64,000 nucleotides of DNA, from NCBI GenBank assembly GCA_963706595.1, contig OY970166.1, positions 4,384,001 through 4,448,000 of the forward strand, written 5' to 3'. Shown here one piece after another: positions 1-64,000 of this stretch. This DNA comes from an uncultured cyanobacterium. GTDB taxonomy: Bacteria; Cyanobacteriota; Cyanobacteriia; Cyanobacteriales; Nostocaceae. The translations under genes and the position numbers were made by a program. The notes under the pieces are model-generated. The model was not told the DNA's origin. It saw only the letters and a program-made list of their open reading frames with translations, and ran no database searches. Each line of letters begins with the position of its first letter. Within the stretch, counting starts at the first letter, position 1.

Positions 1-1506
1 AAAATCACTGATGAATTTGCGTTTTACGCTAGCCGTGCTAATGCCCAGCAACTGGCTCAATTACGAGAACTACTTCAGCAGCAGTTTAATGTCACTCCTA
101 CCCTAGTTTCTCAGGTGACTTACTCACCTATTGGCGAAGACCTCATACAACGTTTAGGAAGCTTAATTCGCACTGAATCTAAACAAAATGGCTTTTTTGC
201 CCTCAGAGGTGCTTTGATATTAGCTGCGGCTGATTCAGAGGGTTTAACAGTGGTGAATTTTCTGCGTCAGTTTCCTTCCCGGACGATGCGGCTAAGTTTT
301 ACAGAAGGGCTAAAGTTGGTCGATGATTTATTGCAAGTATTACAGAAAAGGGATGAGGTTGTGGCTTGGATTCAACAAGAAGCGATCGCTAGCACCGCAA
401 AAGTTGCCAATCCTACCATTGACTGGTCTCAAATGCCAGATTTGCGATCGCCTGGTTCATTTACTTGGCAACGCCAGGAATTGATTCTCCGGGATAGGTC
501 GCGAAATCGCATTATCCCAACGCATATTTATATCCCAGCAGCCACACCATTAACTAGCCCTGAAGATCCCTCAGCGCCCTTTCCCCTGATTGTGATTTCT
601 CATGGTGTGGCTTCAGACCGTTCTTCTTTTGCTTATTTGGCGGAACATTTAGCATCCTACGGTTTTGCAGTGGCTGTATTAGAACATCCTGGGAGTAATG
701 CTGAACGGGTTGAGCGTTATTTGACAGGTTTAGCTGGACCACTGGAAGCAAAAGAATTTATCAACCGACCTTTGGATGTTAAATTTCTCCTTGATGAACT
801 TGAGTACAGGGCAAAATCAAATTCTGACCTTCAAGGAAAACTCAATCTTCAGCAAGTCGGGGCAATTGGCCATTCTTTTGGTGGTTACACTGTTTTAAGT
901 TTAGCAGGGGCAAAGATTAATTTTGAGCAACTACAAAAAGACTGTGGTGACAATATTTCCTCTTTTAATTTGTCGCTGTTTTTGCAGTGTCAAGTGACTG
1001 AGTTAGCAGCACAAGATTACCAACTCCAAGATGAACGCATTAAAGCCGTATTGGCGATTAATCCCTTATCTAGCTCAATTTTTGGTGAAAGTGAGGTTAG
1101 TCACATTCAAGTGCCTGTGATGCTAGTTGCCAGTACTCAGGATATAGCTACTCCAGTTGTATCTGAACAGGTTCGCCCTTTCACTTGGCTGGCTACTCCG
1201 GATAAGTATTTGGTATTAATTGAAAACGCGACTCATTTTAGTGCGATCGCAGAACCAACTCCAGGTAATAATGTGTTACCCATACCACCCACCTTACTCG
1301 GACCGAACCCTACGCCGGCTTATGGTTATCTGAAGGCTTTGAATGTGGCTTTCTGGCAAACATACCTGCTTAACCGACCTGAATACGCCTCTTACTTGCA
1401 ACCATCTTATGCCCAATATCTGAGTCAAGCTCCCTTAAATCTCAGTTTATTACAGTCGTTATCAACAGACCAATTAAATCAAGCTTTGAAAGAATTAAAT
1501 CCCTAA
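1..1506 (+). CDS. alpha/beta hydrolase (DUF1400 + predicted dienelactone hydrolase), 5'-truncated by window edge
   Basis: Frame is open from base 1; ISHG, GHSFGG nucleophile elbow and ATHFS motifs. Confidence 0.8.
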   Translation, partial: KITDEFAFYASRANAQQLAQLRELLQQQFNVTPTLVSQVTYSPIGEDLIQRLGSLIRTESKQNGFFALRGALILAAADSEGLTVVNFLRQFPSRTMRLSFTEGLKLVDDLLQVLQKRDEVVAWIQQEAIASTAKVANPTIDWSQMPDLRSPGSFTWQRQELILRDRSRNRIIPTHIYIPAATPLTSPEDPSAPFPLIVISHGVASDRSSFAYLAEHLASYGFAVAVLEHPGSNAERVERYLTGLAGPLEAKEFINRPLDVKFLLDELEYRAKSNSDLQGKLNLQQVGAIGHSFGGYTVLSLAGAKINFEQLQKDCGDNISSFNLSLFLQCQVTELAAQDYQLQDERIKAVLAINPLSSSIFGESEVSHIQVPVMLVASTQDIATPVVSEQVRPFTWLATPDKYLVLIENATHFSAIAEPTPGNNVLPIPPTLLGPNPTPAYGYLKALNVAFWQTYLLNRPEYASYLQPSYAQYLSQAPLNLSLLQSLSTDQLNQALKELNP

Positions 1507-1514
1507 TCTGTCTA

Positions 1515-1616
1515 TATAGCCATCCTATCTGATTTATGAATTTATCTAACCGCCAAGTCGCCAAGGTCGCCAAGTGAAGAAGTAAAGAGGTTCAGAAATG
1601 ATTTAGGACTGCTATA
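1515..1616. mobile_element. MITE-like element with imperfect terminal inverted repeats
   Basis: TATAGCCATCCTATCTGATTT...AAATGATTTAGGACTGCTATA, with internal CGCCAAG repeats. Confidence 0.55.
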
Positions 1617-1731
1617 GTTGCGTTTGAGCGCCGCTTGATTTCTGCTAGGCGTACCCCAGGCGATCGCACATTTTTTCATTCCTCACTGTTACAAATGCTA
1701 AAATCCTCTCGTAAATAGTGAGGACACCTCA

Positions 1732-3171
1732 ATGGCAGTTGCTGCTAACTCCATTAAATTTGGTACAGATGGCTGGCGGGGCGTTATTGGTGATGAGTTC
1801 ACCTTTGAACGCCTCGCCCTAGTCGCGCCAGTTGCTGCACAAGTATTATATAATACATATTTTTCTACAGTTGGCAGCAAAACAATTATTGTCGGTTACG
1901 ACCGCCGCTTTATGGCGGAAGACTTTGCTCGTGCTGTGGCTGATTCGGTCACTGGTATCGGGTTTGATGTCTTACTCAGTGAAAGCTTTGCCCCAACTCC
2001 GGCTTTTAGTTGGGCGGCTAAAGACCTGAATGCTTTGGGGGCGTTAGTCATTACAGCCAGTCATAATCCTGGTACATATTTAGGTCTAAAAGTCAAGGGT
2101 TTCTTTGGTGGTTCAGTACCGCCAGAAGTGACACAAGAAATAGAAGCTTTATTATCTGCGGGTGTACCTGAACAAGTGGCTAACCCTGGGAAACAAGAGC
2201 CGTTTAATCCTTGGCCGAGTTATATCACAGCATTAAAAGCTAAGGTGAATATTACCAAGATTCAAGCAGCGATCGCCTCTGGTAAACTAACATTATTTGC
2301 TGATGTTATGCACGGTGCGGCGGCTGGGGGGTTAGGGAGATTGCTAGGTGATGGTGTCCAAGAAATTAACAGCGATCGCGATCCTTTATTTGAAGGTGGT
2401 GCGCCAGAACCTTTACCAAAATACCTGAGTCGTTTATTTTCGGTGATCAAAACTTACCGACAAACAGATAAATCAGGTTTAGCAGTGGGGTTGGTATTCG
2501 ATGGTGACTGCGATCGCATTGCCGCAGTGGATGGCAACGCTAACTTTTTAAGTTCCCAAATCTTAATTCCCATTTTAATCGATCACTTAACCCAAAGGCG
2601 CAACTTTAGCGGTGAAATCGTCAAAACTGTGAGTGGTTCTGATTTAATTCCCCGTGTCGCAGGATTGCATAACTTGTCACTTTTTGAAACCGCCGTCGGA
2701 TATAAATACATCGCCGATAGAATGTTAGTTGCAGATGTATTGTTAGGTGGGGAAGAATCGGGAGGAATCGGTTATGGTAGCCATATTCCTGAAAGAGATG
2801 CACTGCTATCAGCGCTGTATGTTCTAGAGGCGATTGTGGAATCTGAGTTAGACTTAAGCGATTATTATCATTCTTTGCAAGAAAAAACAAATTTCACCTC
2901 AGCTTATGATCGCATTGATTTACCCTTAGCAAATATGGCAGTGCGATCGCGTCTTTTAGAACAACTGCAAAGCCAACCATTAACAGAAATTGCCGGTAAA
3001 GCAGTAATTGATTGTCAAACCATCGACGGCTATAAATACCGCCTAGCTGACAACAGCTGGTTAATGATTCGGTTTAGCGGTACAGAACCAGTATTACGCT
3101 TGTATTGCGAAGCCCCAACCATCGAACAAGTGCATCAAACCCTAGCTTGGGCGAAAAATTGGGCAGAATAA
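1732..3171 (+). CDS. phosphoglucomutase/phosphomannomutase family protein
   Basis: FGTDGWRG, TASHNP phosphoserine loop, DGDCDR metal loop, GEESGG. Confidence 0.93.
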   Translation: MAVAANSIKFGTDGWRGVIGDEFTFERLALVAPVAAQVLYNTYFSTVGSKTIIVGYDRRFMAEDFARAVADSVTGIGFDVLLSESFAPTPAFSWAAKDLNALGALVITASHNPGTYLGLKVKGFFGGSVPPEVTQEIEALLSAGVPEQVANPGKQEPFNPWPSYITALKAKVNITKIQAAIASGKLTLFADVMHGAAAGGLGRLLGDGVQEINSDRDPLFEGGAPEPLPKYLSRLFSVIKTYRQTDKSGLAVGLVFDGDCDRIAAVDGNANFLSSQILIPILIDHLTQRRNFSGEIVKTVSGSDLIPRVAGLHNLSLFETAVGYKYIADRMLVADVLLGGEESGGIGYGSHIPERDALLSALYVLEAIVESELDLSDYYHSLQEKTNFTSAYDRIDLPLANMAVRSRLLEQLQSQPLTEIAGKAVIDCQTIDGYKYRLADNSWLMIRFSGTEPVLRLYCEAPTIEQVHQTLAWAKNWAE

Positions 3172-3231
3172 GTTAAGAGTGCTGAGTGCTGAGTGGTAAG
3201 AAGAAATCTCACAGCCTTTTTAACTCAGCAC

Positions 3232-3280
3232 TACGAATTACGAATTACGAATTACGAATTACGAATTATGAATTATGAAT
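3232..3280. repeat. STRR heptamer tandem repeat (TTACGAA/TTATGAA)n overlapping the rdgB start codon
   Basis: Directly visible tandem heptamers. Confidence 0.85.
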
Positions 3281-3862
3281 AAAATACTCGTAGTAGCTAC
3301 CGGAAATCCCGGCAAATTACCGGAATTACAAGCTTATTTAGCTGATTGTGGTTGGGAATTAACTCTCAAACCAGCAGAATTAGATGTTGAAGAAACAGGC
3401 GCAACCTTTGCCGCGAATGCTTGTTTGAAAGCTTCCCAAGTGGCTCAAGCTACAGGACAATGGGCGATCGCCGATGATTCTGGTTTACAAGTAGATGCCC
3501 TGAATGGCGCACCAGGGATATATTCAGCACGTTACGGAAACAGCGACTCAGAACGGATTGCGAGGCTATTGCGGGAATTAGGTAACGCCGTCAATCGCCA
3601 AGCACAATTTGTCTGTGCCGTGGCGATCGCACGTCCTGATGGTACAATAGCTTTAGAATCAGAAGGCTTATGTCGCGGCGAAATTCTTCATGCACCCCGT
3701 GGCGAAGGTGGTTTCGGTTATGATCCTATATTTTACGTCCCAGAAAAACAATTGACTTTTGCCGAAATGTCACGGGAGTTGAAAAGGTCAATTAGCCATC
3801 GAGGTAAAGCTTTAGAGGCTTTAGTTCCTCAGTTAGCAACAGTCAATATTGATGTGAAGTGA
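3275..3862 (+). CDS. rdgB: non-canonical purine NTP pyrophosphatase, RdgB/HAM1 family
   Basis: ATGNPGK, ADDSGL, GFGYDPIF and SHRGKA motifs. Confidence 0.95.
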   Translation: MNKILVVATGNPGKLPELQAYLADCGWELTLKPAELDVEETGATFAANACLKASQVAQATGQWAIADDSGLQVDALNGAPGIYSARYGNSDSERIARLLRELGNAVNRQAQFVCAVAIARPDGTIALESEGLCRGEILHAPRGEGGFGYDPIFYVPEKQLTFAEMSRELKRSISHRGKALEALVPQLATVNIDVK

Positions 3863-3899
3863 TAAAATATTGTAGTCATTGCTCTAATCCCCGCTCTAG

Positions 3900-4391
3900 A
3901 TGAACAAAGCACTGAATGAAGCGCTTTCAATTGAAATTGCCCAAAGCATAAAAAGCAAAGCTAATCAGCCATTTAATAATGCTTATAAAGCAGTATTAGC
4001 AACAGAGAAAGCCAAGTATGTACAGGGATTTTTAGCTGCTGCCCAAATGCCATACGAACCAATTGAACATGGTTGGATAGAATTAAGCAATGCTGATGTC
4101 AATGAGTCTGTTATCAGTATTATTGATCCGACTTTACCACACTTGCACAAAAACCCCCAAGAACTTTGGTATTTCGCCGCCCAAAGCTTTAGTATCAAGC
4201 AACTGAAAGCGATTATGGAAGAATCAAAAGAAGATTATCCAGAAGACGATCCATTACCAATCTATGGTGATGCACCTTATGAATATTACGGTGATGTCAT
4301 GTTGGGTGGACAAGAATATTTAGCAGCTTATCAGGCGGCAGAGATTAAGTGCAAAGAACTCAAACAATTACACGCCATGAGCAAGGAATGA
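3900..4391 (+). CDS. conserved hypothetical protein
   Basis: 163-aa ORF in operon-like spacing with neighbours. Confidence 0.7.
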   Translation: MNKALNEALSIEIAQSIKSKANQPFNNAYKAVLATEKAKYVQGFLAAAQMPYEPIEHGWIELSNADVNESVISIIDPTLPHLHKNPQELWYFAAQSFSIKQLKAIMEESKEDYPEDDPLPIYGDAPYEYYGDVMLGGQEYLAAYQAAEIKCKELKQLHAMSKE

Positions 4392-4440
4392 GGATTAAGT
4401 GTCAAAATAAAGAAATATTAAACTGCATTAAAAAAACTGC

Positions 4441-5121
4441 ATGAGTCAAACTGCCTTAAATTTAGTGGCAATATCTATATTTCTGATGACCTTCTCAGTG
4501 CTGTTGGGGCCATTAATTCATTTGTCCCCAGCCGTACCAGCATTAGCTACCTTCGCTCTTTTGGGAATAGCCACTTTCGATAATTTCAGTTTGCAAGGTC
4601 AGGGAGGTACTATAATATTAGACTGGATTGCTGGTTTTTCTCCTAAACACCGCGATCGCATTATCCACCACGAAGCCGCTCATTTTCTCACCGCCCATCT
4701 GCTGGATATTCCTGTAACTGGCTATACACTCAGTGCTTGGTCAGCTTGGAAACAAGGGCAACCCGGACAAGGTGGTGTGAGTTTTGATGATGGTGAATTA
4801 GCCACTCAATTAGAACGGGGGACAATCAGCGCCCAAATCATCGACAGATATTGTACAGTTTGGATGGCGGGTATTGTGGCAGAAACTTTAGTGTTTAATC
4901 ATGCCCAAGGTGGGGCTGATGATCAAAGCAAACTAGCTGGAGTCTTAGCAGGTTTAGGTTTTTCCCCATCAGATTCCGAACAGAAACAACGGTTTCATAT
5001 TCTGCAAGCCAAAAATTTACTGCAAGAAAATTGGTCAAGTTACGAAGCTTTAGTCAAATCCATGCAACAACGCGCCTCTGTAATCGATTGTCAGCGTGTG
5101 ATTGATGATGCTGCTGCATGA
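4441..5121 (+). CDS. membrane Zn-protease-like protein (M41/FtsH protease-domain-like)
   Basis: Two N-terminal TM segments, HEAAH motif, MAGIVAE and GGADD. Confidence 0.75.
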   Translation: MSQTALNLVAISIFLMTFSVLLGPLIHLSPAVPALATFALLGIATFDNFSLQGQGGTIILDWIAGFSPKHRDRIIHHEAAHFLTAHLLDIPVTGYTLSAWSAWKQGQPGQGGVSFDDGELATQLERGTISAQIIDRYCTVWMAGIVAETLVFNHAQGGADDQSKLAGVLAGLGFSPSDSEQKQRFHILQAKNLLQENWSSYEALVKSMQQRASVIDCQRVIDDAAA

Positions 5122-5128
5122 ACCCCTT

Positions 5129-5362
5129 GTAGAGACGCGATTCATCGCGTCTGTCTGTCCTGTCCGATTGATTCATCGCATCTGTCTGTCCTGTCTGTCC
5201 GATTGATTCATCGCATCTGTCTGTCCTGTCTGTCCGATTGATTCATCGCGTCTGTCTGTCCTGTCCGATTGATTCATCGCATCTGTCTGTCCTGTCTGTC
5301 CGATTGATTCATCGCGTCTGTCTGTCCTGTCCGATTGATTCATCGCGTCTGTCGCGTCTCTA
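5129..5362. repeat. GTAG-REP palindrome expanded by a 31/35-bp tandem repeat (6 full units + 1 partial)
   Basis: GTAGAGACGCGA...TCGCGTCTCTA encloses GATTCATCGCRTCTGTCTGTCCTGT(CTGT)CCGATT units. Confidence 0.9.
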
Positions 5363-5372
5363 TTCAGTTTAT

Positions 5373-6398
5373 TCATGAAGAAACTGCTTTGAGATGGGAA
5401 ACAGAAGAAGAATAGTCACGCCCCACAGCTTGATTACGTCCAGTAGCTTTAGCTTGCAACAAATATTGATCCGCACGATACAGCAAGTTTAACCCATGAA
5501 CATCATCTTTTGTTTGCAGACTAGCAACACCTAAGCTAATGGTCATATTAATAACTATTTTTCTGTTGATTTTAAACGGTTCCTCGCCAATAATGCGGTT
5601 GAGACGCTTTGCTACCAGAATTGCTTCCTGGCCATTGGTGTTCGGTAAAACCACCACGAATTCCTCTCCACCATAACGGAAGGGAGTATCTTGAAACCGC
5701 AGATTATGCCGCAGACGTTCACATAGTAATTGTAAGAGGCGATCGCCAACTAAATGCCCATAGGTATCGTTAACTTTTTTAAAATAGTCAATATCTAAAA
5801 TAATTAAACTTAAGGGAGTTCCTTCAGTCCGCGCTTGGATGATTTTCCTCGGTAATTCCCATTCCAAAGCCCGTCGATTATTGATATCTGTCAACGCATC
5901 AGCTAAAGCGAACCCTGACAATAAATCATTTGTCCGCAGCAAATCACGGTATTTCTGCGCCTTCCGCACACCCACCATCACTTGAGCTAGCAATAAGCTA
6001 TGATGTGCGGTGATAGGCGTGATGGTTCTGTCTATTTTTGTCTCAGCAAATTGCCAAACATAAGCATCAGCCCCTTGTCTGAGTGCATTTGCCGTCATTT
6101 CTAGTTCCCATTCCCAGTCATGCTGATTTCTATCAACTAAATGTTGGGGACAATCTTCGACCAGGATACAGTATATCCATGATAACTCAGTCTGGATTTT
6201 CAACCAACGGCACAGTTCCATACTGTCAGGCATACTCGCTTGTGCAAGTATGACATCCGGCAGAGCAATTTGAATGTGCGATAGTGCCTGATTAATATCT
6301 GTGATAATTGTTACCTTAAAATCAGTGGCATCAAGGATATGATGGGGAAGTGTCGCGAGAAAGTTTTCACTTCCAAAGACCAAAATAGAAATTTTCAT
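5373..6398 (-). CDS. diguanylate cyclase with degenerate N-terminal receiver-like domain
   Basis: DIDYFKKVNDTYGHLVGD, RYGGEEF and AKATGRN motifs. Confidence 0.9.
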   Translation of the reverse strand: MKISILVFGSENFLATLPHHILDATDFKVTIITDINQALSHIQIALPDVILAQASMPDSMELCRWLKIQTELSWIYCILVEDCPQHLVDRNQHDWEWELEMTANALRQGADAYVWQFAETKIDRTITPITAHHSLLLAQVMVGVRKAQKYRDLLRTNDLLSGFALADALTDINNRRALEWELPRKIIQARTEGTPLSLIILDIDYFKKVNDTYGHLVGDRLLQLLCERLRHNLRFQDTPFRYGGEEFVVVLPNTNGQEAILVAKRLNRIIGEEPFKINRKIVINMTISLGVASLQTKDDVHGLNLLYRADQYLLQAKATGRNQAVGRDYSSSVSHLKAVSS

Positions 6399-6819
6399 TC
6401 CTGTGCTTTTAAAGGATTTAAAACTAAAGTTTACTGCTTTTTTGGTGAATAATAAATATCACCGGATTACGGCATATTTGGAAATTTCTTCCAAAGTATT
6501 AGTTTGATTTGCCAGAATGAGTGCTTTTAAAAAAGATATAGTCAAAAAATTGGTATTTAGCTGAATTTTAAAAGAAGCAATCTTTTTTATTAACAATATT
6601 AATAGAATACAAAGTTTCATCTTATTTCGTAAAAATCCAGTAACTTTTTGCATAAAAAATATATAAAACTTAGCATTTACAGTAATAAAGCAGCTCTAAA
6701 CCCCTAGATTTAGATGGGGGATCAATCCAAAATTCCAAATCTAAAATTCACATTTTTTTGACTTTTTCGTAGCAGTAATAGTTTCACCTGTGATTTTTGG
6801 AGAAAATTGCCGATGATCA

Positions 6820-7020
6820 TCAATAGCCTTCAATGTGAAAACCAGCAGCAACAATTACCTGTTTAATTGATTCCTCAGCCGCAGAAGATTCCACCGTGAC
6901 AGTTTTATCTTGCACATTTACATCTACTAAAGCATGAGGTTCCATCACATGAATAGATTCAATGATTTTTTCTGCACAATTATCACAAGCAATATCTGTA
7001 ACTTTTAGTTTTAGTGCCAT
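6820..7020 (-). CDS. heavy-metal-associated (HMA, CopZ/Atx1-like) chaperone
   Basis: 66 aa from ATG 7020 with IACDNC (CxxC); GAGG upstream. Confidence 0.85.
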   Translation of the reverse strand: MALKLKVTDIACDNCAEKIIESIHVMEPHALVDVNVQDKTVTVESSAAEESIKQVIVAAGFHIEGY

Positions 7021-7207
7021 GACTGACCTCGGTATATGAATTTTATTTTTGCTGATTGAACCAATAATATAGATGCAGATAGCGATGGGCAAAGCCCCAC
7101 CTCCGGCGATAGCGTTCGCGGAGCGTGTGCTTTACACTCAGCGCTGCTGCAAGCAGATCGCACATCTAACTAAAGTTAGGTAATGGGGGAATTTACAGAT
7201 AGATAAG

Positions 7208-7358
7208 TATAGGAATCCGATTTGATTATTGAAAAATCTAAGTATATGTAGGGTGTGTTATGGCTTTAGCCTAACGCATCCAGACCTGGAAGACGGTGCG
7301 TTACACTTCGTGATCACACACCCTACTGGTGTTTCATAAATCAAATATGAGTCCTATA
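7208..7358. mobile_element. MITE-like element enclosing a GTAG-REP doublet
   Basis: TATAGGAATCCGATTTGATT...AATCAAATATGAGTCCTATA ends; internal GTAGGGTGTGTTA...CACACCCTAC. Confidence 0.6.
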
Positions 7359-7593
7359 TACAATGGCTGCAATAACCCCCCACGGGCAAAAAGGGCTGGC
7401 AGGAAACTCAAACAAAATGCCAAAATATAAATACAGCAGCTTTCATTGAGATAAATTAAAGAGTTATCTGTGTTTATCTGTGTCCATCTGTGGTTGATTC
7501 TTCATTGATATCCCAACTTATGGCATAGAGTCCCTATCCTGGGGCATACTTTTTCTGTAAAAACGACTATTATTGAAACTAATTTTGCAACTC

Positions 7594-10235
7594 ATGCCTA
7601 AAAATCCCCAAAAACTGAGCGGTAATGCAATTCGCGACATATTTCTGAACTTCTTCGCCGAAAGAGGACACCAAATACTCCCCAGCGCTTCCCTCGTCCC
7701 GGAAGATCCCACCGTGCTGCTGACAATTGCGGGGATGCTACCATTTAAACCGATATTCCTGGGACAACGCACAGCAGAATTTAATCGCGCTACCACATCG
7801 CAAAAGTGCATCCGTACCAATGACATCGAAAACGTGGGACGCACCAAACGCCATCATACATTTTTTGAGATGTTGGGTAACTTCAGCTTTGGGGATTATT
7901 TTAAACCACAAGCGATCGCCTGGGGCTGGGAATTATCAACTCAAGTTTTCGGCTTACCACCAGAAAAGCTAGTTGTCAGCGTCTTTGAAGATGATGATGA
8001 AGCTTATAATATTTGGCGCGATGACATCGGCGTACCCGAAGCTAGAATTAAGCGCATGGGCGAAGACGATAACTTTTGGGTATCTGGACACACAGGCCCT
8101 TGTGGTCCTGTTCCGAAATTTATTATGATTTTCACCCAGAATTGGGAGATGAAAACATTGATTTAGAAGACGATACCCGGTTTATCGAGTTTTATAACCT
8201 GGTATTCATGCAATATAACCGGGATGCTGAAGGTAATTTAACACCTCTGCAAAACAAAAACATCGACACCGGCATGGGTTTGGAAAGGATGGCGCAAATC
8301 CTCCAACAAGTCCCGAATAACTACGAAACTGACTTAATTTTCCCGATTATCGAGACAGCAGCCGAAATTGCCGGCATTGATTACCACAAAAGCGACGAAA
8401 CCACCAAAGTTTCCTTAAAAGTTATTGGTGATCATGTCCGTTCTGTGGTACAAATGATCGCCGATGAAATTCGCGCCTCCAATGTGGGACGGGGTTATGT
8501 GCTGCGGCGCTTAATTCGGCGGGTGGTTCGTCATGGGCGATTATTGGGAATTAACAGTGAATTTATTACCCAAGTTGCGGAAACTGCAATTTCCCTCTCA
8601 GAATCAGCTTACCCCAATGTCCGGCAACGGGAAGCAGCAATTAAAGCTGAGTTGCAACGGGAAGAAGCCAATTTCCTCAGAACTTTGGATAGAGGCGAGA
8701 AACTTTTAGAGGAAATCATCCAAGAGGTGAAACAGGAAGGCCAAACCTCTATTAGCGGTGAAAGTGCCTTTACTTTATACGATACCTTTGGTTTCCCCCT
8801 GGAACTGACTCAAGAAATCGCCGAGGAAAATCAGTTAACTGTGGATGAAGCGGGATTTAACGCCGAAATGCAAAAGCAGGTAGAACGTGCCAAAGCTGCC
8901 CACGAAACCATTGATTTAACTGTGCAAGGTTCTCTGGATAAGTTAGCCGAACACATCCAGGCGACGGAATTTATCGGTTATACTCAACCTGCGGGGACTG
9001 CAAATGTTGAAGCCATATTAATAGATGGCATTGCCCAAGAGGAAGCAGAAGCCGGGACAGAAATTCAAATTGTGATCAATCAAACCCCATTTTATGCCGA
9101 GTCTGGGGGACAAATTGGGGATAAAGGTTATATCTCCGGTGATGGTGTGGTGGTGCGTGTGGAAGATGTGAAAAGAGAATCTGACTTTTTTATCCACTTT
9201 GGACGCATCGAACGCGGTACAATCCGAGTAGGAGATTCTGTGACTGCTCAAATTGATCGGGCTTGTCGTCGTCGCGCTGAAGCTAATCATACTGCAACGC
9301 ACCTATTGCAAGCGGCGTTAAAGAAACTTGTGGATGATAGTATATCTCAAGCCGGTTCCCTGGTTTCCTTTGATAGATTGCGGTTTGACTTTAACTGTCC
9401 CCGTGGTTTGACAGCAGCAGAAGTGGAACAAGTGGAAGCCCAGGTAAATACTTGGATTGCGGAAGCACATACTGCAAACATAGAAGTATTACCTATAGCC
9501 GAGGCTAAGGCTAGGGGTGCTGTGGCGATGTTTGGGGAAAAATACGGTGAAGAAGTGCGGGTGATTGATTTTCCTAGCGTGTCAATGGAACTCTGCGGTG
9601 GAACTCACGTAAGTAATACTGCGGAAATTGGCATCTTTAAGATTATCTCTGAGGCGGGTGTGGCTTCTGGGGTGCGACGCATTGAGGCTGTATCTGGCCC
9701 GGCAATCTTGGATTATCTCAATGTTCGCGATAAAGTAGTTAAGGATTTAAGCGATCGCTTTAAAGTTAAACCCGAAGAATTACCAGAGAGAATCACCACT
9801 CTGCAAACTGAACTGAGAAATAGTGAGAAACAATTAGCCACACTGAAATCACAATTGGCGATCGCAAAATCAGACAGTTTGCTGCAAACAGTGGAATCTG
9901 TAGGCGAGTATCAAATTTTGGTGGCGCAAATGGAAGACGTTGACCCGGAATCATTGAAAACTGCGGCGGAAAGGTTACTGCAAAAAATCGGTAACGGTGC
10001 AGTGGTGCTGGGTTCGGTTCCGGAAGCTGGGAAGGTGAGTATAGTTGCAGCCTTCAGTGCAGAGGTGAATAAAAAGGGACTACAAGCGGGTAAATTTGTC
10101 GGTGCTGTAGCGAAGATTTGCGGCGGTGGCGGTGGTGGGAGACCGAATTTAGCCCAAGCCGGCGGACGTGATGCGAGTAAGTTACCAGAAGCGTTAGCAA
10201 AGGCGCAGAGTGATTTGCAGTCAGCACTGAGTTAA
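7594..10235 (+). CDS. alaS: alanine--tRNA ligase with an apparent 1-nt deletion at ~8110 (probably a sequence error)
   Basis: [51 protein letters not shown] and GGGGRP. Adding one T in CCTGTTCC restores GPCSEIYYD and an 880-aa protein. Confidence 0.95.
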
Positions 10236-10281
10236 TTATCTTCTCTTGTGGGGCAGGCATCTTGCCTGCCATAATTTTTTA

Positions 10282-10431
10282 CGAATTTAGCCCAAGCCGG
10301 CGGACGCGATGCGAGTAAGTTACCAGAGGCATTAGCTAAGGCGCACAGTGATTTACAGTCAGCACTGAGTTAATTACCTTCTCTTGTGGGGCAGGCATAC
10401 TTCGACAAGCTCAGTACAAGTCTTGCCTGCC
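10282..10431 (+). repeat. diverged direct duplicate of the alaS 3' end and downstream hairpin (copy of 10144-10270)
   Basis: CGAATTTAGCCCAAGCCGGCGGACG...TCTTGCCTGCC is repeated, with mostly third-position differences and an insertion in the hairpin loop. Confidence 0.92.
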
Positions 10432-10511
10432 TTTGATATTTTTAAGTTGATTACTCATCAGGAAAAAATATTCCCTCACCTTGACATCGCACTACAATTT
10501 AAGAAACGATC

Positions 10512-10751
10512 ATGATAGCTACCGACATGGTATCAATTCCAATCACCTTGGAACAACTCATTACGGCGGTACAACAGTTGCAGCCAGATGAACGGGCAAA
10601 AGTCGCCAAAGCCTTGATTCAACTAGATTTACGTTCAGATTTGACGGCTTTAATTCAAGAACTTTATGCTGAACCCCCAGTTGATGATATTACAGACGAT
10701 GACATCATGGCTGAAATTAAAGCTGTGCGTCAGGAATCCCAGCCGATATGA
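10512..10751 (+). CDS. putative antitoxin
   Basis: 79-aa acidic protein overlapping the downstream PIN gene (ATGA). Confidence 0.65.
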   Translation: MIATDMVSIPITLEQLITAVQQLQPDERAKVAKALIQLDLRSDLTALIQELYAEPPVDDITDDDIMAEIKAVRQESQPI

Positions 10752-11194
10752 CGTTGCGAGTAGTCATTGACACCAAAATTTGGATTCGCATTTTGCTAAA
10801 AGGACGAGTTACGTTGCCGATTTTGGAAGCATTTAATCAACACAAATTCCAGTTGGTAATGAGTCAACCTCTCATGGAAGAACTCCATCTTGTTTGGAAT
10901 CGCCCCCGTTTAAGAAAGCGGATTGATCCGAGTCAGGCAATGCGCCTGGAACAACAATTGCAGTACCGCTCATTATGGGTTGAATTGAAAACTATTCCGC
11001 CTCATTGTCGAGATCCTAAAGATTTACCTGTGTTGGCAACAGCTATTGATGGCGAAGCGAAAATTATCGTATCTGGAGATGATGACTTGCGGGCTGATGA
11101 TGACTTGAGAGCGCTAATGGGAAGCTATAGTATTCAGTTACTGGGCGTTAATTCTTTCCTGAAATATTTGGATGAAAGTGGTGAGTCAGGATGA
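10748..11194 (+). CDS. PIN-domain toxin
   Basis: RVVIDT(K), CRDPKD and IVSGDDDL motifs. Confidence 0.85.
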   Translation: MTLRVVIDTKIWIRILLKGRVTLPILEAFNQHKFQLVMSQPLMEELHLVWNRPRLRKRIDPSQAMRLEQQLQYRSLWVELKTIPPHCRDPKDLPVLATAIDGEAKIIVSGDDDLRADDDLRALMGSYSIQLLGVNSFLKYLDESGESG

Positions 11195-11241
11195 TCTCTC
11201 TACTAATGTGCCGGGCTTTTTCTATTTTCATCGATACCTTT

Positions 11242-11577
11242 ATGACTATCAAAAAACTCCTTTTCCAAGAAATTGAATCTTCCCCAGACTCTCTTCTAGA
11301 AGAAACACTAGACTTTTTGCGCTTTCTCAAGACTAAGCAAGAAGCAGACAAAAAAGATATACCTGTCTCACCAATTAAATCAGAAGATACCCAGCGACTA
11401 CCAGAATCCAATTCAACAGAAAATTCTCAATTACCCTACCGTCCAGCTTCCGGGCGTTCCATTTTGAGACACGCGGGAACCTGGGAAGGCGATGATTTTC
11501 AAGAGTGTCTTCAGTCGGTTTACGCTACTCGTGGTAAAGCCAAATTCGATTATGACTTAAATCCTTTTGAGTCATGA
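11242..11577 (+). CDS. putative antitoxin (DUF2281-like)
   Basis: [11 protein letters not shown] and AGTWEGDD; overlaps the vapC start (ATGA). Confidence 0.65.
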
Positions 11578-12016
11578 ATCTATTAGATACCAACCACTGT
11601 AGTGCTATCATCCTCGGCGAACCAAACGTGATTCGTCGAATAGCTGAGGTAGGAGAATTAAATATTGCTACCTGCGTAATTGTGCAGGGAGAACTTACAT
11701 ACATGATGGAAAATTCTGCCAAGAGAGAAACTAATCTCGCTCGGTTGAAAGAATTTCTCGCAGATATACGCATCTACAGCGTTACAGAGGACACTGCTAG
11801 CATTTATGGTCAACTCAAAGCGGCCTTAATGAGACAATTTGGCCCAAAGACAAAAGCAAACGCAGAAAAACTCAAATAACAGACCTGGGTTTTGATGAAA
11901 ATGACCTCTGGATTGCTGCTCTGGCTCTACAGTATAGTTTTACTGTTGTATCTGCCGATAGCGACTTTCAGCGAATTATACAGGTAATAGCATTATCTGT
12001 TGAATCTTGGCTATAA
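11574..12016 (+). pseudogene. vapC: VapC PIN toxin with a 1-nt frameshift at ~11846 (pseudogene or sequence error)
   Basis: LLDTN N-terminus; the shifted frame continues ...GFDENDLWIAALALQYSFTVVSADSDF...ESWL*; one extra A gives 147 aa. Confidence 0.8.
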
Positions 12017-12188
12017 ATATTACTTTTTATCACAATATCTGCTGGCAACTATTCAAAATATTATCAATAGAAAAAATGATCGCACAACTCTAACTTACAC
12101 CAAGTGCGATGGCACTTTGCGCCCGCCGGAGGCGATCGCCTGAATTAGCGGTATCATATTAAAGATTTAAGCGAAGGCAAAACGAGCC

Positions 12189-13472
12189 ATGAGCCAAACA
12201 TTTGTGTGGATAATTTTTCCTATTAGCCTACTCATTCTCGTTACTTTCATAGTTCTCTATTTCCGAGGGGTATTCCGTTCTCGAATTTTCTACAAAATTA
12301 AGAATTTACCCTCACCAACCACAGCTAACTTTCCTGTCACCATAGCTAGTCTGTCAGATTCCTTTATCACTCAGGGTAAAAGTACCGGATTTTGTCGGGA
12401 AGCGACAGATATTTTTGCGGCGCGACTGGAAGTAATCAATAGTGCTTGTAAATCTATTCAGTTTGAAACATATATTATCACCCCCGGAAAACGTGCTGAT
12501 GATTTTGCTCAAGCTTTAATCAAAAAAGCCCAAGCAGGTGTTATCGTCCAAGTAATTGCTGATACTTATGGCGCAAAAACTATACCTAATAAATACTGGC
12601 ATACACTCAAAGCCGCAGGGGTGGAAGTGCTGCTGTTCAATCCTTTGACTTGGAGAGATCCCGCCGCTAACCTCAGACGCAACCATCGTAAGTTACTGAT
12701 AGTAGACGGAGAAACAGTCCTGATTGGGGGCGCTGGAGTTTCTGACTTGTGGGATGGAAAGGACGAAACTGAAAATAAGCAACCTTGGTTAGATTATGAG
12801 GTTAGTTTTCAAGGTTCCTTAGTGACTCGTTTCCAAGGTATTTTTCTCCAACACTGGCTAGAAGCGGGTGGCTCATTAGATTGGAACTCGGCGAGTAGTT
12901 CTCAGCGTCACGAACAAGAGGAAACCTTATTAATTACCAAGGGAGAAGATCCCACTCAGAAAGATTCGGGAATTCGCGCTCTGTTTGAATCATTACTACA
13001 AGCTGCGAGAAAGCGGATTTGGATCGCTAGCCCCTATTTTTTACCTAATCCCAATTCCTGCAAAATATTACAGCAAGCAAAATCCAGAGGAATTGAGATC
13101 AAAATTTTGACAATGGGAGTGCATAATGATAAACCGCCAGTCCGCTATGCTTCTCGGCGATTGTACCCAAAACTGTTAAAAGCGGGTATTGAAATCTATG
13201 AATATCAGCCTAGCATGATGCACGCCAAGTGCTTATTAATAGATGATGATTGGGTCAGTTTGGGTAGTGCTAATCTTGACTCCCGCAGCTTATTTCATAA
13301 TGACGAGTTAAATATTTCTACAAGCGATCGCTATTTATTCCCGCAGATGGAGCAATTTTTTCTCGATGGTTTTGCCAAGAGTCGGCTGGTTTGCAACAGA
13401 GATTTACGCCATCGTTCCTTGCAGGAGCATTTAATTGGAAGTTTGACGCTGTTGTTTCGCTGGTATTTGTGA
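12189..13472 (+). CDS. cardiolipin synthase / phospholipase D family
   Basis: Two HKD motifs (HRKLLIVDG, HAKCLLIDD), ASPYF, GSANLD and an N-terminal TM. Confidence 0.88.
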   Translation: MSQTFVWIIFPISLLILVTFIVLYFRGVFRSRIFYKIKNLPSPTTANFPVTIASLSDSFITQGKSTGFCREATDIFAARLEVINSACKSIQFETYIITPGKRADDFAQALIKKAQAGVIVQVIADTYGAKTIPNKYWHTLKAAGVEVLLFNPLTWRDPAANLRRNHRKLLIVDGETVLIGGAGVSDLWDGKDETENKQPWLDYEVSFQGSLVTRFQGIFLQHWLEAGGSLDWNSASSSQRHEQEETLLITKGEDPTQKDSGIRALFESLLQAARKRIWIASPYFLPNPNSCKILQQAKSRGIEIKILTMGVHNDKPPVRYASRRLYPKLLKAGIEIYEYQPSMMHAKCLLIDDDWVSLGSANLDSRSLFHNDELNISTSDRYLFPQMEQFFLDGFAKSRLVCNRDLRHRSLQEHLIGSLTLLFRWYL

Positions 13473-13592
13473 ATTTATCCTCAAAACCTCTAATTAGATA
13501 GATATAGATATTAGTCTGTAGATAGATTAAAATTAGCACTATTTTATCACAAAATAACGGAGTGATAGCTTTTTTTGGTGTTTAGATATATT

Positions 13593-14201
13593 ATGCAATC
13601 AAAACCTTTAATCTTACAAAAAATCATCCCTTTATCTTTAATTGTGCTTCTTCTTCCCTTGGCATCCTGTCAAGTAGAGCGAGAACAAGCAGGTCGCTTA
13701 CCTGATGTGAATGTAGAACCCGGAAGGCTACCACAATATGATATTCAAGGACCCGATGTGAAGGTCGGAGTGGCAAAGCGCACGGTTACAGTACCCAAAG
13801 TAATCGTCATACAGGAAGAACAAACCGTTGAAGTTCCTTATATTGATGTTGATGTACCTGGAGCAGACAGAAAAGAGCGGACCATAACAACTGAAGTTGA
13901 GGTTCCTTCTAGTGGTTACAATCTGGAAATTCAAGGTATATATGCCCTAAACAATGAGCTTTGGGTGGTTTCTCAACTTGAAGAAGAAAATCCCAATGCA
14001 CCAAATACAAGAGTACGTGTTTCTGATCGCGTTGTTGTTAATAGTCCCGATATACCAGTACGTCACTACATTATTGGAGAGCGTCCTGTGGGTAGCTTTA
14101 ACGAACAGTACACATTTATTAATAGTCGTCAGCCAATTGCTTCAGAATTAGAGTCAGGACAACTGCTATATCAAAAGCCGGAAGAGACTGCTTTAAAATA
14201 A
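13593..14201 (+). CDS. hypothetical lipoprotein
   Basis: Hydrophobic signal peptide with LASC lipobox. Confidence 0.7.
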   Translation: MQSKPLILQKIIPLSLIVLLLPLASCQVEREQAGRLPDVNVEPGRLPQYDIQGPDVKVGVAKRTVTVPKVIVIQEEQTVEVPYIDVDVPGADRKERTITTEVEVPSSGYNLEIQGIYALNNELWVVSQLEEENPNAPNTRVRVSDRVVVNSPDIPVRHYIIGERPVGSFNEQYTFINSRQPIASELESGQLLYQKPEETALK

Positions 14202-14266
14202 ATCATCACCTAATTCATTGCACCAAATACAATTAATCGTAAAACTCTGAATAGTTTCCCACCTTA

Positions 14267-14377
14267 GTAGTGGCGTGACAAGCTTAAAGTAGTGCATTAG
14301 GAAAAAGCCGAAAACATTGATTTATCTGAATTTTCTCAAAAATCTATTGCAACATTTTAGCCTTGCCACGCTAGTAG
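14267..14377 (-). mobile_element. solo copy of the inverted-repeat element of the 24049-24829 array, flanked by GTAG direct repeats
   Basis: GTAG-TGGCGTGACAAG...CTTGCCACGCTA-GTAG; interior is the reverse complement of the array units. Confidence 0.85.
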
Positions 14378-14490
14378 GGTGCGTTATAAAGTCCATAACG
14401 CACCGAAAATCCAGGATGGTGCGTTAGCCCTACGGTTAATTTATATTTGTTCATAGAGATTAAATTCTTTTCGCCGCCTTGCTTACTCAA

Positions 14491-16887
14491 TCAGCATGAT
14501 TTATTACTTTCAACTTCAGCAACTCGGCGCTTCACTGCAATTACACTATCAGGGTTGAGGGAAATTGAATCAATCCCCGCTTCTACAAGAAAAGCCGCAA
14601 ATTCAGGATGATCACTGGGTGCTTGACCGCAGATACCCACCTTGCGATCGCTTTCATGAGCAGCTACGATTAAACGGCGAATCATTCCTTTGACTGCTGC
14701 GTTACTTTCATCAAATATATACGCCAATTCGGAGGAATCACGGTCTACTCCTAAAACTAGCTGGGTTAAATCATTACTACCAATAGAAAAGCCGTCAAAC
14801 CGTTGGGAAAACTCAGCAGCTAACTCAATATTTGAGGGAATTTCTGCCATTACATAAACTTGCAGTTTATTTTCGCCCCGCTTCAAGCCATTTTCTGCCA
14901 ATACTTGCAAAACCTGATCGGCTTCTTGGAGAGTGCGACAGAAAGGAATCATCATGATGATATTTGTAAATCCAATTTGTTCACGGGCGCGTTTCATAGC
15001 CCGACACTCTAAAGCAAATCCTTCACGGTAGCGATCGCTATAATAGCGAGATGCGCCCCGAAATCCTAACATCGGATTTGCTTCTTTTAACTCAAATTGT
15101 TTACCACCAATTAAATTAGCATACTCATTGGTTTTAAAATCGCTCATTCGCACAATCACAGGACGGGGATATTGAGAAGCGGCAATTTTTGCCATCCCCC
15201 GCGCCAAATGATCCACAAAATACTCGGTTTTATCTTGATAGCCGTAAGTTAAATTCTGAATCTGCTTACGTGTACCTCTATCTTTTAAATCATCAAAATG
15301 CACCAAAGCCATCGGGTGAATTTTAATAATATTATTGATAATAAATTCCATCCGCGCCAAACCAATACCATCACAAGGTAAACGCCACCAACGCAAAGCC
15401 GCCCCCGGACTGGCAATATTTAGCAATATCTGCGTTTTGGTGTGAGGGATATTTTCCACATTTACCTCAGTCTCCTCAAACTGCAAAATGTCCTTATAGA
15501 TATAGCCTTGGTCGCCCTCAGCGCAAGAAATCGTAATTTCCTGCTGATTTTGCAAAACTTCGGTTGCTTTATCCGTGCCGACAATCGCCGGAATTCCTAA
15601 CTCACGGCTGACAATCGCAGCGTGACAAGTTCTTCCACCGTGGTCTGTGACAATCCCGGCGGCGCGTGTCATTACTGGAACCCAGTCAGGGTCTGTCATC
15701 TGCGTGACGAGAATTGACCCATCTTGAAAATCTCGAATATCTTCGGCACTTTCAATGAGACATACTTTACCAGATGCGATCGCCTCGCCAATACTCAAGC
15801 CAGTCAGGATTTTCTCACCCTTTTCTTGCAAACTATAAGTCTTCAGAGAAGCAGCCACTTTTTGCCTTTGGACAGTTTCTGGACGCGCCTGGACAATAAA
15901 CAAATCACCCGTTTCGCCATCCTTCGCCCATTCCATATCCATCGGCTGGTTATAGTGGGTTTCAATCACAGTCGCCCAAGCAGCTAATTGTAAAATCTCC
16001 TGATCTGATAGCACAAAAGTTTGACGTTCTGCTGGAGATGTGTTAATGTTTTTAGTAGACTGAGTACCACCCTTGGCATAAACTAGCTTTTTCTGTTTAT
16101 CCCCCAAAGTTTTCTCAATCACAGGTTTAAAATTATCTTGATGTAGCAAAGGTTTAAACACCCGATACTCATCCGGTGTCACAGTTCCTTGGACAACATT
16201 TTCACCTAAACCCCAAGCCGCATCAATCAAAACAATATCTGGGAAACCCGTTTCCGTATCAATGGAAAACATCACCCCAGCACTGGCTTGATCAGAGCGT
16301 ACCATCTTTTGCACACCAATGGAAAGAGCCACTTTTGTATGCTCAAAACCTTGGGCTTCTCGGTAACTAATCGCTCTGTCTGTAAATAGTGAAGCGTAGC
16401 ATTTACGGCAGGCATCTAATAATTCTACTTCACCGGTGATATTTAGAAACGTTTCCTGCTGACCGGCAAAACTCGCTTGGGGTAAATCTTCGGCTGTGGC
16501 GCTGCTTCTCACAGCCACATCAACCTCATGGTTATGGTAGTTTTGACAAAGTTGATGATAAGCATCTTTAATCGCTGCGGCGATGTCTGCGGGAAATTCC
16601 GCCGCTAAAAATAACCGCCGGATAGACTTACCAACCTTATCTAAGGGAGTTTTACCGCTTTGCAGTTGTTCTAAATGAGACTGAATTTTCTCTGTGAGTT
16701 GATTTGCTGTTAAAAATTGCCAATAAGCATCGGCGGTAGTAGCGAAACCATCAGGAACGCGAATACCTTTATCTTTGAGACTGGCTATCATTTCTCCCAA
16801 AGAGGCATTTTTACCGCCGACAATGGCGACATCATCGGATTTGAGAGTTTCAAACCAACGTATATGAGAGTTTTGCGGAGTTGACAT
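14491..16887 (-). CDS. ppsA: phosphoenolpyruvate synthase
   Basis: GGKNASLGE, VAVRSSATAED, GGRTCHAAIVSRELG and SIGSNDLTQ. Confidence 0.96.
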   Translation of the reverse strand: MSTPQNSHIRWFETLKSDDVAIVGGKNASLGEMIASLKDKGIRVPDGFATTADAYWQFLTANQLTEKIQSHLEQLQSGKTPLDKVGKSIRRLFLAAEFPADIAAAIKDAYHQLCQNYHNHEVDVAVRSSATAEDLPQASFAGQQETFLNITGEVELLDACRKCYASLFTDRAISYREAQGFEHTKVALSIGVQKMVRSDQASAGVMFSIDTETGFPDIVLIDAAWGLGENVVQGTVTPDEYRVFKPLLHQDNFKPVIEKTLGDKQKKLVYAKGGTQSTKNINTSPAERQTFVLSDQEILQLAAWATVIETHYNQPMDMEWAKDGETGDLFIVQARPETVQRQKVAASLKTYSLQEKGEKILTGLSIGEAIASGKVCLIESAEDIRDFQDGSILVTQMTDPDWVPVMTRAAGIVTDHGGRTCHAAIVSRELGIPAIVGTDKATEVLQNQQEITISCAEGDQGYIYKDILQFEETEVNVENIPHTKTQILLNIASPGAALRWWRLPCDGIGLARMEFIINNIIKIHPMALVHFDDLKDRGTRKQIQNLTYGYQDKTEYFVDHLARGMAKIAASQYPRPVIVRMSDFKTNEYANLIGGKQFELKEANPMLGFRGASRYYSDRYREGFALECRAMKRAREQIGFTNIIMMIPFCRTLQEADQVLQVLAENGLKRGENKLQVYVMAEIPSNIELAAEFSQRFDGFSIGSNDLTQLVLGVDRDSSELAYIFDESNAAVKGMIRRLIVAAHESDRKVGICGQAPSDHPEFAAFLVEAGIDSISLNPDSVIAVKRRVAEVESNKSC

Positions 16888-16987
16888 AGGTTTTTTTTAA
16901 ACGCAAAGGTACGCGGAGGTTAACGCAAAGGTACGCAGAGATTTCTTTCTTCTCTTCCTTGGCGTTCTTGGCGACTTGGCGGTTCGT

Positions 16988-18004
16988 TTAAACAGTTTGC
17001 AGAGGTCGAGAGATTTTCGCCATTTTTTGGGCTTGTCGAACCATTTGACTGGCGTAACCCCATTCATTGTCATACCAACTCATGATTTTTACTAAGTCGC
17101 CATCGACAACTTGAGTCATGCTTAAATCGACTATGGAGGCGCGCGAATCTTGGATGATATCAGATGAAACTATCGGATCTTCGCAGACACCTAAAATACC
17201 TTGGTATCGTTGGTTATTGGTTTCTTCTCTAAAAATATTGTTGATTTCTTCGACAGTGGTTGGTCTTTCGGTGACAAAGGTGATATCTGCAATGGAACCG
17301 ACTGTTACAGGAACCCGTATCGCCGCGCCATCAAACTTGTTTGCGTATTGGGTGAGAACTTGAGCAGTGGCGATCGCAGCCCCGGTTGTAGTTGGTACTA
17401 TATTAGCAGCCGCAGCTCTACCCCTAGTAAACTTCTTATGCGGTCTATCTACTAATTCTTGAGTGGAAGTATAGGCGTGAACTGTGGTCATAATCGCCTT
17501 TTTTACTCCGATTTTTCTGCCCATCACTTCGACTACAGGAGTAATGCAATTAGTGGTACAACTGGCACAAGAAACCATCCGCTCTGATTCCGGGATTTCG
17601 TTAACGCCGTACACAATTGTCTGAATACCTTCACTCTTGGGTGGAGCCGATAAGATCACGTTTTTAGCTCCGGCTTGCAGATGTTTTTTTAATTCTTGTT
17701 TCTTCGTGAATCTTCCTGCACATTCAAAAACGATATCAATATCTAAATCACGCCAAGGCAGGTTAATTGGGTCTTGCTCGTTAAATACTGGATATTTTTT
17801 ACAACTAATTATTAAATTATTACTATTGCTTTCTACAGGTTTTTCATATCTACCATAAACAGTATCATATTTCAATAAATAAGCCAAGTTATCTGGGGGG
17901 ATGATCTCGTTTATAGCTACTAATTCTAATTCGCTAGTATTCAGGACAATCTTTAAAACTGCTCTGCCAATTCTACCTAATCCATTAATTGCTACTCTTG
18001 TCAT
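16988..18004 (-). CDS. gap: type I glyceraldehyde-3-phosphate dehydrogenase
   Basis: INGLGRIGR, ASCTTNC and SWYDNEWGY. Confidence 0.95.
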   Translation of the reverse strand: MTRVAINGLGRIGRAVLKIVLNTSELELVAINEIIPPDNLAYLLKYDTVYGRYEKPVESNSNNLIISCKKYPVFNEQDPINLPWRDLDIDIVFECAGRFTKKQELKKHLQAGAKNVILSAPPKSEGIQTIVYGVNEIPESERMVSCASCTTNCITPVVEVMGRKIGVKKAIMTTVHAYTSTQELVDRPHKKFTRGRAAAANIVPTTTGAAIATAQVLTQYANKFDGAAIRVPVTVGSIADITFVTERPTTVEEINNIFREETNNQRYQGILGVCEDPIVSSDIIQDSRASIVDLSMTQVVDGDLVKIMSWYDNEWGYASQMVRQAQKMAKISRPLQTV

Positions 18005-18131
18005 AATTTACCTGCTTTTGGAATTAATGAATGTTATTTTTTATGAGGAAGGAAATCAGGCAATTTAGCGATATGATTCAATCAGGAAGGCGGGCAGGAT
18101 GCCCACCCCACAATATGGCTAAAATCTTCAC

Positions 18132-18365
18132 CTAATGGGCTACAAGTTGCTCGGTGCGCTGTGCTAATAGCTGCTTGGCTCGCTCTGCTGTATTCTGGTT
18201 TTGCTTTTTCACGTCTTGGAAGAATTGAGTTAAATCGCGATCGCCTGCTTGTTGGGCATCGTTAAGATATGTTTCACAGCAAGCACAACATTGCAAAGCG
18301 TGGTATAATACACTAATCAAATTAAAGTGTTCGTCGCTTGTTCCAGTATGATATTTGTCAGGCAT
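18132..18365 (-). CDS. small helical hypothetical protein with a CCACC motif
   Basis: 77 aa, AGGAG RBS upstream, co-oriented between tkt and gap. Confidence 0.75.
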   Translation of the reverse strand: MPDKYHTGTSDEHFNLISVLYHALQCCACCETYLNDAQQAGDRDLTQFFQDVKKQNQNTAERAKQLLAQRTEQLVAH

Positions 18366-18453
18366 TGTCTTGACTCCTGGTGACAGTAGTTTCTAAGGTA
18401 ACTGTGTCTTTTGCAATTAACTCCTACCAGAGGAAATAATTAGACATTAATGC

Positions 18454-20343
18454 TCATACTCCTACTGGCTGTCTAACTTGCGATTTCACAGCTTCTACAA
18501 TGGCATCCGCATCAATTTTGGCAGCATGAAGTAGTTCTTCTGGTGTCCCTGAACTCGGCATATCTCGTACCGCTAATTTAATTAATTGCAGTTGGGGACC
18601 ATCATAAATGGGTGTATTGCTAGTACCTGCAAAGGCATCCAGTACCGCCGCACCGAGTCCGCCTTCTATCCAATGGTCTTCTACAACGACTAAATTTCCT
18701 TCTGTATCCCGTGCGGCTTGATGCAATGTCTGCACATCAATGGGTTTGACTGAGTACGCATCGATGACGCGGACTGTGATTCCTTCGTCTTTCAGTCTGT
18801 CGTAAGCCTTAATGGCTTCATGGAGAGTAATACCTGCACCAATTACCGCCGCTTGATCTTGGTCAGAACTGCGAATGATTTTGCTACCACCAATGGGAAA
18901 TTCTTCCTGAGCATCATAGATGATATCTGTTTTTTCTCTGGTTGTGCGAAGATAAACAATACCATTGCGATCGCTCATTTGGGCAACTAATTTCGCTGTC
19001 TGATTGGCATCACTGGGATACAGTACAGTACTACTCCACACAGCGCGAAATGCGGCTAAATCTTCCAAACCCATCTGTGAAGCACCATCCTGTCCAATGG
19101 ATACTCCAGCATGAGAACCCACTAATTTAATATTGGCACGAGAGACAGCCGCCATCCGTACAAAGTCGTAAGCACGAGTGAAGAAAGCCGCGAAAGTAGA
19201 AGCGAAGGGTTTGTATTCTCGCACCTGTAAACCCACCGCAGCTGCTACCATTTGCTGTTCAGCAATGTACATTTCAAAGTAGCGCTCAGGGTAAGCTTCG
19301 GCAAAATCTTCGGCGTAAGTGGAATTACTCACCTCTGCATCAAGGGCAATGACATTGGGTTGTGCAGCACCTAATGCAACTAAAGCATCACCATAAGCGC
19401 GTCGTGTTGCGACTTTTGCACCTTTGTTGTACGTAGGTAGTTGCAATGGTTGAGCATTCCCAATACTTGCTGGTTGTCCTTGGTCGTCAGGTGTATCCAC
19501 TGAAATTATAATCTGTCTTTCACCACCTAACTCAGCGATCGCTCGTTTCGCATCCTCAGATTCCAGGGCTTTACCATGCCAACCACCCAAATCTTCTAGA
19601 GAAGCGACACCTTTACCTTTCTTCGTGCGGGCGATAATCACTGTGGGGCGATCGTTAACAGCCACAGCAGCGCTATATGCTTGATCTATCTCGGTTAAAT
19701 CATGACCATCAATTTCAATGGCTTGCCAACCAAAGGCTGTAGCACGTTTAGCATAGGCTTTTGTATTCCAACCCAATTCAGTTTGACCCCGTTGACCGAG
19801 GCGATTAACATCGATAATGGCAATTAAATTATCTAAGGTATAGTGTGCAGCATGATCGAAAGCTTCCCAAACTGAGCCTTCGGCGGTTTCACTATCACCC
19901 AGCAGCACCCAGGTATGATAAGGTAATTGGTCTAAATATTTACCTGCTAAAGCTATCCCCACACCAATGGGTAAACCTTGTCCTAAAGAACCGGTGGCGA
20001 CATCAACCCAAGGTAAAAGCGGTGTGGGATGACCTTCTAAACGACTACCAAAATGACGAAGCGATCGCAATTCGTCATCGTTGATTACACCTGCTGCTTT
20101 ATACATACTATATAATAGTGGTGCAGCATGACCTTTAGAGAGAATCAAGCGATCGTTATTGGGGTTATCTGGATTATTGAAATCATAGCGGATATACTTA
20201 GAGAGTAAAACCGCCATCAAATCAGCCGGCGACATAGACGAGGTAGGATGACCCGAACCCGCAACGGTAGTAGTGCGAATACTATCTACGCGTAACTGTT
20301 GCGCTAATTCATGCCATCTGTGCAGTTGCTCCTGTGTAGTCAT
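18454..20343 (-). CDS. tkt: transketolase (short ~630-aa type)
   Basis: SGHPTSS, LSKGHA, TGSLGQG, GDSE TPP motif, IAEQQM and GQDGASQM. Confidence 0.93.
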   Translation of the reverse strand: MTTQEQLHRWHELAQQLRVDSIRTTTVAGSGHPTSSMSPADLMAVLLSKYIRYDFNNPDNPNNDRLILSKGHAAPLLYSMYKAAGVINDDELRSLRHFGSRLEGHPTPLLPWVDVATGSLGQGLPIGVGIALAGKYLDQLPYHTWVLLGDSETAEGSVWEAFDHAAHYTLDNLIAIIDVNRLGQRGQTELGWNTKAYAKRATAFGWQAIEIDGHDLTEIDQAYSAAVAVNDRPTVIIARTKKGKGVASLEDLGGWHGKALESEDAKRAIAELGGERQIIISVDTPDDQGQPASIGNAQPLQLPTYNKGAKVATRRAYGDALVALGAAQPNVIALDAEVSNSTYAEDFAEAYPERYFEMYIAEQQMVAAAVGLQVREYKPFASTFAAFFTRAYDFVRMAAVSRANIKLVGSHAGVSIGQDGASQMGLEDLAAFRAVWSSTVLYPSDANQTAKLVAQMSDRNGIVYLRTTREKTDIIYDAQEEFPIGGSKIIRSSDQDQAAVIGAGITLHEAIKAYDRLKDEGITVRVIDAYSVKPIDVQTLHQAARDTEGNLVVVEDHWIEGGLGAAVLDAFAGTSNTPIYDGPQLQLIKLAVRDMPSSGTPEELLHAAKIDADAIVEAVKSQVRQPVGV

Positions 20344-20875
20344 AATACTTTTCCTAAATGAAAATACAGGTAATTTATAAAATTCGGCAATTTTTTTGGC
20401 TAAGTTGAGCTATTTACCCGGATAAATTCCCACTATGCTCTATCCCCAAACAAAGATTTTCATGTTTAATTTTGTTATGAGTAATAACTAGCCAATAACC
20501 AAAATTGCTCAGAAAGTTATTTATGTCTTCCTGGGTTCACTTTAGAGAGTAGGAGTTATAATAACTTCTTTCTAATGGAATAACTACCCTTTCTTTCTTA
20601 GGGTATATATAGCTAATTCCAGTATTTATGTATTTTTATAAAGCATAAATTTTAGATAATTAAAGAGTTATAATTGTGCTTACCAATGACTAAATCTGAA
20701 TGTGGGTGAAAAAGTCCGCCTGTATATCAAGGTTGCTCAGGAATATGAATTAAATAACATCCAAATTCTGGTTTTTGACCAAAGAAAAAAAGGAGACAAG
20801 CCCCTAAATTTATTTATGGAGAATAAAAAAGTGAAACAACATTAATTCAAGCCCACGGATAAATCCGGGGGGTAT

Positions 20876-20992
20876 TTAATTTTGAATTTTGAATTTTGAA
20901 TTCGGAGCGCAGCGACGTGACCTCACCTCGCCTTTAACGTGCGTCAAATTCTCCCCTCTCCTTAGTAAGGAGAGGGGTTGGGGGTGAGGTTC
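20876..20992. repeat. STRR (TTTTGAA)n plus a CCCCTCTCC...GGAGAGGGG REP-like hairpin
   Basis: Directly visible; similar hairpins at ~56047-56085 and ~62185-62222. Confidence 0.65.
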
Positions 20993-21030
20993 TGTATTTT
21001 ATTAAATCCGCATTCCTAATGCAAAATAAT

Positions 21031-21501
21031 TCATCCATTCGCTAATAATTTTTCCATGACAAAATTGATTAATTTTTGCCCTCTTCGTTCTACTTCTTGT
21101 TTTTTCACAACCATAAAATTCTTTCTTGCAAAAAAAGGTTTAGCTGTAATACTGGCTTCTACAAATAACTTTTTAATTTCTAAACCTCTGGCTGTTAATT
21201 CAATTTCCTCTAAGATTTTAGTCCCAACTCCTTGCCCTTGAAAATCTTTATGGCAATAAAAGCGGTCAATGTGTCCATTTGCCTCTAGTTCCCCAAAACC
21301 CATAATTTTACCATCCTCTTCCGCGACATAAGTAAACTTACTTTTTAAGCTGTTCATCCAAACTTCAACATCCATATTTACTGAGGTCCAAGCATCGATT
21401 TGTTCTTTGGTATAATCACGAATATTCACTCCCTGAATAGTGTCATAGAACAACTGCATAATTGCTTCCGTATCACCTATTTCGTATCTTCGTACTTTCA
21501 T
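21031..21501 (-). CDS. GNAT family N-acetyltransferase (YafP-like)
   Basis: FQGQGVG acetyl-CoA motif and EASITAKPFF. Confidence 0.88.
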   Translation of the reverse strand: MKVRRYEIGDTEAIMQLFYDTIQGVNIRDYTKEQIDAWTSVNMDVEVWMNSLKSKFTYVAEEDGKIMGFGELEANGHIDRFYCHKDFQGQGVGTKILEEIELTARGLEIKKLFVEASITAKPFFARKNFMVVKKQEVERRGQKLINFVMEKLLANG

Positions 21502-21517
21502 AATTAATGTATATTTT

Positions 21518-21757
21518 ATGATTTCACAATCTGAAAACCCATTACCCAGTACAATTCAAGAAATTCCCTCCTCCGAACCGATGCAGCAAGATTCACTCAT
21601 TGCTAAAGGCTGGGAACGGGAACAGTACATTGGCATTGGTATACTGGCTATTGTCTTGATTGCTGCTGTCGGATATTTTAGTCGGCGATTTGCATATGCC
21701 TTGTTGTTTGCTTTTACCCTTAGTATAATATTGATAGTTTTTTTTATAACGATTTAA
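21518..21757 (+). CDS. small two-TM membrane protein
   Basis: 79 aa with two hydrophobic segments. Confidence 0.6.
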   Translation: MISQSENPLPSTIQEIPSSEPMQQDSLIAKGWEREQYIGIGILAIVLIAAVGYFSRRFAYALLFAFTLSIILIVFFITI

Positions 21758-21840
21758 GGATATGCTCTGTCCAGTATATATTTAAATTTTAAAATACCAA
21801 ATGCTATTATTCTACCTCTAGACCATTGAATAAATGAACA

Positions 21841-23934
21841 ATGCTCAAATTTTTTGCTGACCGAGGTGGTACATTCACAGATATAGTTGCTGTCACTGAT
21901 AATCAGGTAATTATAGACAAACTTTCCAGACATCCTGACCGTTTTTTAATTGTGCCGATTCCTGAACAGCAATGGGTTATAGTCTACAAACTACTTTCCG
22001 AAAATCCCGAACAATATCAAGATGCAGCTATTCAAGGTATTCGGGATATCATGAGTCTGACAGCTAACGAACCCATTCCCACAGCAGCCATAGAAGTAGT
22101 CAAAATGGGGACTACAGTAGCCACCAATGCCCTCTTAGAAAGAAAAGGCGATCGCGTCGTTCTTCTGATTACCAAAGGCTTTAAAGATGCCCTCAGCATT
22201 GGCTACCAAAATCGCCCTGATATCTTTGCCCGTCATATCGTTTTACCAACGATGCTGTACGAACAGGTCATTGAGGTAGATGAGCGCTATAATGCCCACG
22301 GAGAGGAATTAACCCCCGTTAATATTCAACAAGTAAAACAGGATTTAGAAACAGTTTACCACACAGATATTCGCAGTTGTGCCATAGTTTTCATGCACAG
22401 CGATCGCTATCCCCATCACGAACGACAAGTAGCCCAAATCGCCCAACAAATCGGCTTTACACAAATATCTATATCTCATCAAGTTAGCCCCTTAATGAAA
22501 ATAGTTAGCCGAGGTGATACAACAGTTGTAGATGCTTATTTAACACCGATTTTGCGTCGCTACGTCAACCAAATCGCCAGTCAGTTACCCGCAGTCAAAT
22601 TAATGTTTATGAAATCCGACGGCGGATTAGTAGCAGCCCAACAATTTCAAGGTAAAGATAGTATTTTAAGTGGACCGGCTGGGGGTATAGTTGGTGCAGT
22701 CCAAACCAGTCAAAGAGCCAATTTCCAGTTAATAATTACCTTTGATATGGGCGGAACCAGTACAGATGTTGCCCACTTTAAGGGAGAGTACGAACGCCAA
22801 TTAGATTCCGAAATTGCAGGGGCGAGGATGCGAGTTCCCGTATTAGCAATTAACACCATTGCGGCTGGTGGCGGTTCAATTCTATTTTTTGATGGTTCGA
22901 GTTACCGTGTCGGACCCGAATCAGCAGGTTCAAATCCTGGTCCTGCTTGTTACCGCAGAGGTGGTAAATTAACAGTAACAGATGCCAATGTGATGTTAGG
23001 CAAAATTCACCCGCAATACTTCCCCTCTGTCTTTGGCATTGATGGTAATTTGCCTTTAGATCAAAACATTGTCATTGAGAAATTTACCCAATTATCCCAA
23101 GAGATTGCAGACGTTACCGGGAATCAGCGTACACCCGAACAAGTAGCAGCTGGATTTATCGCGATCGCAGTCGAAAACATGGCAAATGCCATTAAAAAGA
23201 TTAGTTTACAACGAGGTTATGACGTTAGTCAATATACCCTTTGTTGTTTCGGCGGTGCTGGCGCACAAGTTGCTTGTTTAATCGCCGATACATTAGGAAT
23301 GAAAACGATATTTCTGCACCCTTACGCTGGAGTTTTATCCGCTTATGGTATGGGATTAGCTGATATTAGATCAATTAGAGAAAGTGGAGTAGAACAGCCT
23401 TTAACCCCAGAAATCATCCCCCAATTACAGCAACTAATGCAGACATTAGAAACCCAAGCTAGAAAAGCATTAACTTCAGAAGGCGTAAATAGTCAACAAT
23501 CAGTAGTCCAAAAAGTTAACTTAAAATATGTAGGAACTAACTCAACCTTAAATATCAACTTTTCCTCAGATGTGGCAATAATGCGACAAGAATTTGAGCT
23601 TGAACATCAAACTCGTTACGGTTTCATTCAACTAGAAAAACCCTTAATTATCGCATCTGCATCAGTAGAAATAATTCAAAAAATGGATACACCTGAAGAA
23701 CCCTTAATTACTCGTACCCGTCCCATAGATGCAGCACCCAAACCTGTGGAAATAGTCAGAATGTTTACAAATGATCAATGGCATAATACACCAGTTTACC
23801 GGCGAGAAGATTTACAACCAGAAGATATCATTAATGGGAGTGCAATCATAGTAGAAAAAATTAGTACAATTATAGTTGAACCTAATTGGCAAGCCAGATT
23901 AACTGAACGCAATCATTTAATTTTACAGCGCTGA
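21841..23934 (+). CDS. 5-oxoprolinase / hydantoinase A subunit (N-terminal half of OPLAH-type enzyme)
   Basis: DRGGTFTD, GTTVATNALLER, SGPAGG, DMGGTSTD and GPESAG. Confidence 0.92.
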   Translation: MLKFFADRGGTFTDIVAVTDNQVIIDKLSRHPDRFLIVPIPEQQWVIVYKLLSENPEQYQDAAIQGIRDIMSLTANEPIPTAAIEVVKMGTTVATNALLERKGDRVVLLITKGFKDALSIGYQNRPDIFARHIVLPTMLYEQVIEVDERYNAHGEELTPVNIQQVKQDLETVYHTDIRSCAIVFMHSDRYPHHERQVAQIAQQIGFTQISISHQVSPLMKIVSRGDTTVVDAYLTPILRRYVNQIASQLPAVKLMFMKSDGGLVAAQQFQGKDSILSGPAGGIVGAVQTSQRANFQLIITFDMGGTSTDVAHFKGEYERQLDSEIAGARMRVPVLAINTIAAGGGSILFFDGSSYRVGPESAGSNPGPACYRRGGKLTVTDANVMLGKIHPQYFPSVFGIDGNLPLDQNIVIEKFTQLSQEIADVTGNQRTPEQVAAGFIAIAVENMANAIKKISLQRGYDVSQYTLCCFGGAGAQVACLIADTLGMKTIFLHPYAGVLSAYGMGLADIRSIRESGVEQPLTPEIIPQLQQLMQTLETQARKALTSEGVNSQQSVVQKVNLKYVGTNSTLNINFSSDVAIMRQEFELEHQTRYGFIQLEKPLIIASASVEIIQKMDTPEEPLITRTRPIDAAPKPVEIVRMFTNDQWHNTPVYRREDLQPEDIINGSAIIVEKISTIIVEPNWQARLTERNHLILQR

Positions 23935-23981
23935 TCATCATAGGAATTTATAATGTTCATTATCTAATAAAATATATTTTT

Positions 23982-24052
23982 GTAGGTTGGGTTGAACAAA
24001 GTGAAACCCAACATTTTCACGAATTTGTTGGGTTACGCCTTCGGAAAACTAC
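23982..24052. repeat. GTAG-REP doublet, truncated at the array
   Basis: GTAGGTTGGGTTGA...AACCCAAC...GTTGGGTTAC...CTAC. Confidence 0.6.
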
Positions 24053-24829
24053 TGGCGTGACAAGGCTAAAATGTTGCAATAGATTTTTGAGAAAATTCAG
24101 ATAAATCAATGTTTTCGGCTTTTTCCTAATGCACTATTTTAAGCTTGCCACGCTAGTAGTGGCGTGGCAAGCTTAAAATGTTGCATTATATTTCTCTTGT
24201 GGAACAGGCATCTTGCCTGTTCTGGGCGGGCAGGATGCCCACCCCACAATAGTTTTGTCTATTGCACTATTTTAGGCTTGTCAGTCCAGTAGTGGCGTGA
24301 CAAGGCTAAAATGTTGCAATAGATTTTTGAGAAAATTGAGATAAATCAATGTTTTCTGCTTTTACCTAATGCACTATTTTAAGCTTGTCACACCAGTAGT
24401 GGCGTGACAAGGCTAAAATGTTGCAATAGATTTTTGAGAAAATCGAGATAAATCAATGTTTTCTGCTTTTTACCTAATGCACTATTTTAAGCTTGCCACG
24501 CTAGTAGTGGCGTGACAAGGCTAAAATGTTGCATTAGATTTTTGAGAAAATCGAGATAAATCAATGTTTTCTGCTTTTTACCTAATGCACTATTTTAAGC
24601 TTGCCACGCTAGTAGTGGCGTGGCAAGGCTAAAATGTTGCAATAGATTTTTGAGAAAATTGAGATAAATCAATGTTTTATGATTTTTCCTAATGCACTAC
24701 TTTAAGCTTGCCACGCCAGTAGTGGCGTGACAAGGCTAAAATGTTGCAATAGATTTTTGAGAAAATTGAGATAAATCAATGTTTTCTGCTTTTACCTAAT
24801 GCACTATTTTAAGCTTGTCACACCAGTAG
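24049..24829 (+). mobile_element. tandem array of 7 MITE-like inverted-repeat elements joined by single GTAG spacers
   Basis: Six units of ~107-108 bp with near-identical interior, plus one ~133-bp unit (24160-24292) with a different interior; ends TGGCGTGRCAAG / CTTGYCACRCYA. Confidence 0.9.
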
Positions 24830-24931
24830 GGTGGGTTAGGACGGTAGTCCGTAACCCACCATTATTTAAGTTTATGGTGGGTTACGCGGCGCTTTAGCGG
24901 AGCCATGCCCCTTGGGCTATACCCACCCTAC
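24826..24931. repeat. GTAG-REP doublet
   Basis: GTAGGGTGGGTTA...TAACCCACC...GGTGGGTTAC...ACCCACCCTAC. Confidence 0.65.
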
Positions 24932-25098
24932 AATTTTTGGGTAATTTATTTTTTGGTGTTCCCTAATACACAAACCTAGACGAGTAGCCGCAACTTCTAG
25001 TTTCCATTGTTATTATTAATAAATTAGACTGGACAAACAGCCTCTAATATGCAGAAACAATGAAAACTCGGCGCTATATTCGGAGGAAAAAATTAATT

Positions 25099-26085
25099 TT
25101 AGATTATATCTTTTTGGTACATTTCCCAGGCCAAAGTTGTGGACACAATTTGGTCTAAATTATTATATTTTGGTTGCCAACCCAGTAACTTGCCAATTTT
25201 CTCAGCACCAGCTATCACACAAGCCGGATCTCCAGGGCGACGTTCTGTTTCAATCACCGGAAAATCTACCCCAGAAATCACCTTAACTCGTTCAATAACT
25301 TCACGAACACTGTATCCTTTTCCATAACCACAGTTGAGAACTTGGCTTTCCTTACCTTGCTCTAAATAGGTCAAAGCATCTAAATGCGCTGCTGCTAAGT
25401 CTTCAACATGAATATAGTCTCTAATTGCTGTTCCATCTGGTGTCGGAAAATCTGTACCAAAAATTTTTACTTCTGTTCTACGTTGGAGCGCAGTATCACA
25501 CGTAACGCGAATTAAATGAGAAGCGTCTTTTAACATCTGCCCCAATCGCCCACCAGGTTCGGCTCCGGCAACATTAAAATATCGTAAAATTACATAACGT
25601 AAATCAGAAGCCTTAGCATAGTCACGAATCAGCCATTCACAAGCAAGTTTTGACCGCCCATAGGGGTTAATAGGTTCAGTTGGTGAAGATTCAGTCACAG
25701 GAATCTTTTCTGGTTGTCCATAAACAGCTGCTGTGCTAGAAAAGATAATTTGGTTCACACCCACATTTTCGCAACAACGGAGTAAATTCAGAGTGTTGCA
25801 AGTATTGTTAGCGTAATAATCTAGAGGACGAGAAACAGATTCGGGTACATTCAGACTAGCAGCAAAGTGTAAAACTGCCGCAAACTGATGCTGAGAAAAT
25901 ACTTGAGAAAGACATTCAGAATCTTTTAAATCACCAACAATTAAATCACCATGTAGTACAGCTTGGGGTGAACCAGTAGAGCAATTGTCATACACCACAA
26001 CATCGTAACCTGCTTCGCCCAACTGACGAACTACATGAGAGCCAATGTATCCCGCTCCACCAGTGACTAAAACTTTTTTATTCAT
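25099..26085 (-). CDS. galE: UDP-glucose 4-epimerase
   Basis: TGGAGYIGSH, SSTAAVYG, YGRSK, LRYFNVAGA and RDYIHV. Confidence 0.95.
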   Translation of the reverse strand: MNKKVLVTGGAGYIGSHVVRQLGEAGYDVVVYDNCSTGSPQAVLHGDLIVGDLKDSECLSQVFSQHQFAAVLHFAASLNVPESVSRPLDYYANNTCNTLNLLRCCENVGVNQIIFSSTAAVYGQPEKIPVTESSPTEPINPYGRSKLACEWLIRDYAKASDLRYVILRYFNVAGAEPGGRLGQMLKDASHLIRVTCDTALQRRTEVKIFGTDFPTPDGTAIRDYIHVEDLAAAHLDALTYLEQGKESQVLNCGYGKGYSVREVIERVKVISGVDFPVIETERRPGDPACVIAGAEKIGKLLGWQPKYNNLDQIVSTTLAWEMYQKDII

Positions 26086-27497
26086 CTACCCTTACCTAAT
26101 AGTACTACTCTAATGGTTTTGAAAAAGATTGCCAAATCCAAAGCCAGAGAATAATTTTTGATGTAGTAGAGATCATAAGCTAACTTCTCGTAAGCATCTT
26201 CTACCGATGCGCCGTAGGGATACATAACCTGCGCCCAGCCTGTAATTCCAGGTTTGACGACATAACGTAAGTCATAGTAAGGAATTTCTTCTCGCAACTT
26301 GACATCAAATTCTGGTCGTTCTGGACGGGGGCCAATAAAGCTCATTTCTCCCCGGAGAACGTTTAATATTTGTGGTAGTTCATCGATTCTTGTTAGGCGT
26401 AACCAGCGTCCCACCGTCGTGATTCGAGGGTCTTGTTCACCAGCCCACTGCGCCCCCCGTTTTTCGGCATCTTGATACATAGAGCGGAATTTGTACACTC
26501 TAAAGGGCTTACCTTCGCAACCAGTTCGCATTTGTGTGTAAAACACAGGACCTGGACTATTCAACTTAATAGCTATTACTACTAGCAACATCACTGGAGA
26601 TAAAATCACGAGCAATAACCATACCAAAATAATATCTGTCAACCGCTTGAGTCTTTGACTGATGCTATCAGCCGCTAAATTAAAACCATTGCCAAAAGCC
26701 AGCCAGTTACGCTGAAGCAAAGATGAAGGAAGTTTGTACCATAGGGTTTCACAAATATCGGGAATTTTGTAGATGGAGACACCAGATAATCGTAACTGGA
26801 TTAACTGCTGTATCTGTGCATCAGATAATTTTGTTGTTACTACTACCCCTGACCAAGATTGTTGACTCCATTGGGTTAGGTCATTAAGACTCCCGGTAGC
26901 AACTCGATTACTTTTTGTGAGCGAATTGATGTTATTATGCTCTGCGCTGCTTAAAACAACTAAGCGGCCTAATGAACTGCGTTCTAGAAAATATTCTACA
27001 AAGAGGATAGCTTTTTTGTCAGCACCCAAAATTAGCCAACGACTGTTTTCAGCTTGCACTCTTGTCCACTTGGCCGCGCATATTCTTAATCCCATAGCCC
27101 AGAGTGTAAATAGCCCTAAACTGGGAAGCAAAGTACCCCGTTGCAGAAATGTCTCTGTTCTCCAACTACCAGTAAAATAAATCAGCGAGGCCACAATACA
27201 GCCGACAATAAAATTACTAATCAAAATCCGGTATGGAGCGCGTAGACCTGATATTTGGGTCTGTGGATGGTAAGTATCTGCTAAATACAGTCCCGCAATC
27301 ACTAAGAGAGCAAATAGATAAATCAAAGGGTCAAAATTATTCAGATTTTTGCCCCATCGCCACCATAGAGAGGTAGATAAACTCAAGATTAATCCCAAGA
27401 TATCCGCCAATAACAACAGGACAGAAATAACATTTCCGAATAGGATATTATTATTTTCCGATAACTTATTTTTGCCAACAGTAATATTAATAGTCAC
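26082..27497 (-). CDS. polyprenyl-phosphate glycosylphosphotransferase (priming sugar transferase, WcaJ/ExoY-like)
   Basis: N-terminal TMs; [21 protein letters not shown] and KPGITGWAQ. Confidence 0.93.
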
Positions 27498-27935
27498 TTA
27501 GGTTTTTCTTCCACGCTAAAGACATTTGCAAAAAAGTAAATAACCTTAAAATTACAGGTTGTATTTACTACATTTTTCACCCAATATATATGTATCATAT
27601 ATTTAGACATTTATGGAGACGTAAAATTTACTGATTTTACTATTGTAACTTTTGTAACAGATACCGCTAACCCCAATTATTTTAGACAGACAGTAAAAAT
27701 ACAGTGGATAAATTTCTTTGTGAAGATCGCTTGATTAGCCAACTTTCTCGCCAACTCTACCTAGAGGTGACGGCACTAGCCCCTGCTGATTACGGTTAAC
27801 ACTATACTTTTCCTAAGAAATATAGCAAGGGACAGGGAGCAGGCTTAAAACTCCTTAACTACAAGGGTTTTATGATCTGTTTTTGTCCTAACCACCTTGG
27901 TGGTTACTATACTTTTGAGTTGGTCTGGCTGTATT

Positions 27936-27965
27936 ATAGTAGTATTACTTAAGTAATACTACTAT
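27936..27965. promoter_or_regulatory. perfect 30-bp palindrome in the divergent promoter region
   Basis: ATAGTAGTATTACTT|AAGTAATACTACTAT; the regulatory role is inferred from position only. Confidence 0.4.
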
Positions 27966-28199
27966 TGAATAAAGTTCTGAAGAAATATTTTCATAGATAC
28001 AAAAGATACAATAAAATTACTTATTGCTTTTTTTTGAAAAAAGCATAAGATATAGGGCGTATGAAAATAAATTAACTAAGTACCATTATCAGCTAACAAT
28101 CGGATACAATGTTTCACTTAGCGATCGCCATAGACCATACATAACCCATAGTCTATGGCAATATAATAGAAGACCTGTATAATTTGAGTCATCTAGTTT

Positions 28200-30395
28200 A
28201 TGCCTTCCTATCAAGAAGACCAAGACGAGATTAATTTCCAAGAGTATTGGCTGACGGTGAAAAGACGATGGTTTCTCATAGCAACCATCATCGGTTCTGT
28301 TTTTGGCCTCACGGCGTTCATTACTTTTAGTCAAAAGCCGATTTATCAAGCCCAAGGCAAGCTGATTTTTGATAAAAATAGTGTTTCTTCCCTAGCAGGT
28401 ATCAGTGAGGGGCTGGGAGGATTAGGAGGACTAAGCGGGGTGACAAATCTCTCCAACCCTTTGGAAACCCAAGCCGAAATTATTCGATCCCACCCCCTGA
28501 TCCAAAAAACTATTGATAATTTGCAGCTAAAAGATCAAGAGGGAGAACCTTTAAAGATAGATAATTTTATGCGGAAGTTTAAAGTCCAAAGTAATCGAGG
28601 TACAGATATTTTGGACCTTTCCTACCGTAGTATTGATCCTCAAGAAGCCAAGGATACCGTCAATCAATTGATGGATGCTTATCTGGAAAATAATCTTTCT
28701 ACCAACCGTTCCCAGGCTAAATCTGTACGAGATTTTTTAACCCAGGAATTACCCCAAGTTGAGGCACAAGTTTCCAACGCGGAATTTGCATTACGTCGGT
28801 TTAAAGAAAAAAACGAGGTTGTTGCCTTAGAAGAAGAAGCTAAACAACGACTTGAAAGGGTGTATGAAATATCCAACCAAATAACTTTACTGCAGGCGCA
28901 ATTAGTAGATGCTAACAGCCGTTCTGATGCTTTGCAAAATCAATTGGCATTGAACACACAGCAAGCCACAGCACTTAGCACTTTAAGCCAGTCAAGAGCA
29001 GTACAACAAGTTTTATCAGAATACCAGAAAGTTCAAGACCAGTTGGCTGTGGAAAGATCACGATTGACAGAAGAACACCCAGTAGTCGTGAACTTGTTAA
29101 GCAAAGAAGCAGCTCTGAAAGTACAGTTAGAAGGCAGAGTAACCCAAACTCTAGGTAATTCACAGCCTATTCCAGATCAAGATTTACAAATAGGAGAACT
29201 CAAGCAAGCCTTAACTGCTAATTTGGTGCAAGTAGAAGTAGAACGGTTGGGATTGGAGAATCAAGTTAATGTTTTGACACAGGCATTTACAGGTGATCAA
29301 GCACGTCTAAGAAGCTTACCCAGGTTAGAACAAGAACAGCTACAGCTACAACGACAGCTACAAGTGGCACGAGCCACCTATGAACAAATGCTGAGACGAC
29401 TCAAAGAAGTTCAATTGCTGGAAAACCAGGATGTAGGTAATGCCAGGATTATTTCTCAGGCTTTATTGCCAGAAAAATCAGTTTCCCCGCGCATTGCCTT
29501 GAATTTGGCACTAGGAGGATTTTTAGGGATCTTATTGGCTTTTGCATCTGCTTTATTGTTAGACGCTGTAGACAAGTCAGTGAAAACAGTGGACGAAGCC
29601 GAGAAGTTGTTGGGCTATCCTTTATTAGGTAAAGTTCCTAAGCTGCCTCTTGATGAGAGTACAAGCGAGTTACCCTTATTAGATAATCCTTATTCATCCG
29701 TGAATACTGCCTTTGAAATGCTACAAATCAACCTTGGTTTTACCGTTTCTGACAAGAAACTCAAGGTAATTGTGGTGAGCAGTTGTTTGCCAGGGGAGGG
29801 AAAATCTTTTGTCACAGCTAATTTGGCAGTGGCTACAGCCCAGATGGGACAGCGAGTTCTATTGATTGATGCTGATATGCGTCGCCCTCGCCAACAAGAG
29901 GTGTGGAAAGTACGCAATTTGATGGGCTTAAGTAATATTCTGGTGGGGCAGGCTAGTTTAGCACAGAGTTGTCACGAACCATTAGTAAATTTACACTTAC
30001 TAACTGCTGGAACCATACCGCCTAACCCTGCTGCGCTCCTAGACTCAGAGCGTATGCATGAATTAGTGCAGCAAGCTGCTCAAGATTATGATTGCGTAAT
30101 TATTGATACGCCACCGTTAACATTTATTGCTGATGCCTCAATTATAGGCAAATTGGCAGATGGAATATTGTTAGTTTCTCGTCCTGGTGTGGTTAATTCG
30201 GATGCGATTAAGACTACAAAGACATTGCTAGAAAACTCACGGTTGTCGGTATTGGGTATGGTCGTGAATGGTGTATCTGGTGATAGTAGTTACTACTACA
30301 GCAATTATAATTATCAACAAAAAAATGGGGATGGTAAAAAGCATACGATTGAGTCTCAATTCAAAGAAATCACGGAGAAATGGCTAAAAAAATAG
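28200..30395 (+). CDS. wzc: polysaccharide co-polymerase / tyrosine autokinase (Wzc/GumC)
   Basis: TM, coiled coil, TM; Walker A PGEGKS, IDADMRRP, IIDTPP and Tyr-rich tail. Confidence 0.92.
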   Translation: MPSYQEDQDEINFQEYWLTVKRRWFLIATIIGSVFGLTAFITFSQKPIYQAQGKLIFDKNSVSSLAGISEGLGGLGGLSGVTNLSNPLETQAEIIRSHPLIQKTIDNLQLKDQEGEPLKIDNFMRKFKVQSNRGTDILDLSYRSIDPQEAKDTVNQLMDAYLENNLSTNRSQAKSVRDFLTQELPQVEAQVSNAEFALRRFKEKNEVVALEEEAKQRLERVYEISNQITLLQAQLVDANSRSDALQNQLALNTQQATALSTLSQSRAVQQVLSEYQKVQDQLAVERSRLTEEHPVVVNLLSKEAALKVQLEGRVTQTLGNSQPIPDQDLQIGELKQALTANLVQVEVERLGLENQVNVLTQAFTGDQARLRSLPRLEQEQLQLQRQLQVARATYEQMLRRLKEVQLLENQDVGNARIISQALLPEKSVSPRIALNLALGGFLGILLAFASALLLDAVDKSVKTVDEAEKLLGYPLLGKVPKLPLDESTSELPLLDNPYSSVNTAFEMLQINLGFTVSDKKLKVIVVSSCLPGEGKSFVTANLAVATAQMGQRVLLIDADMRRPRQQEVWKVRNLMGLSNILVGQASLAQSCHEPLVNLHLLTAGTIPPNPAALLDSERMHELVQQAAQDYDCVIIDTPPLTFIADASIIGKLADGILLVSRPGVVNSDAIKTTKTLLENSRLSVLGMVVNGVSGDSSYYYSNYNYQQKNGDGKKHTIESQFKEITEKWLKK

Positions 30396-30689
30396 TGATT
30401 CAAGCTATAAAAAATTTGTGACTCAGTTGCAAATTGAGATAATTTAACAGCAAAATATGACTTAATTTGTTTGAATGCCCTCAAAAGGCAACAGTGAAGG
30501 CGCAAGAGTCAATAACTACGCGTTACGAATTCCTCACTATGGTATTGTACATAAGGTGCTAGTTTTTAGGAGTTGGGCTTCGATGGTCTAATTGATCTCA
30601 GTCCCTCCAAACGTAACCTTCCTATCTTAATTTATATATAGGAGGTCGAATTGCAGAGAAGGTGTGACCGAAATTAGAAGCACTGAAAA

Positions 30690-30882
30690 TAGGACTTACG
30701 CATTGACAATAAATCCCAAATATTATGTATAACTAAAAGGCACATATTTCGTAGAGATTTAGCAATGCTAAACCCCTACAACACGTGTATATTTACTATC
30801 AACATCGTCATTGTTCAAAGCCGGAAATTGGCTATTTTGGTGACAGCATACCATGATTAATTTGTACAGTGCGTAAGTCCTA
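30690..30882. mobile_element. MITE with TAGGACTTACGCA terminal inverted repeats, containing a GTAG-REP
   Basis: TAGGACTTACGCA...TGCGTAAGTCCTA; same family at 63440-63533. Confidence 0.75.
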
Positions 30883-30910
30883 GATTAATCCAGTCAACCC
30901 TTAACCGTAT

Positions 30911-32728
30911 ATGCAGAGCAAAAAGCGACACAATCAGAGTCAAACCCTCATTCAAGATTTACGACAGTTGTGGGGCTACCTCAGCCGTCGCCGTCGGGTG
31001 CAGTTGGGGGTTTTGCTGCTGCTGATGCTTGTGTCTTCTCTGAGTGAGATGATTAGCCTGGGGGCAATTTTTCCCTTTCTAGGAGCCTTGACCAATGCAG
31101 AGTCGCTTTTGAATGCGCCCCAGATGCAGCCAGTATTGAAACTGTTGCAGATTGAGTCACCAGTGCAACTGGTGACGGTCTTAGCCGTGGGATTTATTGC
31201 TGCGGCACTGCTGGCTAATGGGCTGCGCTTGCTGACGCTGCACGTACGTCTTCGTTTGGCGGCAGCAGTTGGGGCTGATGTGAGTAGTCGAATTTACCAC
31301 ACCACACTACGGCAGCCCTATAGTTTCCATGTGCAGCACAACAGTAGCGATTTGATGCAGACGCTAACGGGGGATACGACGCTTCTCACTAACAATATTT
31401 TAATACCACTTCTGGCGTTGCTTACTGATGTGCTGCTGGTACCAGCTTTGATAGGGACACTGCTACTTATTGATGGCAAAATTGCCTTATGGACAGCGGT
31501 GATTTTGGGGGGAGCCTATACGCTGATTTACCGTACCCGACAACGGTTGCTGAAGCGCAATAGCCAGATTATTTCCCAATCGGGGCAGCAAAAAATCAAG
31601 GTTGTACAGGAGGGTATAGGCGGCATTCGGGATGTACTTCTAGCACATTCCCAGGACTTTTTTGAGCGTGTGTATCTGGAGGCGGAGGCTTCTTTCAAGC
31701 AGGCGACGGCAACTAATTTAATTATTTCCCAGTCACCGAGATATCTCATAGAAGCGCTGGCCTTGTCGGCGATCGCTCTACTGGCTCTGAGCTTGGGGCA
31801 AAATGGTGACTTTAGTCAAGCAGTGCCAGTGTTAGGTAGCCTAACCCTGGGGGCGAAGCGGTTGCTGCCTGCGTTGCAAGAAGGATTTGCGTCTATGGCG
31901 AAAATTCAGGGGTCACGGGCGGCTCTGGCGAGGGTGTTGGTGGCTTTGCAGCGACCAGTTGATCCGCTACTACGTACTGCTCCAGCCATGCCCTTGGGAT
32001 TAGAAAAGGAACTGCGGTTTGAGGGGGTTTGGTTTCGCTATGGGGAGAAGACGGACTGGGTGCTGCGGGATTTTAACCTGAGTATGGCGGCGAAGACGAC
32101 AGTGGGGTTTGTGGGCAGTACAGGCAGTGGTAAGAGTACAACAGCAGATTTGATTTTGGGGCTATTGCAACCCCAGAAAGGGTCTATTTGGGTGGATGGG
32201 TTGCCTTTGGAGGGTGAGCGGTTGCGCCAATGGCAGCAGAGTATTGCCCATGTGCCGCAGCAGATTTTTCTAAGTGATGGGACGATGGCGGAGAATATTG
32301 CTTTTGGTATTTCTCAGGAGCAGATTGATTTTGAGCAGGTACGAAAGGCGGCGAGGTTAGCTCAGATTGAGGAATTTATTGAAGGTTTGCCTGCCCAGTA
32401 TGATACCTATGTAGGGGAGAGAGGGATTCGCCTGAGTGGGGGTCAGCGGCAACGGATTGGCATTGCGCGGGCGTTGTATCGCAATGCGTCGGTGATTGTG
32501 TTTGATGAGGCGACGAGTGCGTTGGATAATGCCACGGAGCGAGAGGTGATGGCGGCGATTGAGGGGTTGAGTCGTCAGTTTACGATTATTTTGATTGCCC
32601 ATCGGTTGAGTACGGTGGAGCAGTGTGATTTGGTTGTGGAGTTGAGTCAAGGGCAGGTGGTGTCTCAGGGAAGTTATCAGGAGTTAATAGAAAAATCTTC
32701 GAGCTTTCAGCAGATGACAACAGGGTGA
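30911..32728 (+). CDS. ABC exporter, fused TMD-NBD (PglK/Wzk/HepA-like glycan flippase)
   Basis: GSTGSGKS, LSGGQRQR, FDEATSALD and IAHRL; located in the polysaccharide cluster. Confidence 0.88.
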   Translation: MQSKKRHNQSQTLIQDLRQLWGYLSRRRRVQLGVLLLLMLVSSLSEMISLGAIFPFLGALTNAESLLNAPQMQPVLKLLQIESPVQLVTVLAVGFIAAALLANGLRLLTLHVRLRLAAAVGADVSSRIYHTTLRQPYSFHVQHNSSDLMQTLTGDTTLLTNNILIPLLALLTDVLLVPALIGTLLLIDGKIALWTAVILGGAYTLIYRTRQRLLKRNSQIISQSGQQKIKVVQEGIGGIRDVLLAHSQDFFERVYLEAEASFKQATATNLIISQSPRYLIEALALSAIALLALSLGQNGDFSQAVPVLGSLTLGAKRLLPALQEGFASMAKIQGSRAALARVLVALQRPVDPLLRTAPAMPLGLEKELRFEGVWFRYGEKTDWVLRDFNLSMAAKTTVGFVGSTGSGKSTTADLILGLLQPQKGSIWVDGLPLEGERLRQWQQSIAHVPQQIFLSDGTMAENIAFGISQEQIDFEQVRKAARLAQIEEFIEGLPAQYDTYVGERGIRLSGGQRQRIGIARALYRNASVIVFDEATSALDNATEREVMAAIEGLSRQFTIILIAHRLSTVEQCDLVVELSQGQVVSQGSYQELIEKSSSFQQMTTG

Positions 32729-32958
32729 ATACAAAATATTGTTCTCCAAAAAATTATATAGCGGATTATTTTTGAATGGAAACTCAAATTAAATTTGAAA
32801 TATTGCCCCAATTTTCTGGATTCGATTATTTGATAGCCGTCATCAATAAACAAGATGGAACAACTCAAGAAAATTGAAAACCAAGTCGCTAATTTTTTGT
32901 GAAAAAGGGTTTTATTGATAATTTTGCAAAGAATGAAGTGGTACTAATCAGAACAAAA

Positions 32959-33852
32959 ATGTATTTATCCGATTCGGAGCGGCTTCTACGCCAAGGCGTA
33001 TCTCTGATTCCATACACGACCTGGAAAATAGGAGGTACTGCCCGATGGTTGGCAGAACCAACCCTTGATGAAACACCTGAGTTGCTCGCTTGGGCATACG
33101 CACAGGCAATTCCCGTCTACTTTCTCGGTCGCGGCTCAAATGTATTGATTGATGATGCTGGACTACCTGGGTTGGTGATATTAACTCGTAACTCTCTCAA
33201 TGAGTTGCGACGTGATGGAGACCAGATTATAGCCGGAAGTGGCGTATTTTTGCCTCACTTATCCCAATTCGCAGCACGCGAGGGCTTTTCAGGCTTCGAG
33301 TTTCTCGTTGGCATTCCTGGCACAGTAGGCGGCGCTGTAGCGATGAATGCTGGGTTGACGGTTTTTTGTCCCCGTGAGATGACAGCAATTGTTCAAGATT
33401 TTGATGTCTTAAATCTAGATGGCAGCATTGAAACACTAACTATGGAAGACGTTCATGCGGGTTATCGCCATACTGATTTGTTTGATGGAAAGCGCCTGAT
33501 TCTGCAAGCTCGTTTTCGCTTAGAAGAAGAGGGCAATCCAGAGGATATCAGGCGCAACACTTTTGCTCATCTTGCCGAACGTAAGCGTAAGCAACCACTA
33601 GATAAGCCTACTGTCGGAAGCACTTTTAAGTCACCTCCAGGGAGTAAGGGTGCCGGATGGTATATCGAACAAGCGGGTCTTAAAGGCTTTCAAATTGGTG
33701 ATGCGCGGGTAAGTCCCATGCACGCAAATTGGATTGAAAATTTGGGTGGTGCAACTGCGAGAGATATACGTCAATTAATTGCACACATTCAAAGCACTGT
33801 TAGAGACCAAATGGAAATTCATCTAGAACCTGAAGTTGTTTTTCTGAGCTAA
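32959..33852 (+). CDS. murB: MurB-like enolpyruvyl-sugar-nucleotide reductase (FAD), paralog in the polysaccharide cluster
   Basis: GRGSNVL, GIPGTVGGAVAMNAG, YRHT, KQPL, GSTFKSP, HANWI and LEPEV. Confidence 0.9.
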   Translation: MYLSDSERLLRQGVSLIPYTTWKIGGTARWLAEPTLDETPELLAWAYAQAIPVYFLGRGSNVLIDDAGLPGLVILTRNSLNELRRDGDQIIAGSGVFLPHLSQFAAREGFSGFEFLVGIPGTVGGAVAMNAGLTVFCPREMTAIVQDFDVLNLDGSIETLTMEDVHAGYRHTDLFDGKRLILQARFRLEEEGNPEDIRRNTFAHLAERKRKQPLDKPTVGSTFKSPPGSKGAGWYIEQAGLKGFQIGDARVSPMHANWIENLGGATARDIRQLIAHIQSTVRDQMEIHLEPEVVFLS

Positions 33853-34509
33853 CTAAACTTATCTTAAACAGCTATGTCTACCTTATTCAGCGCTGCTACT
33901 AAGCAACCTTCTTTATCAATGAATGTATGCGGCTCTCAGGTTCGATCTGAAAAAGTTCCGGTGAGCAGGGCTAAAAATGCCGCTACGGACAATAATTATA
34001 TGATTCAATTTCTCAGTTGTTGTTTTCTTGAATATACATTAGATTCCTCTCAAGCCTTCTGTCAAGCCTAATTGAGATGCTCTTACCCTGCCCGTAATTA
34101 GGGTTTAAGAGATTTTTTATTTGGAGTGCTTTAAATCTTTAATTTTCTAGTTCTCACGAAGAGACACATTATTTTGAATGTTTATCTAATGTAGAAATAT
34201 TAAGGATATATCAAGAATTATCGAATAAGCCTGTTTCTTCTAAAAGCATGATTGCAATTTCAGTAGGAGTAAACAAATAGTAGCAAACTAAATAATTTTG
34301 ACTCTTCCGTACCTGTTATGCTAAATACACATCTAAATAAGGTTAAAACCCTTGTTGGAAAATAATAACAGGCTTTATTATTAACGTTTGAGTCTTGGCG
34401 CTTAAATGGAGGATATAACCGCCTGTAAGCCTTGATTTTCAATGGAAATTCTAGAGTTTAATTAAAATTAAAGCATAACACATACCGAAGAACCACAATT
34501 TTAATAACT

Positions 34510-35037
34510 ATGGATTCCTCAAACTATTCTATTCTACAATTAATATCTGACATTAAATCAGATATTAAGCTAAAATCATCTTCTTTTAAAGGCGCTATTT
34601 TCTATTTTTTATTCTCGCCACAAATAAAGGTCTTATTTTATTATCGTCTTTCGCACTGGCTATATAAAAATGGCTTTGGGGGGATGTCTTATATCGTGAG
34701 TTCTTGGCAGAGTAGATACGGCTGTTACATATCCCGAAAATGTGTTGTTGGGCAACGTGTTAGATTACTTCATCCTGTAGGTATTGTTATTGGTGATGGT
34801 GTTATTATTGAAGACGATGTATCTATTTGGCAGAATTGTACTTTAGGCAGTCATGGCAAACCAAGCATACCCAAAGCGTATCCATACGTTGAAAAAGGTG
34901 TGAAGATTTACGGTGGCTCTGTTTTGATAGGAGATATCAGAATTGGAAAAAACTCTATAATTGGAGCTAATAGCGTTATTTTATCAAATGTTCCTGAAAA
35001 TTCAGTGGCTGTTGGAGTTCCCTACAAGAGAATTTAA
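34510..35037 (+). CDS. hexapeptide-repeat O-acetyltransferase (CysE/WcaB-like)
   Basis: HPVGIVIG, IGANSVI and AVGVP left-handed beta-helix motifs. Confidence 0.85.
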   Translation: MDSSNYSILQLISDIKSDIKLKSSSFKGAIFYFLFSPQIKVLFYYRLSHWLYKNGFGGMSYIVSSWQSRYGCYISRKCVVGQRVRLLHPVGIVIGDGVIIEDDVSIWQNCTLGSHGKPSIPKAYPYVEKGVKIYGGSVLIGDIRIGKNSIIGANSVILSNVPENSVAVGVPYKRI

Positions 35038-35136
35038 AATCAGGTTTTTTAAAATCAAATTTCCTGAAAAAATGTGACTTTAACCAATATCTTTGCCTAA
35101 ATAACTTTCAAGCCAAAAGTTTATTTCATATTAAAA

Positions 35137-36414
35137 ATGATAGAAAACTTCAATAAGCTCATTATTCATCCTTCCCGCTTAGTAGGAGAAGTAAGGGTTA
35201 GCGGGGCAAAAAATTCGGCTCTTCGCCTCTTGGCTGCTTCTTTACTAACACCCTATCCTGTTCGTCTTAAGAACTACCCAAGCACATTGCTTGATGCTCG
35301 TCTCCATGTTGAGATGCTTGAAGCACTTGGTAAAAACTGTAGATTAATTAGTAAGAGTGAAATAGAAATCCTAGAGGTTAACTCTCCTCCACCAGAGCTA
35401 GTGTGGGAAAAACGATCAATTCGCAACACTTTGCTAATTTTAGGTGCTTTAGTCAGTCGTACAGGTAGAGGTAAGGTGCCATTACCTGGAGGCTGTAAGC
35501 TGGGCGATCGTAAGTATGATATTCATGTGATGGTGCTTGAATCCCTGGGCGCTCATGTCTGGGAAGAGGGAGACTATCTTTGTGCCGAAGTTCCTAGCCA
35601 TCAAAAGCTCAAGGGGGCAGAAATCTTTCTGCCTATTCGCTCAACTGGAGCCACTGAAAACAGTATTATCTGCGCTTGTTTAGCTGAAGGTACAACCCGT
35701 ATTTGGGGACCACATATTCGTCCAGAAATTCATGATCTGATTAAATTTCTTTGTTCCCTTGGAGCTAAAATAGAAGTCTGTGGACAAGAAAGTATTATTG
35801 TTCAAGGAGTCCATGAATTGGGCAGTACCACCCATGAAGTAATTGCCGACAATGTTGAAGCACTCACTTGGCTAATTGGTTCTGCTGTCACCAATGGAGA
35901 TGTAGAAATTCTAGATTTTCCGTTTGAACACTTAGAAGTTCCTCTCATTCACCTGCGAGAAAGTGGCGTTCGTTTTTATCGGTTAGAAAACCGCCTTATT
36001 GTTCGAGGTTCTAGCTGTTACCCCATTGATATCAGCACAGGCCCTTATCCGGGAATTAATTCTGATATGCAACCGCTTTTTGCTATTTTAGGAGCAATGG
36101 CTAAAGGCGAAAGCCGTATCATTGACCTCAGATTTCCTGGACGCTACGCTTATGCAGAGGAACTCGCTAAAATGGGAGTGACTTATGAGGTCAAGGATAA
36201 TCTTTTAGTGATTCAGGGAGGCCATAGACTTCAGGGAACTGAAGTAATAGCCCTTGACTTAAGAGCTGGTGCAGCCCTGATGATTGCAGGTTTCATAGCA
36301 GATACTCCAACCACTATTACCAATGCATGGCAAATTTTTAGAGGTTATGATCAGCTAAATAAAAAGTTATCTCAGCTTGGTGTTAGTGTCTTCAGTGAAA
36401 TGCAAGTATTTTAA
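35137..36414 (+). CDS. murA: MurA-like enolpyruvyl transferase, divergent paralog in the polysaccharide cluster
   Basis: SGAKNSAL, LPGGC..G.R, STGATEN, PYPGINSDMQP, DLRAGAAL and RGY. Confidence 0.9.
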   Translation: MIENFNKLIIHPSRLVGEVRVSGAKNSALRLLAASLLTPYPVRLKNYPSTLLDARLHVEMLEALGKNCRLISKSEIEILEVNSPPPELVWEKRSIRNTLLILGALVSRTGRGKVPLPGGCKLGDRKYDIHVMVLESLGAHVWEEGDYLCAEVPSHQKLKGAEIFLPIRSTGATENSIICACLAEGTTRIWGPHIRPEIHDLIKFLCSLGAKIEVCGQESIIVQGVHELGSTTHEVIADNVEALTWLIGSAVTNGDVEILDFPFEHLEVPLIHLRESGVRFYRLENRLIVRGSSCYPIDISTGPYPGINSDMQPLFAILGAMAKGESRIIDLRFPGRYAYAEELAKMGVTYEVKDNLLVIQGGHRLQGTEVIALDLRAGAALMIAGFIADTPTTITNAWQIFRGYDQLNKKLSQLGVSVFSEMQVF

Positions 36415-36553
36415 AAACGAGTTTTTAGCAAGCAAGTATGAACTAAGTTAATGAAATTGAAAACTTTAATTGCTTCCAACCAGGGTTAAATTGGATTAGA
36501 AAACTTATCTAATTAGAGGGTGTTTGCGTATCTATTCTAGGTGAAATATAGAA

Positions 36554-37573
36554 GTGATTCATACTACTACTAAAGAAATTTTAGATAAACCACTTGTTTC
36601 TATTGTTTCGTGCTTTTACAATCGGGCAAATTATGTCAAGCGTTCTGTTGATAGTCTACTAAAGCAGACATATTCAAACATTGAGATTCTTCTAGTAGAC
36701 GATGGCTCAACAGACAACACGTTAGATGAACTGGTCTCTTATAAAGATCCACGAATTCGCCTGATAAGACATGAAAACAAGGGACTTGTACGTGCTTTAC
36801 GTGCTGCAATTGCATCATCTCAAGGGGAATTAATTGCAATTCATGGCTCCGGAGATATTTCTTTACCTCAGCGAATAGAGATGCAAGTTGGCTTGCTGAT
36901 AAAAAATTCTGATATTGGGGTTGTCGGCTGCTATATGCGCGATTTCAATATAGTGAAAAATAATTGGGACAACATATGCAGAACTATAGAAGAGGATCAG
37001 CTATCTCAATTAATTACAGAAAATCCCTTTTCTCACGGAGAAGTGATGTTTAGGCGAAGCTGTTATGAACAAGTGGGCGGCTATCGTGAATTTTTTGAGT
37101 TTTCCCAGGATCGGGATCTTTGGTTAAGAATGGCTCCAGTAACTCGTTTTGCTGTTGTTCCAGAAATCTTATATGAAAGGGACGCAGTTGAAGGTTCTGT
37201 AACTAAAGTTCCCTCAAAGGCTAGAAAGCAAGCTCATTTATCAGAATTTGCGATCGCTTGCGCTATTACCAGAAGGGATCAAGGATTTGATCCACTGGAT
37301 AGAGATGGTCCTGAAGCTTTTAAACGTCTAGCTAACACCAGTTCGAGATTACAAATTCGACTGAGATACTTAGTATCTCGCTACTTGGCAGATCACCAGT
37401 TTGATGCCGCTCAGGAATTAATGTCAGAAGTGGTTTCTCTAAATGCTTCGGCTTTTAATAGATTGACTCTGACAGCCATAACATTGGCTCAAAAAATTCC
37501 AGTTTTCCGCAAACCGCTGCAACTGATATTTCAATGGCGCTTAAGGCTCATTAGTTTCCAAAAAAGCAGTTGA
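36554..37573 (+). CDS. glycosyltransferase family 2
   Basis: LVSIV, VDDGSTD and NKGL; the DxD position reads HGSGD. Confidence 0.85.
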   Translation: MIHTTTKEILDKPLVSIVSCFYNRANYVKRSVDSLLKQTYSNIEILLVDDGSTDNTLDELVSYKDPRIRLIRHENKGLVRALRAAIASSQGELIAIHGSGDISLPQRIEMQVGLLIKNSDIGVVGCYMRDFNIVKNNWDNICRTIEEDQLSQLITENPFSHGEVMFRRSCYEQVGGYREFFEFSQDRDLWLRMAPVTRFAVVPEILYERDAVEGSVTKVPSKARKQAHLSEFAIACAITRRDQGFDPLDRDGPEAFKRLANTSSRLQIRLRYLVSRYLADHQFDAAQELMSEVVSLNASAFNRLTLTAITLAQKIPVFRKPLQLIFQWRLRLISFQKSS

Positions 37574-37675
37574 GAAGAGGTGCGATCGCATTAGCAAATA
37601 CTCAGCTAATCTTGCTTAAATCTGAGGAAGTACAATTAATTAAGTCCATTTTAAAACTAAGAGGAAATACAAAGA

Positions 37676-38593
37676 ATGGAGCCATTGGTTAGTGTAGTGA
37701 TGTCTGTTTTTAATGGCGAAAAGTATGTAACTGATGCTATTGATAGTGTTATTAATCAAACTTATAAAAACTGGGAATTAATTATTATTGATGATGGCTC
37801 AACAGACAGCACAGCATCTCTTATAAAAAACTATCAGGATCGGCGAATACAATATATCTTTCATAAAAATATGGGGCTAACTAAATCCTTAAATAAAGGT
37901 ATTAAACTGTCTAGAGGCGAGTATATAGCACGGATAGATTCAGATGATCGCGCTTTTCCAGAAAGGTTTGAGAAACAGGTAGAGTATTTTGTAAGAAATC
38001 CAGAAGTAGTATTAATAGGTTCATCATACTATAAATTCGATGCTTCTACTAGAATGTCTTCTATTTTCACTCCTCCTCTAGATGATTTGGGCTGTAGAAA
38101 ATTATTAAAACTTGGTCATAGTCTATTCCATCACAGCTCAGTAATGTTTAAGAAACAAGTTGCTGGTGAGATGGTTCTCTATGATGAAAACTATAGGGAA
38201 GCTCAAGATGTTAGACTCTGGATCACCTTGTTAGGTAAAGGGAAAGCGGCTGCATTGTCAGAAACTCTTTGCTGCATTCTTAGTTCCCATTCTGGGAGTA
38301 TATCATCTAATCGATCTCCATTAGAGAGTGCAAAGTTTCAGTGGCACTTTTCTAGAATTGCGCGTCATGAATTAGATGGGAATTTCTATGACTTGCTTCT
38401 AAGTTTTAAAAGTATTTTAAAAGGGCTATTACTTAACTCTTTGAAGGTTTTATTTGTATATACCAAATTTGTATATACTGCGCTATACTTGTATCTATTC
38501 TCTTTATACTGTGCCTCAAAAGGGAGGAAAGGCAACCAGGTAGATTCAATGATTGTTGAGATATGGCAGCGTAATTATTTGAAAAAAATTTAG
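37676..38593 (+). CDS. glycosyltransferase family 2
   Basis: VSVVMSVFNGE, IDDGSTD and RIDSDD. Confidence 0.9.
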   Translation: MEPLVSVVMSVFNGEKYVTDAIDSVINQTYKNWELIIIDDGSTDSTASLIKNYQDRRIQYIFHKNMGLTKSLNKGIKLSRGEYIARIDSDDRAFPERFEKQVEYFVRNPEVVLIGSSYYKFDASTRMSSIFTPPLDDLGCRKLLKLGHSLFHHSSVMFKKQVAGEMVLYDENYREAQDVRLWITLLGKGKAAALSETLCCILSSHSGSISSNRSPLESAKFQWHFSRIARHELDGNFYDLLLSFKSILKGLLLNSLKVLFVYTKFVYTALYLYLFSLYCASKGRKGNQVDSMIVEIWQRNYLKKI

Positions 38594-38614
38594 CAAGAAT
38601 AGGCTAATGTTAAA

Positions 38615-39919
38615 ATGAATTTAAAGTTAAGCAAATTGGCTTCTGATTGGTTTTTAATCGTGTTACTGTTTCTTTACATTTATTCTCCAGATTTTTCATT
38701 TGTAGGATTTAATAACTCAGGAATAGTTCTATTTCCACTAGCTATTTTTGGTTATGCTTTCTTTCTGAAGCCCAGATATATAATATCTTTCCTTACAAGA
38801 AACAAGGTAATTGTCGTATTTCAATTTTTGATATTATTTTTAGTGTTGCTTAGTACTATACTGCAAGTTTTTCAAAACTCAGCTAATAATGTTTCACTTG
38901 CAAGCCAATATCCTATATCTCTGGTTAGATTTTATTTTGAGGTAATAGTTGCATCTGTTGCTCTACATTGTCTATTCGCTGTGAGAAAAAAAGAGCAAAT
39001 AAATGATCTAATTAATGCTTTTTTTTGGATAATTTCTATTCAATTTGCAATTACTTTGCTTTCACTAATTAGTCCCTCGCTCAGAGACTACATAAACTTC
39101 TCTATTCTCAATCCAAACTCAAAGCTTATACAAGCTGACTGGCTATATCAGAGACGCGGATATGGACTTGCGTCAGGGCATTTATTTTTTTATCCCTTAT
39201 TCAATGGATTTATTCTATCAATAGCACTATGGGGTTCTGTTTCCAGCTTTAAAAAGAAAATAAATTATTTGGTTTATGCCTTAATGGCACTATTTCCAAT
39301 TTTCCTTAATGCACGAGTGGGTCTTATTTCAATTCCATCGTTCATTGTTTCATTACTTTTAATTAAACCTTTTAACCTGCGCTATACGCTGGGATTGGCA
39401 CTAACTACTATTTCCACAGGAACTCTATCCATATTATTATTCTCTTTTTTAGTTCAGCTTGATATTTTTGGTTCAAGTACACTTAGATGGATTTACGAGG
39501 GTATTTTACAATACCAAGCATTCTTTTCTGGTCAATGGCAAGATGTAACAATACTCAATGCACTTTTGGATGGTCATGTTCACTTTCCAACGAATCTTTT
39601 AATTGGAGATGGGAAGTATTTATTTCAAAACGAATCTATTTCCTTTAACAGTGATATTGGCTATATTAACTACTTATATTTTGGAGGTTTATTGTATTCT
39701 ATATTACTTTACGCTCCTTTTGTTTGGATATTCTGGAAAGCCATACTTAAAACAGACAATATAGCTCTTCGAGGCATTCTTTTAAGTGGATTAATTATAA
39801 TTTTTATTGCTAATTTTAAGGGGATTATTTTTCAAAGTAATTCTTTAACGCGAGCTTGTTTCCTTATGATAATATTTATACTTTTTGAGAAATCTAAAAA
39901 TATCAAAATATTTCTCTAA
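38615..39919 (+). CDS. polytopic membrane protein, probable Wzy polymerase
   Basis: About 10-12 hydrophobic segments, ARVGL and SDIGYI loop motifs; AT-rich; cluster context. Confidence 0.7.
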   Translation: MNLKLSKLASDWFLIVLLFLYIYSPDFSFVGFNNSGIVLFPLAIFGYAFFLKPRYIISFLTRNKVIVVFQFLILFLVLLSTILQVFQNSANNVSLASQYPISLVRFYFEVIVASVALHCLFAVRKKEQINDLINAFFWIISIQFAITLLSLISPSLRDYINFSILNPNSKLIQADWLYQRRGYGLASGHLFFYPLFNGFILSIALWGSVSSFKKKINYLVYALMALFPIFLNARVGLISIPSFIVSLLLIKPFNLRYTLGLALTTISTGTLSILLFSFLVQLDIFGSSTLRWIYEGILQYQAFFSGQWQDVTILNALLDGHVHFPTNLLIGDGKYLFQNESISFNSDIGYINYLYFGGLLYSILLYAPFVWIFWKAILKTDNIALRGILLSGLIIIFIANFKGIIFQSNSLTRACFLMIIFILFEKSKNIKIFL

Positions 39920-40006
39920 ATAGCCTTGCCTAAAATAAAATTTTCATGGTATGTTGATTTACACAACCAATTAAGCAAGCACAAAAATCTTCACAGAAAA
40001 AATTAA

Positions 40007-40777
40007 ATGCTTCCTACTTATGTTGATATTGTCACAATTGCGAGAAATTCAGATAGTGTAATATTGAAAACTTTAGAGAGTGTTAGTTCTCAGACATATG
40101 AATATATAAATCATATTATTGTTGATGGGGAATCAACAGATAAAACCTTACAAGTTATTCAAAATTTTTCTCATAAAAAAAAGATAGCTATTCACTCGCA
40201 AGCACCTTTGGGTATTTCCAATGCTTTTAACACAGGGTTAAGCAAATCATGCGGTGAGTTAGTTATTTTTTTGAATTCAGGGGATAGATTGGTTAGTAAC
40301 AATATTGTTCAGCAGATTCTTGATTCTTATCAAGCTAAAAATTGGCTATGGGCTGTTGGTGAAACAATATCAGTTAGCCGCAGAGGATATTTGAAAAGGC
40401 ACGTCAGACAGCATAGCAAGTGGGAACAGAAATTGTTTTGGTATCGGAACCCTGTATGTCATCAGTCTACTATTTTCTCTCACAAGCTTATAGAACAAGT
40501 AGGCTTATACAATGAACAGCTTTCTTTAGAAATGGATTATGATTTTAACATCAGATGCTCATTAGTGGCTGATCCATTCCTGTTATATTTGCCAATATCA
40601 TACTATGATACGTGCGGTGTATCCTCTAGACGAGTATTCCAAAGCTATTTCATGCAATCAGAGATACGTAAGAAATACTTTCCATTGAGCATAACTCGTA
40701 ACTTAATAATTGAAAGTGTAGGTTTTTTAAAAGCAATCCAGCGTCTTTTCATGATACCCATTAAGCTTTTTTTGTGA
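40007..40777 (+). CDS. glycosyltransferase family 2 (WcaE-like)
   Basis: IVDGESTD, FLNSGD, CHQS and MDYDF. Confidence 0.87.
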   Translation: MLPTYVDIVTIARNSDSVILKTLESVSSQTYEYINHIIVDGESTDKTLQVIQNFSHKKKIAIHSQAPLGISNAFNTGLSKSCGELVIFLNSGDRLVSNNIVQQILDSYQAKNWLWAVGETISVSRRGYLKRHVRQHSKWEQKLFWYRNPVCHQSTIFSHKLIEQVGLYNEQLSLEMDYDFNIRCSLVADPFLLYLPISYYDTCGVSSRRVFQSYFMQSEIRKKYFPLSITRNLIIESVGFLKAIQRLFMIPIKLFL

Positions 40778-40952
40778 TGGAGGTTTCTTTAAAACAAAAA
40801 TATTAAACATAAAAAAATAGAGTCAACCATTATCCAATCATCATTTGCATGAACTAGCTATTTGTGTAAAAATCATGTTTGTGAGAAAATGTCAATACCA
40901 AAAACAGATTTCGTGAGATGAATAAAAGTCTACGCAACTTATAACGTTATAC

Positions 40953-42017
40953 ATGATTCCTAATACGATCTCCCCTAAATTAACATTAGCAATACCAACT
41001 TATAACGAAGCAGCGAATATAGAGCAGGTAGTGAAAGGATTCCTTTCAACAAAATATACCAATTTAATAGAGGTATTCGTTGCTGATGGTGGTAGTACAG
41101 ATGGAACCCAAGATGTTGTTAGAAACTTAGCCTTGGAAGATTCTAGAGTTAAACTTTTACATAACCCCTTAAAAGTTCAATCAGCTGGACTAAATCTCAT
41201 ATTAGAGGAATCTAATGGCGATATTTTCCTGAGAGCGGATGCTCATTCAGACTATGCACCTGAGTATATTGAAAAGTGTGTCGAAGCATTATTATCGTCT
41301 CAAGCTCTCAATGTTGGTGGGGCGCAGCGTTTTGTTGGTAGAACAGCTTTTCAAGCCAGTGTAGCTTTAGCTTCTAAAAGTGTTTTGGGTAGTGGAGGAG
41401 CCAAATATAGGAACCCTGAGTATGATGGCTATGCTGATACAGTCTATATGGGATGTTTTTGGAGACAGACATTACTGGATATCGGCGGGTTTGATGTATC
41501 AAATCACCCTAATGAAGATGCTGAATTAAATCAAAAATTACTTAATATTAATCCAAAAGCAATTTATATAAGTTCTAAAATTCGCGTCTGGTACTATCCC
41601 AGAAAAACATGGAAATCTCTTTGGATTCAATATTTTAAATACGGTCATGGTCGCTACTTAACAACTACCAAACACTCAATTAAGTCCCAAGTGAGGGGTA
41701 TGACACCATTTCTTGTCTTATCCATATTAGTTATTTTTGTTTTGATTGGTTTGTTGTTTCCTCAACTACGGCTACCTATTGAAATATTAATTTTAGTCTG
41801 TGTGTTTTTACCCTTTCTAGAAAGCTGGCGAATAGCCCTAAAGTTTAGCAAAAACTTTGAAGAAGAAATTTGGCGGGGGGATAAAAATAAAATCCCCTCA
41901 TTCCTGAGTCGCTGGTTTGCTTGTGGAGTCGTTTTACTAACTATGCCAATCGCTCATTCTTGTGGTTATGGCTATCAGTTAGTCAGACATAGGGTTTTTA
42001 GAGTTAGTGGTTGCTAG
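40953..42017 (+). CDS. glycosyltransferase family 2 (ExoA-like)
   Basis: IPTYNEA, ADGGSTD, RADAH, NEDAELN, QYFKYG and C-terminal TMs. Confidence 0.87.
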   Translation: MIPNTISPKLTLAIPTYNEAANIEQVVKGFLSTKYTNLIEVFVADGGSTDGTQDVVRNLALEDSRVKLLHNPLKVQSAGLNLILEESNGDIFLRADAHSDYAPEYIEKCVEALLSSQALNVGGAQRFVGRTAFQASVALASKSVLGSGGAKYRNPEYDGYADTVYMGCFWRQTLLDIGGFDVSNHPNEDAELNQKLLNINPKAIYISSKIRVWYYPRKTWKSLWIQYFKYGHGRYLTTTKHSIKSQVRGMTPFLVLSILVIFVLIGLLFPQLRLPIEILILVCVFLPFLESWRIALKFSKNFEEEIWRGDKNKIPSFLSRWFACGVVLLTMPIAHSCGYGYQLVRHRVFRVSGC

Positions 42018-42029
42018 AAAACAGCGACA

Positions 42030-42596
42030 TTACTCTAATTTGGGGTTAAAACGAGCGCCGGTTCTATCCGTGAAAATCCACAATATTGAGCGCCCACTAT
42101 CTCGCAAGACTCGCACGAGAGATTCTGAATCGTCCCCCGATGATGGTACAGAAACAGGTGTAACTACAATCCCCTGGCTGCCTAAAACAACAGTAGCTAT
42201 AACCATTGACCGCCGCATATGATAATCTGAAGTAATCAAGTAAATATGCTGTAAATTCCTATCTGCAAATTCTTGTACCAATGTTGTAAAATTTGTCACT
42301 GTATCAGTTGCTCTACCATCTAAATGCAACTTTTCATCGGGAACACCAGACTGCAAAAATATCCGCCGATTAGCATCTAAATTCCAAGCAAAATCAGAAA
42401 CCCAAATATCTAAATTTCTGTGAGATTGCCAAAACTCTGCCGCAAACTTCATCCGCGCGGAATCACCCCCCAAGACAAAAATAGCCTGTGGTACTGGTGC
42501 TTGATAGAAAGCGATCGCAATTCTCACCGGAATAATACTCACCACCACTAAGGCGATCGCTAAAACCCACCTGATTAATTTTAGTTTAGATTTCAT
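42030..42596 (-). CDS. YdcF/DUF218 family protein
   Basis: AIFVLGG, ATDTVTNF and LITSDYHMRR. Confidence 0.85.
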   Translation of the reverse strand: MKSKLKLIRWVLAIALVVVSIIPVRIAIAFYQAPVPQAIFVLGGDSARMKFAAEFWQSHRNLDIWVSDFAWNLDANRRIFLQSGVPDEKLHLDGRATDTVTNFTTLVQEFADRNLQHIYLITSDYHMRRSMVIATVVLGSQGIVVTPVSVPSSGDDSESLVRVLRDSGRSILWIFTDRTGARFNPKLE

Positions 42597-42640
42597 AGCA
42601 TATAAATTTTATATCATATTTTAACTCTTAATTTTTAACA

Positions 42641-44221
42641 ATGTACACAACAAATCAACCCGATCCAGTTCGCTTAGAAATCTTCAAAAACCTGTATCAA
42701 TTTATCGCAGAACAAATGGGGATTATTCTCCAGAACACAGCAGCATCGGTAAACATCAAAGAACGCCTCGATTTCTCCTGCGCTATTTTTGACACTTCGG
42801 GGTTATTAGTAGCCAACGCTCCCCATATTCCTGTACATTTAGGCTCAATGAGTGAAAGTGTCCGCAGCTTAATTAACGATAAAGGCGACACCATTCAACC
42901 CGGAAATGTTTACCTATCTAATAATCCCTACAACGGAGGAACTCACCTTCCCGATGTTACAGCTATTACCCCTGTTTTCCTCGAATATAATACTTCATCC
43001 CCTACTCCCCACTCACCATTCGCCACTCCCCTGTTTTACGTTGCTTCTCGTGGACACCAAGCCGATATCGGTGGAATTACACCCGGTTCCATGCCTCCCC
43101 ACAGCACCACAGTAGACGAAGAAGGCATTTTATTTGATAACTTCCTCTTAGTTAAACAAGGAAAATTCCAAGAAACTTCAGTAAGAGAAATCCTCGCAAA
43201 TCATCCCTATCCGGCGCGTAACCCTGACCAAAATATAGCTGATTTCAAAGCTCAAATTGCTGCCAATGAAAGAGGAGTGCAAGAACTCCGAAAAATGGTT
43301 GCTCAATACGGCATTGAAACAGTGCAGTCTTACATGAATTTTGTGCAAGACAATGCGGAAGAAGCAGTAAGACGAGCCATAAATCTGCTCAAAGATGGCT
43401 CTTTTAGTTATGCAATGGATAATGGGGCAGAAATTAAAGTTACAGTCACAATTGACAAAGAAAACCGCAGTGCAATAATTGATTTTACTGGCACATCTCC
43501 ACAAATAAATAGTAACTTTAATGCTCCCAAAGCTGTAACTCAAGCCGCAGTTTTATATGTCTTCCGCACTTTAGTTGATGATAATATTCCCCTCAATGCT
43601 GGGTGTCTTAAACCTCTAGAAATCATTATTCCCGTTGGCTGTATGCTTAACCCCACATATCCCGCCGCAGTGGTAGCCGGTAACGTGGAAACCTCCCAAA
43701 CCATTGTCGATGCTTTATATGGTGCATTGGGTGTCATGGCTGGTTCTCAGGGAACTATGAATAATTTTACCTTTGGAAATCAGCGTTATCAATATTATGA
43801 AACCATCTGCGGTGGTTCTGGCGCAGGAGCTTATTTTGATGGTACTGATGCAGTGCATACCCACATGACTAACTCCCGATTAACTGACCCCGAAGTTTTA
43901 GAAACCCGTTATCCTGTATTAGTAGAAAGCTTTAGTCTGCGTCCTGATAGCGGCGGTAAAGGTAAACATTCCGGTGGTGATGGTGTAATTCGCCGCATTC
44001 GGTTTTTAGAACCCATGACAGCCAATATTCTCTCTAGCCATCGCTTAGTTCCTCCCTTTGCATTAAATGGAGGGGAACCAGGAGAAGTAGGACGCAACTG
44101 GATAGAACGTCAAGACGGAACCCAGGAGAATTTAGACAGTACCGCCACCGTAGAAATGCAGCCAGGGGATGTTTTTGTGATTGAAACCCCTGGGGGAGGA
44201 GGGTTTGGATGTGTTGCTTAG
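42641..44221 (+). CDS. 5-oxoprolinase / hydantoinase B subunit (C-terminal half)
   Basis: NIKERLDFSCA, PVHLGSM, GGTHLPD, YYETICGG and TPGGGGFG. Confidence 0.92.
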   Translation: MYTTNQPDPVRLEIFKNLYQFIAEQMGIILQNTAASVNIKERLDFSCAIFDTSGLLVANAPHIPVHLGSMSESVRSLINDKGDTIQPGNVYLSNNPYNGGTHLPDVTAITPVFLEYNTSSPTPHSPFATPLFYVASRGHQADIGGITPGSMPPHSTTVDEEGILFDNFLLVKQGKFQETSVREILANHPYPARNPDQNIADFKAQIAANERGVQELRKMVAQYGIETVQSYMNFVQDNAEEAVRRAINLLKDGSFSYAMDNGAEIKVTVTIDKENRSAIIDFTGTSPQINSNFNAPKAVTQAAVLYVFRTLVDDNIPLNAGCLKPLEIIIPVGCMLNPTYPAAVVAGNVETSQTIVDALYGALGVMAGSQGTMNNFTFGNQRYQYYETICGGSGAGAYFDGTDAVHTHMTNSRLTDPEVLETRYPVLVESFSLRPDSGGKGKHSGGDGVIRRIRFLEPMTANILSSHRLVPPFALNGGEPGEVGRNWIERQDGTQENLDSTATVEMQPGDVFVIETPGGGGFGCVA

Positions 44222-44244
44222 ATATACTGATGACGAATTACGAA

Positions 44245-44835
44245 TTAATTAACCACTTGGCTTCCATGACTACGGGGATCATCTTGATTGTTGGCGGGTG
44301 TAACGGGAGCGCGAAATTGGGAAACTTGTCCGCTAGTTTTAGCATAGGGTAAGGAGGAACCAGCCACCAACGCGTCTAAGTTACTAGCCATGACTGTATG
44401 GGGTTGGTCGCCGATGGTTTGGGCGATGCTTTCCCCATCTTTAGCTAAAAATACAAAGTGAGGAATCCCATCTACTCGATATTTCAGCATTTCGGGTAGC
44501 CATTTGGTGTTGTCTACGTTCAACATCACAAAGTTTACTTTGTCCGCATACTGCTGTTCGAGTTCGGCGATATCAGGAGCCATTTTTTGGCAGACTGTAC
44601 ACCAGTTAGCGTAAAACTCGACTATTGAGGGTTTACCGTTGCTAATGGCTATTTCTAGGGGTGTGGATGTTTGATCTAAGTCGGCTAAAGAGGTGGAATT
44701 TGTTTCTGTTCTCAATCCTAAGACTAAAGCTACACTCAGAGCGATCGCCACTATAGCAATTAAGAAGTTTCTCACCCTCCTCCCAGTTGTGGTTTCAGGC
44801 TTAGGGGTAGAATTGATAGGGGTTTCTGTAGTCAT
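44245..44835 (-). CDS. txlA: membrane-anchored thioredoxin-like protein (TxlA/HCF164-like)
   Basis: N-terminal TM, FYANWCTVC, GIPHF and C-terminal DPRSHG. Confidence 0.8.
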   Translation of the reverse strand: MTTETPINSTPKPETTTGRRVRNFLIAIVAIALSVALVLGLRTETNSTSLADLDQTSTPLEIAISNGKPSIVEFYANWCTVCQKMAPDIAELEQQYADKVNFVMLNVDNTKWLPEMLKYRVDGIPHFVFLAKDGESIAQTIGDQPHTVMASNLDALVAGSSLPYAKTSGQVSQFRAPVTPANNQDDPRSHGSQVVN

Positions 44836-44949
44836 AGGAAATTTATTAAAACTTATTAAGTATTGTCACTCTTTAGTTTAACGTTTTCTGCTTCTGCGGC
44901 TTTTGCAAGTCACACTAAGCTAGAACAGAAACTACTCTCTGCTAAAGCT

Positions 44950-45354
44950 GTGAAAAAACGAGTTACCCTGACTTTTCCCAAACGTGCGATTCAAATGCCG
45001 GTGACTTACCTACTGGCAAAGGAATTTAACGTGGCTGCAAATATTATCCGCGCCCAAGTTGCACCAAATCAAATTGGTAAACTGGTGGTAGAATTATCAG
45101 GAGATATTGATCGGTTAAATGAAGCTATTGAGTGGATGCGATCGCGTCATATCAATGTTTCCCATAACTTAGGTGAAATTGTCATTGATGAAGATGTCTG
45201 TGTCCACTGTGGTTTGTGTACTGGGGTTTGTCCGACAGAAGCCCTGACTTTGCACCCAGAAACATTCAAATTGACATTCACGCGATCGCGCTGTATTGTC
45301 TGTGAGCAATGTATTCCTACTTGTCCAGTACAAGCAATTTCCACGAATCTCTAA
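44950..45354 (+). CDS. NIL-domain 2[4Fe-4S] ferredoxin
   Basis: ANIIRA NIL domain; CVHCGLCTGVCP and CIVCEQCIPTCP; GTG start at 44950. Confidence 0.9.
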   Translation: MKKRVTLTFPKRAIQMPVTYLLAKEFNVAANIIRAQVAPNQIGKLVVELSGDIDRLNEAIEWMRSRHINVSHNLGEIVIDEDVCVHCGLCTGVCPTEALTLHPETFKLTFTRSRCIVCEQCIPTCPVQAISTNL

Positions 45355-45355
45355 T

Positions 45356-46126
45356 TTAGAAGAATAGTTTAAATCGTCCTAACTGAGTTTCAATAGCTCC
45401 AGTGATCATTTTATTCAGTTCTGTACTATCTTGAAATTGCAAAATTTGTTGTGTGGGCAAATCAAAGGGAAATTCACCCTCAAAGTCTGGGTGTTGCATC
45501 TGTGCTAACAAAATTTGTTCAGCCCGCTTACTTTGCATAGCATAGCCAATCTCCACACAGACATTGGGACTAGGAATTAATTGATTATTTTCTTTCCCAG
45601 AAATGCTCGCAATGGGTGTAGTATCAGCGATAAACAACAAACTCCTGCGGATTCTTCTCATAATAGCATGGCTGAGTCTGATGGGAGCATGACTAGGGCG
45701 GTAAGCTTCTACTAATGTTAAAGGCAGACGCGATCGCTTGTTCAAAGACTCTAAACTTTTTTGTAGTTCCTCTCTTAAGGCATCACTTGCTGGTACATAC
45801 TCAGTTTGGGAACATAAAAAAATCGTTGGTTCTAACTGAGCTAATAATGCTTGTTTGGTGAAATAAATTTCATGACTAATTAAGTCAATGTTAGCTACAC
45901 AATAGCCGCCACTACCTTCAATATAAAATTCAATATTTTCGCCTTCTAAATAACGCCCAAACCAAGTTGATTGTCTAACATGGTCAATATCTTCCAGAAA
46001 GTCCGCTCTTAATGCTGATTTCAGCAGACTTTTTTTACTGAGGCGAATGTCTGGCGGACGTTTTTCCAGTTCTGCAATCGGCTCATAATCTTGAATGTAC
46101 CAGGCTCTGAGCGCAATAATTGACAT
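45356..46126 (-). CDS. conserved cyanobacterial hypothetical protein
   Basis: 256-aa ORF; C-terminal part has a PNVCVEIGYA motif (nucleoside deoxyribosyltransferase/TIR-like). Confidence 0.7.
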   Translation of the reverse strand: MSIIALRAWYIQDYEPIAELEKRPPDIRLSKKSLLKSALRADFLEDIDHVRQSTWFGRYLEGENIEFYIEGSGGYCVANIDLISHEIYFTKQALLAQLEPTIFLCSQTEYVPASDALREELQKSLESLNKRSRLPLTLVEAYRPSHAPIRLSHAIMRRIRRSLLFIADTTPIASISGKENNQLIPSPNVCVEIGYAMQSKRAEQILLAQMQHPDFEGEFPFDLPTQQILQFQDSTELNKMITGAIETQLGRFKLFF

Positions 46127-46659
46127 AAGGCGCTATTTCAAATTTCTTTGACTATTTAACATCGTCATTAGCTTACACCCAAATGTAGCAATTTAAACAA
46201 CAACACCCAAACTTCTACTAGCTTTAATGATTTCCTCATTTTGTTTATTCTATCCAGGGATGTCATCAGTTACATCACCTTAAACAAGCAATGAAAACCA
46301 ATTACAGCGCCCCCTAATTTTCAATATTTGAGGAAATATTAGCGTTTGCGTTGGGTGTTGTTGGGTTCAGACGAGACAGACATGAGTTAAACAGCGTTTT
46401 TACCTCTTCTTCTATTACAGATTTAGCTGTTGCATCTGCCAGGAAAGCTTTGTAGCTTCAATTATCAGATTAGCACTTAACAGATGAGCCTGGAAATTTT
46501 TGCAACTAAACTTTACTTATTATCCTCACAAAAGTAAATATATGTCGAAGTTAACTCTCTAGTTAAATGCTTTATTGATTAATTTCTGTTAACCTGCTGT
46601 GTTGTGATCTTTTCTCCATGGCTAAATATTTGATCAAACAGCCCAAACATAGATGAAAA

Positions 46660-46782
46660 TATAGGGCTTCTATTTGATTTCTGAACATCAATACAACTCA
46701 AAATGGCTTTTTCCCACTCCCCACTCCCCACTCCCCACTCCCCACCTACGCAAGCTATCAAAAATTAAAGCGGATTACTATA
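46660..46782. mobile_element. MITE-like element (same family as 7208-7358) carrying (CCCCACT)n STRR
   Basis: TATAGGGCTTCTATTTGATTT...AAATTAAAGCGGATTACTATA with tandem CCCCACT inside. Confidence 0.55.
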
Positions 46783-46784
46783 GC

Positions 46785-49544
46785 TCAGAAACTATTTACC
46801 TTTTGAGCAGCATTCATCTGACGAAAACCTTTCAGAGGAATCTCAATCAAAAATTCTGTACCTTTCCTTATTTCTGAGATACACTCCATTGAGCCACCAT
46901 GTTTCTCCACCACAATCTGATAACTAATTGCTAGTCCTAGTCCTGTACCCTTACCAACTGACTTGGTGGTAAAAAACGGGTCAAAAATTCGCTTTTGGAC
47001 TTCTTTCTTCATGCCCATACCGTTATCAGCAAAGCGAATTAACAAATGGGATTGGTCTGTGGAAATTTGAGTAGAAATCCAAATTGTAGGTTGAGGAAGA
47101 GAATTTTGGATCTTCATCACGATTCTCGATTCTTCTAAGGCATCGATAGCATTGCTGAGAATATTCATAAATACCTGATTCATCTGACCAGCAAAACATT
47201 CTATGCGGGGCAAATCGCCATAATTTTTAATTATTTCCACACTAGTGAGATTGGCACTTGCTTTGATCCGATGTTGTAAAATTAATAAAGTATTGTCGAT
47301 ACCTTCATGGATATTAACAGGCTTGTTCTCCGCCTCATCCAACCGGGAAAAGTTGCGTAAGGATAAGACGATTGAACGGATTCGATCAGTCCCAATTTGC
47401 ATTGAGGAAATAGTTTTTGGTAAATCTTCTACCAAAAAGTCTAAATCAATCACTTCAATTAATGAGTGAATTTGATCATGGGGGTGGGGATAGTGCAATT
47501 TATAAAGGTCTAATAGTTCCAGTAGTTGTTGGATATAGTCATTGGCGTGGGATAGGTTGCCGTAGATAAAGTTAACTGGGTTGTTGATTTCGTGGGCTAC
47601 ACCTGCTACTAACTGCCCTAAACTAGACATTTTTTCAGTTTGAATCAATTGAGACTGGGTTTCTTGCAGTTCCAACAAAGCTTTTTCTAATTGTGCAGCT
47701 TTAGCCTTGGCTTTAATTTCGGCATTACAGCTTTTTTCGTAGAGTTCGGCTTGTTGAATGGCGATGGCGGCTTGATCTGCTAGCCGTTGCAATAAATCAA
47801 TTTCTGTATCCTGCCAGTTTCTGGGAGCATGACATTGATGGGCAATCAGTAACCCCCAGAGTTCCTGACTAATTTTGATCGGCACAACTAAGTTAGCTTG
47901 CACTTGGATATTTTGCAAAAATTCTCGATTGCAATCACTTAAGGACTCTGTGGAAACATTATTAATGGCTCTAGTTTTGCCCCGAAAGTATAAACGCGCC
48001 ATCTCATCAGGGAAGCATTCTAGCGGTGCGTTCATTCCTAACACCGACGGCCATTCGCCATTGATATCTTCTACTGTCACCTCTCCACCAAATTCTCCCA
48101 TTAGTTGATAAATTATTACTCGGTCTGCATTTAGCAGGGGTCGGACTTCCTGAACAATGGCTTGTAAAGTAGCTTTCAAATCCAAGCTACTGCGAATTTG
48201 CTCTGTAACTTGCTTGATTACCTTGGTAAGCCGTAATGATTTTTCTAGTTCAGCAGTTTGTTCTTTTACGCGAGATTCTAAGTTGGTATTCAGCGTCTGT
48301 ACCTGTTCGTACATTTGCTGCTGATGAATTGCCATAGAAAAGTGATAGGACAAAGCTTTTGCCAAGGAAATTTCTTCGGGTTTCCATTCGGGTGCTTCTC
48401 CCTTTCTTTCTTCTCGCCAAAGTTCAAAGGAAAGTCGAGGTAGTCTTTGGCGCTGATTGGAATCATGCCGTCCAGCCCACAAAATTTCGCTATCATATCC
48501 AGGGCGAAAAATGCTCATTACAGCCAGAAAATTTTGGCGGTCATAGAGAGGAATCACAAGGAGTCCGCGAATCTGAGTTGGTTGGAATGCAGTCGCCAAA
48601 ACTCGCAAACGTGGTTCTTTGTAGAGGTCAGTAATTGCCCCAATATGACTCGGTTCAAATTCTGAGATCCAGTTTTGCCAGACTGGGTGTTGTTCAATGG
48701 CGGTGTTTTCTAACTGATAGGGTAGTTGCGGCTGTTCGCCTGATGTGTATGTTTCACCAGTTTCAGCAATGTAGATTCTCCCGCCGATGCTACTGAATGC
48801 GGTGATCACTTCTTCTAGTGCATCTTGTAATTGGATTGTGGGGAGTTGATGCAGCAGTGTGGTGATTCTGTTAATTGTGGCTTCTCGCTTTTGCTGGGTC
48901 CGGGCTTCGGTGAGTAAGTTACTTTGAGCGATCGCAATCATCACCTGATCCGCAACTTGTTGTACTACTTTGAGTTCCCGCTTCAAAATCGTGCGCGGTT
49001 GGCTGTGATGCGAAACTAACAACCCCCACAATTGTCGCTTTGCTGGGGTCACGGCTGGGTCGTCATGTAATATTGGTACAACCAGTGAAGACTGTACGCC
49101 CATTGATTTTAAGTATTGAATATGACAGGGGTCTACCTGCCGATAGTGAATATGATCTGTTTGGATAGATTTGCCGCTTTCTTTTGACTTGAGTGGTGAT
49201 AGTCCGATTTTTCCCCCAGCGACATCGACTATGGAACGTTGCCGTGCTGTCACAAACATCTCTTTAGCTTCTGAGGGGATATCATCGGCTGGGAAGTGTA
49301 ACCCTAATAGCGATGGTAGACGCTGTTCATGAATAGATTCGGCGATCACTTCACCGCTACTATCCGCGTCAAATCGATACACCATTACTCGGTCTGTAGC
49401 CAAAAATAAGCGCACTTCGTCAACTGTAGCTGCTAATATCTCTTGCAGTTCAAGCGATCGCCTAATCTGGTTTGTGATCCGATGCAATAAATTTTCCTGG
49501 TTGAAAATTGGCTGCACATCGTTGGACTTTTCAGTAAATTCCAT
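46785..49544 (-). CDS. aphC: knotless phytochrome / GAF sensor histidine kinase (AphC-like)
   Basis: GAF1 with PADDIP and DPCH; PHY-like GAF2 with WAG and PRLSF; third GAF; HEINNP, NAIDA and GKGTGLGL. Confidence 0.75.
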   Translation of the reverse strand: MEFTEKSNDVQPIFNQENLLHRITNQIRRSLELQEILAATVDEVRLFLATDRVMVYRFDADSSGEVIAESIHEQRLPSLLGLHFPADDIPSEAKEMFVTARQRSIVDVAGGKIGLSPLKSKESGKSIQTDHIHYRQVDPCHIQYLKSMGVQSSLVVPILHDDPAVTPAKRQLWGLLVSHHSQPRTILKRELKVVQQVADQVMIAIAQSNLLTEARTQQKREATINRITTLLHQLPTIQLQDALEEVITAFSSIGGRIYIAETGETYTSGEQPQLPYQLENTAIEQHPVWQNWISEFEPSHIGAITDLYKEPRLRVLATAFQPTQIRGLLVIPLYDRQNFLAVMSIFRPGYDSEILWAGRHDSNQRQRLPRLSFELWREERKGEAPEWKPEEISLAKALSYHFSMAIHQQQMYEQVQTLNTNLESRVKEQTAELEKSLRLTKVIKQVTEQIRSSLDLKATLQAIVQEVRPLLNADRVIIYQLMGEFGGEVTVEDINGEWPSVLGMNAPLECFPDEMARLYFRGKTRAINNVSTESLSDCNREFLQNIQVQANLVVPIKISQELWGLLIAHQCHAPRNWQDTEIDLLQRLADQAAIAIQQAELYEKSCNAEIKAKAKAAQLEKALLELQETQSQLIQTEKMSSLGQLVAGVAHEINNPVNFIYGNLSHANDYIQQLLELLDLYKLHYPHPHDQIHSLIEVIDLDFLVEDLPKTISSMQIGTDRIRSIVLSLRNFSRLDEAENKPVNIHEGIDNTLLILQHRIKASANLTSVEIIKNYGDLPRIECFAGQMNQVFMNILSNAIDALEESRIVMKIQNSLPQPTIWISTQISTDQSHLLIRFADNGMGMKKEVQKRIFDPFFTTKSVGKGTGLGLAISYQIVVEKHGGSMECISEIRKGTEFLIEIPLKGFRQMNAAQKVNSF

Positions 49545-49869
49545 TGCTGGTACATTTAAAATGATACATTGAATTGGAAAAAATCTTTGTCAATAATTGC
49601 CAGTAGCAGTCGTCATTTTTACGGCTCTAAAGTTAAGAAAAGGTTATTATTAATAACTTAATCTTATATCTTCGATATCAAAATGTATATAGTAAAATTA
49701 TGCAGTGGAAAAAATTTCAACAGATTATTGATAATCATTATCAAATTTCATGAAAGTTAACATTAGTAGATATTAGTTAAGTAATTTCACTTACGAACTT
49801 TCCTAAAAATTTTTAATCTGGGAGAATGTTGTCATTCCCCAGCCACAGCCAATATTTAATTACTTCTAA

Positions 49870-50355
49870 TTAATCTAACTTACTTTCTCTAGAAATTACC
49901 GTGAAAACTCGCGATTGGAGAATTTCTGCACGTACACCCATGAGAATTTTGCCAAGATGATTTTGACCAGTTTTTTCAGCCCCACAGCCCCAAAAATAAT
50001 CATTTGGCGAATTTTCCACCAGCGTCTCATTACCAGTGGCGATCAGAATTTCTTTAATCTCCAGATGAGTGAGAAACTTTTTGAATACAGCTTCTCGCAT
50101 AACTTTAGTTTTGACCATTTCCCAGTCTGGACGAAGTTGGCGAGTCCGGCAACGCCCCAAAGCCGCAGCTGCTTCTGGGGTTTCGGCGGACTGGATAACG
50201 GGTATAATTCCGGCATCGACACTACCGACAAACTTTTGCGCTTGATAATAATGTTCCACGGTTGGCCAATAAGTATCCTGAATTTGGATGCCGTGGCCAG
50301 AAAAGTTAGAAAAACAGCCATAAGGCTGCCAAACCTTGTAAAAGTATATAGTCAT
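49870..50355 (-). CDS. NADAR family protein (YbiA-like N-glycosidase)
   Basis: FSNFS, WPTVEHYYQAQKF, LVENSPNDYFWG and GQNHLGKILM. Confidence 0.9.
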   Translation of the reverse strand: MTIYFYKVWQPYGCFSNFSGHGIQIQDTYWPTVEHYYQAQKFVGSVDAGIIPVIQSAETPEAAAALGRCRTRQLRPDWEMVKTKVMREAVFKKFLTHLEIKEILIATGNETLVENSPNDYFWGCGAEKTGQNHLGKILMGVRAEILQSRVFTVISRESKLD

Positions 50356-50515
50356 TTGAAAATTGCTCTTTATATATATCAATCTCTATGATGCCTGTAG
50401 ATGCTAGCAAGAAGTTGTCAACTTTAGGCTGAAAGCTAGCACTTGTCTCCAGACAGAAGATATTACTGGAACAAAAATTATATTGTGGTAAAAAACTCTG
50501 TCTGTGAGGTTGACA

Positions 50516-51010
50516 ATGGAGGTCAAGAGTGAAAATGTTGCTCGCCCTATGCCGTTGATTCTTGCCGGGATTTTCCTGGGAATGGGTTTAGGCGGCTTCC
50601 TGGATGGTATAGTGCTGCATCAAATTCTACAATGGCATCATATGTTAAGCAATATTCGTCCTTTAAAAACTGTCTCCAATATTGATTTGAACATGGTTTG
50701 GGACGGCTTGTTTCATGCCTTTGATTGGGTAATGACCGTGGTAGGAGTGGCGTTACTGTGGCGCGCTGGAGGTCGTGCAGATGTTCCTTGGTCAACAAAT
50801 ACCTTTGTGGGTTCTTTGCTGATAGGTGCAGGCTTATTCAATTTTGTGGAAGGACTAATTGACCACCAAATTTTGGGTATTCACCATCTGAAACCAGGTC
50901 CAAATCAGTTAGTGTGGGATTTGGGATTTCTCTTGTTTGGCTTGCTCATGGTTGTAGTCGGTGGAATCATGCTCAAAAATCACAATAAATATCTCCGACA
51001 AAGAATATAG
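50516..51010 (+). CDS. DUF2243 membrane protein
   Basis: DGIVLHQILQWHHM, WDGLFH and EGLIDHQILGIHH. Confidence 0.85.
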   Translation: MEVKSENVARPMPLILAGIFLGMGLGGFLDGIVLHQILQWHHMLSNIRPLKTVSNIDLNMVWDGLFHAFDWVMTVVGVALLWRAGGRADVPWSTNTFVGSLLIGAGLFNFVEGLIDHQILGIHHLKPGPNQLVWDLGFLLFGLLMVVVGGIMLKNHNKYLRQRI

Positions 51011-51209
51011 ATTCATAATTTTTGCCGAAAAGTAGCGATAATGGCGAAAGTATCCAAGAAAATTATTTTTTATGACCTGTTGCAGTTGATACACCACCCT
51101 ACACCTGATATCTAGTGCAAACGATGGTTACTGCCAGACGAGTTTATTTGTGATTGTTTTGAGGGATAGCGATCGCCTTGATCCTATCCTTTTTCTTTCG
51201 CCCACTATT

Positions 51210-51797
51210 TTATTCTTCATTTAATTCAACATTGACGCGGTGATAAATTTCACTTAAGGCAATTTGAAAGTCAAGAGCATCCATTACTAAAACTGCATTT
51301 TCTCCTTCATATTCTTTAAAAAGCCATTGCCCTTCTGTCTGTTTAACAAATTGCTCAACTGCAAAACTATACTGGTCAATCATAATATATTCTTCAAATC
51401 CAGCTAGAGAACGATAATATTTAAATTTATCTATTTTGTCATAATTTTTAGTGGAATTTGATAAGACCTCAACTATTAATAACGGGTTAGTAATAGTTGT
51501 TGTTCCCGTTCCTTGATATATAGGCTGACCTTTAACAACCATAATATCAGGATATGTATAGATCCGATACTGAGGTATCCATAATTTCACATCACCAATG
51601 TAGATTTCGTAATCTTGCTCTGCAATTGTTAAAGGAAATCTTTTATAAAAATTACCTGCAATTTTATTATGGTTAGTTGTTCCGCCTGTCATCGGGATAA
51701 TTTCTCCATTTCGATATTCATTTTTGTATTCAGCTTGCTCTTCTAAGTCCAAATATTCTGCGGGAGTGTAATAGCGATTTTCTGTTTTTAAAACCAT
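51210..51797 (-). CDS. Uma2 family endonuclease
   Basis: EYRNGEI, YPDIMV, IVEVLSNST and KFKYY. Confidence 0.9.
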   Translation of the reverse strand: MVLKTENRYYTPAEYLDLEEQAEYKNEYRNGEIIPMTGGTTNHNKIAGNFYKRFPLTIAEQDYEIYIGDVKLWIPQYRIYTYPDIMVVKGQPIYQGTGTTTITNPLLIVEVLSNSTKNYDKIDKFKYYRSLAGFEEYIMIDQYSFAVEQFVKQTEGQWLFKEYEGENAVLVMDALDFQIALSEIYHRVNVELNEE

Positions 51798-51859
51798 ATT
51801 AATTTACCCATGTCATGTGTCAATTTGGTGCGTTAACAATAGCGTAACGCACCTGAAGA

Positions 51860-52699
51860 TTACTCAACAAATTTTGGTCTGGCTTTTCCGGTTGACTGTA
51901 ACTTTAATTCTAAAGCTGCCCAATCTGACTGCTCAATCAAGTTAGTTAATTCATCAAGTTTTTGGCGATATTGTTGTAATGAACTCAGCAAGGCTTGGCG
52001 GTTATACTGAGCCATCATTACCCCTAATTGGGGATTACCACCACCGACACGGCTGGTATCTCGAAAACCTGAACTCGCGAGATTTTGGGCTAATTGCAGC
52101 ACTTGCTCATCAGCTTCACCCATGCAAGTAGCAATTAAGGACGAGCTGACCATTACGGGTAAATGGGAAATTAAACTCACAGCGCGGTCATGTTCTTGTG
52201 GCTGGCAATAATAAAGATTCGCCCCAAGCGATCGCACAATTTCTTCTACTAGTGAAATCGCTGTCTTTGGTGTTGTATAATCTGGTGTAAGAACATAGGG
52301 TTTACCCAGAAACAAATGCCGTTGCGCCGCTTCTATGCCACTATCTGCTGTTCCCGCCATCGGATGACCACCAACGAAATTCTCCCACAAAGGAGCGATC
52401 GCCTGAACTATGGGTGCTTTGACTGAACCAACATCAGTGATTACAGTAGTTACAGGCAAATGATTAATTAACTGCTGTAATTGGGGAATAATAAGCGCAA
52501 TAGGTGTACAAATAAAAACAACCTCTGCGGCTGCTAACAGGCTCATGTCAACAGATGCTTCATCGACGCTACCTAAAGCGATCGCTCTAGAACAGGTAGA
52601 CGGACGGCGACTGACTCCTAAAACATGATGACCAAGCGATCGCAAATCATAACCCAAAGAGCCACCTATCAGTCCCAGTCCTAAAATACCAATTTTCAT
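51860..52699 (-). CDS. tyrA: prephenate/arogenate dehydrogenase
   Basis: GLGLIGGS, TDVGSVK, GGHPMAG, HDRAV..ISHLP and GFRDTSR. Confidence 0.93.
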   Translation of the reverse strand: MKIGILGLGLIGGSLGYDLRSLGHHVLGVSRRPSTCSRAIALGSVDEASVDMSLLAAAEVVFICTPIALIIPQLQQLINHLPVTTVITDVGSVKAPIVQAIAPLWENFVGGHPMAGTADSGIEAAQRHLFLGKPYVLTPDYTTPKTAISLVEEIVRSLGANLYYCQPQEHDRAVSLISHLPVMVSSSLIATCMGEADEQVLQLAQNLASSGFRDTSRVGGGNPQLGVMMAQYNRQALLSSLQQYRQKLDELTNLIEQSDWAALELKLQSTGKARPKFVE

Positions 52700-52774
52700 T
52701 TTTTTTGATTTTGACATACGTATTTTCTGCATACTTTACCAACTATTAAAGTTGGTATCTAAGGAATTACATTC

Positions 52775-54340
52775 ATGACTGTAGAGGAATTGCTAGAACA
52801 ATACGCAGCAGGAGTCATCAACTTTAGTGGTGTTGACCTTTGCGAAGCTAACCTATGTGGTGTAAAACTTAGTGGGATCAATCTCAGCGAAGCTGACTTG
52901 AGTATAGTTAATTTAAGTGGTGCAAACCTGAGCGGCGCTAACTTGACTAATGTTAAACTGAATGTAGCTCGGCTCAGTGGCGCAAATCTGGAAGGTGTGG
53001 TTCTCAATAATTCTAGTCTGAATGTCGCTAATTTAATTCGAGCCGATTTGAGTCACGCTCAACTGCGAGGAGCATCCCTGGTTCGGGCTGAGTTAATTCG
53101 TGCTGATCTCAGTCGTGCTGACTTGTTTGAGGCTAACTTGAACAGCGCCGATTTACGAGAAGCCACACTGCGCCAAGCTAATCTCCGTTACGCCAACTTA
53201 AGCGAAGCCAATTTAAAAGATAGTTCATTAGTGGGCGCTAACTTGGAAATGGCTAACCTCAACGCCACTAACCTCAGCCGTGCTGACCTCAGTGGTGCGA
53301 ATATGCGAGATGCTGAACTCAAACAAGCTGATCTCAGTCATGCTAACCTCAGTGGTGTAGATTTAAGTGGTACAAATCTCCGTTGGGCTGATTTAAGTGA
53401 GGCTAATCTTTGTTGGGCTAATTTAAGTGGAGCAAAATTGAGTGGGGCTAACTTAATTGGTGCAGACTTGAGTAATGCCAATTTAACCAATGCGAGTTTA
53501 GTTCATACTAATTTAACTCAGGCAACTTTAATTAACACAGAATGGCTGGGTGCAGATTTAACAAGTGCAACTTTAACAGGGGTAAAACTTTATTCTACTT
53601 CCCGTTTTGGGATTAGAACTGAAGGCATAACTTGCGAATGGATTGATCTGAGTCCCAAAGGCGATCGCTCCATCATACAAAGATTCGCCGGCTCAGATGC
53701 ACAAGACTTTTTCAATGAAACCGCACCCACTATCTGCATTATTATTGATGCACCTTTAAAACACGAAGCTAATTTTGCTCTGGCTGGTTCTTATTACCAA
53801 ATTGCTCAGAAATTTCGAGAACTGAAGCAACCTCCCAGTGTAGAAATTAGCAGTCGCCGTACTGTCTTGACTTTCCGCGTAGACAATGACCAAGCCTTAT
53901 TACCTACTGCTTGTCTGGCTATTCTGCCATTTCAAGATGCTATTCATACCCAAAAAAACATTTCCACTATTGCCGAAATGTTAGCCAAAGAAGATATGTT
54001 TCATTTAGGACTAAAAGCACCAGATAAAATCAAGGAATTAAGTTCGCTAATCCAGCAAGCTATTAGTCAGGGTCAGATCATTAAAGAAATGAGAAAATAT
54101 CTGGAATTAGCCGCAAAATCAAAGTTCTGCAAAACACCCACCCAGACAATATTGACCAATTCCAGTGCTAAAACTTTAATAGTATATGATCACCCTAATT
54201 TTGGTAAACGATTTGTTAATTCTGTTGATTCAGATGTGATATTTTCACCTAATATATCTAGCGTAGCTGCTACATTGACACCACCTGCTTTAAATATAAT
54301 TGTGGATTTTATCAACAGCTTTCGTTATATCAGTCAGTAG
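52775..54340 (+). CDS. pentapeptide repeat protein
   Basis: Long A(N/D)LXX repeat tract followed by a non-repeat C-terminal domain. Confidence 0.9.
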   Translation: MTVEELLEQYAAGVINFSGVDLCEANLCGVKLSGINLSEADLSIVNLSGANLSGANLTNVKLNVARLSGANLEGVVLNNSSLNVANLIRADLSHAQLRGASLVRAELIRADLSRADLFEANLNSADLREATLRQANLRYANLSEANLKDSSLVGANLEMANLNATNLSRADLSGANMRDAELKQADLSHANLSGVDLSGTNLRWADLSEANLCWANLSGAKLSGANLIGADLSNANLTNASLVHTNLTQATLINTEWLGADLTSATLTGVKLYSTSRFGIRTEGITCEWIDLSPKGDRSIIQRFAGSDAQDFFNETAPTICIIIDAPLKHEANFALAGSYYQIAQKFRELKQPPSVEISSRRTVLTFRVDNDQALLPTACLAILPFQDAIHTQKNISTIAEMLAKEDMFHLGLKAPDKIKELSSLIQQAISQGQIIKEMRKYLELAAKSKFCKTPTQTILTNSSAKTLIVYDHPNFGKRFVNSVDSDVIFSPNISSVAATLTPPALNIIVDFINSFRYISQ

Positions 54341-54388
54341 TAGAGATATGATTTTGCAGTGTATTGATCAAAATTATGGAGTCAGCAA

Positions 54389-54979
54389 ATGCGCGCGTTT
54401 AATAAAATGATGGGTCGGACTCGCTATGTCGTCTGTCGCTTGTTTTTACATTTAGCCGGGTCTGATGTCGCCCCAATTTTAGGAGTACTAAATAGTACAG
54501 CACGAGAGGCGATCGCGACTGACGGTGACTTGCAAGAATTAGGAGCAGGATTAGTCGAAATTTGCGAAACCCTATTGCGATACGATGAATCCTGGCTTTC
54601 TGCTTCCAATGAAGGGGAAGTATTCTGGGATGAAGGTGAGGCGGGAGATTACGTCAATGAATTATTTAACGACTCTGGCGAACGCTACGGTGCAGGATTT
54701 GATGTTAGTTCCGCATCTGGTTTAAATGAATCCTTTTCTATCCCTGTAACCCGCAACGTCATTGTCATGCTCACTGTAGCTTATGAAGGCGAAGTTGCCG
54801 ATTTAGAAGCTGACCTGTCCAACATCCCAGCCTTAAAAGATGCTTTAAAAGCTTTAATCAATTTACACTACAAAGAAAAACTGCGCGCCATTCAGGTCCA
54901 TTTCTCTCCAGCCCAATTAGGCGATGAACTGACCAATGATCAGCTGTTGCAATATTACCCAGAATTAATTCCTTTGTAA
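54389..54979 (+). CDS. DUF1517-family protein
   Basis: Resembles the cyanobacterial family ending ...LLQYYPELIPL. Confidence 0.7.
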   Translation: MRAFNKMMGRTRYVVCRLFLHLAGSDVAPILGVLNSTAREAIATDGDLQELGAGLVEICETLLRYDESWLSASNEGEVFWDEGEAGDYVNELFNDSGERYGAGFDVSSASGLNESFSIPVTRNVIVMLTVAYEGEVADLEADLSNIPALKDALKALINLHYKEKLRAIQVHFSPAQLGDELTNDQLLQYYPELIPL

Positions 54980-55048
54980 CTTCTTGGGTAGTATCTACAC
55001 TACCACTTCCATTGAAGCTTGTTAAGCTGAAAAATAGGAAATAGTAAA

Positions 55049-55942
55049 ATGCTCATGACAATATTACGAAAATTTACAGTTGTTTTTTTAGCGCTGACTT
55101 TGTGCTTAACAACTGTGGCCTGTGGCAGTTCTAACGAAACTGCCTCTCAAAATAGAAATGTTAGCCGCACCGCTACTCCTACCAAGTTGAGTGATGGTCA
55201 ATATCAGGTGCAGCAAGCTAGTTTTGACGATGGAACTGGAGAATACACACTGTTTTTACTTAACAGTACACCTCCAGCCTTTAAAACCGAAAATTTGCAA
55301 ATGGCACGGCTAACTGATGAAGAAATTAAGGAAGGAAAAAAGACTTCTTTGAAGGTGGAGAACGGACAACCCGCCTTGTTTATGACAGAAGACTTTAAAA
55401 TTGAATATGTCCACAACGTCACCGAAACACAAACCAATCCCCAAACGGGACAACAAGAAACAGTCGTAGTGCGAAGAGAAAGTAACTTTTGGGCCCCTTT
55501 TGCCGGGGCTGTAGCTGGTAACATCGCCGGTCAGGTGATCGGGAATGCCTTATTTAGACCCCAATACTATGTACCACCTGCCTATCAGCCTGGAGGAGTC
55601 CTAACTGGCTACGGCGGTTATGGAAGTACCTACAATCAAGCAGTTAGTAGCTATCGGACTCGCTACAATGCACCACCAGCCGTTGAACGCAATCGGACAA
55701 CCTTCCGCACAACCGGCAACATTAGAAGATCATCTCCTGCTACTTCCACTACACCCACTAGACCGAGTACCAATACAGGTAATCGCCCCACTGGTTCCGG
55801 TTTTGGTAGCAGTAACTTAAAACCTTCTAACAATTCCGGTTCCCCCAGACGTAAAACTGGCAGTGGTTTTGGTTCTGGTGGACGTTCTTCAGGCGCGCGC
55901 AGTTCGCGGAAGGCGTTAAAACATCAAACTAATAGACATTGA
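55049..55942 (+). CDS. hypothetical lipoprotein with a Gly/Ser/Arg-rich tail
   Basis: TVAC lipobox and low-complexity C-terminus. Confidence 0.75.
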   Translation: MLMTILRKFTVVFLALTLCLTTVACGSSNETASQNRNVSRTATPTKLSDGQYQVQQASFDDGTGEYTLFLLNSTPPAFKTENLQMARLTDEEIKEGKKTSLKVENGQPALFMTEDFKIEYVHNVTETQTNPQTGQQETVVVRRESNFWAPFAGAVAGNIAGQVIGNALFRPQYYVPPAYQPGGVLTGYGGYGSTYNQAVSSYRTRYNAPPAVERNRTTFRTTGNIRRSSPATSTTPTRPSTNTGNRPTGSGFGSSNLKPSNNSGSPRRKTGSGFGSGGRSSGARSSRKALKHQTNRH

Positions 55943-56012
55943 CCCTTTGTAGAGACATTGCATCCAACGTCTCTACATTTTGGATCACCAGATGTCTAAT
56001 GCAAAGCCTATA

Positions 56013-56117
56013 TATAGCCTTTCCTAATCATATCAGGTATATCATAGCCCCCTCCTCGCTTGCGGGGAGGGGGTTGGGGGTGGGGTTCAAGTACCTAGCA
56101 GACTAGGAAACGCTATA
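56013..56117. mobile_element. MITE-like element enclosing a CCCCCTCC...GGAGGGGG hairpin
   Basis: TATAGCCTTTCCTA...TAGGAAACGCTATA inverted ends; a GTAG-REP lies adjacent at 55949-55976. Confidence 0.6.
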
Positions 56118-56133
56118 CCGCCAAAAATCCGAA

Positions 56134-57198
56134 TTACGAATTAGTTACAGCAGCTACTGGTTGCGGCCAACGTCCCACCGCGTTACCAATTACGCCCAAT
56201 TCTTGCATTAAGTGATCAAAACGTTCTGGTGTCAGAGATTGCGGCCCATCAGATAAAGCCTTGGCAGGGTTGGGGTGAACCTCAATCATTAAAGAATCAG
56301 TTCCAGCTGCGATCGCAGCCATAGCCATTGACGGCACAAATTCAGACCAACCAGTGCCATGACTGGGGTCAATCATAATTGGCAAATGAGTTAGCTTTCG
56401 CAATACTGGCACTACTGATAAATCCAAAGTATTGCGAGTGTGTTGGCGGTCAAAAGTCCTAATTCCCCGCTCACATAAAATCACATTCGGATTTCCAGCC
56501 GCCAAAATATACTCAGCTGCCATCAACCAATCTTCAATAGTCGCTGCCATTCCCCGCTTTAAAAGAATTGGTTTGGGTTGCGCGCCCACTTTTTTGAGCA
56601 GAGAGAAGTTTTGCATATTTCTTGCCCCCACCTGGATCACATCCGCAATCTCAGCAATTATATCCAGTTCGGCAGTATCCATTACTTCTGTAATAATCCC
56701 CAAACCACTTGCTGACCGTGCCTTTGCCAATAATTCTAAAGCACTCTCGCCGTGACCTTGGAAGGCATAAGGTGAAGTTCGGGGCTTGTATGCGCCACCA
56801 CGTAAAAACTTAGCGCCTGCGGCTTTAACGCGCATCGCCGTTTCCACAATCATCTCTTCGTTTTCTACTGAACAAGGGCCAGCAACAACCACTAAAGGAT
56901 GGTGTTCGCCAAATACAACATCCCCATCGGGAGTATTAACTACAACCTCAGAAGCTTCCCCGTGTCTAAACTGACGGCTAGCCCGTTTGTATGGTAACTC
57001 TACCCGCAATACTTGCTCAATCCAAGGGCTGACTTCCTGAATTTGTAACGGATCTAATCTAGCTGTTTCACCTACTAGACCAATTACCACCTTGTGTTTA
57101 CCAATGATTTTTTCTGGTATTAGTCCCCAGCTAATTAATTCCTCACTAATGCGGTTAATTTCCATTTCTGGGCAACCGCTTTTCATGACTACAATCAT
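56134..57198 (-). CDS. aroF: 3-deoxy-7-phosphoheptulonate synthase, class I-beta with N-terminal regulatory domain
   Basis: AGPCSVE, GGAYKPRTSPY, GARNMQN and DPSHGTG. Confidence 0.93.
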   Translation of the reverse strand: MIVVMKSGCPEMEINRISEELISWGLIPEKIIGKHKVVIGLVGETARLDPLQIQEVSPWIEQVLRVELPYKRASRQFRHGEASEVVVNTPDGDVVFGEHHPLVVVAGPCSVENEEMIVETAMRVKAAGAKFLRGGAYKPRTSPYAFQGHGESALELLAKARSASGLGIITEVMDTAELDIIAEIADVIQVGARNMQNFSLLKKVGAQPKPILLKRGMAATIEDWLMAAEYILAAGNPNVILCERGIRTFDRQHTRNTLDLSVVPVLRKLTHLPIMIDPSHGTGWSEFVPSMAMAAIAAGTDSLMIEVHPNPAKALSDGPQSLTPERFDHLMQELGVIGNAVGRWPQPVAAVTNS

Positions 57199-57482
57199 CT
57201 TAAATTCCCTGATTAGTTGACTTAAACCTCAAACAAGTAGGAGCCACTTGATCTTGTTGCTGTTATTTAATTTAAATTAAGTTTAAATATTTAGTGATCT
57301 AAAACGCAGATTTTGATGATGGCAAAACAGAGGGCGCTCAGTAGTTTTACGGCTAAGTATTAGGTTTAATCAAACATCATAAATTTTTGCTTTTTAATGT
57401 TGAAGTTAGTAAATTTCAACTTCAACATTAACTGGAAAATCCACCCAATACCGCAGTTAGCCTGGTATCTGAGCGCCAAGCA

Positions 57483-57953
57483 TCATACGTTTTTTTGCCG
57501 AGTTTCGCGCCAAACCTCAACCATTCGACCCCAATTGGTACTAAATTCACCCAAACCCAAAAGGCTTCCGGCTCTTTCTTCATCCCATGAGGCTGAGAGA
57601 ACACCATAAGTTATCCCCACAACTCCTATACCAAATAATCCCATATTCACCAATAACACGGCAATGGGAGGCAATTGGATCTCGGAGTAAATAGCTAGTA
57701 AATAGCTGACTACTAGGGTTGTAATCCCCAAAGCTGTCGGTATACCACAGAATCCAGCTACGCGCCTGATCATTCTTTGGCTGACAACTTGGGGAATTGC
57801 CCTCTCTTCCTGATTAAAAGGTGGCTGTTTAATAGACTTTTTTTCCGAGGTTTTTGGCTGTGCTTGTGGTTTGCTTACAGCTTTGGCAGGTTTTTGACGC
57901 TTTGTTTTTGGTTCAAAAGGTAAGCGATTGCGCTCAGATTCTTCAGCAGACAT
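57483..57953 (-). CDS. PAM68 family photosystem II assembly protein
   Basis: IPQVVSQRMIRR and YGVLSASWD; directly downstream of rpsO. Confidence 0.88.
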   Translation of the reverse strand: MSAEESERNRLPFEPKTKRQKPAKAVSKPQAQPKTSEKKSIKQPPFNQEERAIPQVVSQRMIRRVAGFCGIPTALGITTLVVSYLLAIYSEIQLPPIAVLLVNMGLFGIGVVGITYGVLSASWDEERAGSLLGLGEFSTNWGRMVEVWRETRQKNV

Positions 57954-57965
57954 AAGCGATAGTTC

Positions 57966-58235
57966 CTATCCACGAATACCGAGACGAGCAATTAAACCTT
58001 GATATTTTTCCCGGCTATCTTGCTGAATATAGGAGAGAAGACGCTTGCGTTGACCAATCATCTTCAATAATCCTCGACGGGAAGAATGGTCTTTTTTATT
58101 TGCCTGGAGATGTAAACTCAGACGACTAATGCGGTCAGATAGCATAGCCACTTGAACTTCGGCAGATCCAGTATCGGTTTCGTGAACTTGATAGTTCGAC
58201 ATTATTTCTTGTTTGCGCTGTTGCGTCAGTGCCAT
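57966..58235 (-). CDS. rpsO: 30S ribosomal protein S15
   Basis: [10 protein letters not shown] and [21 protein letters not shown]. Confidence 0.98.
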
Positions 58236-58357
58236 AATCGATTCACTTTCTATTCAATTAATGTATGCAGCAGTCTCTTATGATATCACAGCCCTCAAAT
58301 TGCGGGTATTACTCGCCAATGAGTATTGTTGCTATCTACAAAAAGATGATGTAAAAG

Positions 58358-59215
58358 CTAGATATTAGTGGAAACAACTGGGGTGACAACATTTGCCACA
58401 GAGTTTTGATTCAATATAGGCTGGCGAGTGTTGAGGTCAAATTTATAACCATTTGGCAAAATATAAAGTTTTGCGCCAAAAATCGCCAACGGCTCATCCT
58501 TTAAGATTTCGCCCATATTGTTTGTAGCTTCTGATTCATCAATAATTGTCACCGAACCTTCCCCAATGACTTCAATTTGATGGTCAGTCACTACCATTGC
58601 GGTATTCTCATCAATACCAAATCCTAATCCGGCGGGTTCTTGGACTAAAGCTGAAAGTAAACGTCCTAAGCGTCCGCGCTGGGAAAAGTGCTGGTCAATG
58701 ACTACACCTGGGAGAAAACCAAGACCCGGCCCCATGGCCACAATTTCCATTCGCGGATGGGTTTGAGCATCGCCTTCCACAATCATTTGATCAGGCATGA
58801 TTGCGGCTCCGGCGCTGGTTCCCGCTACAACCATCCCTTCCGAAAAGCGTTGATGAATTGCGGCATCTATTTCAGTATCTTTGAGGATGCTGATGATCCG
58901 AGCCTGGTCTCCACCTGTAAAAAATATACCAGTTGCTTGAGCGATCGCTTCCAAACCTGTAGATGAAGACGCATCATCACGGGTTTCTGTGTCAATTATA
59001 CGAACTCCTTCAGCGCCTAAACGTTCAAACACCCGAATATAATTTTCTCCTACATCCCTCGGTAGTTCGGCCGCAGCTGTCATAATGACAATTTTGGCCT
59101 TGATCCCCCCAGCACGGCGCACAAACTCCCGCAAAACTTGGGAATCTCCATCTCTATCTTCAGCCCCGCCAATAATCACTAGTTGGCGTTTGGTTGTACT
59201 GTCCGTCATGATCAC
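58358..59215 (-). CDS. cphB: cyanophycinase (CphB2-type)
   Basis: IIGGAED, FTGGDQ, GTSAGA, DQHFSQRGR and GIDENT; divergent from cphA2. Confidence 0.9.
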   Translation of the reverse strand: MIMTDSTTKRQLVIIGGAEDRDGDSQVLREFVRRAGGIKAKIVIMTAAAELPRDVGENYIRVFERLGAEGVRIIDTETRDDASSSTGLEAIAQATGIFFTGGDQARIISILKDTEIDAAIHQRFSEGMVVAGTSAGAAIMPDQMIVEGDAQTHPRMEIVAMGPGLGFLPGVVIDQHFSQRGRLGRLLSALVQEPAGLGFGIDENTAMVVTDHQIEVIGEGSVTIIDESEATNNMGEILKDEPLAIFGAKLYILPNGYKFDLNTRQPILNQNSVANVVTPVVSTNI

Positions 59216-59451
59216 TCCTGATCTAAATTAATTACTTAATTTCAATAAAGCATGACAATTAGACTCATAAAATCATCCGTTTGATAGATTACAACATCAC
59301 CACTAAGATTCAAGGCTAAATATATATAGTAATCTGCTTTGATTTTTAAACCTATTTGCGTAGGTGGGTAGTAGGGAAAAGCCTTTTTATGTTGTCCTGA
59401 GATTTTTCGTAAATTAAATAGGAGTCAATTATTAAACCTCAACATCCAATA

Positions 59452-59475
59452 GCCTCTAGAGTTAACTCTAGAGGC
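59452..59475. other. perfect 24-bp palindrome (possible terminator or operator)
   Basis: GCCTCTAGAGTT|AACTCTAGAGGC. Confidence 0.4.
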
Positions 59476-59655
59476 GTTGTTTATGATATACATCCCAGTG
59501 GGCAATTCTAGATTAATTATGCTATGATCACCAGCAATTTTTAGTTAAACAGAAGTAAATTTTGTAGCCTTCCCACTTGCGAAATTTACAGTTTTTTTAG
59601 TCATTCAGGCGCATAAAAATTTGCTCTTTGAAGTCATAGCTTTAGTTGCCAAATT

Positions 59656-59892
59656 CTAAGAAACTTGGCTTCTATAAAGCAAGTTAATTAAAAAAAACCG
59701 CGCTGATTGCAGTGGGATATGCCTGGGCTTACCCTGGTAAACAATTTGATACTCATTCAGATCTGCTCCATCTCCATGACCAGAAATTAGCTTGCGGTGA
59801 AAAGCCTCATCAGCAAGTTCACGAACTTCATTTCTGAGAGCAGCTTGCGTACTGTTCATAGGTGCTGTCTCCTCGAAATCTATGTTAGACAT
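59656..59892 (-). CDS. small hypothetical protein between cphB2 and cphA2
   Basis: 78-aa ORF with protein-like composition. Confidence 0.65.
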   Translation of the reverse strand: MSNIDFEETAPMNSTQAALRNEVRELADEAFHRKLISGHGDGADLNEYQIVYQGKPRHIPLQSARFFLINLLYRSQVS

Positions 59893-60265
59893 CGACCAAA
59901 TTCAAATAAGCTTTATCAATCACCCTTGTAGGGATAATTAATTTATTGTTCTTTTTCACCAAATGTCTTCTCGGAGTGTATGAATTTTGAAAGTCCATTT
60001 CATCTTTCAAAAGTTATATCTTTGATAATTTATAGTATTTAATGACTGATATTTTTTACTTTATGAGTCACGGGGATTGAATTATGCTGTGGGATGGTTG
60101 AAAATGCGTAGAAATAACTGTATAATGGGCGAGTATAAATTTATCTAATCTGCAAAAACTAGATAATTGCGAAATAATCATCTAAACTCGACTACAATCC
60201 ATAAATCTAACTAATCAATAAATTAAATCACAAATTCAGGGTGTTTAGCTGAAGGCATATCATCA

Positions 60266-62176
60266 ATGATTCAACAGAAAAGCAACGGCTTAGTCCGCGT
60301 TAATGCTAGAAAAACTGATGTATTCGATATTTTTAACTTCAAGCATTACCTTGGTCCTAACCCATATCTAGATACAGGGGCGCTAGTATTCGACTTGGCG
60401 GTGATTTCCTCTAGACAGCCGCTACCCATTGCAGATTATATTTCTAGCATAGGCGATCGCTACCCACATCTACGCGAACAAACCTACGAAACCCACGCCC
60501 ATCTCTTTGCCAAAGTTGCCTCAGAAGTAGGTAAGCTAGACATGGGATTACACCTCAACCGTTGGAGCGTCAAACCTGATGCAGATTACGCCTGCATTAG
60601 CATTCAATCCTTGCATGAACGCACCACCAGAGCAGTAGTTTACCTTGTTTGGGATTGGTTTGAAGCCATCAACCAAAACAAAAAATTCTTCTTTGATGAC
60701 GAACTGCTAACCCTTCAGAAACGATTTCGCGAATCTGTCTACGGTGGTCCCACAGTTTACGCCCTATTACAAACAGCTTATGCAAAAGGCATTCCCAGCA
60801 CTTATCTGTGGTCAGAAGCACTCATGCAATATGGCTATGGCAAAAAACAAGTTCGTGGAATAGCTACAACCTTTGATTGCGATAGCCATATAGATTCAGA
60901 TTTCACCACCCGCAAAGATGAATGCAAGATATTCATGCATTCATTGGGTTTGCCAATACCAGAAGGTGACATTGTTCTTTCCGAAACAGAAGCCTTCCAG
61001 GTAGCAAAAGAAATTCGTTACCCAGTAGCAGTGAAACCTGTAGTTGGTCACAAAGGTATTGGCGTTACAGCTGGTGTACGAGATGCAAAAGAACTAGAAT
61101 CTGCTTACAATAGGGCATTATTAGCAATTCCCGAAGACCAGCCAACGCGGATAATTGTTGAAAAAAGCATTTCGGGAACCGACTTTCGCTTATTGTGTGT
61201 GAATGGTAAATTTGTCGCCGCCACGGAACGCCGTCCCGCATCAGTTAAAGGAGATGGTTACTCAACTATTGCAGAGTTAATCCGAGAAGAAAATCGCCAA
61301 CCAGCACGTTTAGATACACCCACCTCGGCCATGTCTAAAATTCAGTGTGATGAAGCGATGGAACTCTATCTAGACGAACAAGGTTATACCTTAGATAGTG
61401 TAATCAAAAAAGGACGTACTGTTTATCTTCGCAAAGTTGCCAATCTTTCCGCAGGAGGCGTGAGCATCGATGCTACATCCACAATTCATGATGATAATAT
61501 TATCCTAGCCCAAGACATTGCCCAACACTTTCGGCTAACTTGTTTGGGTATTGATGTCATTGCTGAAAACCTGTCAGAATCTTGGCAAACCAGTAGTCAC
61601 TTCGCCATTCTGGAAATCAACGCCGCACCGGGAATTTTGATGCATCTTAATCCTGCTGTTGGTGAAAGTGTTGATGTTCCTTCCCGGATATTAGAAACCT
61701 TTTTTGAATCTGGGCTAGATTCCAGGATACCAATTATCACCTTTAATAAAATTTCAGTTGAAGAATTGCAAGCAACAATTGACCATATTCTCTCACAACA
61801 TCCTGACTGGACAATAGGTGCTGTTTGCCATGATGCAGTCTTTGTAAATCGGGCGCAAAAAGCATTAAGCAACGATTACAATAGTAACGTCCAAACTTTG
61901 CTGCGTCATCCCAAACTTGATTTATTAATTACCGAATATGAAGAATCAACTTTAGAAGAAGAGGGGATGTTCTACCAGGGAAGTAACATAGTAGTTTTAA
62001 ATAATCCCACAGAAACAGAGATGATGTTAGCACGGGATATCTTTGATGATTCTACGGTGATAATTAAGAAAGAAAACGACATTTCTATCCGTCGTCAGGG
62101 CTTAATTGAAGACTACACATTAGGAGAAGATGAACCATTTACTAGGGTGTATTTAAAAGAAATTGGGACAATTTAA
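60266..62176 (+). CDS. cphA2: cyanophycin synthetase 2 (ATP-grasp, truncated Mur-like domain)
   Basis: 636 aa; GPNPY, YGGPT, KPVVGHKGIGV, ANLSAGG and EINAAPG; lacks the full CphA1 C-terminal ligase. Confidence 0.88.
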   Translation: MIQQKSNGLVRVNARKTDVFDIFNFKHYLGPNPYLDTGALVFDLAVISSRQPLPIADYISSIGDRYPHLREQTYETHAHLFAKVASEVGKLDMGLHLNRWSVKPDADYACISIQSLHERTTRAVVYLVWDWFEAINQNKKFFFDDELLTLQKRFRESVYGGPTVYALLQTAYAKGIPSTYLWSEALMQYGYGKKQVRGIATTFDCDSHIDSDFTTRKDECKIFMHSLGLPIPEGDIVLSETEAFQVAKEIRYPVAVKPVVGHKGIGVTAGVRDAKELESAYNRALLAIPEDQPTRIIVEKSISGTDFRLLCVNGKFVAATERRPASVKGDGYSTIAELIREENRQPARLDTPTSAMSKIQCDEAMELYLDEQGYTLDSVIKKGRTVYLRKVANLSAGGVSIDATSTIHDDNIILAQDIAQHFRLTCLGIDVIAENLSESWQTSSHFAILEINAAPGILMHLNPAVGESVDVPSRILETFFESGLDSRIPIITFNKISVEELQATIDHILSQHPDWTIGAVCHDAVFVNRAQKALSNDYNSNVQTLLRHPKLDLLITEYEESTLEEEGMFYQGSNIVVLNNPTETEMMLARDIFDDSTVIIKKENDISIRRQGLIEDYTLGEDEPFTRVYLKEIGTI

Positions 62177-62305
62177 GTCTTATCTCCCCTCCTCCCTTGC
62201 GGGGAGGGGTTGGGGGTGGGGTGCAATTATGGTGGGTGGTAATCATCACTAACTCACCGGACTCGATATCAGCCCCCATATCAGGACTAAAGTCCTGACT
62301 ACGAA

Positions 62306-63349
62306 CTAACTTAGTTTTTGGTAAGCAGCCAAAATACTTTTTTCGGTTTCATCCCAACTAATACATTTATCGGTGACAGAAACACCATACTTTAAATCTT
62401 CTCGCTTACCAGTCATCGGTTGACTACCTTCATACAAGTTTGATTCCAGCATCACGCCGACTATTGATGTATTACCATCAACAATTTGTTGAATGACATT
62501 TTCTAATACAGTCGGTTGTAGTTTATAATCTTTATTGGTATTTCCGTGGCTACAGTCGATCACAATTCTGGGTGATAAATTAGCCTCTTTTAATTTTTCT
62601 TCTACCAGTTGGACATTTGCCGCTTCAAAGTTAGGCTGACTACCACCCCGCAGGATAACATGACCATAGGGATTTCCCTTAGTTTCAAAGACACTGACTT
62701 GTCCCTTATGATTAATCCCCAGGAAATTATGAGAGCTTTTAGCTGATTGTAAAGCATTTAAAGCCACTTGAATATTACCATCAGTCCCATTTTTAAAACC
62801 TACCGGCATAGAAAGACCACTAGCCATTTCCCGATGAGTTTGTGATTCCGTAGTCCGTGCGCCAATGGCAGACCATGTAATCAACTCACTAATATATTGA
62901 GGTATAATTGGGTCTAGTGCTTCTGTACCAGCAGGTAAACCCAACTCTGCTATTTTTATCAATAGGCTACGTGCAGTTAATAAACCCTTTTCTACATGGA
63001 AAGAATCATCCATATCTGGATCATTAATCAATCCTTTCCATCCTACCGTGGTTCTGGGTTTTTCAAAGTACACCCTCATAATCAGCAGCAGTTTATCCTT
63101 GACTCGTTCAGACAGAAGTTTCAATCTCTGGGAATATTCCAGCGCTGCTTGTGTATCATGAATTGAGCAAGGACCAACTACAATAAACTTTCTGCTATCT
63201 TGAAAATCTAGGATATTCTTAATTTCCTGTCTATGTTGCAAAACAGTATTTTCAGCCCCTTGAGTTAAAGGCAATTTTGCTTTTACTTCATTGGGTGTTA
63301 ATAATACGTGAGAGTTCTTGATGTTAGTATTAAATAATTTATTGTGCAT
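62306..63349 (-). CDS. 3-deoxy-7-phosphoheptulonate synthase, class I-alpha (AroF/G/H type)
   Basis: GPCSIHD, RVYFEKPRTTVGWKG, IGARTTESQ, DCSHGN and SVTDKC. Confidence 0.94.
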   Translation of the reverse strand: MHNKLFNTNIKNSHVLLTPNEVKAKLPLTQGAENTVLQHRQEIKNILDFQDSRKFIVVGPCSIHDTQAALEYSQRLKLLSERVKDKLLLIMRVYFEKPRTTVGWKGLINDPDMDDSFHVEKGLLTARSLLIKIAELGLPAGTEALDPIIPQYISELITWSAIGARTTESQTHREMASGLSMPVGFKNGTDGNIQVALNALQSAKSSHNFLGINHKGQVSVFETKGNPYGHVILRGGSQPNFEAANVQLVEEKLKEANLSPRIVIDCSHGNTNKDYKLQPTVLENVIQQIVDGNTSIVGVMLESNLYEGSQPMTGKREDLKYGVSVTDKCISWDETEKSILAAYQKLS

Positions 63350-63439
63350 AGAGCCGAATTAGTGATTTTTGCTATTCCACTGCGGAATGAAGTTAATATA
63401 TTATTTTAAATCAAAAGTACAACACGAACTTATAGATTT

Positions 63440-63533
63440 TAGGACTTACGCACGAATTACGGAATAACTAACCACACCAGATGCAGAGGACACAGAGAAA
63501 TAGGGGTTTGAGAGAGTTTTTGCGTAAGTCCTG
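63440..63533. mobile_element. MITE with TAGGACTTACGCA terminal inverted repeats
   Basis: TAGGACTTACGCA...TGCGTAAGTCCTG. Confidence 0.7.
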
Positions 63534-63596
63534 GATTTTTGAAATTTAAAAATCGACCTAGCTGCGGGTAGAGAATTGTTTTGTTTTCATAACTTT

Positions 63597-63621
63597 AAAA
63601 GGGGACAATACGCCCCCTTTT
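63597..63621 (-). terminator. probable intrinsic terminator of the GH13 gene
   Basis: AAAAGGGGACAATACGCCCCCTTTT hairpin flanked by A/T runs, 20 nt past the stop codon. Confidence 0.55.
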
Positions 63622-63640
63622 GTGTATTATACAGATTTGA

Positions 63641-64000
63641 TTACTGCCATACAAACACTTTGGCTTCGTATGGTCCTAAGTCAGTAATCATGCCATCATC
63701 ATCAGCATCAACATGATAATTGCCTGTCCATTCATGCCATGTACCACCACAGGGAAAATTAGGAATGTGATAGCTACTCAGGAAGTTTTCTGAAAAATTT
63801 GCGACAACAACGACACGAGAACCTTCTTCATTCCAGCGACTGTAAGCTAGTACCTTGGCTTCTAGGTTTTCGTGAATAAAATCAATATTTTCTGTGTAGA
63901 GGGCGTGACTATTTTTACGCAGATGAATCAACCCCTTGTAGTATTCAAATAAGTGATGATTTAAATGATTCCCTAGCAGTGACCATTCGATTTTGGATGA
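63641..64000 (-). CDS. C-terminus of an alpha-amylase family (GH13) glycosyl hydrolase, truncated by window edge
   Basis: Frame is open to base 64000; YYKGLIHLRK, VLAYSRW and VVVVANFS typical of the GH13 C-domain. Confidence 0.75.
   Translation of the reverse strand, partial: SSKIEWSLLGNHLNHHLFEYYKGLIHLRKNSHALYTENIDFIHENLEAKVLAYSRWNEEGSRVVVVANFSENFLSSYHIPNFPCGGTWHEWTGNYHVDADDDGMITDLGPYEAKVFVWQ

Follow-up and report, generated by a model that had tools for sequence, protein, structure and literature searches.

Why would a cyanobacterial polysaccharide locus carry its own MurA-like and MurB-like genes? Many bacterial polysaccharides contain lactyl-ether sugars, and the first-pass annotation of this DNA (the window, that is, the whole stretch of 64,000 nucleotides analysed, from an uncultured member of the Nostocaceae) had proposed that the pair makes a lactylated sugar nucleotide for the exopolysaccharide. 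Comparison across genomes gives good support to this central proposal. Three statements that accompanied it were not upheld, namely that no genes had been assigned to such sugars, that the pair is linked to the nosturonic acid of Nostoc commune, and that it was repurposed within this lineage. Our results make it likely, on comparative sequence grounds, that the accessory MurA and MurB of this locus make a UDP-3-O-lactyl sugar and that a neighbouring glycosyltransferase, GT2a, transfers it into a Wzy-type exopolysaccharide or sheath.

Layout of the locus

ORF and profile scans confirmed intact murB-like and murA-like ORFs with an O-acetyltransferase gene between them, the three co-oriented on the + strand between a wzc/ABC transporter pair and the series GT2-GT2-membrane protein-GT2-GT2, as first described. 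Neither MurC-G, MraY nor Fts was found among the 30 window ORFs (of 53) scanned with Pfam. The flank of the locus carries galE, encoding a UDP-glucose 4-epimerase (25099..26085, - strand; TIGR01179, 469 against a cut-off of 262), and divergent from wzc lies the initiating polyprenyl-phosphate hexose-1-phosphate transferase, of WbaP/WcaJ type (26082..27497, - strand; TIGR03025, 390 against a cut-off of 296; PF02397). The conserved left anchor is a Wzc-like co-polymerase/tyrosine kinase (28200..30395, + strand) with Wzz, GNVR and P-loop domains, which has orthologues at 80-87% in 3 of 10 congeners; the right flank (DUF218, hydantoinase B) is kept in congeners, and the murA-like/murB-like pair sits in the swappable portion of the locus. 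The initiating transferase, Wzc and glycosyltransferases expected of a Wzx/Wzy-type locus are all present. An MsbA/PglK/HepA-like ABC transporter (30911..32728, + strand), whose NCBIfam matches all fall below the listed cut-offs, probably replaces Wzx as the repeat-unit flippase. Its gene has a GC content of 51.5%, compared with 41.3% for the genome, and an ABC transporter gene also lies upstream of the accessory murB in cyanobacterial loci L003, L004, L008, L009 and L081.

The accessory murB ORF, on the + strand, could start at GTG 32899 or ATG 32959 and ends at 33852. The ATG is favoured, given that close relatives are mostly 292-300 aa long, and the gene is taken here as 32959..33852. An AT-rich non-coding gap of 657 bp, with no long ORF, separates it from the gene for a hexapeptide-repeat (LbH) acetyltransferase (34510..35037, + strand; PF00132, with an EpsC/CysE-like match below cut-off), which probably O-acetylates the repeat unit. 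The accessory murA (35137..36414, + strand) is followed by GT2a (36554..37573, + strand), GT2b (37676..38593, + strand; PF00535), which is an ordinary GT2 with a DSDD motif, a polytopic membrane protein of 434 aa (38615..39919, + strand; GC 30.7%), GT2c (40007..40777, + strand; PF00535) and GT2d (40953..42017, + strand; PF00535), the final gene ahead of the conserved right flank. The membrane protein has 8 hydrophobic segments in a Kyte-Doolittle scan and no Pfam match at E 0.1; from its position, it is probably the Wzy polymerase. Scans for promoters (54 versus 43.4 +/- 5.8) and terminators (11 versus 11.1) stayed at chance level.

Ancestry and spread of the accessory pair

The view of the pair as an extra one presupposed housekeeping copies elsewhere in the genome, and these were found: a murA at C1:1240258-1239032, 37% identical to the accessory MurA, and a murC-murB at C1:5383926, whose MurB is 39% identical to the accessory one. 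A separate, higher-scoring murA is also present in 9 of the 10 other carrier genomes tested. The tree bore out the expectation of a clade tied to polysaccharide loci, which here extends across phyla. A branch with 99% SH-aLRT support sets the accessory MurAs apart from the others, and a grouping with cyanobacterial housekeeping MurA was rejected (p-AU 7.5e-6), these being quick trees, of which the one used for the AU test omits three long-branch rows and clade IV. The AU test thus speaks against an origin by duplication of the host's own murA, and against repurposing within this lineage. An already specialised cassette was imported horizontally into this cyanobacterium.

The clade occurs in just 3 of 389 genomes of the host family and in none of 10 congeners of this genome. 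So narrow a distribution means that it is not a general Nostoc route to lactyl sugars, and it leaves the proposed connection with N. commune nosturonic acid unsupported. Of the 71 loci returned for the accessory MurA, 69 are 56-87% identical to it and come from six phyla, the closest named relatives being in Anabaenopsis (87%); the loci are partly redundant and not independent. The module is common: at E 1e-150 a clade I member finds at least 2085 matching protein clusters, and at E 1e-100 one of clade II finds at least 852. Its distribution is patchy and accessory. Its proteins are labelled in databases and annotations as the peptidoglycan enzymes MurA and MurB.

In 66 of the 69 loci the accessory murA is accompanied by one or more further polysaccharide gene families; a flippase is present in 60/69, and an acetyltransferase homologue lies within two genes of the accessory murA in 38/69. 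A murB is present in 54/69, and the 15 loci without one in the fetched span include several short contigs; murB is absent from the cassettes of clade III/IV and from those of phages. The transferase slot is occupied by a GT2a-type enzyme in 20 loci and by a divergent GT4-like family in 37, and by both together in none. Of 281 flavobacterial genomes, the GT4-like family and the accessory MurA each match 3, and these 3 are identical. In the GT4-like family the EX7E motif is without its first Glu. Some phages appear to have taken up the MurA-GT2 half of the module. The accessory MurB is of the short, Firmicutes-like type and groups with cassette copies from cyanobacteria and verrucomicrobia, and cassette MurBs as a whole are spread over at least three lineages.

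Active sites and the partner transferase

The accessory MurA passes NF006873 (377 versus 297) and falls below the murA equivalog cut-off TIGR01072 (361 versus 392.7). Its AlphaFold model (pLDDT 92.3) predicts the two-domain EPSP-synthase/MurA fold, nearer to MurA (TM 0.92) than to AroA (0.77), with 0.87 to NikO. Residues K25, N26, R96, C120, R125, D310, R336, R376 and R402 correspond to K22, N23, R91, C115, R120, D305, R331, R371 and R397 of Escherichia coli MurA, whose catalytic residues are K22, N23, C115, R120, D305, R331, R371 and R397; each catalytic position is unchanged in 68-70 of the 70 members of the clade. The MurA fold, together with the retention of all catalytic residues, makes the two-step PEP/NADPH chemistry, yielding a lactyl ether on a UDP-sugar, very likely.

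The binding pocket is both conserved and altered. Arg is found at E. coli position 327 (Arg332 in the accessory MurA) in 115/115 accessory sequences of clades I-III and in 0/13 others; residue 327 may presumably touch the ligand via its backbone. Further invariant pocket substitutions in accessory MurA, besides V327R itself, are A92N, W95L, E188R, R232N, P303N and N330G, and the base-binding loop of the locus copy is changed (P121K, V122Y). The pyrophosphate- and base-binding positions R120, D123, S162 and G164 (E. coli numbering) are retained, and no variation is seen at N23, D305, F328 and R331, which lie around the O-3/O-4 site. Eleven residues are tabulated as UDP-GlcNAc contacts in E. coli MurA 1UAE (Table 1, PMC13750019), of which 7 are identical in the accessory MurA, N23 and D305 among them; this retention points to a UDP-sugar as substrate and to O-3 as the site of modification.

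The accessory MurB, with FAD_binding_4 and MurB_C domains, passes TIGR00179 (223 versus 144.5) and NF010480 (304 versus 259). Its GYR, GSTF and LEPEV motifs are intact and the loop following NAG is altered. R170, S221 and E292 (counted from ATG 32959) align with solved MurBs, at positions where the Arg, Ser and Glu are presumably catalytic.

In GT2a, both Asp residues of the DxD motif that marks a canonical metal-dependent GT2 are replaced by Gly (H-G-S-G-D), where GT2b has I-D-S-D-D in the pairwise alignment. G98, G100 and D101 are invariant in 15/15 aligned sequences, and the third Asp is kept along with an invariant QD motif. A reverse search by motif confirmed 109 loci, 80 of which were kept, with murA or murB in 57/80 overall; in the 47 metagenomic loci whose upstream sequence reaches 4 kb or more, murA or murB is present in 44, murA in 40, and both genes in 30. 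Seven of eight plasmid GT2a matches adjoin a MurA paralogue, and within the host family (30 loci fetched) the motif was found only in G000 and G313, both carriers of the accessory MurA. GT2a is probably the dedicated transferase of the lactyl sugar, and the company that one GT2 subfamily keeps with the accessory MurA agrees with the earlier idea that one of the GT2 enzymes uses a lactylated donor. In TarS, D91, D93 and D94 are each required for activity, according to the available text of PMC5156392. A role for the first DxD Asp in binding donor O-3 was considered and finds no support in that part of the TarS account. Given the loss of two DxD aspartates, GT2a may instead be metal-independent or inactive.

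In the pathway that we propose, the accessory MurA would take enolpyruvate from PEP and attach it to O-3 of a UDP-sugar with the gluco configuration, freeing phosphate, with the chemistry taken from the MurA family. The accessory MurB (NADPH/FAD) would reduce the enol ether to a 1-carboxyethyl (lactyl) ether by MurB-family chemistry, in the (R) configuration if MurB stereochemistry is retained. GT2a, which has neither DxD aspartate, would accept the 3-O-substituted donor and add the sugar, beta-linked, to a lipid-linked repeat unit presumed to be begun by the WbaP/WcaJ-type enzyme and lengthened by GT2b-d. The acetyltransferase would O-acetylate the unit, the ABC protein would flip it, and the membrane protein and Wzc would polymerise it.

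Candidate sugars and comparison with known systems

The leading reading of the donor, a tentative one that falls somewhat short of even, is UDP-glucuronate, with nosturonic acid as the product. Granted the module, UDP-glucuronate comes close to an even chance, while UDP-GlcNAc (giving MurNAc or isomuramic acid) and a neutral hexose are minority options of about equal weight. The Arg at position 327 in clades I-III counts toward a uronate substrate, as do neighbouring UDP-GlcA-4-epimerase-like genes, seen in 27/69 loci (a raw count) and immediately upstream of the accessory murA in 12. The UDP-glucose dehydrogenase-family gene in the genome was also counted for uronate; no ugd, tviB-like or uge-like gene lies within the fetched flanks of 38/69 loci, all the cyanobacterial ones included. 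The beta linkage of known nosturonic acid (PMC5983295) also counts for uronate. The accessory MurA was found in some Stenotrophomonas maltophilia isolates, and an exopolysaccharide of this species has a D-lactate substituent in addition to three uronic acids, as cited in the available text of PMC4559654, a link at species level only that was counted for uronate. One of 320 scored genomes of its family matches the clade; the S. maltophilia locus was not found among these 320, and the nearest among the loci covered is L156 (81%). It is possible, though we hold it tentatively, that MurA, MurB and a glycosyltransferase supply the route, missing so far, to uronic acids lactylated at O-3, of the nosturonic-acid type. 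An ancient lineage of accessory MurA would have gained the Arg to serve the carboxylate of the uronate, and the lactyl carboxylate of the donor would substitute for the acidic donor-site residues lost independently by two unrelated transferase subfamilies, the GT2 without DxD and the GT4-like one.

It is unlikely, though worth weighing, that the ordinary substrate was kept and that GT2a puts extra UDP-MurNAc, or the (S) epimer isomuramic acid, into the polysaccharide, a sub-case of the main reading that needs no new enzyme specificity. It would fit with the retained catalytic residues and most of the listed UDP-GlcNAc contacts, with an accessory MurB above the murB equivalog cut-off, with the lactyl-GlcNAc of E. 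coli O69 and O150 (PMC7685785, available text), and with phage and some bacterial cassettes without murB, as though the host MurB finished the job. However, the cell already makes UDP-MurNAc, which would leave a deep separate clade with invariant pocket changes needless, and the post-NAG loop of cassette MurBs is unlike the host copy in all lineages. 4-O-lactyl-mannose made from GDP-mannose, the sugar of Cyanospira capsulata, or another neutral lactyl-hexose, is a rather unlikely product. The Anabaenopsis relatives mentioned above would favour it, this genus being close to Cyanospira, as would the changed base-binding loop and the manC-like and gmd-like genes of the genome. Man4Lac is reported in the C. 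capsulata exopolysaccharide (PMC8466920, PMC12679510). On the other side stand the invariant residues round the O-3/O-4 site and the presence of gmd or manC in only 11/69 loci. Moreover, enterobacterial 4-O-lactyl sugars accompany pyruvyltransferase genes (wfeP; Klebsiella K22, K37 and K66, whose polysaccharides contain lactyl structures).

That the accessory MurA acts on the repeat unit once this is lipid-linked, or that its enolpyruvyl ether stays unreduced, with GT2a as a non-catalytic or metal-free partner, appears improbable. The absence from GT2a of the Mn2+-binding Asp of TarS and the cassettes devoid of murB would suit it, but the MurA pyrophosphate- and base-binding positions, the third Asp and QD motif of GT2a, and the intact murB at this locus do not. 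A spare peptidoglycan module that lies in a polysaccharide island by chance, whether it serves as a backup, in wall synthesis for the sheath or heterocyst, or in tolerance of fosfomycin, is very improbable. Annotation pipelines do call the proteins MurA and MurB, and a planctomycete (G674) has the cassette copies as its only MurA matches; yet murC-G companions are absent, the polysaccharide context is near-obligate across phyla, the transferase partner is exclusive, congeners do without the module, and the Cys targeted by fosfomycin is retained in 70/70 clade members.

Our preferred reading, a lactylated UDP-sugar for exopolysaccharide, introduces no new principle, given MurA/MurB chemistry and the precedent of NikO for recruitment. 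The fold and MurA catalytic residues are shared with housekeeping MurA (EC 2.5.1.7, TIGR01072) and MurB (EC 1.3.1.98, TIGR00179), whereas the accessory MurA differs in its separate clade, pocket and TIGR01072 score, both accessory proteins differ from the host copies at 37-39% identity, and the accessory, patchy module is linked to glycosyltransferases and flippases instead of murC-G. NikO, of nikkomycin synthesis, is a MurA-fold enzyme that transfers to the 3'-hydroxyl of another uridine substrate (PMC6801904); it acts on UMP in antibiotic synthesis, with neither reductase nor transferase partner, and is 25% identical to the accessory MurA. GT2a shares the GT-A core of the GT2 family (SpsA, TarS, chondroitin synthase K4CP; E 8e-33 to 2z87), and the H-G-[SA]-G-D that replaces D-x-D-D throughout its subfamily was not seen in the aligned solved GT2 structures; a subfamily active without the DxD aspartates would be of mechanistic interest.

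A literature search found gene assignments for lactyl-ether sugars of the pyruvyltransferase type only and, in the texts available, no earlier description of polysaccharide clusters with MurA/MurB paralogues, which is weak evidence of novelty, with carbohydrate-structure and O-antigen journals mostly outside its scope. PF04230 (PS_pyruv_trans), the mark of the WfeP-type route, is absent from the cluster ORFs, the five matches of the genome lying elsewhere. E. coli genomes gave no match to a Psychrobacter (gammaproteobacterial) murA-murB cassette in a distant blastn search, which works at DNA level and has limited reach. The module offers three enzymes that can be purified, and phosphate release is simple to assay, so that the long-open question of how lactyl-ether sugars are made becomes directly testable; if the uronate reading is true, thousands of genomes could be predicted by this signature, from sequence, to encode lactylated polysaccharides. 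In E. coli O124/O164, wfeP has been assigned to the synthesis of UDP-glucolactilic acid, so that polysaccharide-cluster genes for a nucleotide-activated lactyl-ether sugar exist there likewise; in the available text of PMC7685785, WfeP is a polysaccharide pyruvyltransferase, whereas the accessory MurA has the MurA fold. The module would thus be a second candidate route to lactyl-ether sugars, beside the pyruvyltransferase type.

Layout and ancestry of MurA* and MurB*

The genes for the accessory enzymes MurB* (32959-33852) and MurA* (35137-36414) are intact on the + strand, with a hexapeptide acetyltransferase gene (34510-35037, +) between them, which bears out the coordinates and integrity claimed in the first-pass annotation. 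This block has wzc and an ABC transporter gene on one side, and four GT2s and a membrane protein on the other; the wzc/ABC and GT2 flanks proposed earlier stood, and the membrane protein is a putative Wzy, judged from position and hydrophobicity only. galE and the initiating sugar-phosphate transferase gene are transcribed in the opposite direction, and a non-coding gap of 657 bp follows murB*. The ABC transporter gene (30911-32728) has 51.5% GC and 55% GC3, with most neighbours at 31-43% and the genome at 41.3%. Genes at 28200-42017 contain 3 GCGATCGC sites, where the genome rate predicts ~11. Genes for the A and B subunits of a hydantoinase/oxoprolinase (21841-23934 and 42641-44221) flank the polysaccharide locus, ~19 kb apart, an arrangement that would fit insertion of the locus between the two.

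The annotation's view of a repurposed pair implied separate housekeeping genes, and both were found elsewhere in the source genome: one further murA (37% identical to MurA*) and one further murB (39% identical to MurB*), immediately downstream of murC. A separate, higher-scoring murA is present in 9 of 10 other carrier genomes. The exception is a planctomycete (G674), where the sole TIGR01072 matches are two MurA copies of the cassette type, located in polysaccharide loci L065 and L067, no housekeeping murA being found with that query.

In a 22-row quick tree, accessory MurAs of clades I-III split from housekeeping MurAs at 99% SH-aLRT, and MurA* grouped with other cyanobacterial cassette copies, adjoining an Opitutaceae sequence. 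A single group of MurA* and cyanobacterial housekeeping MurA was rejected (p-AU 7.5e-6). The cassette MurBs fall into at least three lineages (FastTree), indicating repeated recruitment of the reductase partner. The predicted model of MurA* has the MurA fold (pLDDT 92.3, TM 0.92).

Distribution of the cassette

A MurA* search of species-representative genomes returned 71 loci, 69 at 56-87% identity and two at 36%. The 69 belong to Bacteroidota, Pseudomonadota, Planctomycetota, Verrucomicrobiota, Deinococcota and Cyanobacteriota. Within the fetched span an additional polysaccharide gene family occurs in 66/69, a flippase in 60/69 and murB in 54/69, as counted from gene clusters labelled by the Pfam hits of their representatives, some loci being short or near-duplicates. 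MurA* forms, as the annotation had proposed to test by trees, a clade of its own set in polysaccharide loci and apart from housekeeping MurA. Among relatives the cassette is rare, with 3/389 genomes of the host family (G000, the source, G313 and G314), 2/301 sampled from the order and 0/10 congeners. Three congeners share wzc and the right flank with differing genes between, one sharing the ABC transporter only, so the cassette region is a swappable part of a capsule-like locus.

Individual loci vary. In Anabaenopsis elenkinii (L004:8331-13969) transposase-like ORFs interrupt the locus, a partial second murB follows murA and the GT2a orthologue is absent from the fetched span. In Leptolyngbya sp. 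PCC 6406 (L010:8717-12488) murA* is flanked by a GT4 and an unknown 377-aa ORF, with neither murB nor a motif-bearing GT2 within 10 kb either side. A Qingshengfaniella plasmid (L078:9440-13241) carries a minimal cassette of acetyltransferase-like gene, murA, murB and GT2 amid osmolyte/catabolic genes, with no other polysaccharide genes nearby.

Transferases and the candidate sugar

GT2a (36554..37573), directly after murA* and outside the coordinates given in the first-pass annotation, reads H-G-S-G-D at the site where the ordinary GT2b (37676..38593) reads I-D-S-D-D. G98, G100 and D101 are invariant in 15/15 GT2a homologues, all from MurA* loci. In TarS, an excerpt of PMC5156392 states, three aspartates are each required. 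When metagenome contigs were searched by the GT2a motif alone (109 confirmed, 80 kept), murA or murB was present in 57/80 loci and, where 4 kb or more of upstream sequence was available, in 44/47 (murA in 40, both in 30). Moreover, 7/8 plasmid matches adjoin a MurA paralogue. A family search with five candidates scored per genome gave GT2a profile matches in 31/389 genomes, the motif appearing in only G000 and G313 among 30 loci fetched. From its sequence and neighbours, GT2a is probably the dedicated transferase of the MurA*/MurB* product.

The GT2a type occurs in 20/69 MurA* loci and a divergent GT4-like family in 37/69, with both in none and neither in 12. The GT4-like gene adjoins murB in loci lacking GT2a, and its family shares the same 3/281 genomes with MurA* in a flavobacterial family, at least one of the three being in the training alignment. 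It reads G-T-G-R-x-x-x-E against E-S-F-G-x-x-x-x-E in BshA (weak alignment, E 0.002), in which the first Glu is sugar-binding. Loss of acidic donor-site residues in two unrelated folds would be compatible with a donor carrying its own carboxylate.

The motif search also brought up MurA clades II-IV. On phage-like contigs (viral L181-L183, L183:6734-8879; metagenome L124, L127, L129) a clade II MurA paralogue matching phrog_25097 (function unknown) overlaps an H-G-S-G-D GT2, murB was not seen near the pair, and the neighbours are small ORFs of no known function. The pair may serve to attach an enolpyruvyl or lactyl sugar to phage DNA or to a glycan of the host. Clades III/IV occur with Wzx and a motif-bearing GT2, without murB (L082, L084-L090, L103); clade IV lacks Arg at 327 and adjoins ugd-, manC- and phosphomannomutase-like genes.

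Every catalytic position is conserved in MurA*, and 7/11 UDP-GlcNAc contacts of E. coli MurA listed in Table 1 of PMC13750019 are identical, so its predicted substrate is a UDP-sugar modified at O-3. Around the active site the clade has fixed A92N, W95L, V161R, E188R, R232N, P303N, V327R and N330G (E. coli positions). Arg-327 is found in 115/115 clade I-III sequences, 0/3 of clade IV and 0/13 housekeeping-like ones, grouped by nearest reference, two of the 13 being of less certain class. Adjoining F328, this Arg could accommodate the carboxylate of a uronate. In MurB* the Arg, Ser and Glu motifs are intact, and the loop after NAG is changed in the MurBs of all cassette lineages.

A uronic acid is a plausible identity for the sugar, falling a little short of probable. 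With the new Arg, several points count for UDP-GlcA. The source genome has a ugd-family dehydrogenase, and a UDP-GlcA-4-epimerase-like gene, named after the enzymes of 6zl6 and 5u4q, occurs in 27/69 loci, in 12 immediately upstream of murA*. Nosturonic acid, defined in an excerpt of PMC6017307, is beta-linked according to part of PMC5983295, and an inverting GT2 would give beta. Some S. maltophilia isolates carry MurA*, and, matched at species rather than strain level, an EPS of S. maltophilia is described in a portion of PMC4559654 as rich in uronic acid, with D-lactate. Against UDP-GlcA, 38/69 loci have none of the uronate genes ugd, tviB-like or uge-like in their fetched flanks (raw counts), and the links to known polymers stop short of strain level. 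UDP-GlcNAc and neutral hexoses are candidates too; Man4Lac, known from Cyanospira in excerpts of PMC8466920 and PMC12679510, is a rival product, suggested by Anabaenopsis MurA* copies 87% identical to the window copy. No close uge or tviB orthologue was found in the source genome; the best epimerase-like match, outside the window (G000:C1:4486617-4487571), spreads across two reading frames and is possibly a frameshifted SDR gene.

Comparison with known systems

The cassette is real and widespread, an accessory pathway apparently unstudied so far; no earlier description was found in the literature searched, most subscription journals lying outside its scope. It probably provides a lactyl-ether (or enolpyruvyl-ether) sugar for the polysaccharide. 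The annotation knew of no genes assigned to such sugars, a claim that fails, since the pyruvyltransferase gene wfeP of E. coli O124/O164 is assigned to UDP-glucolactilic acid in part of PMC7685785. Klebsiella K22, K37 and K66 have pyruvyltransferase genes and lack pyruvate ketals, according to an excerpt of PMC4616057. Whereas the WfeP route reaches a lactyl-ether sugar through a pyruvyltransferase, the route in the window would use MurA/MurB-type enzymes, and NikO offers a precedent for recruitment of the MurA fold (PMC6801904, in part). MurA* and MurB* are predicted to work like housekeeping MurA and MurB, but MurA* falls outside housekeeping MurA in both equivalog score and tree placement.
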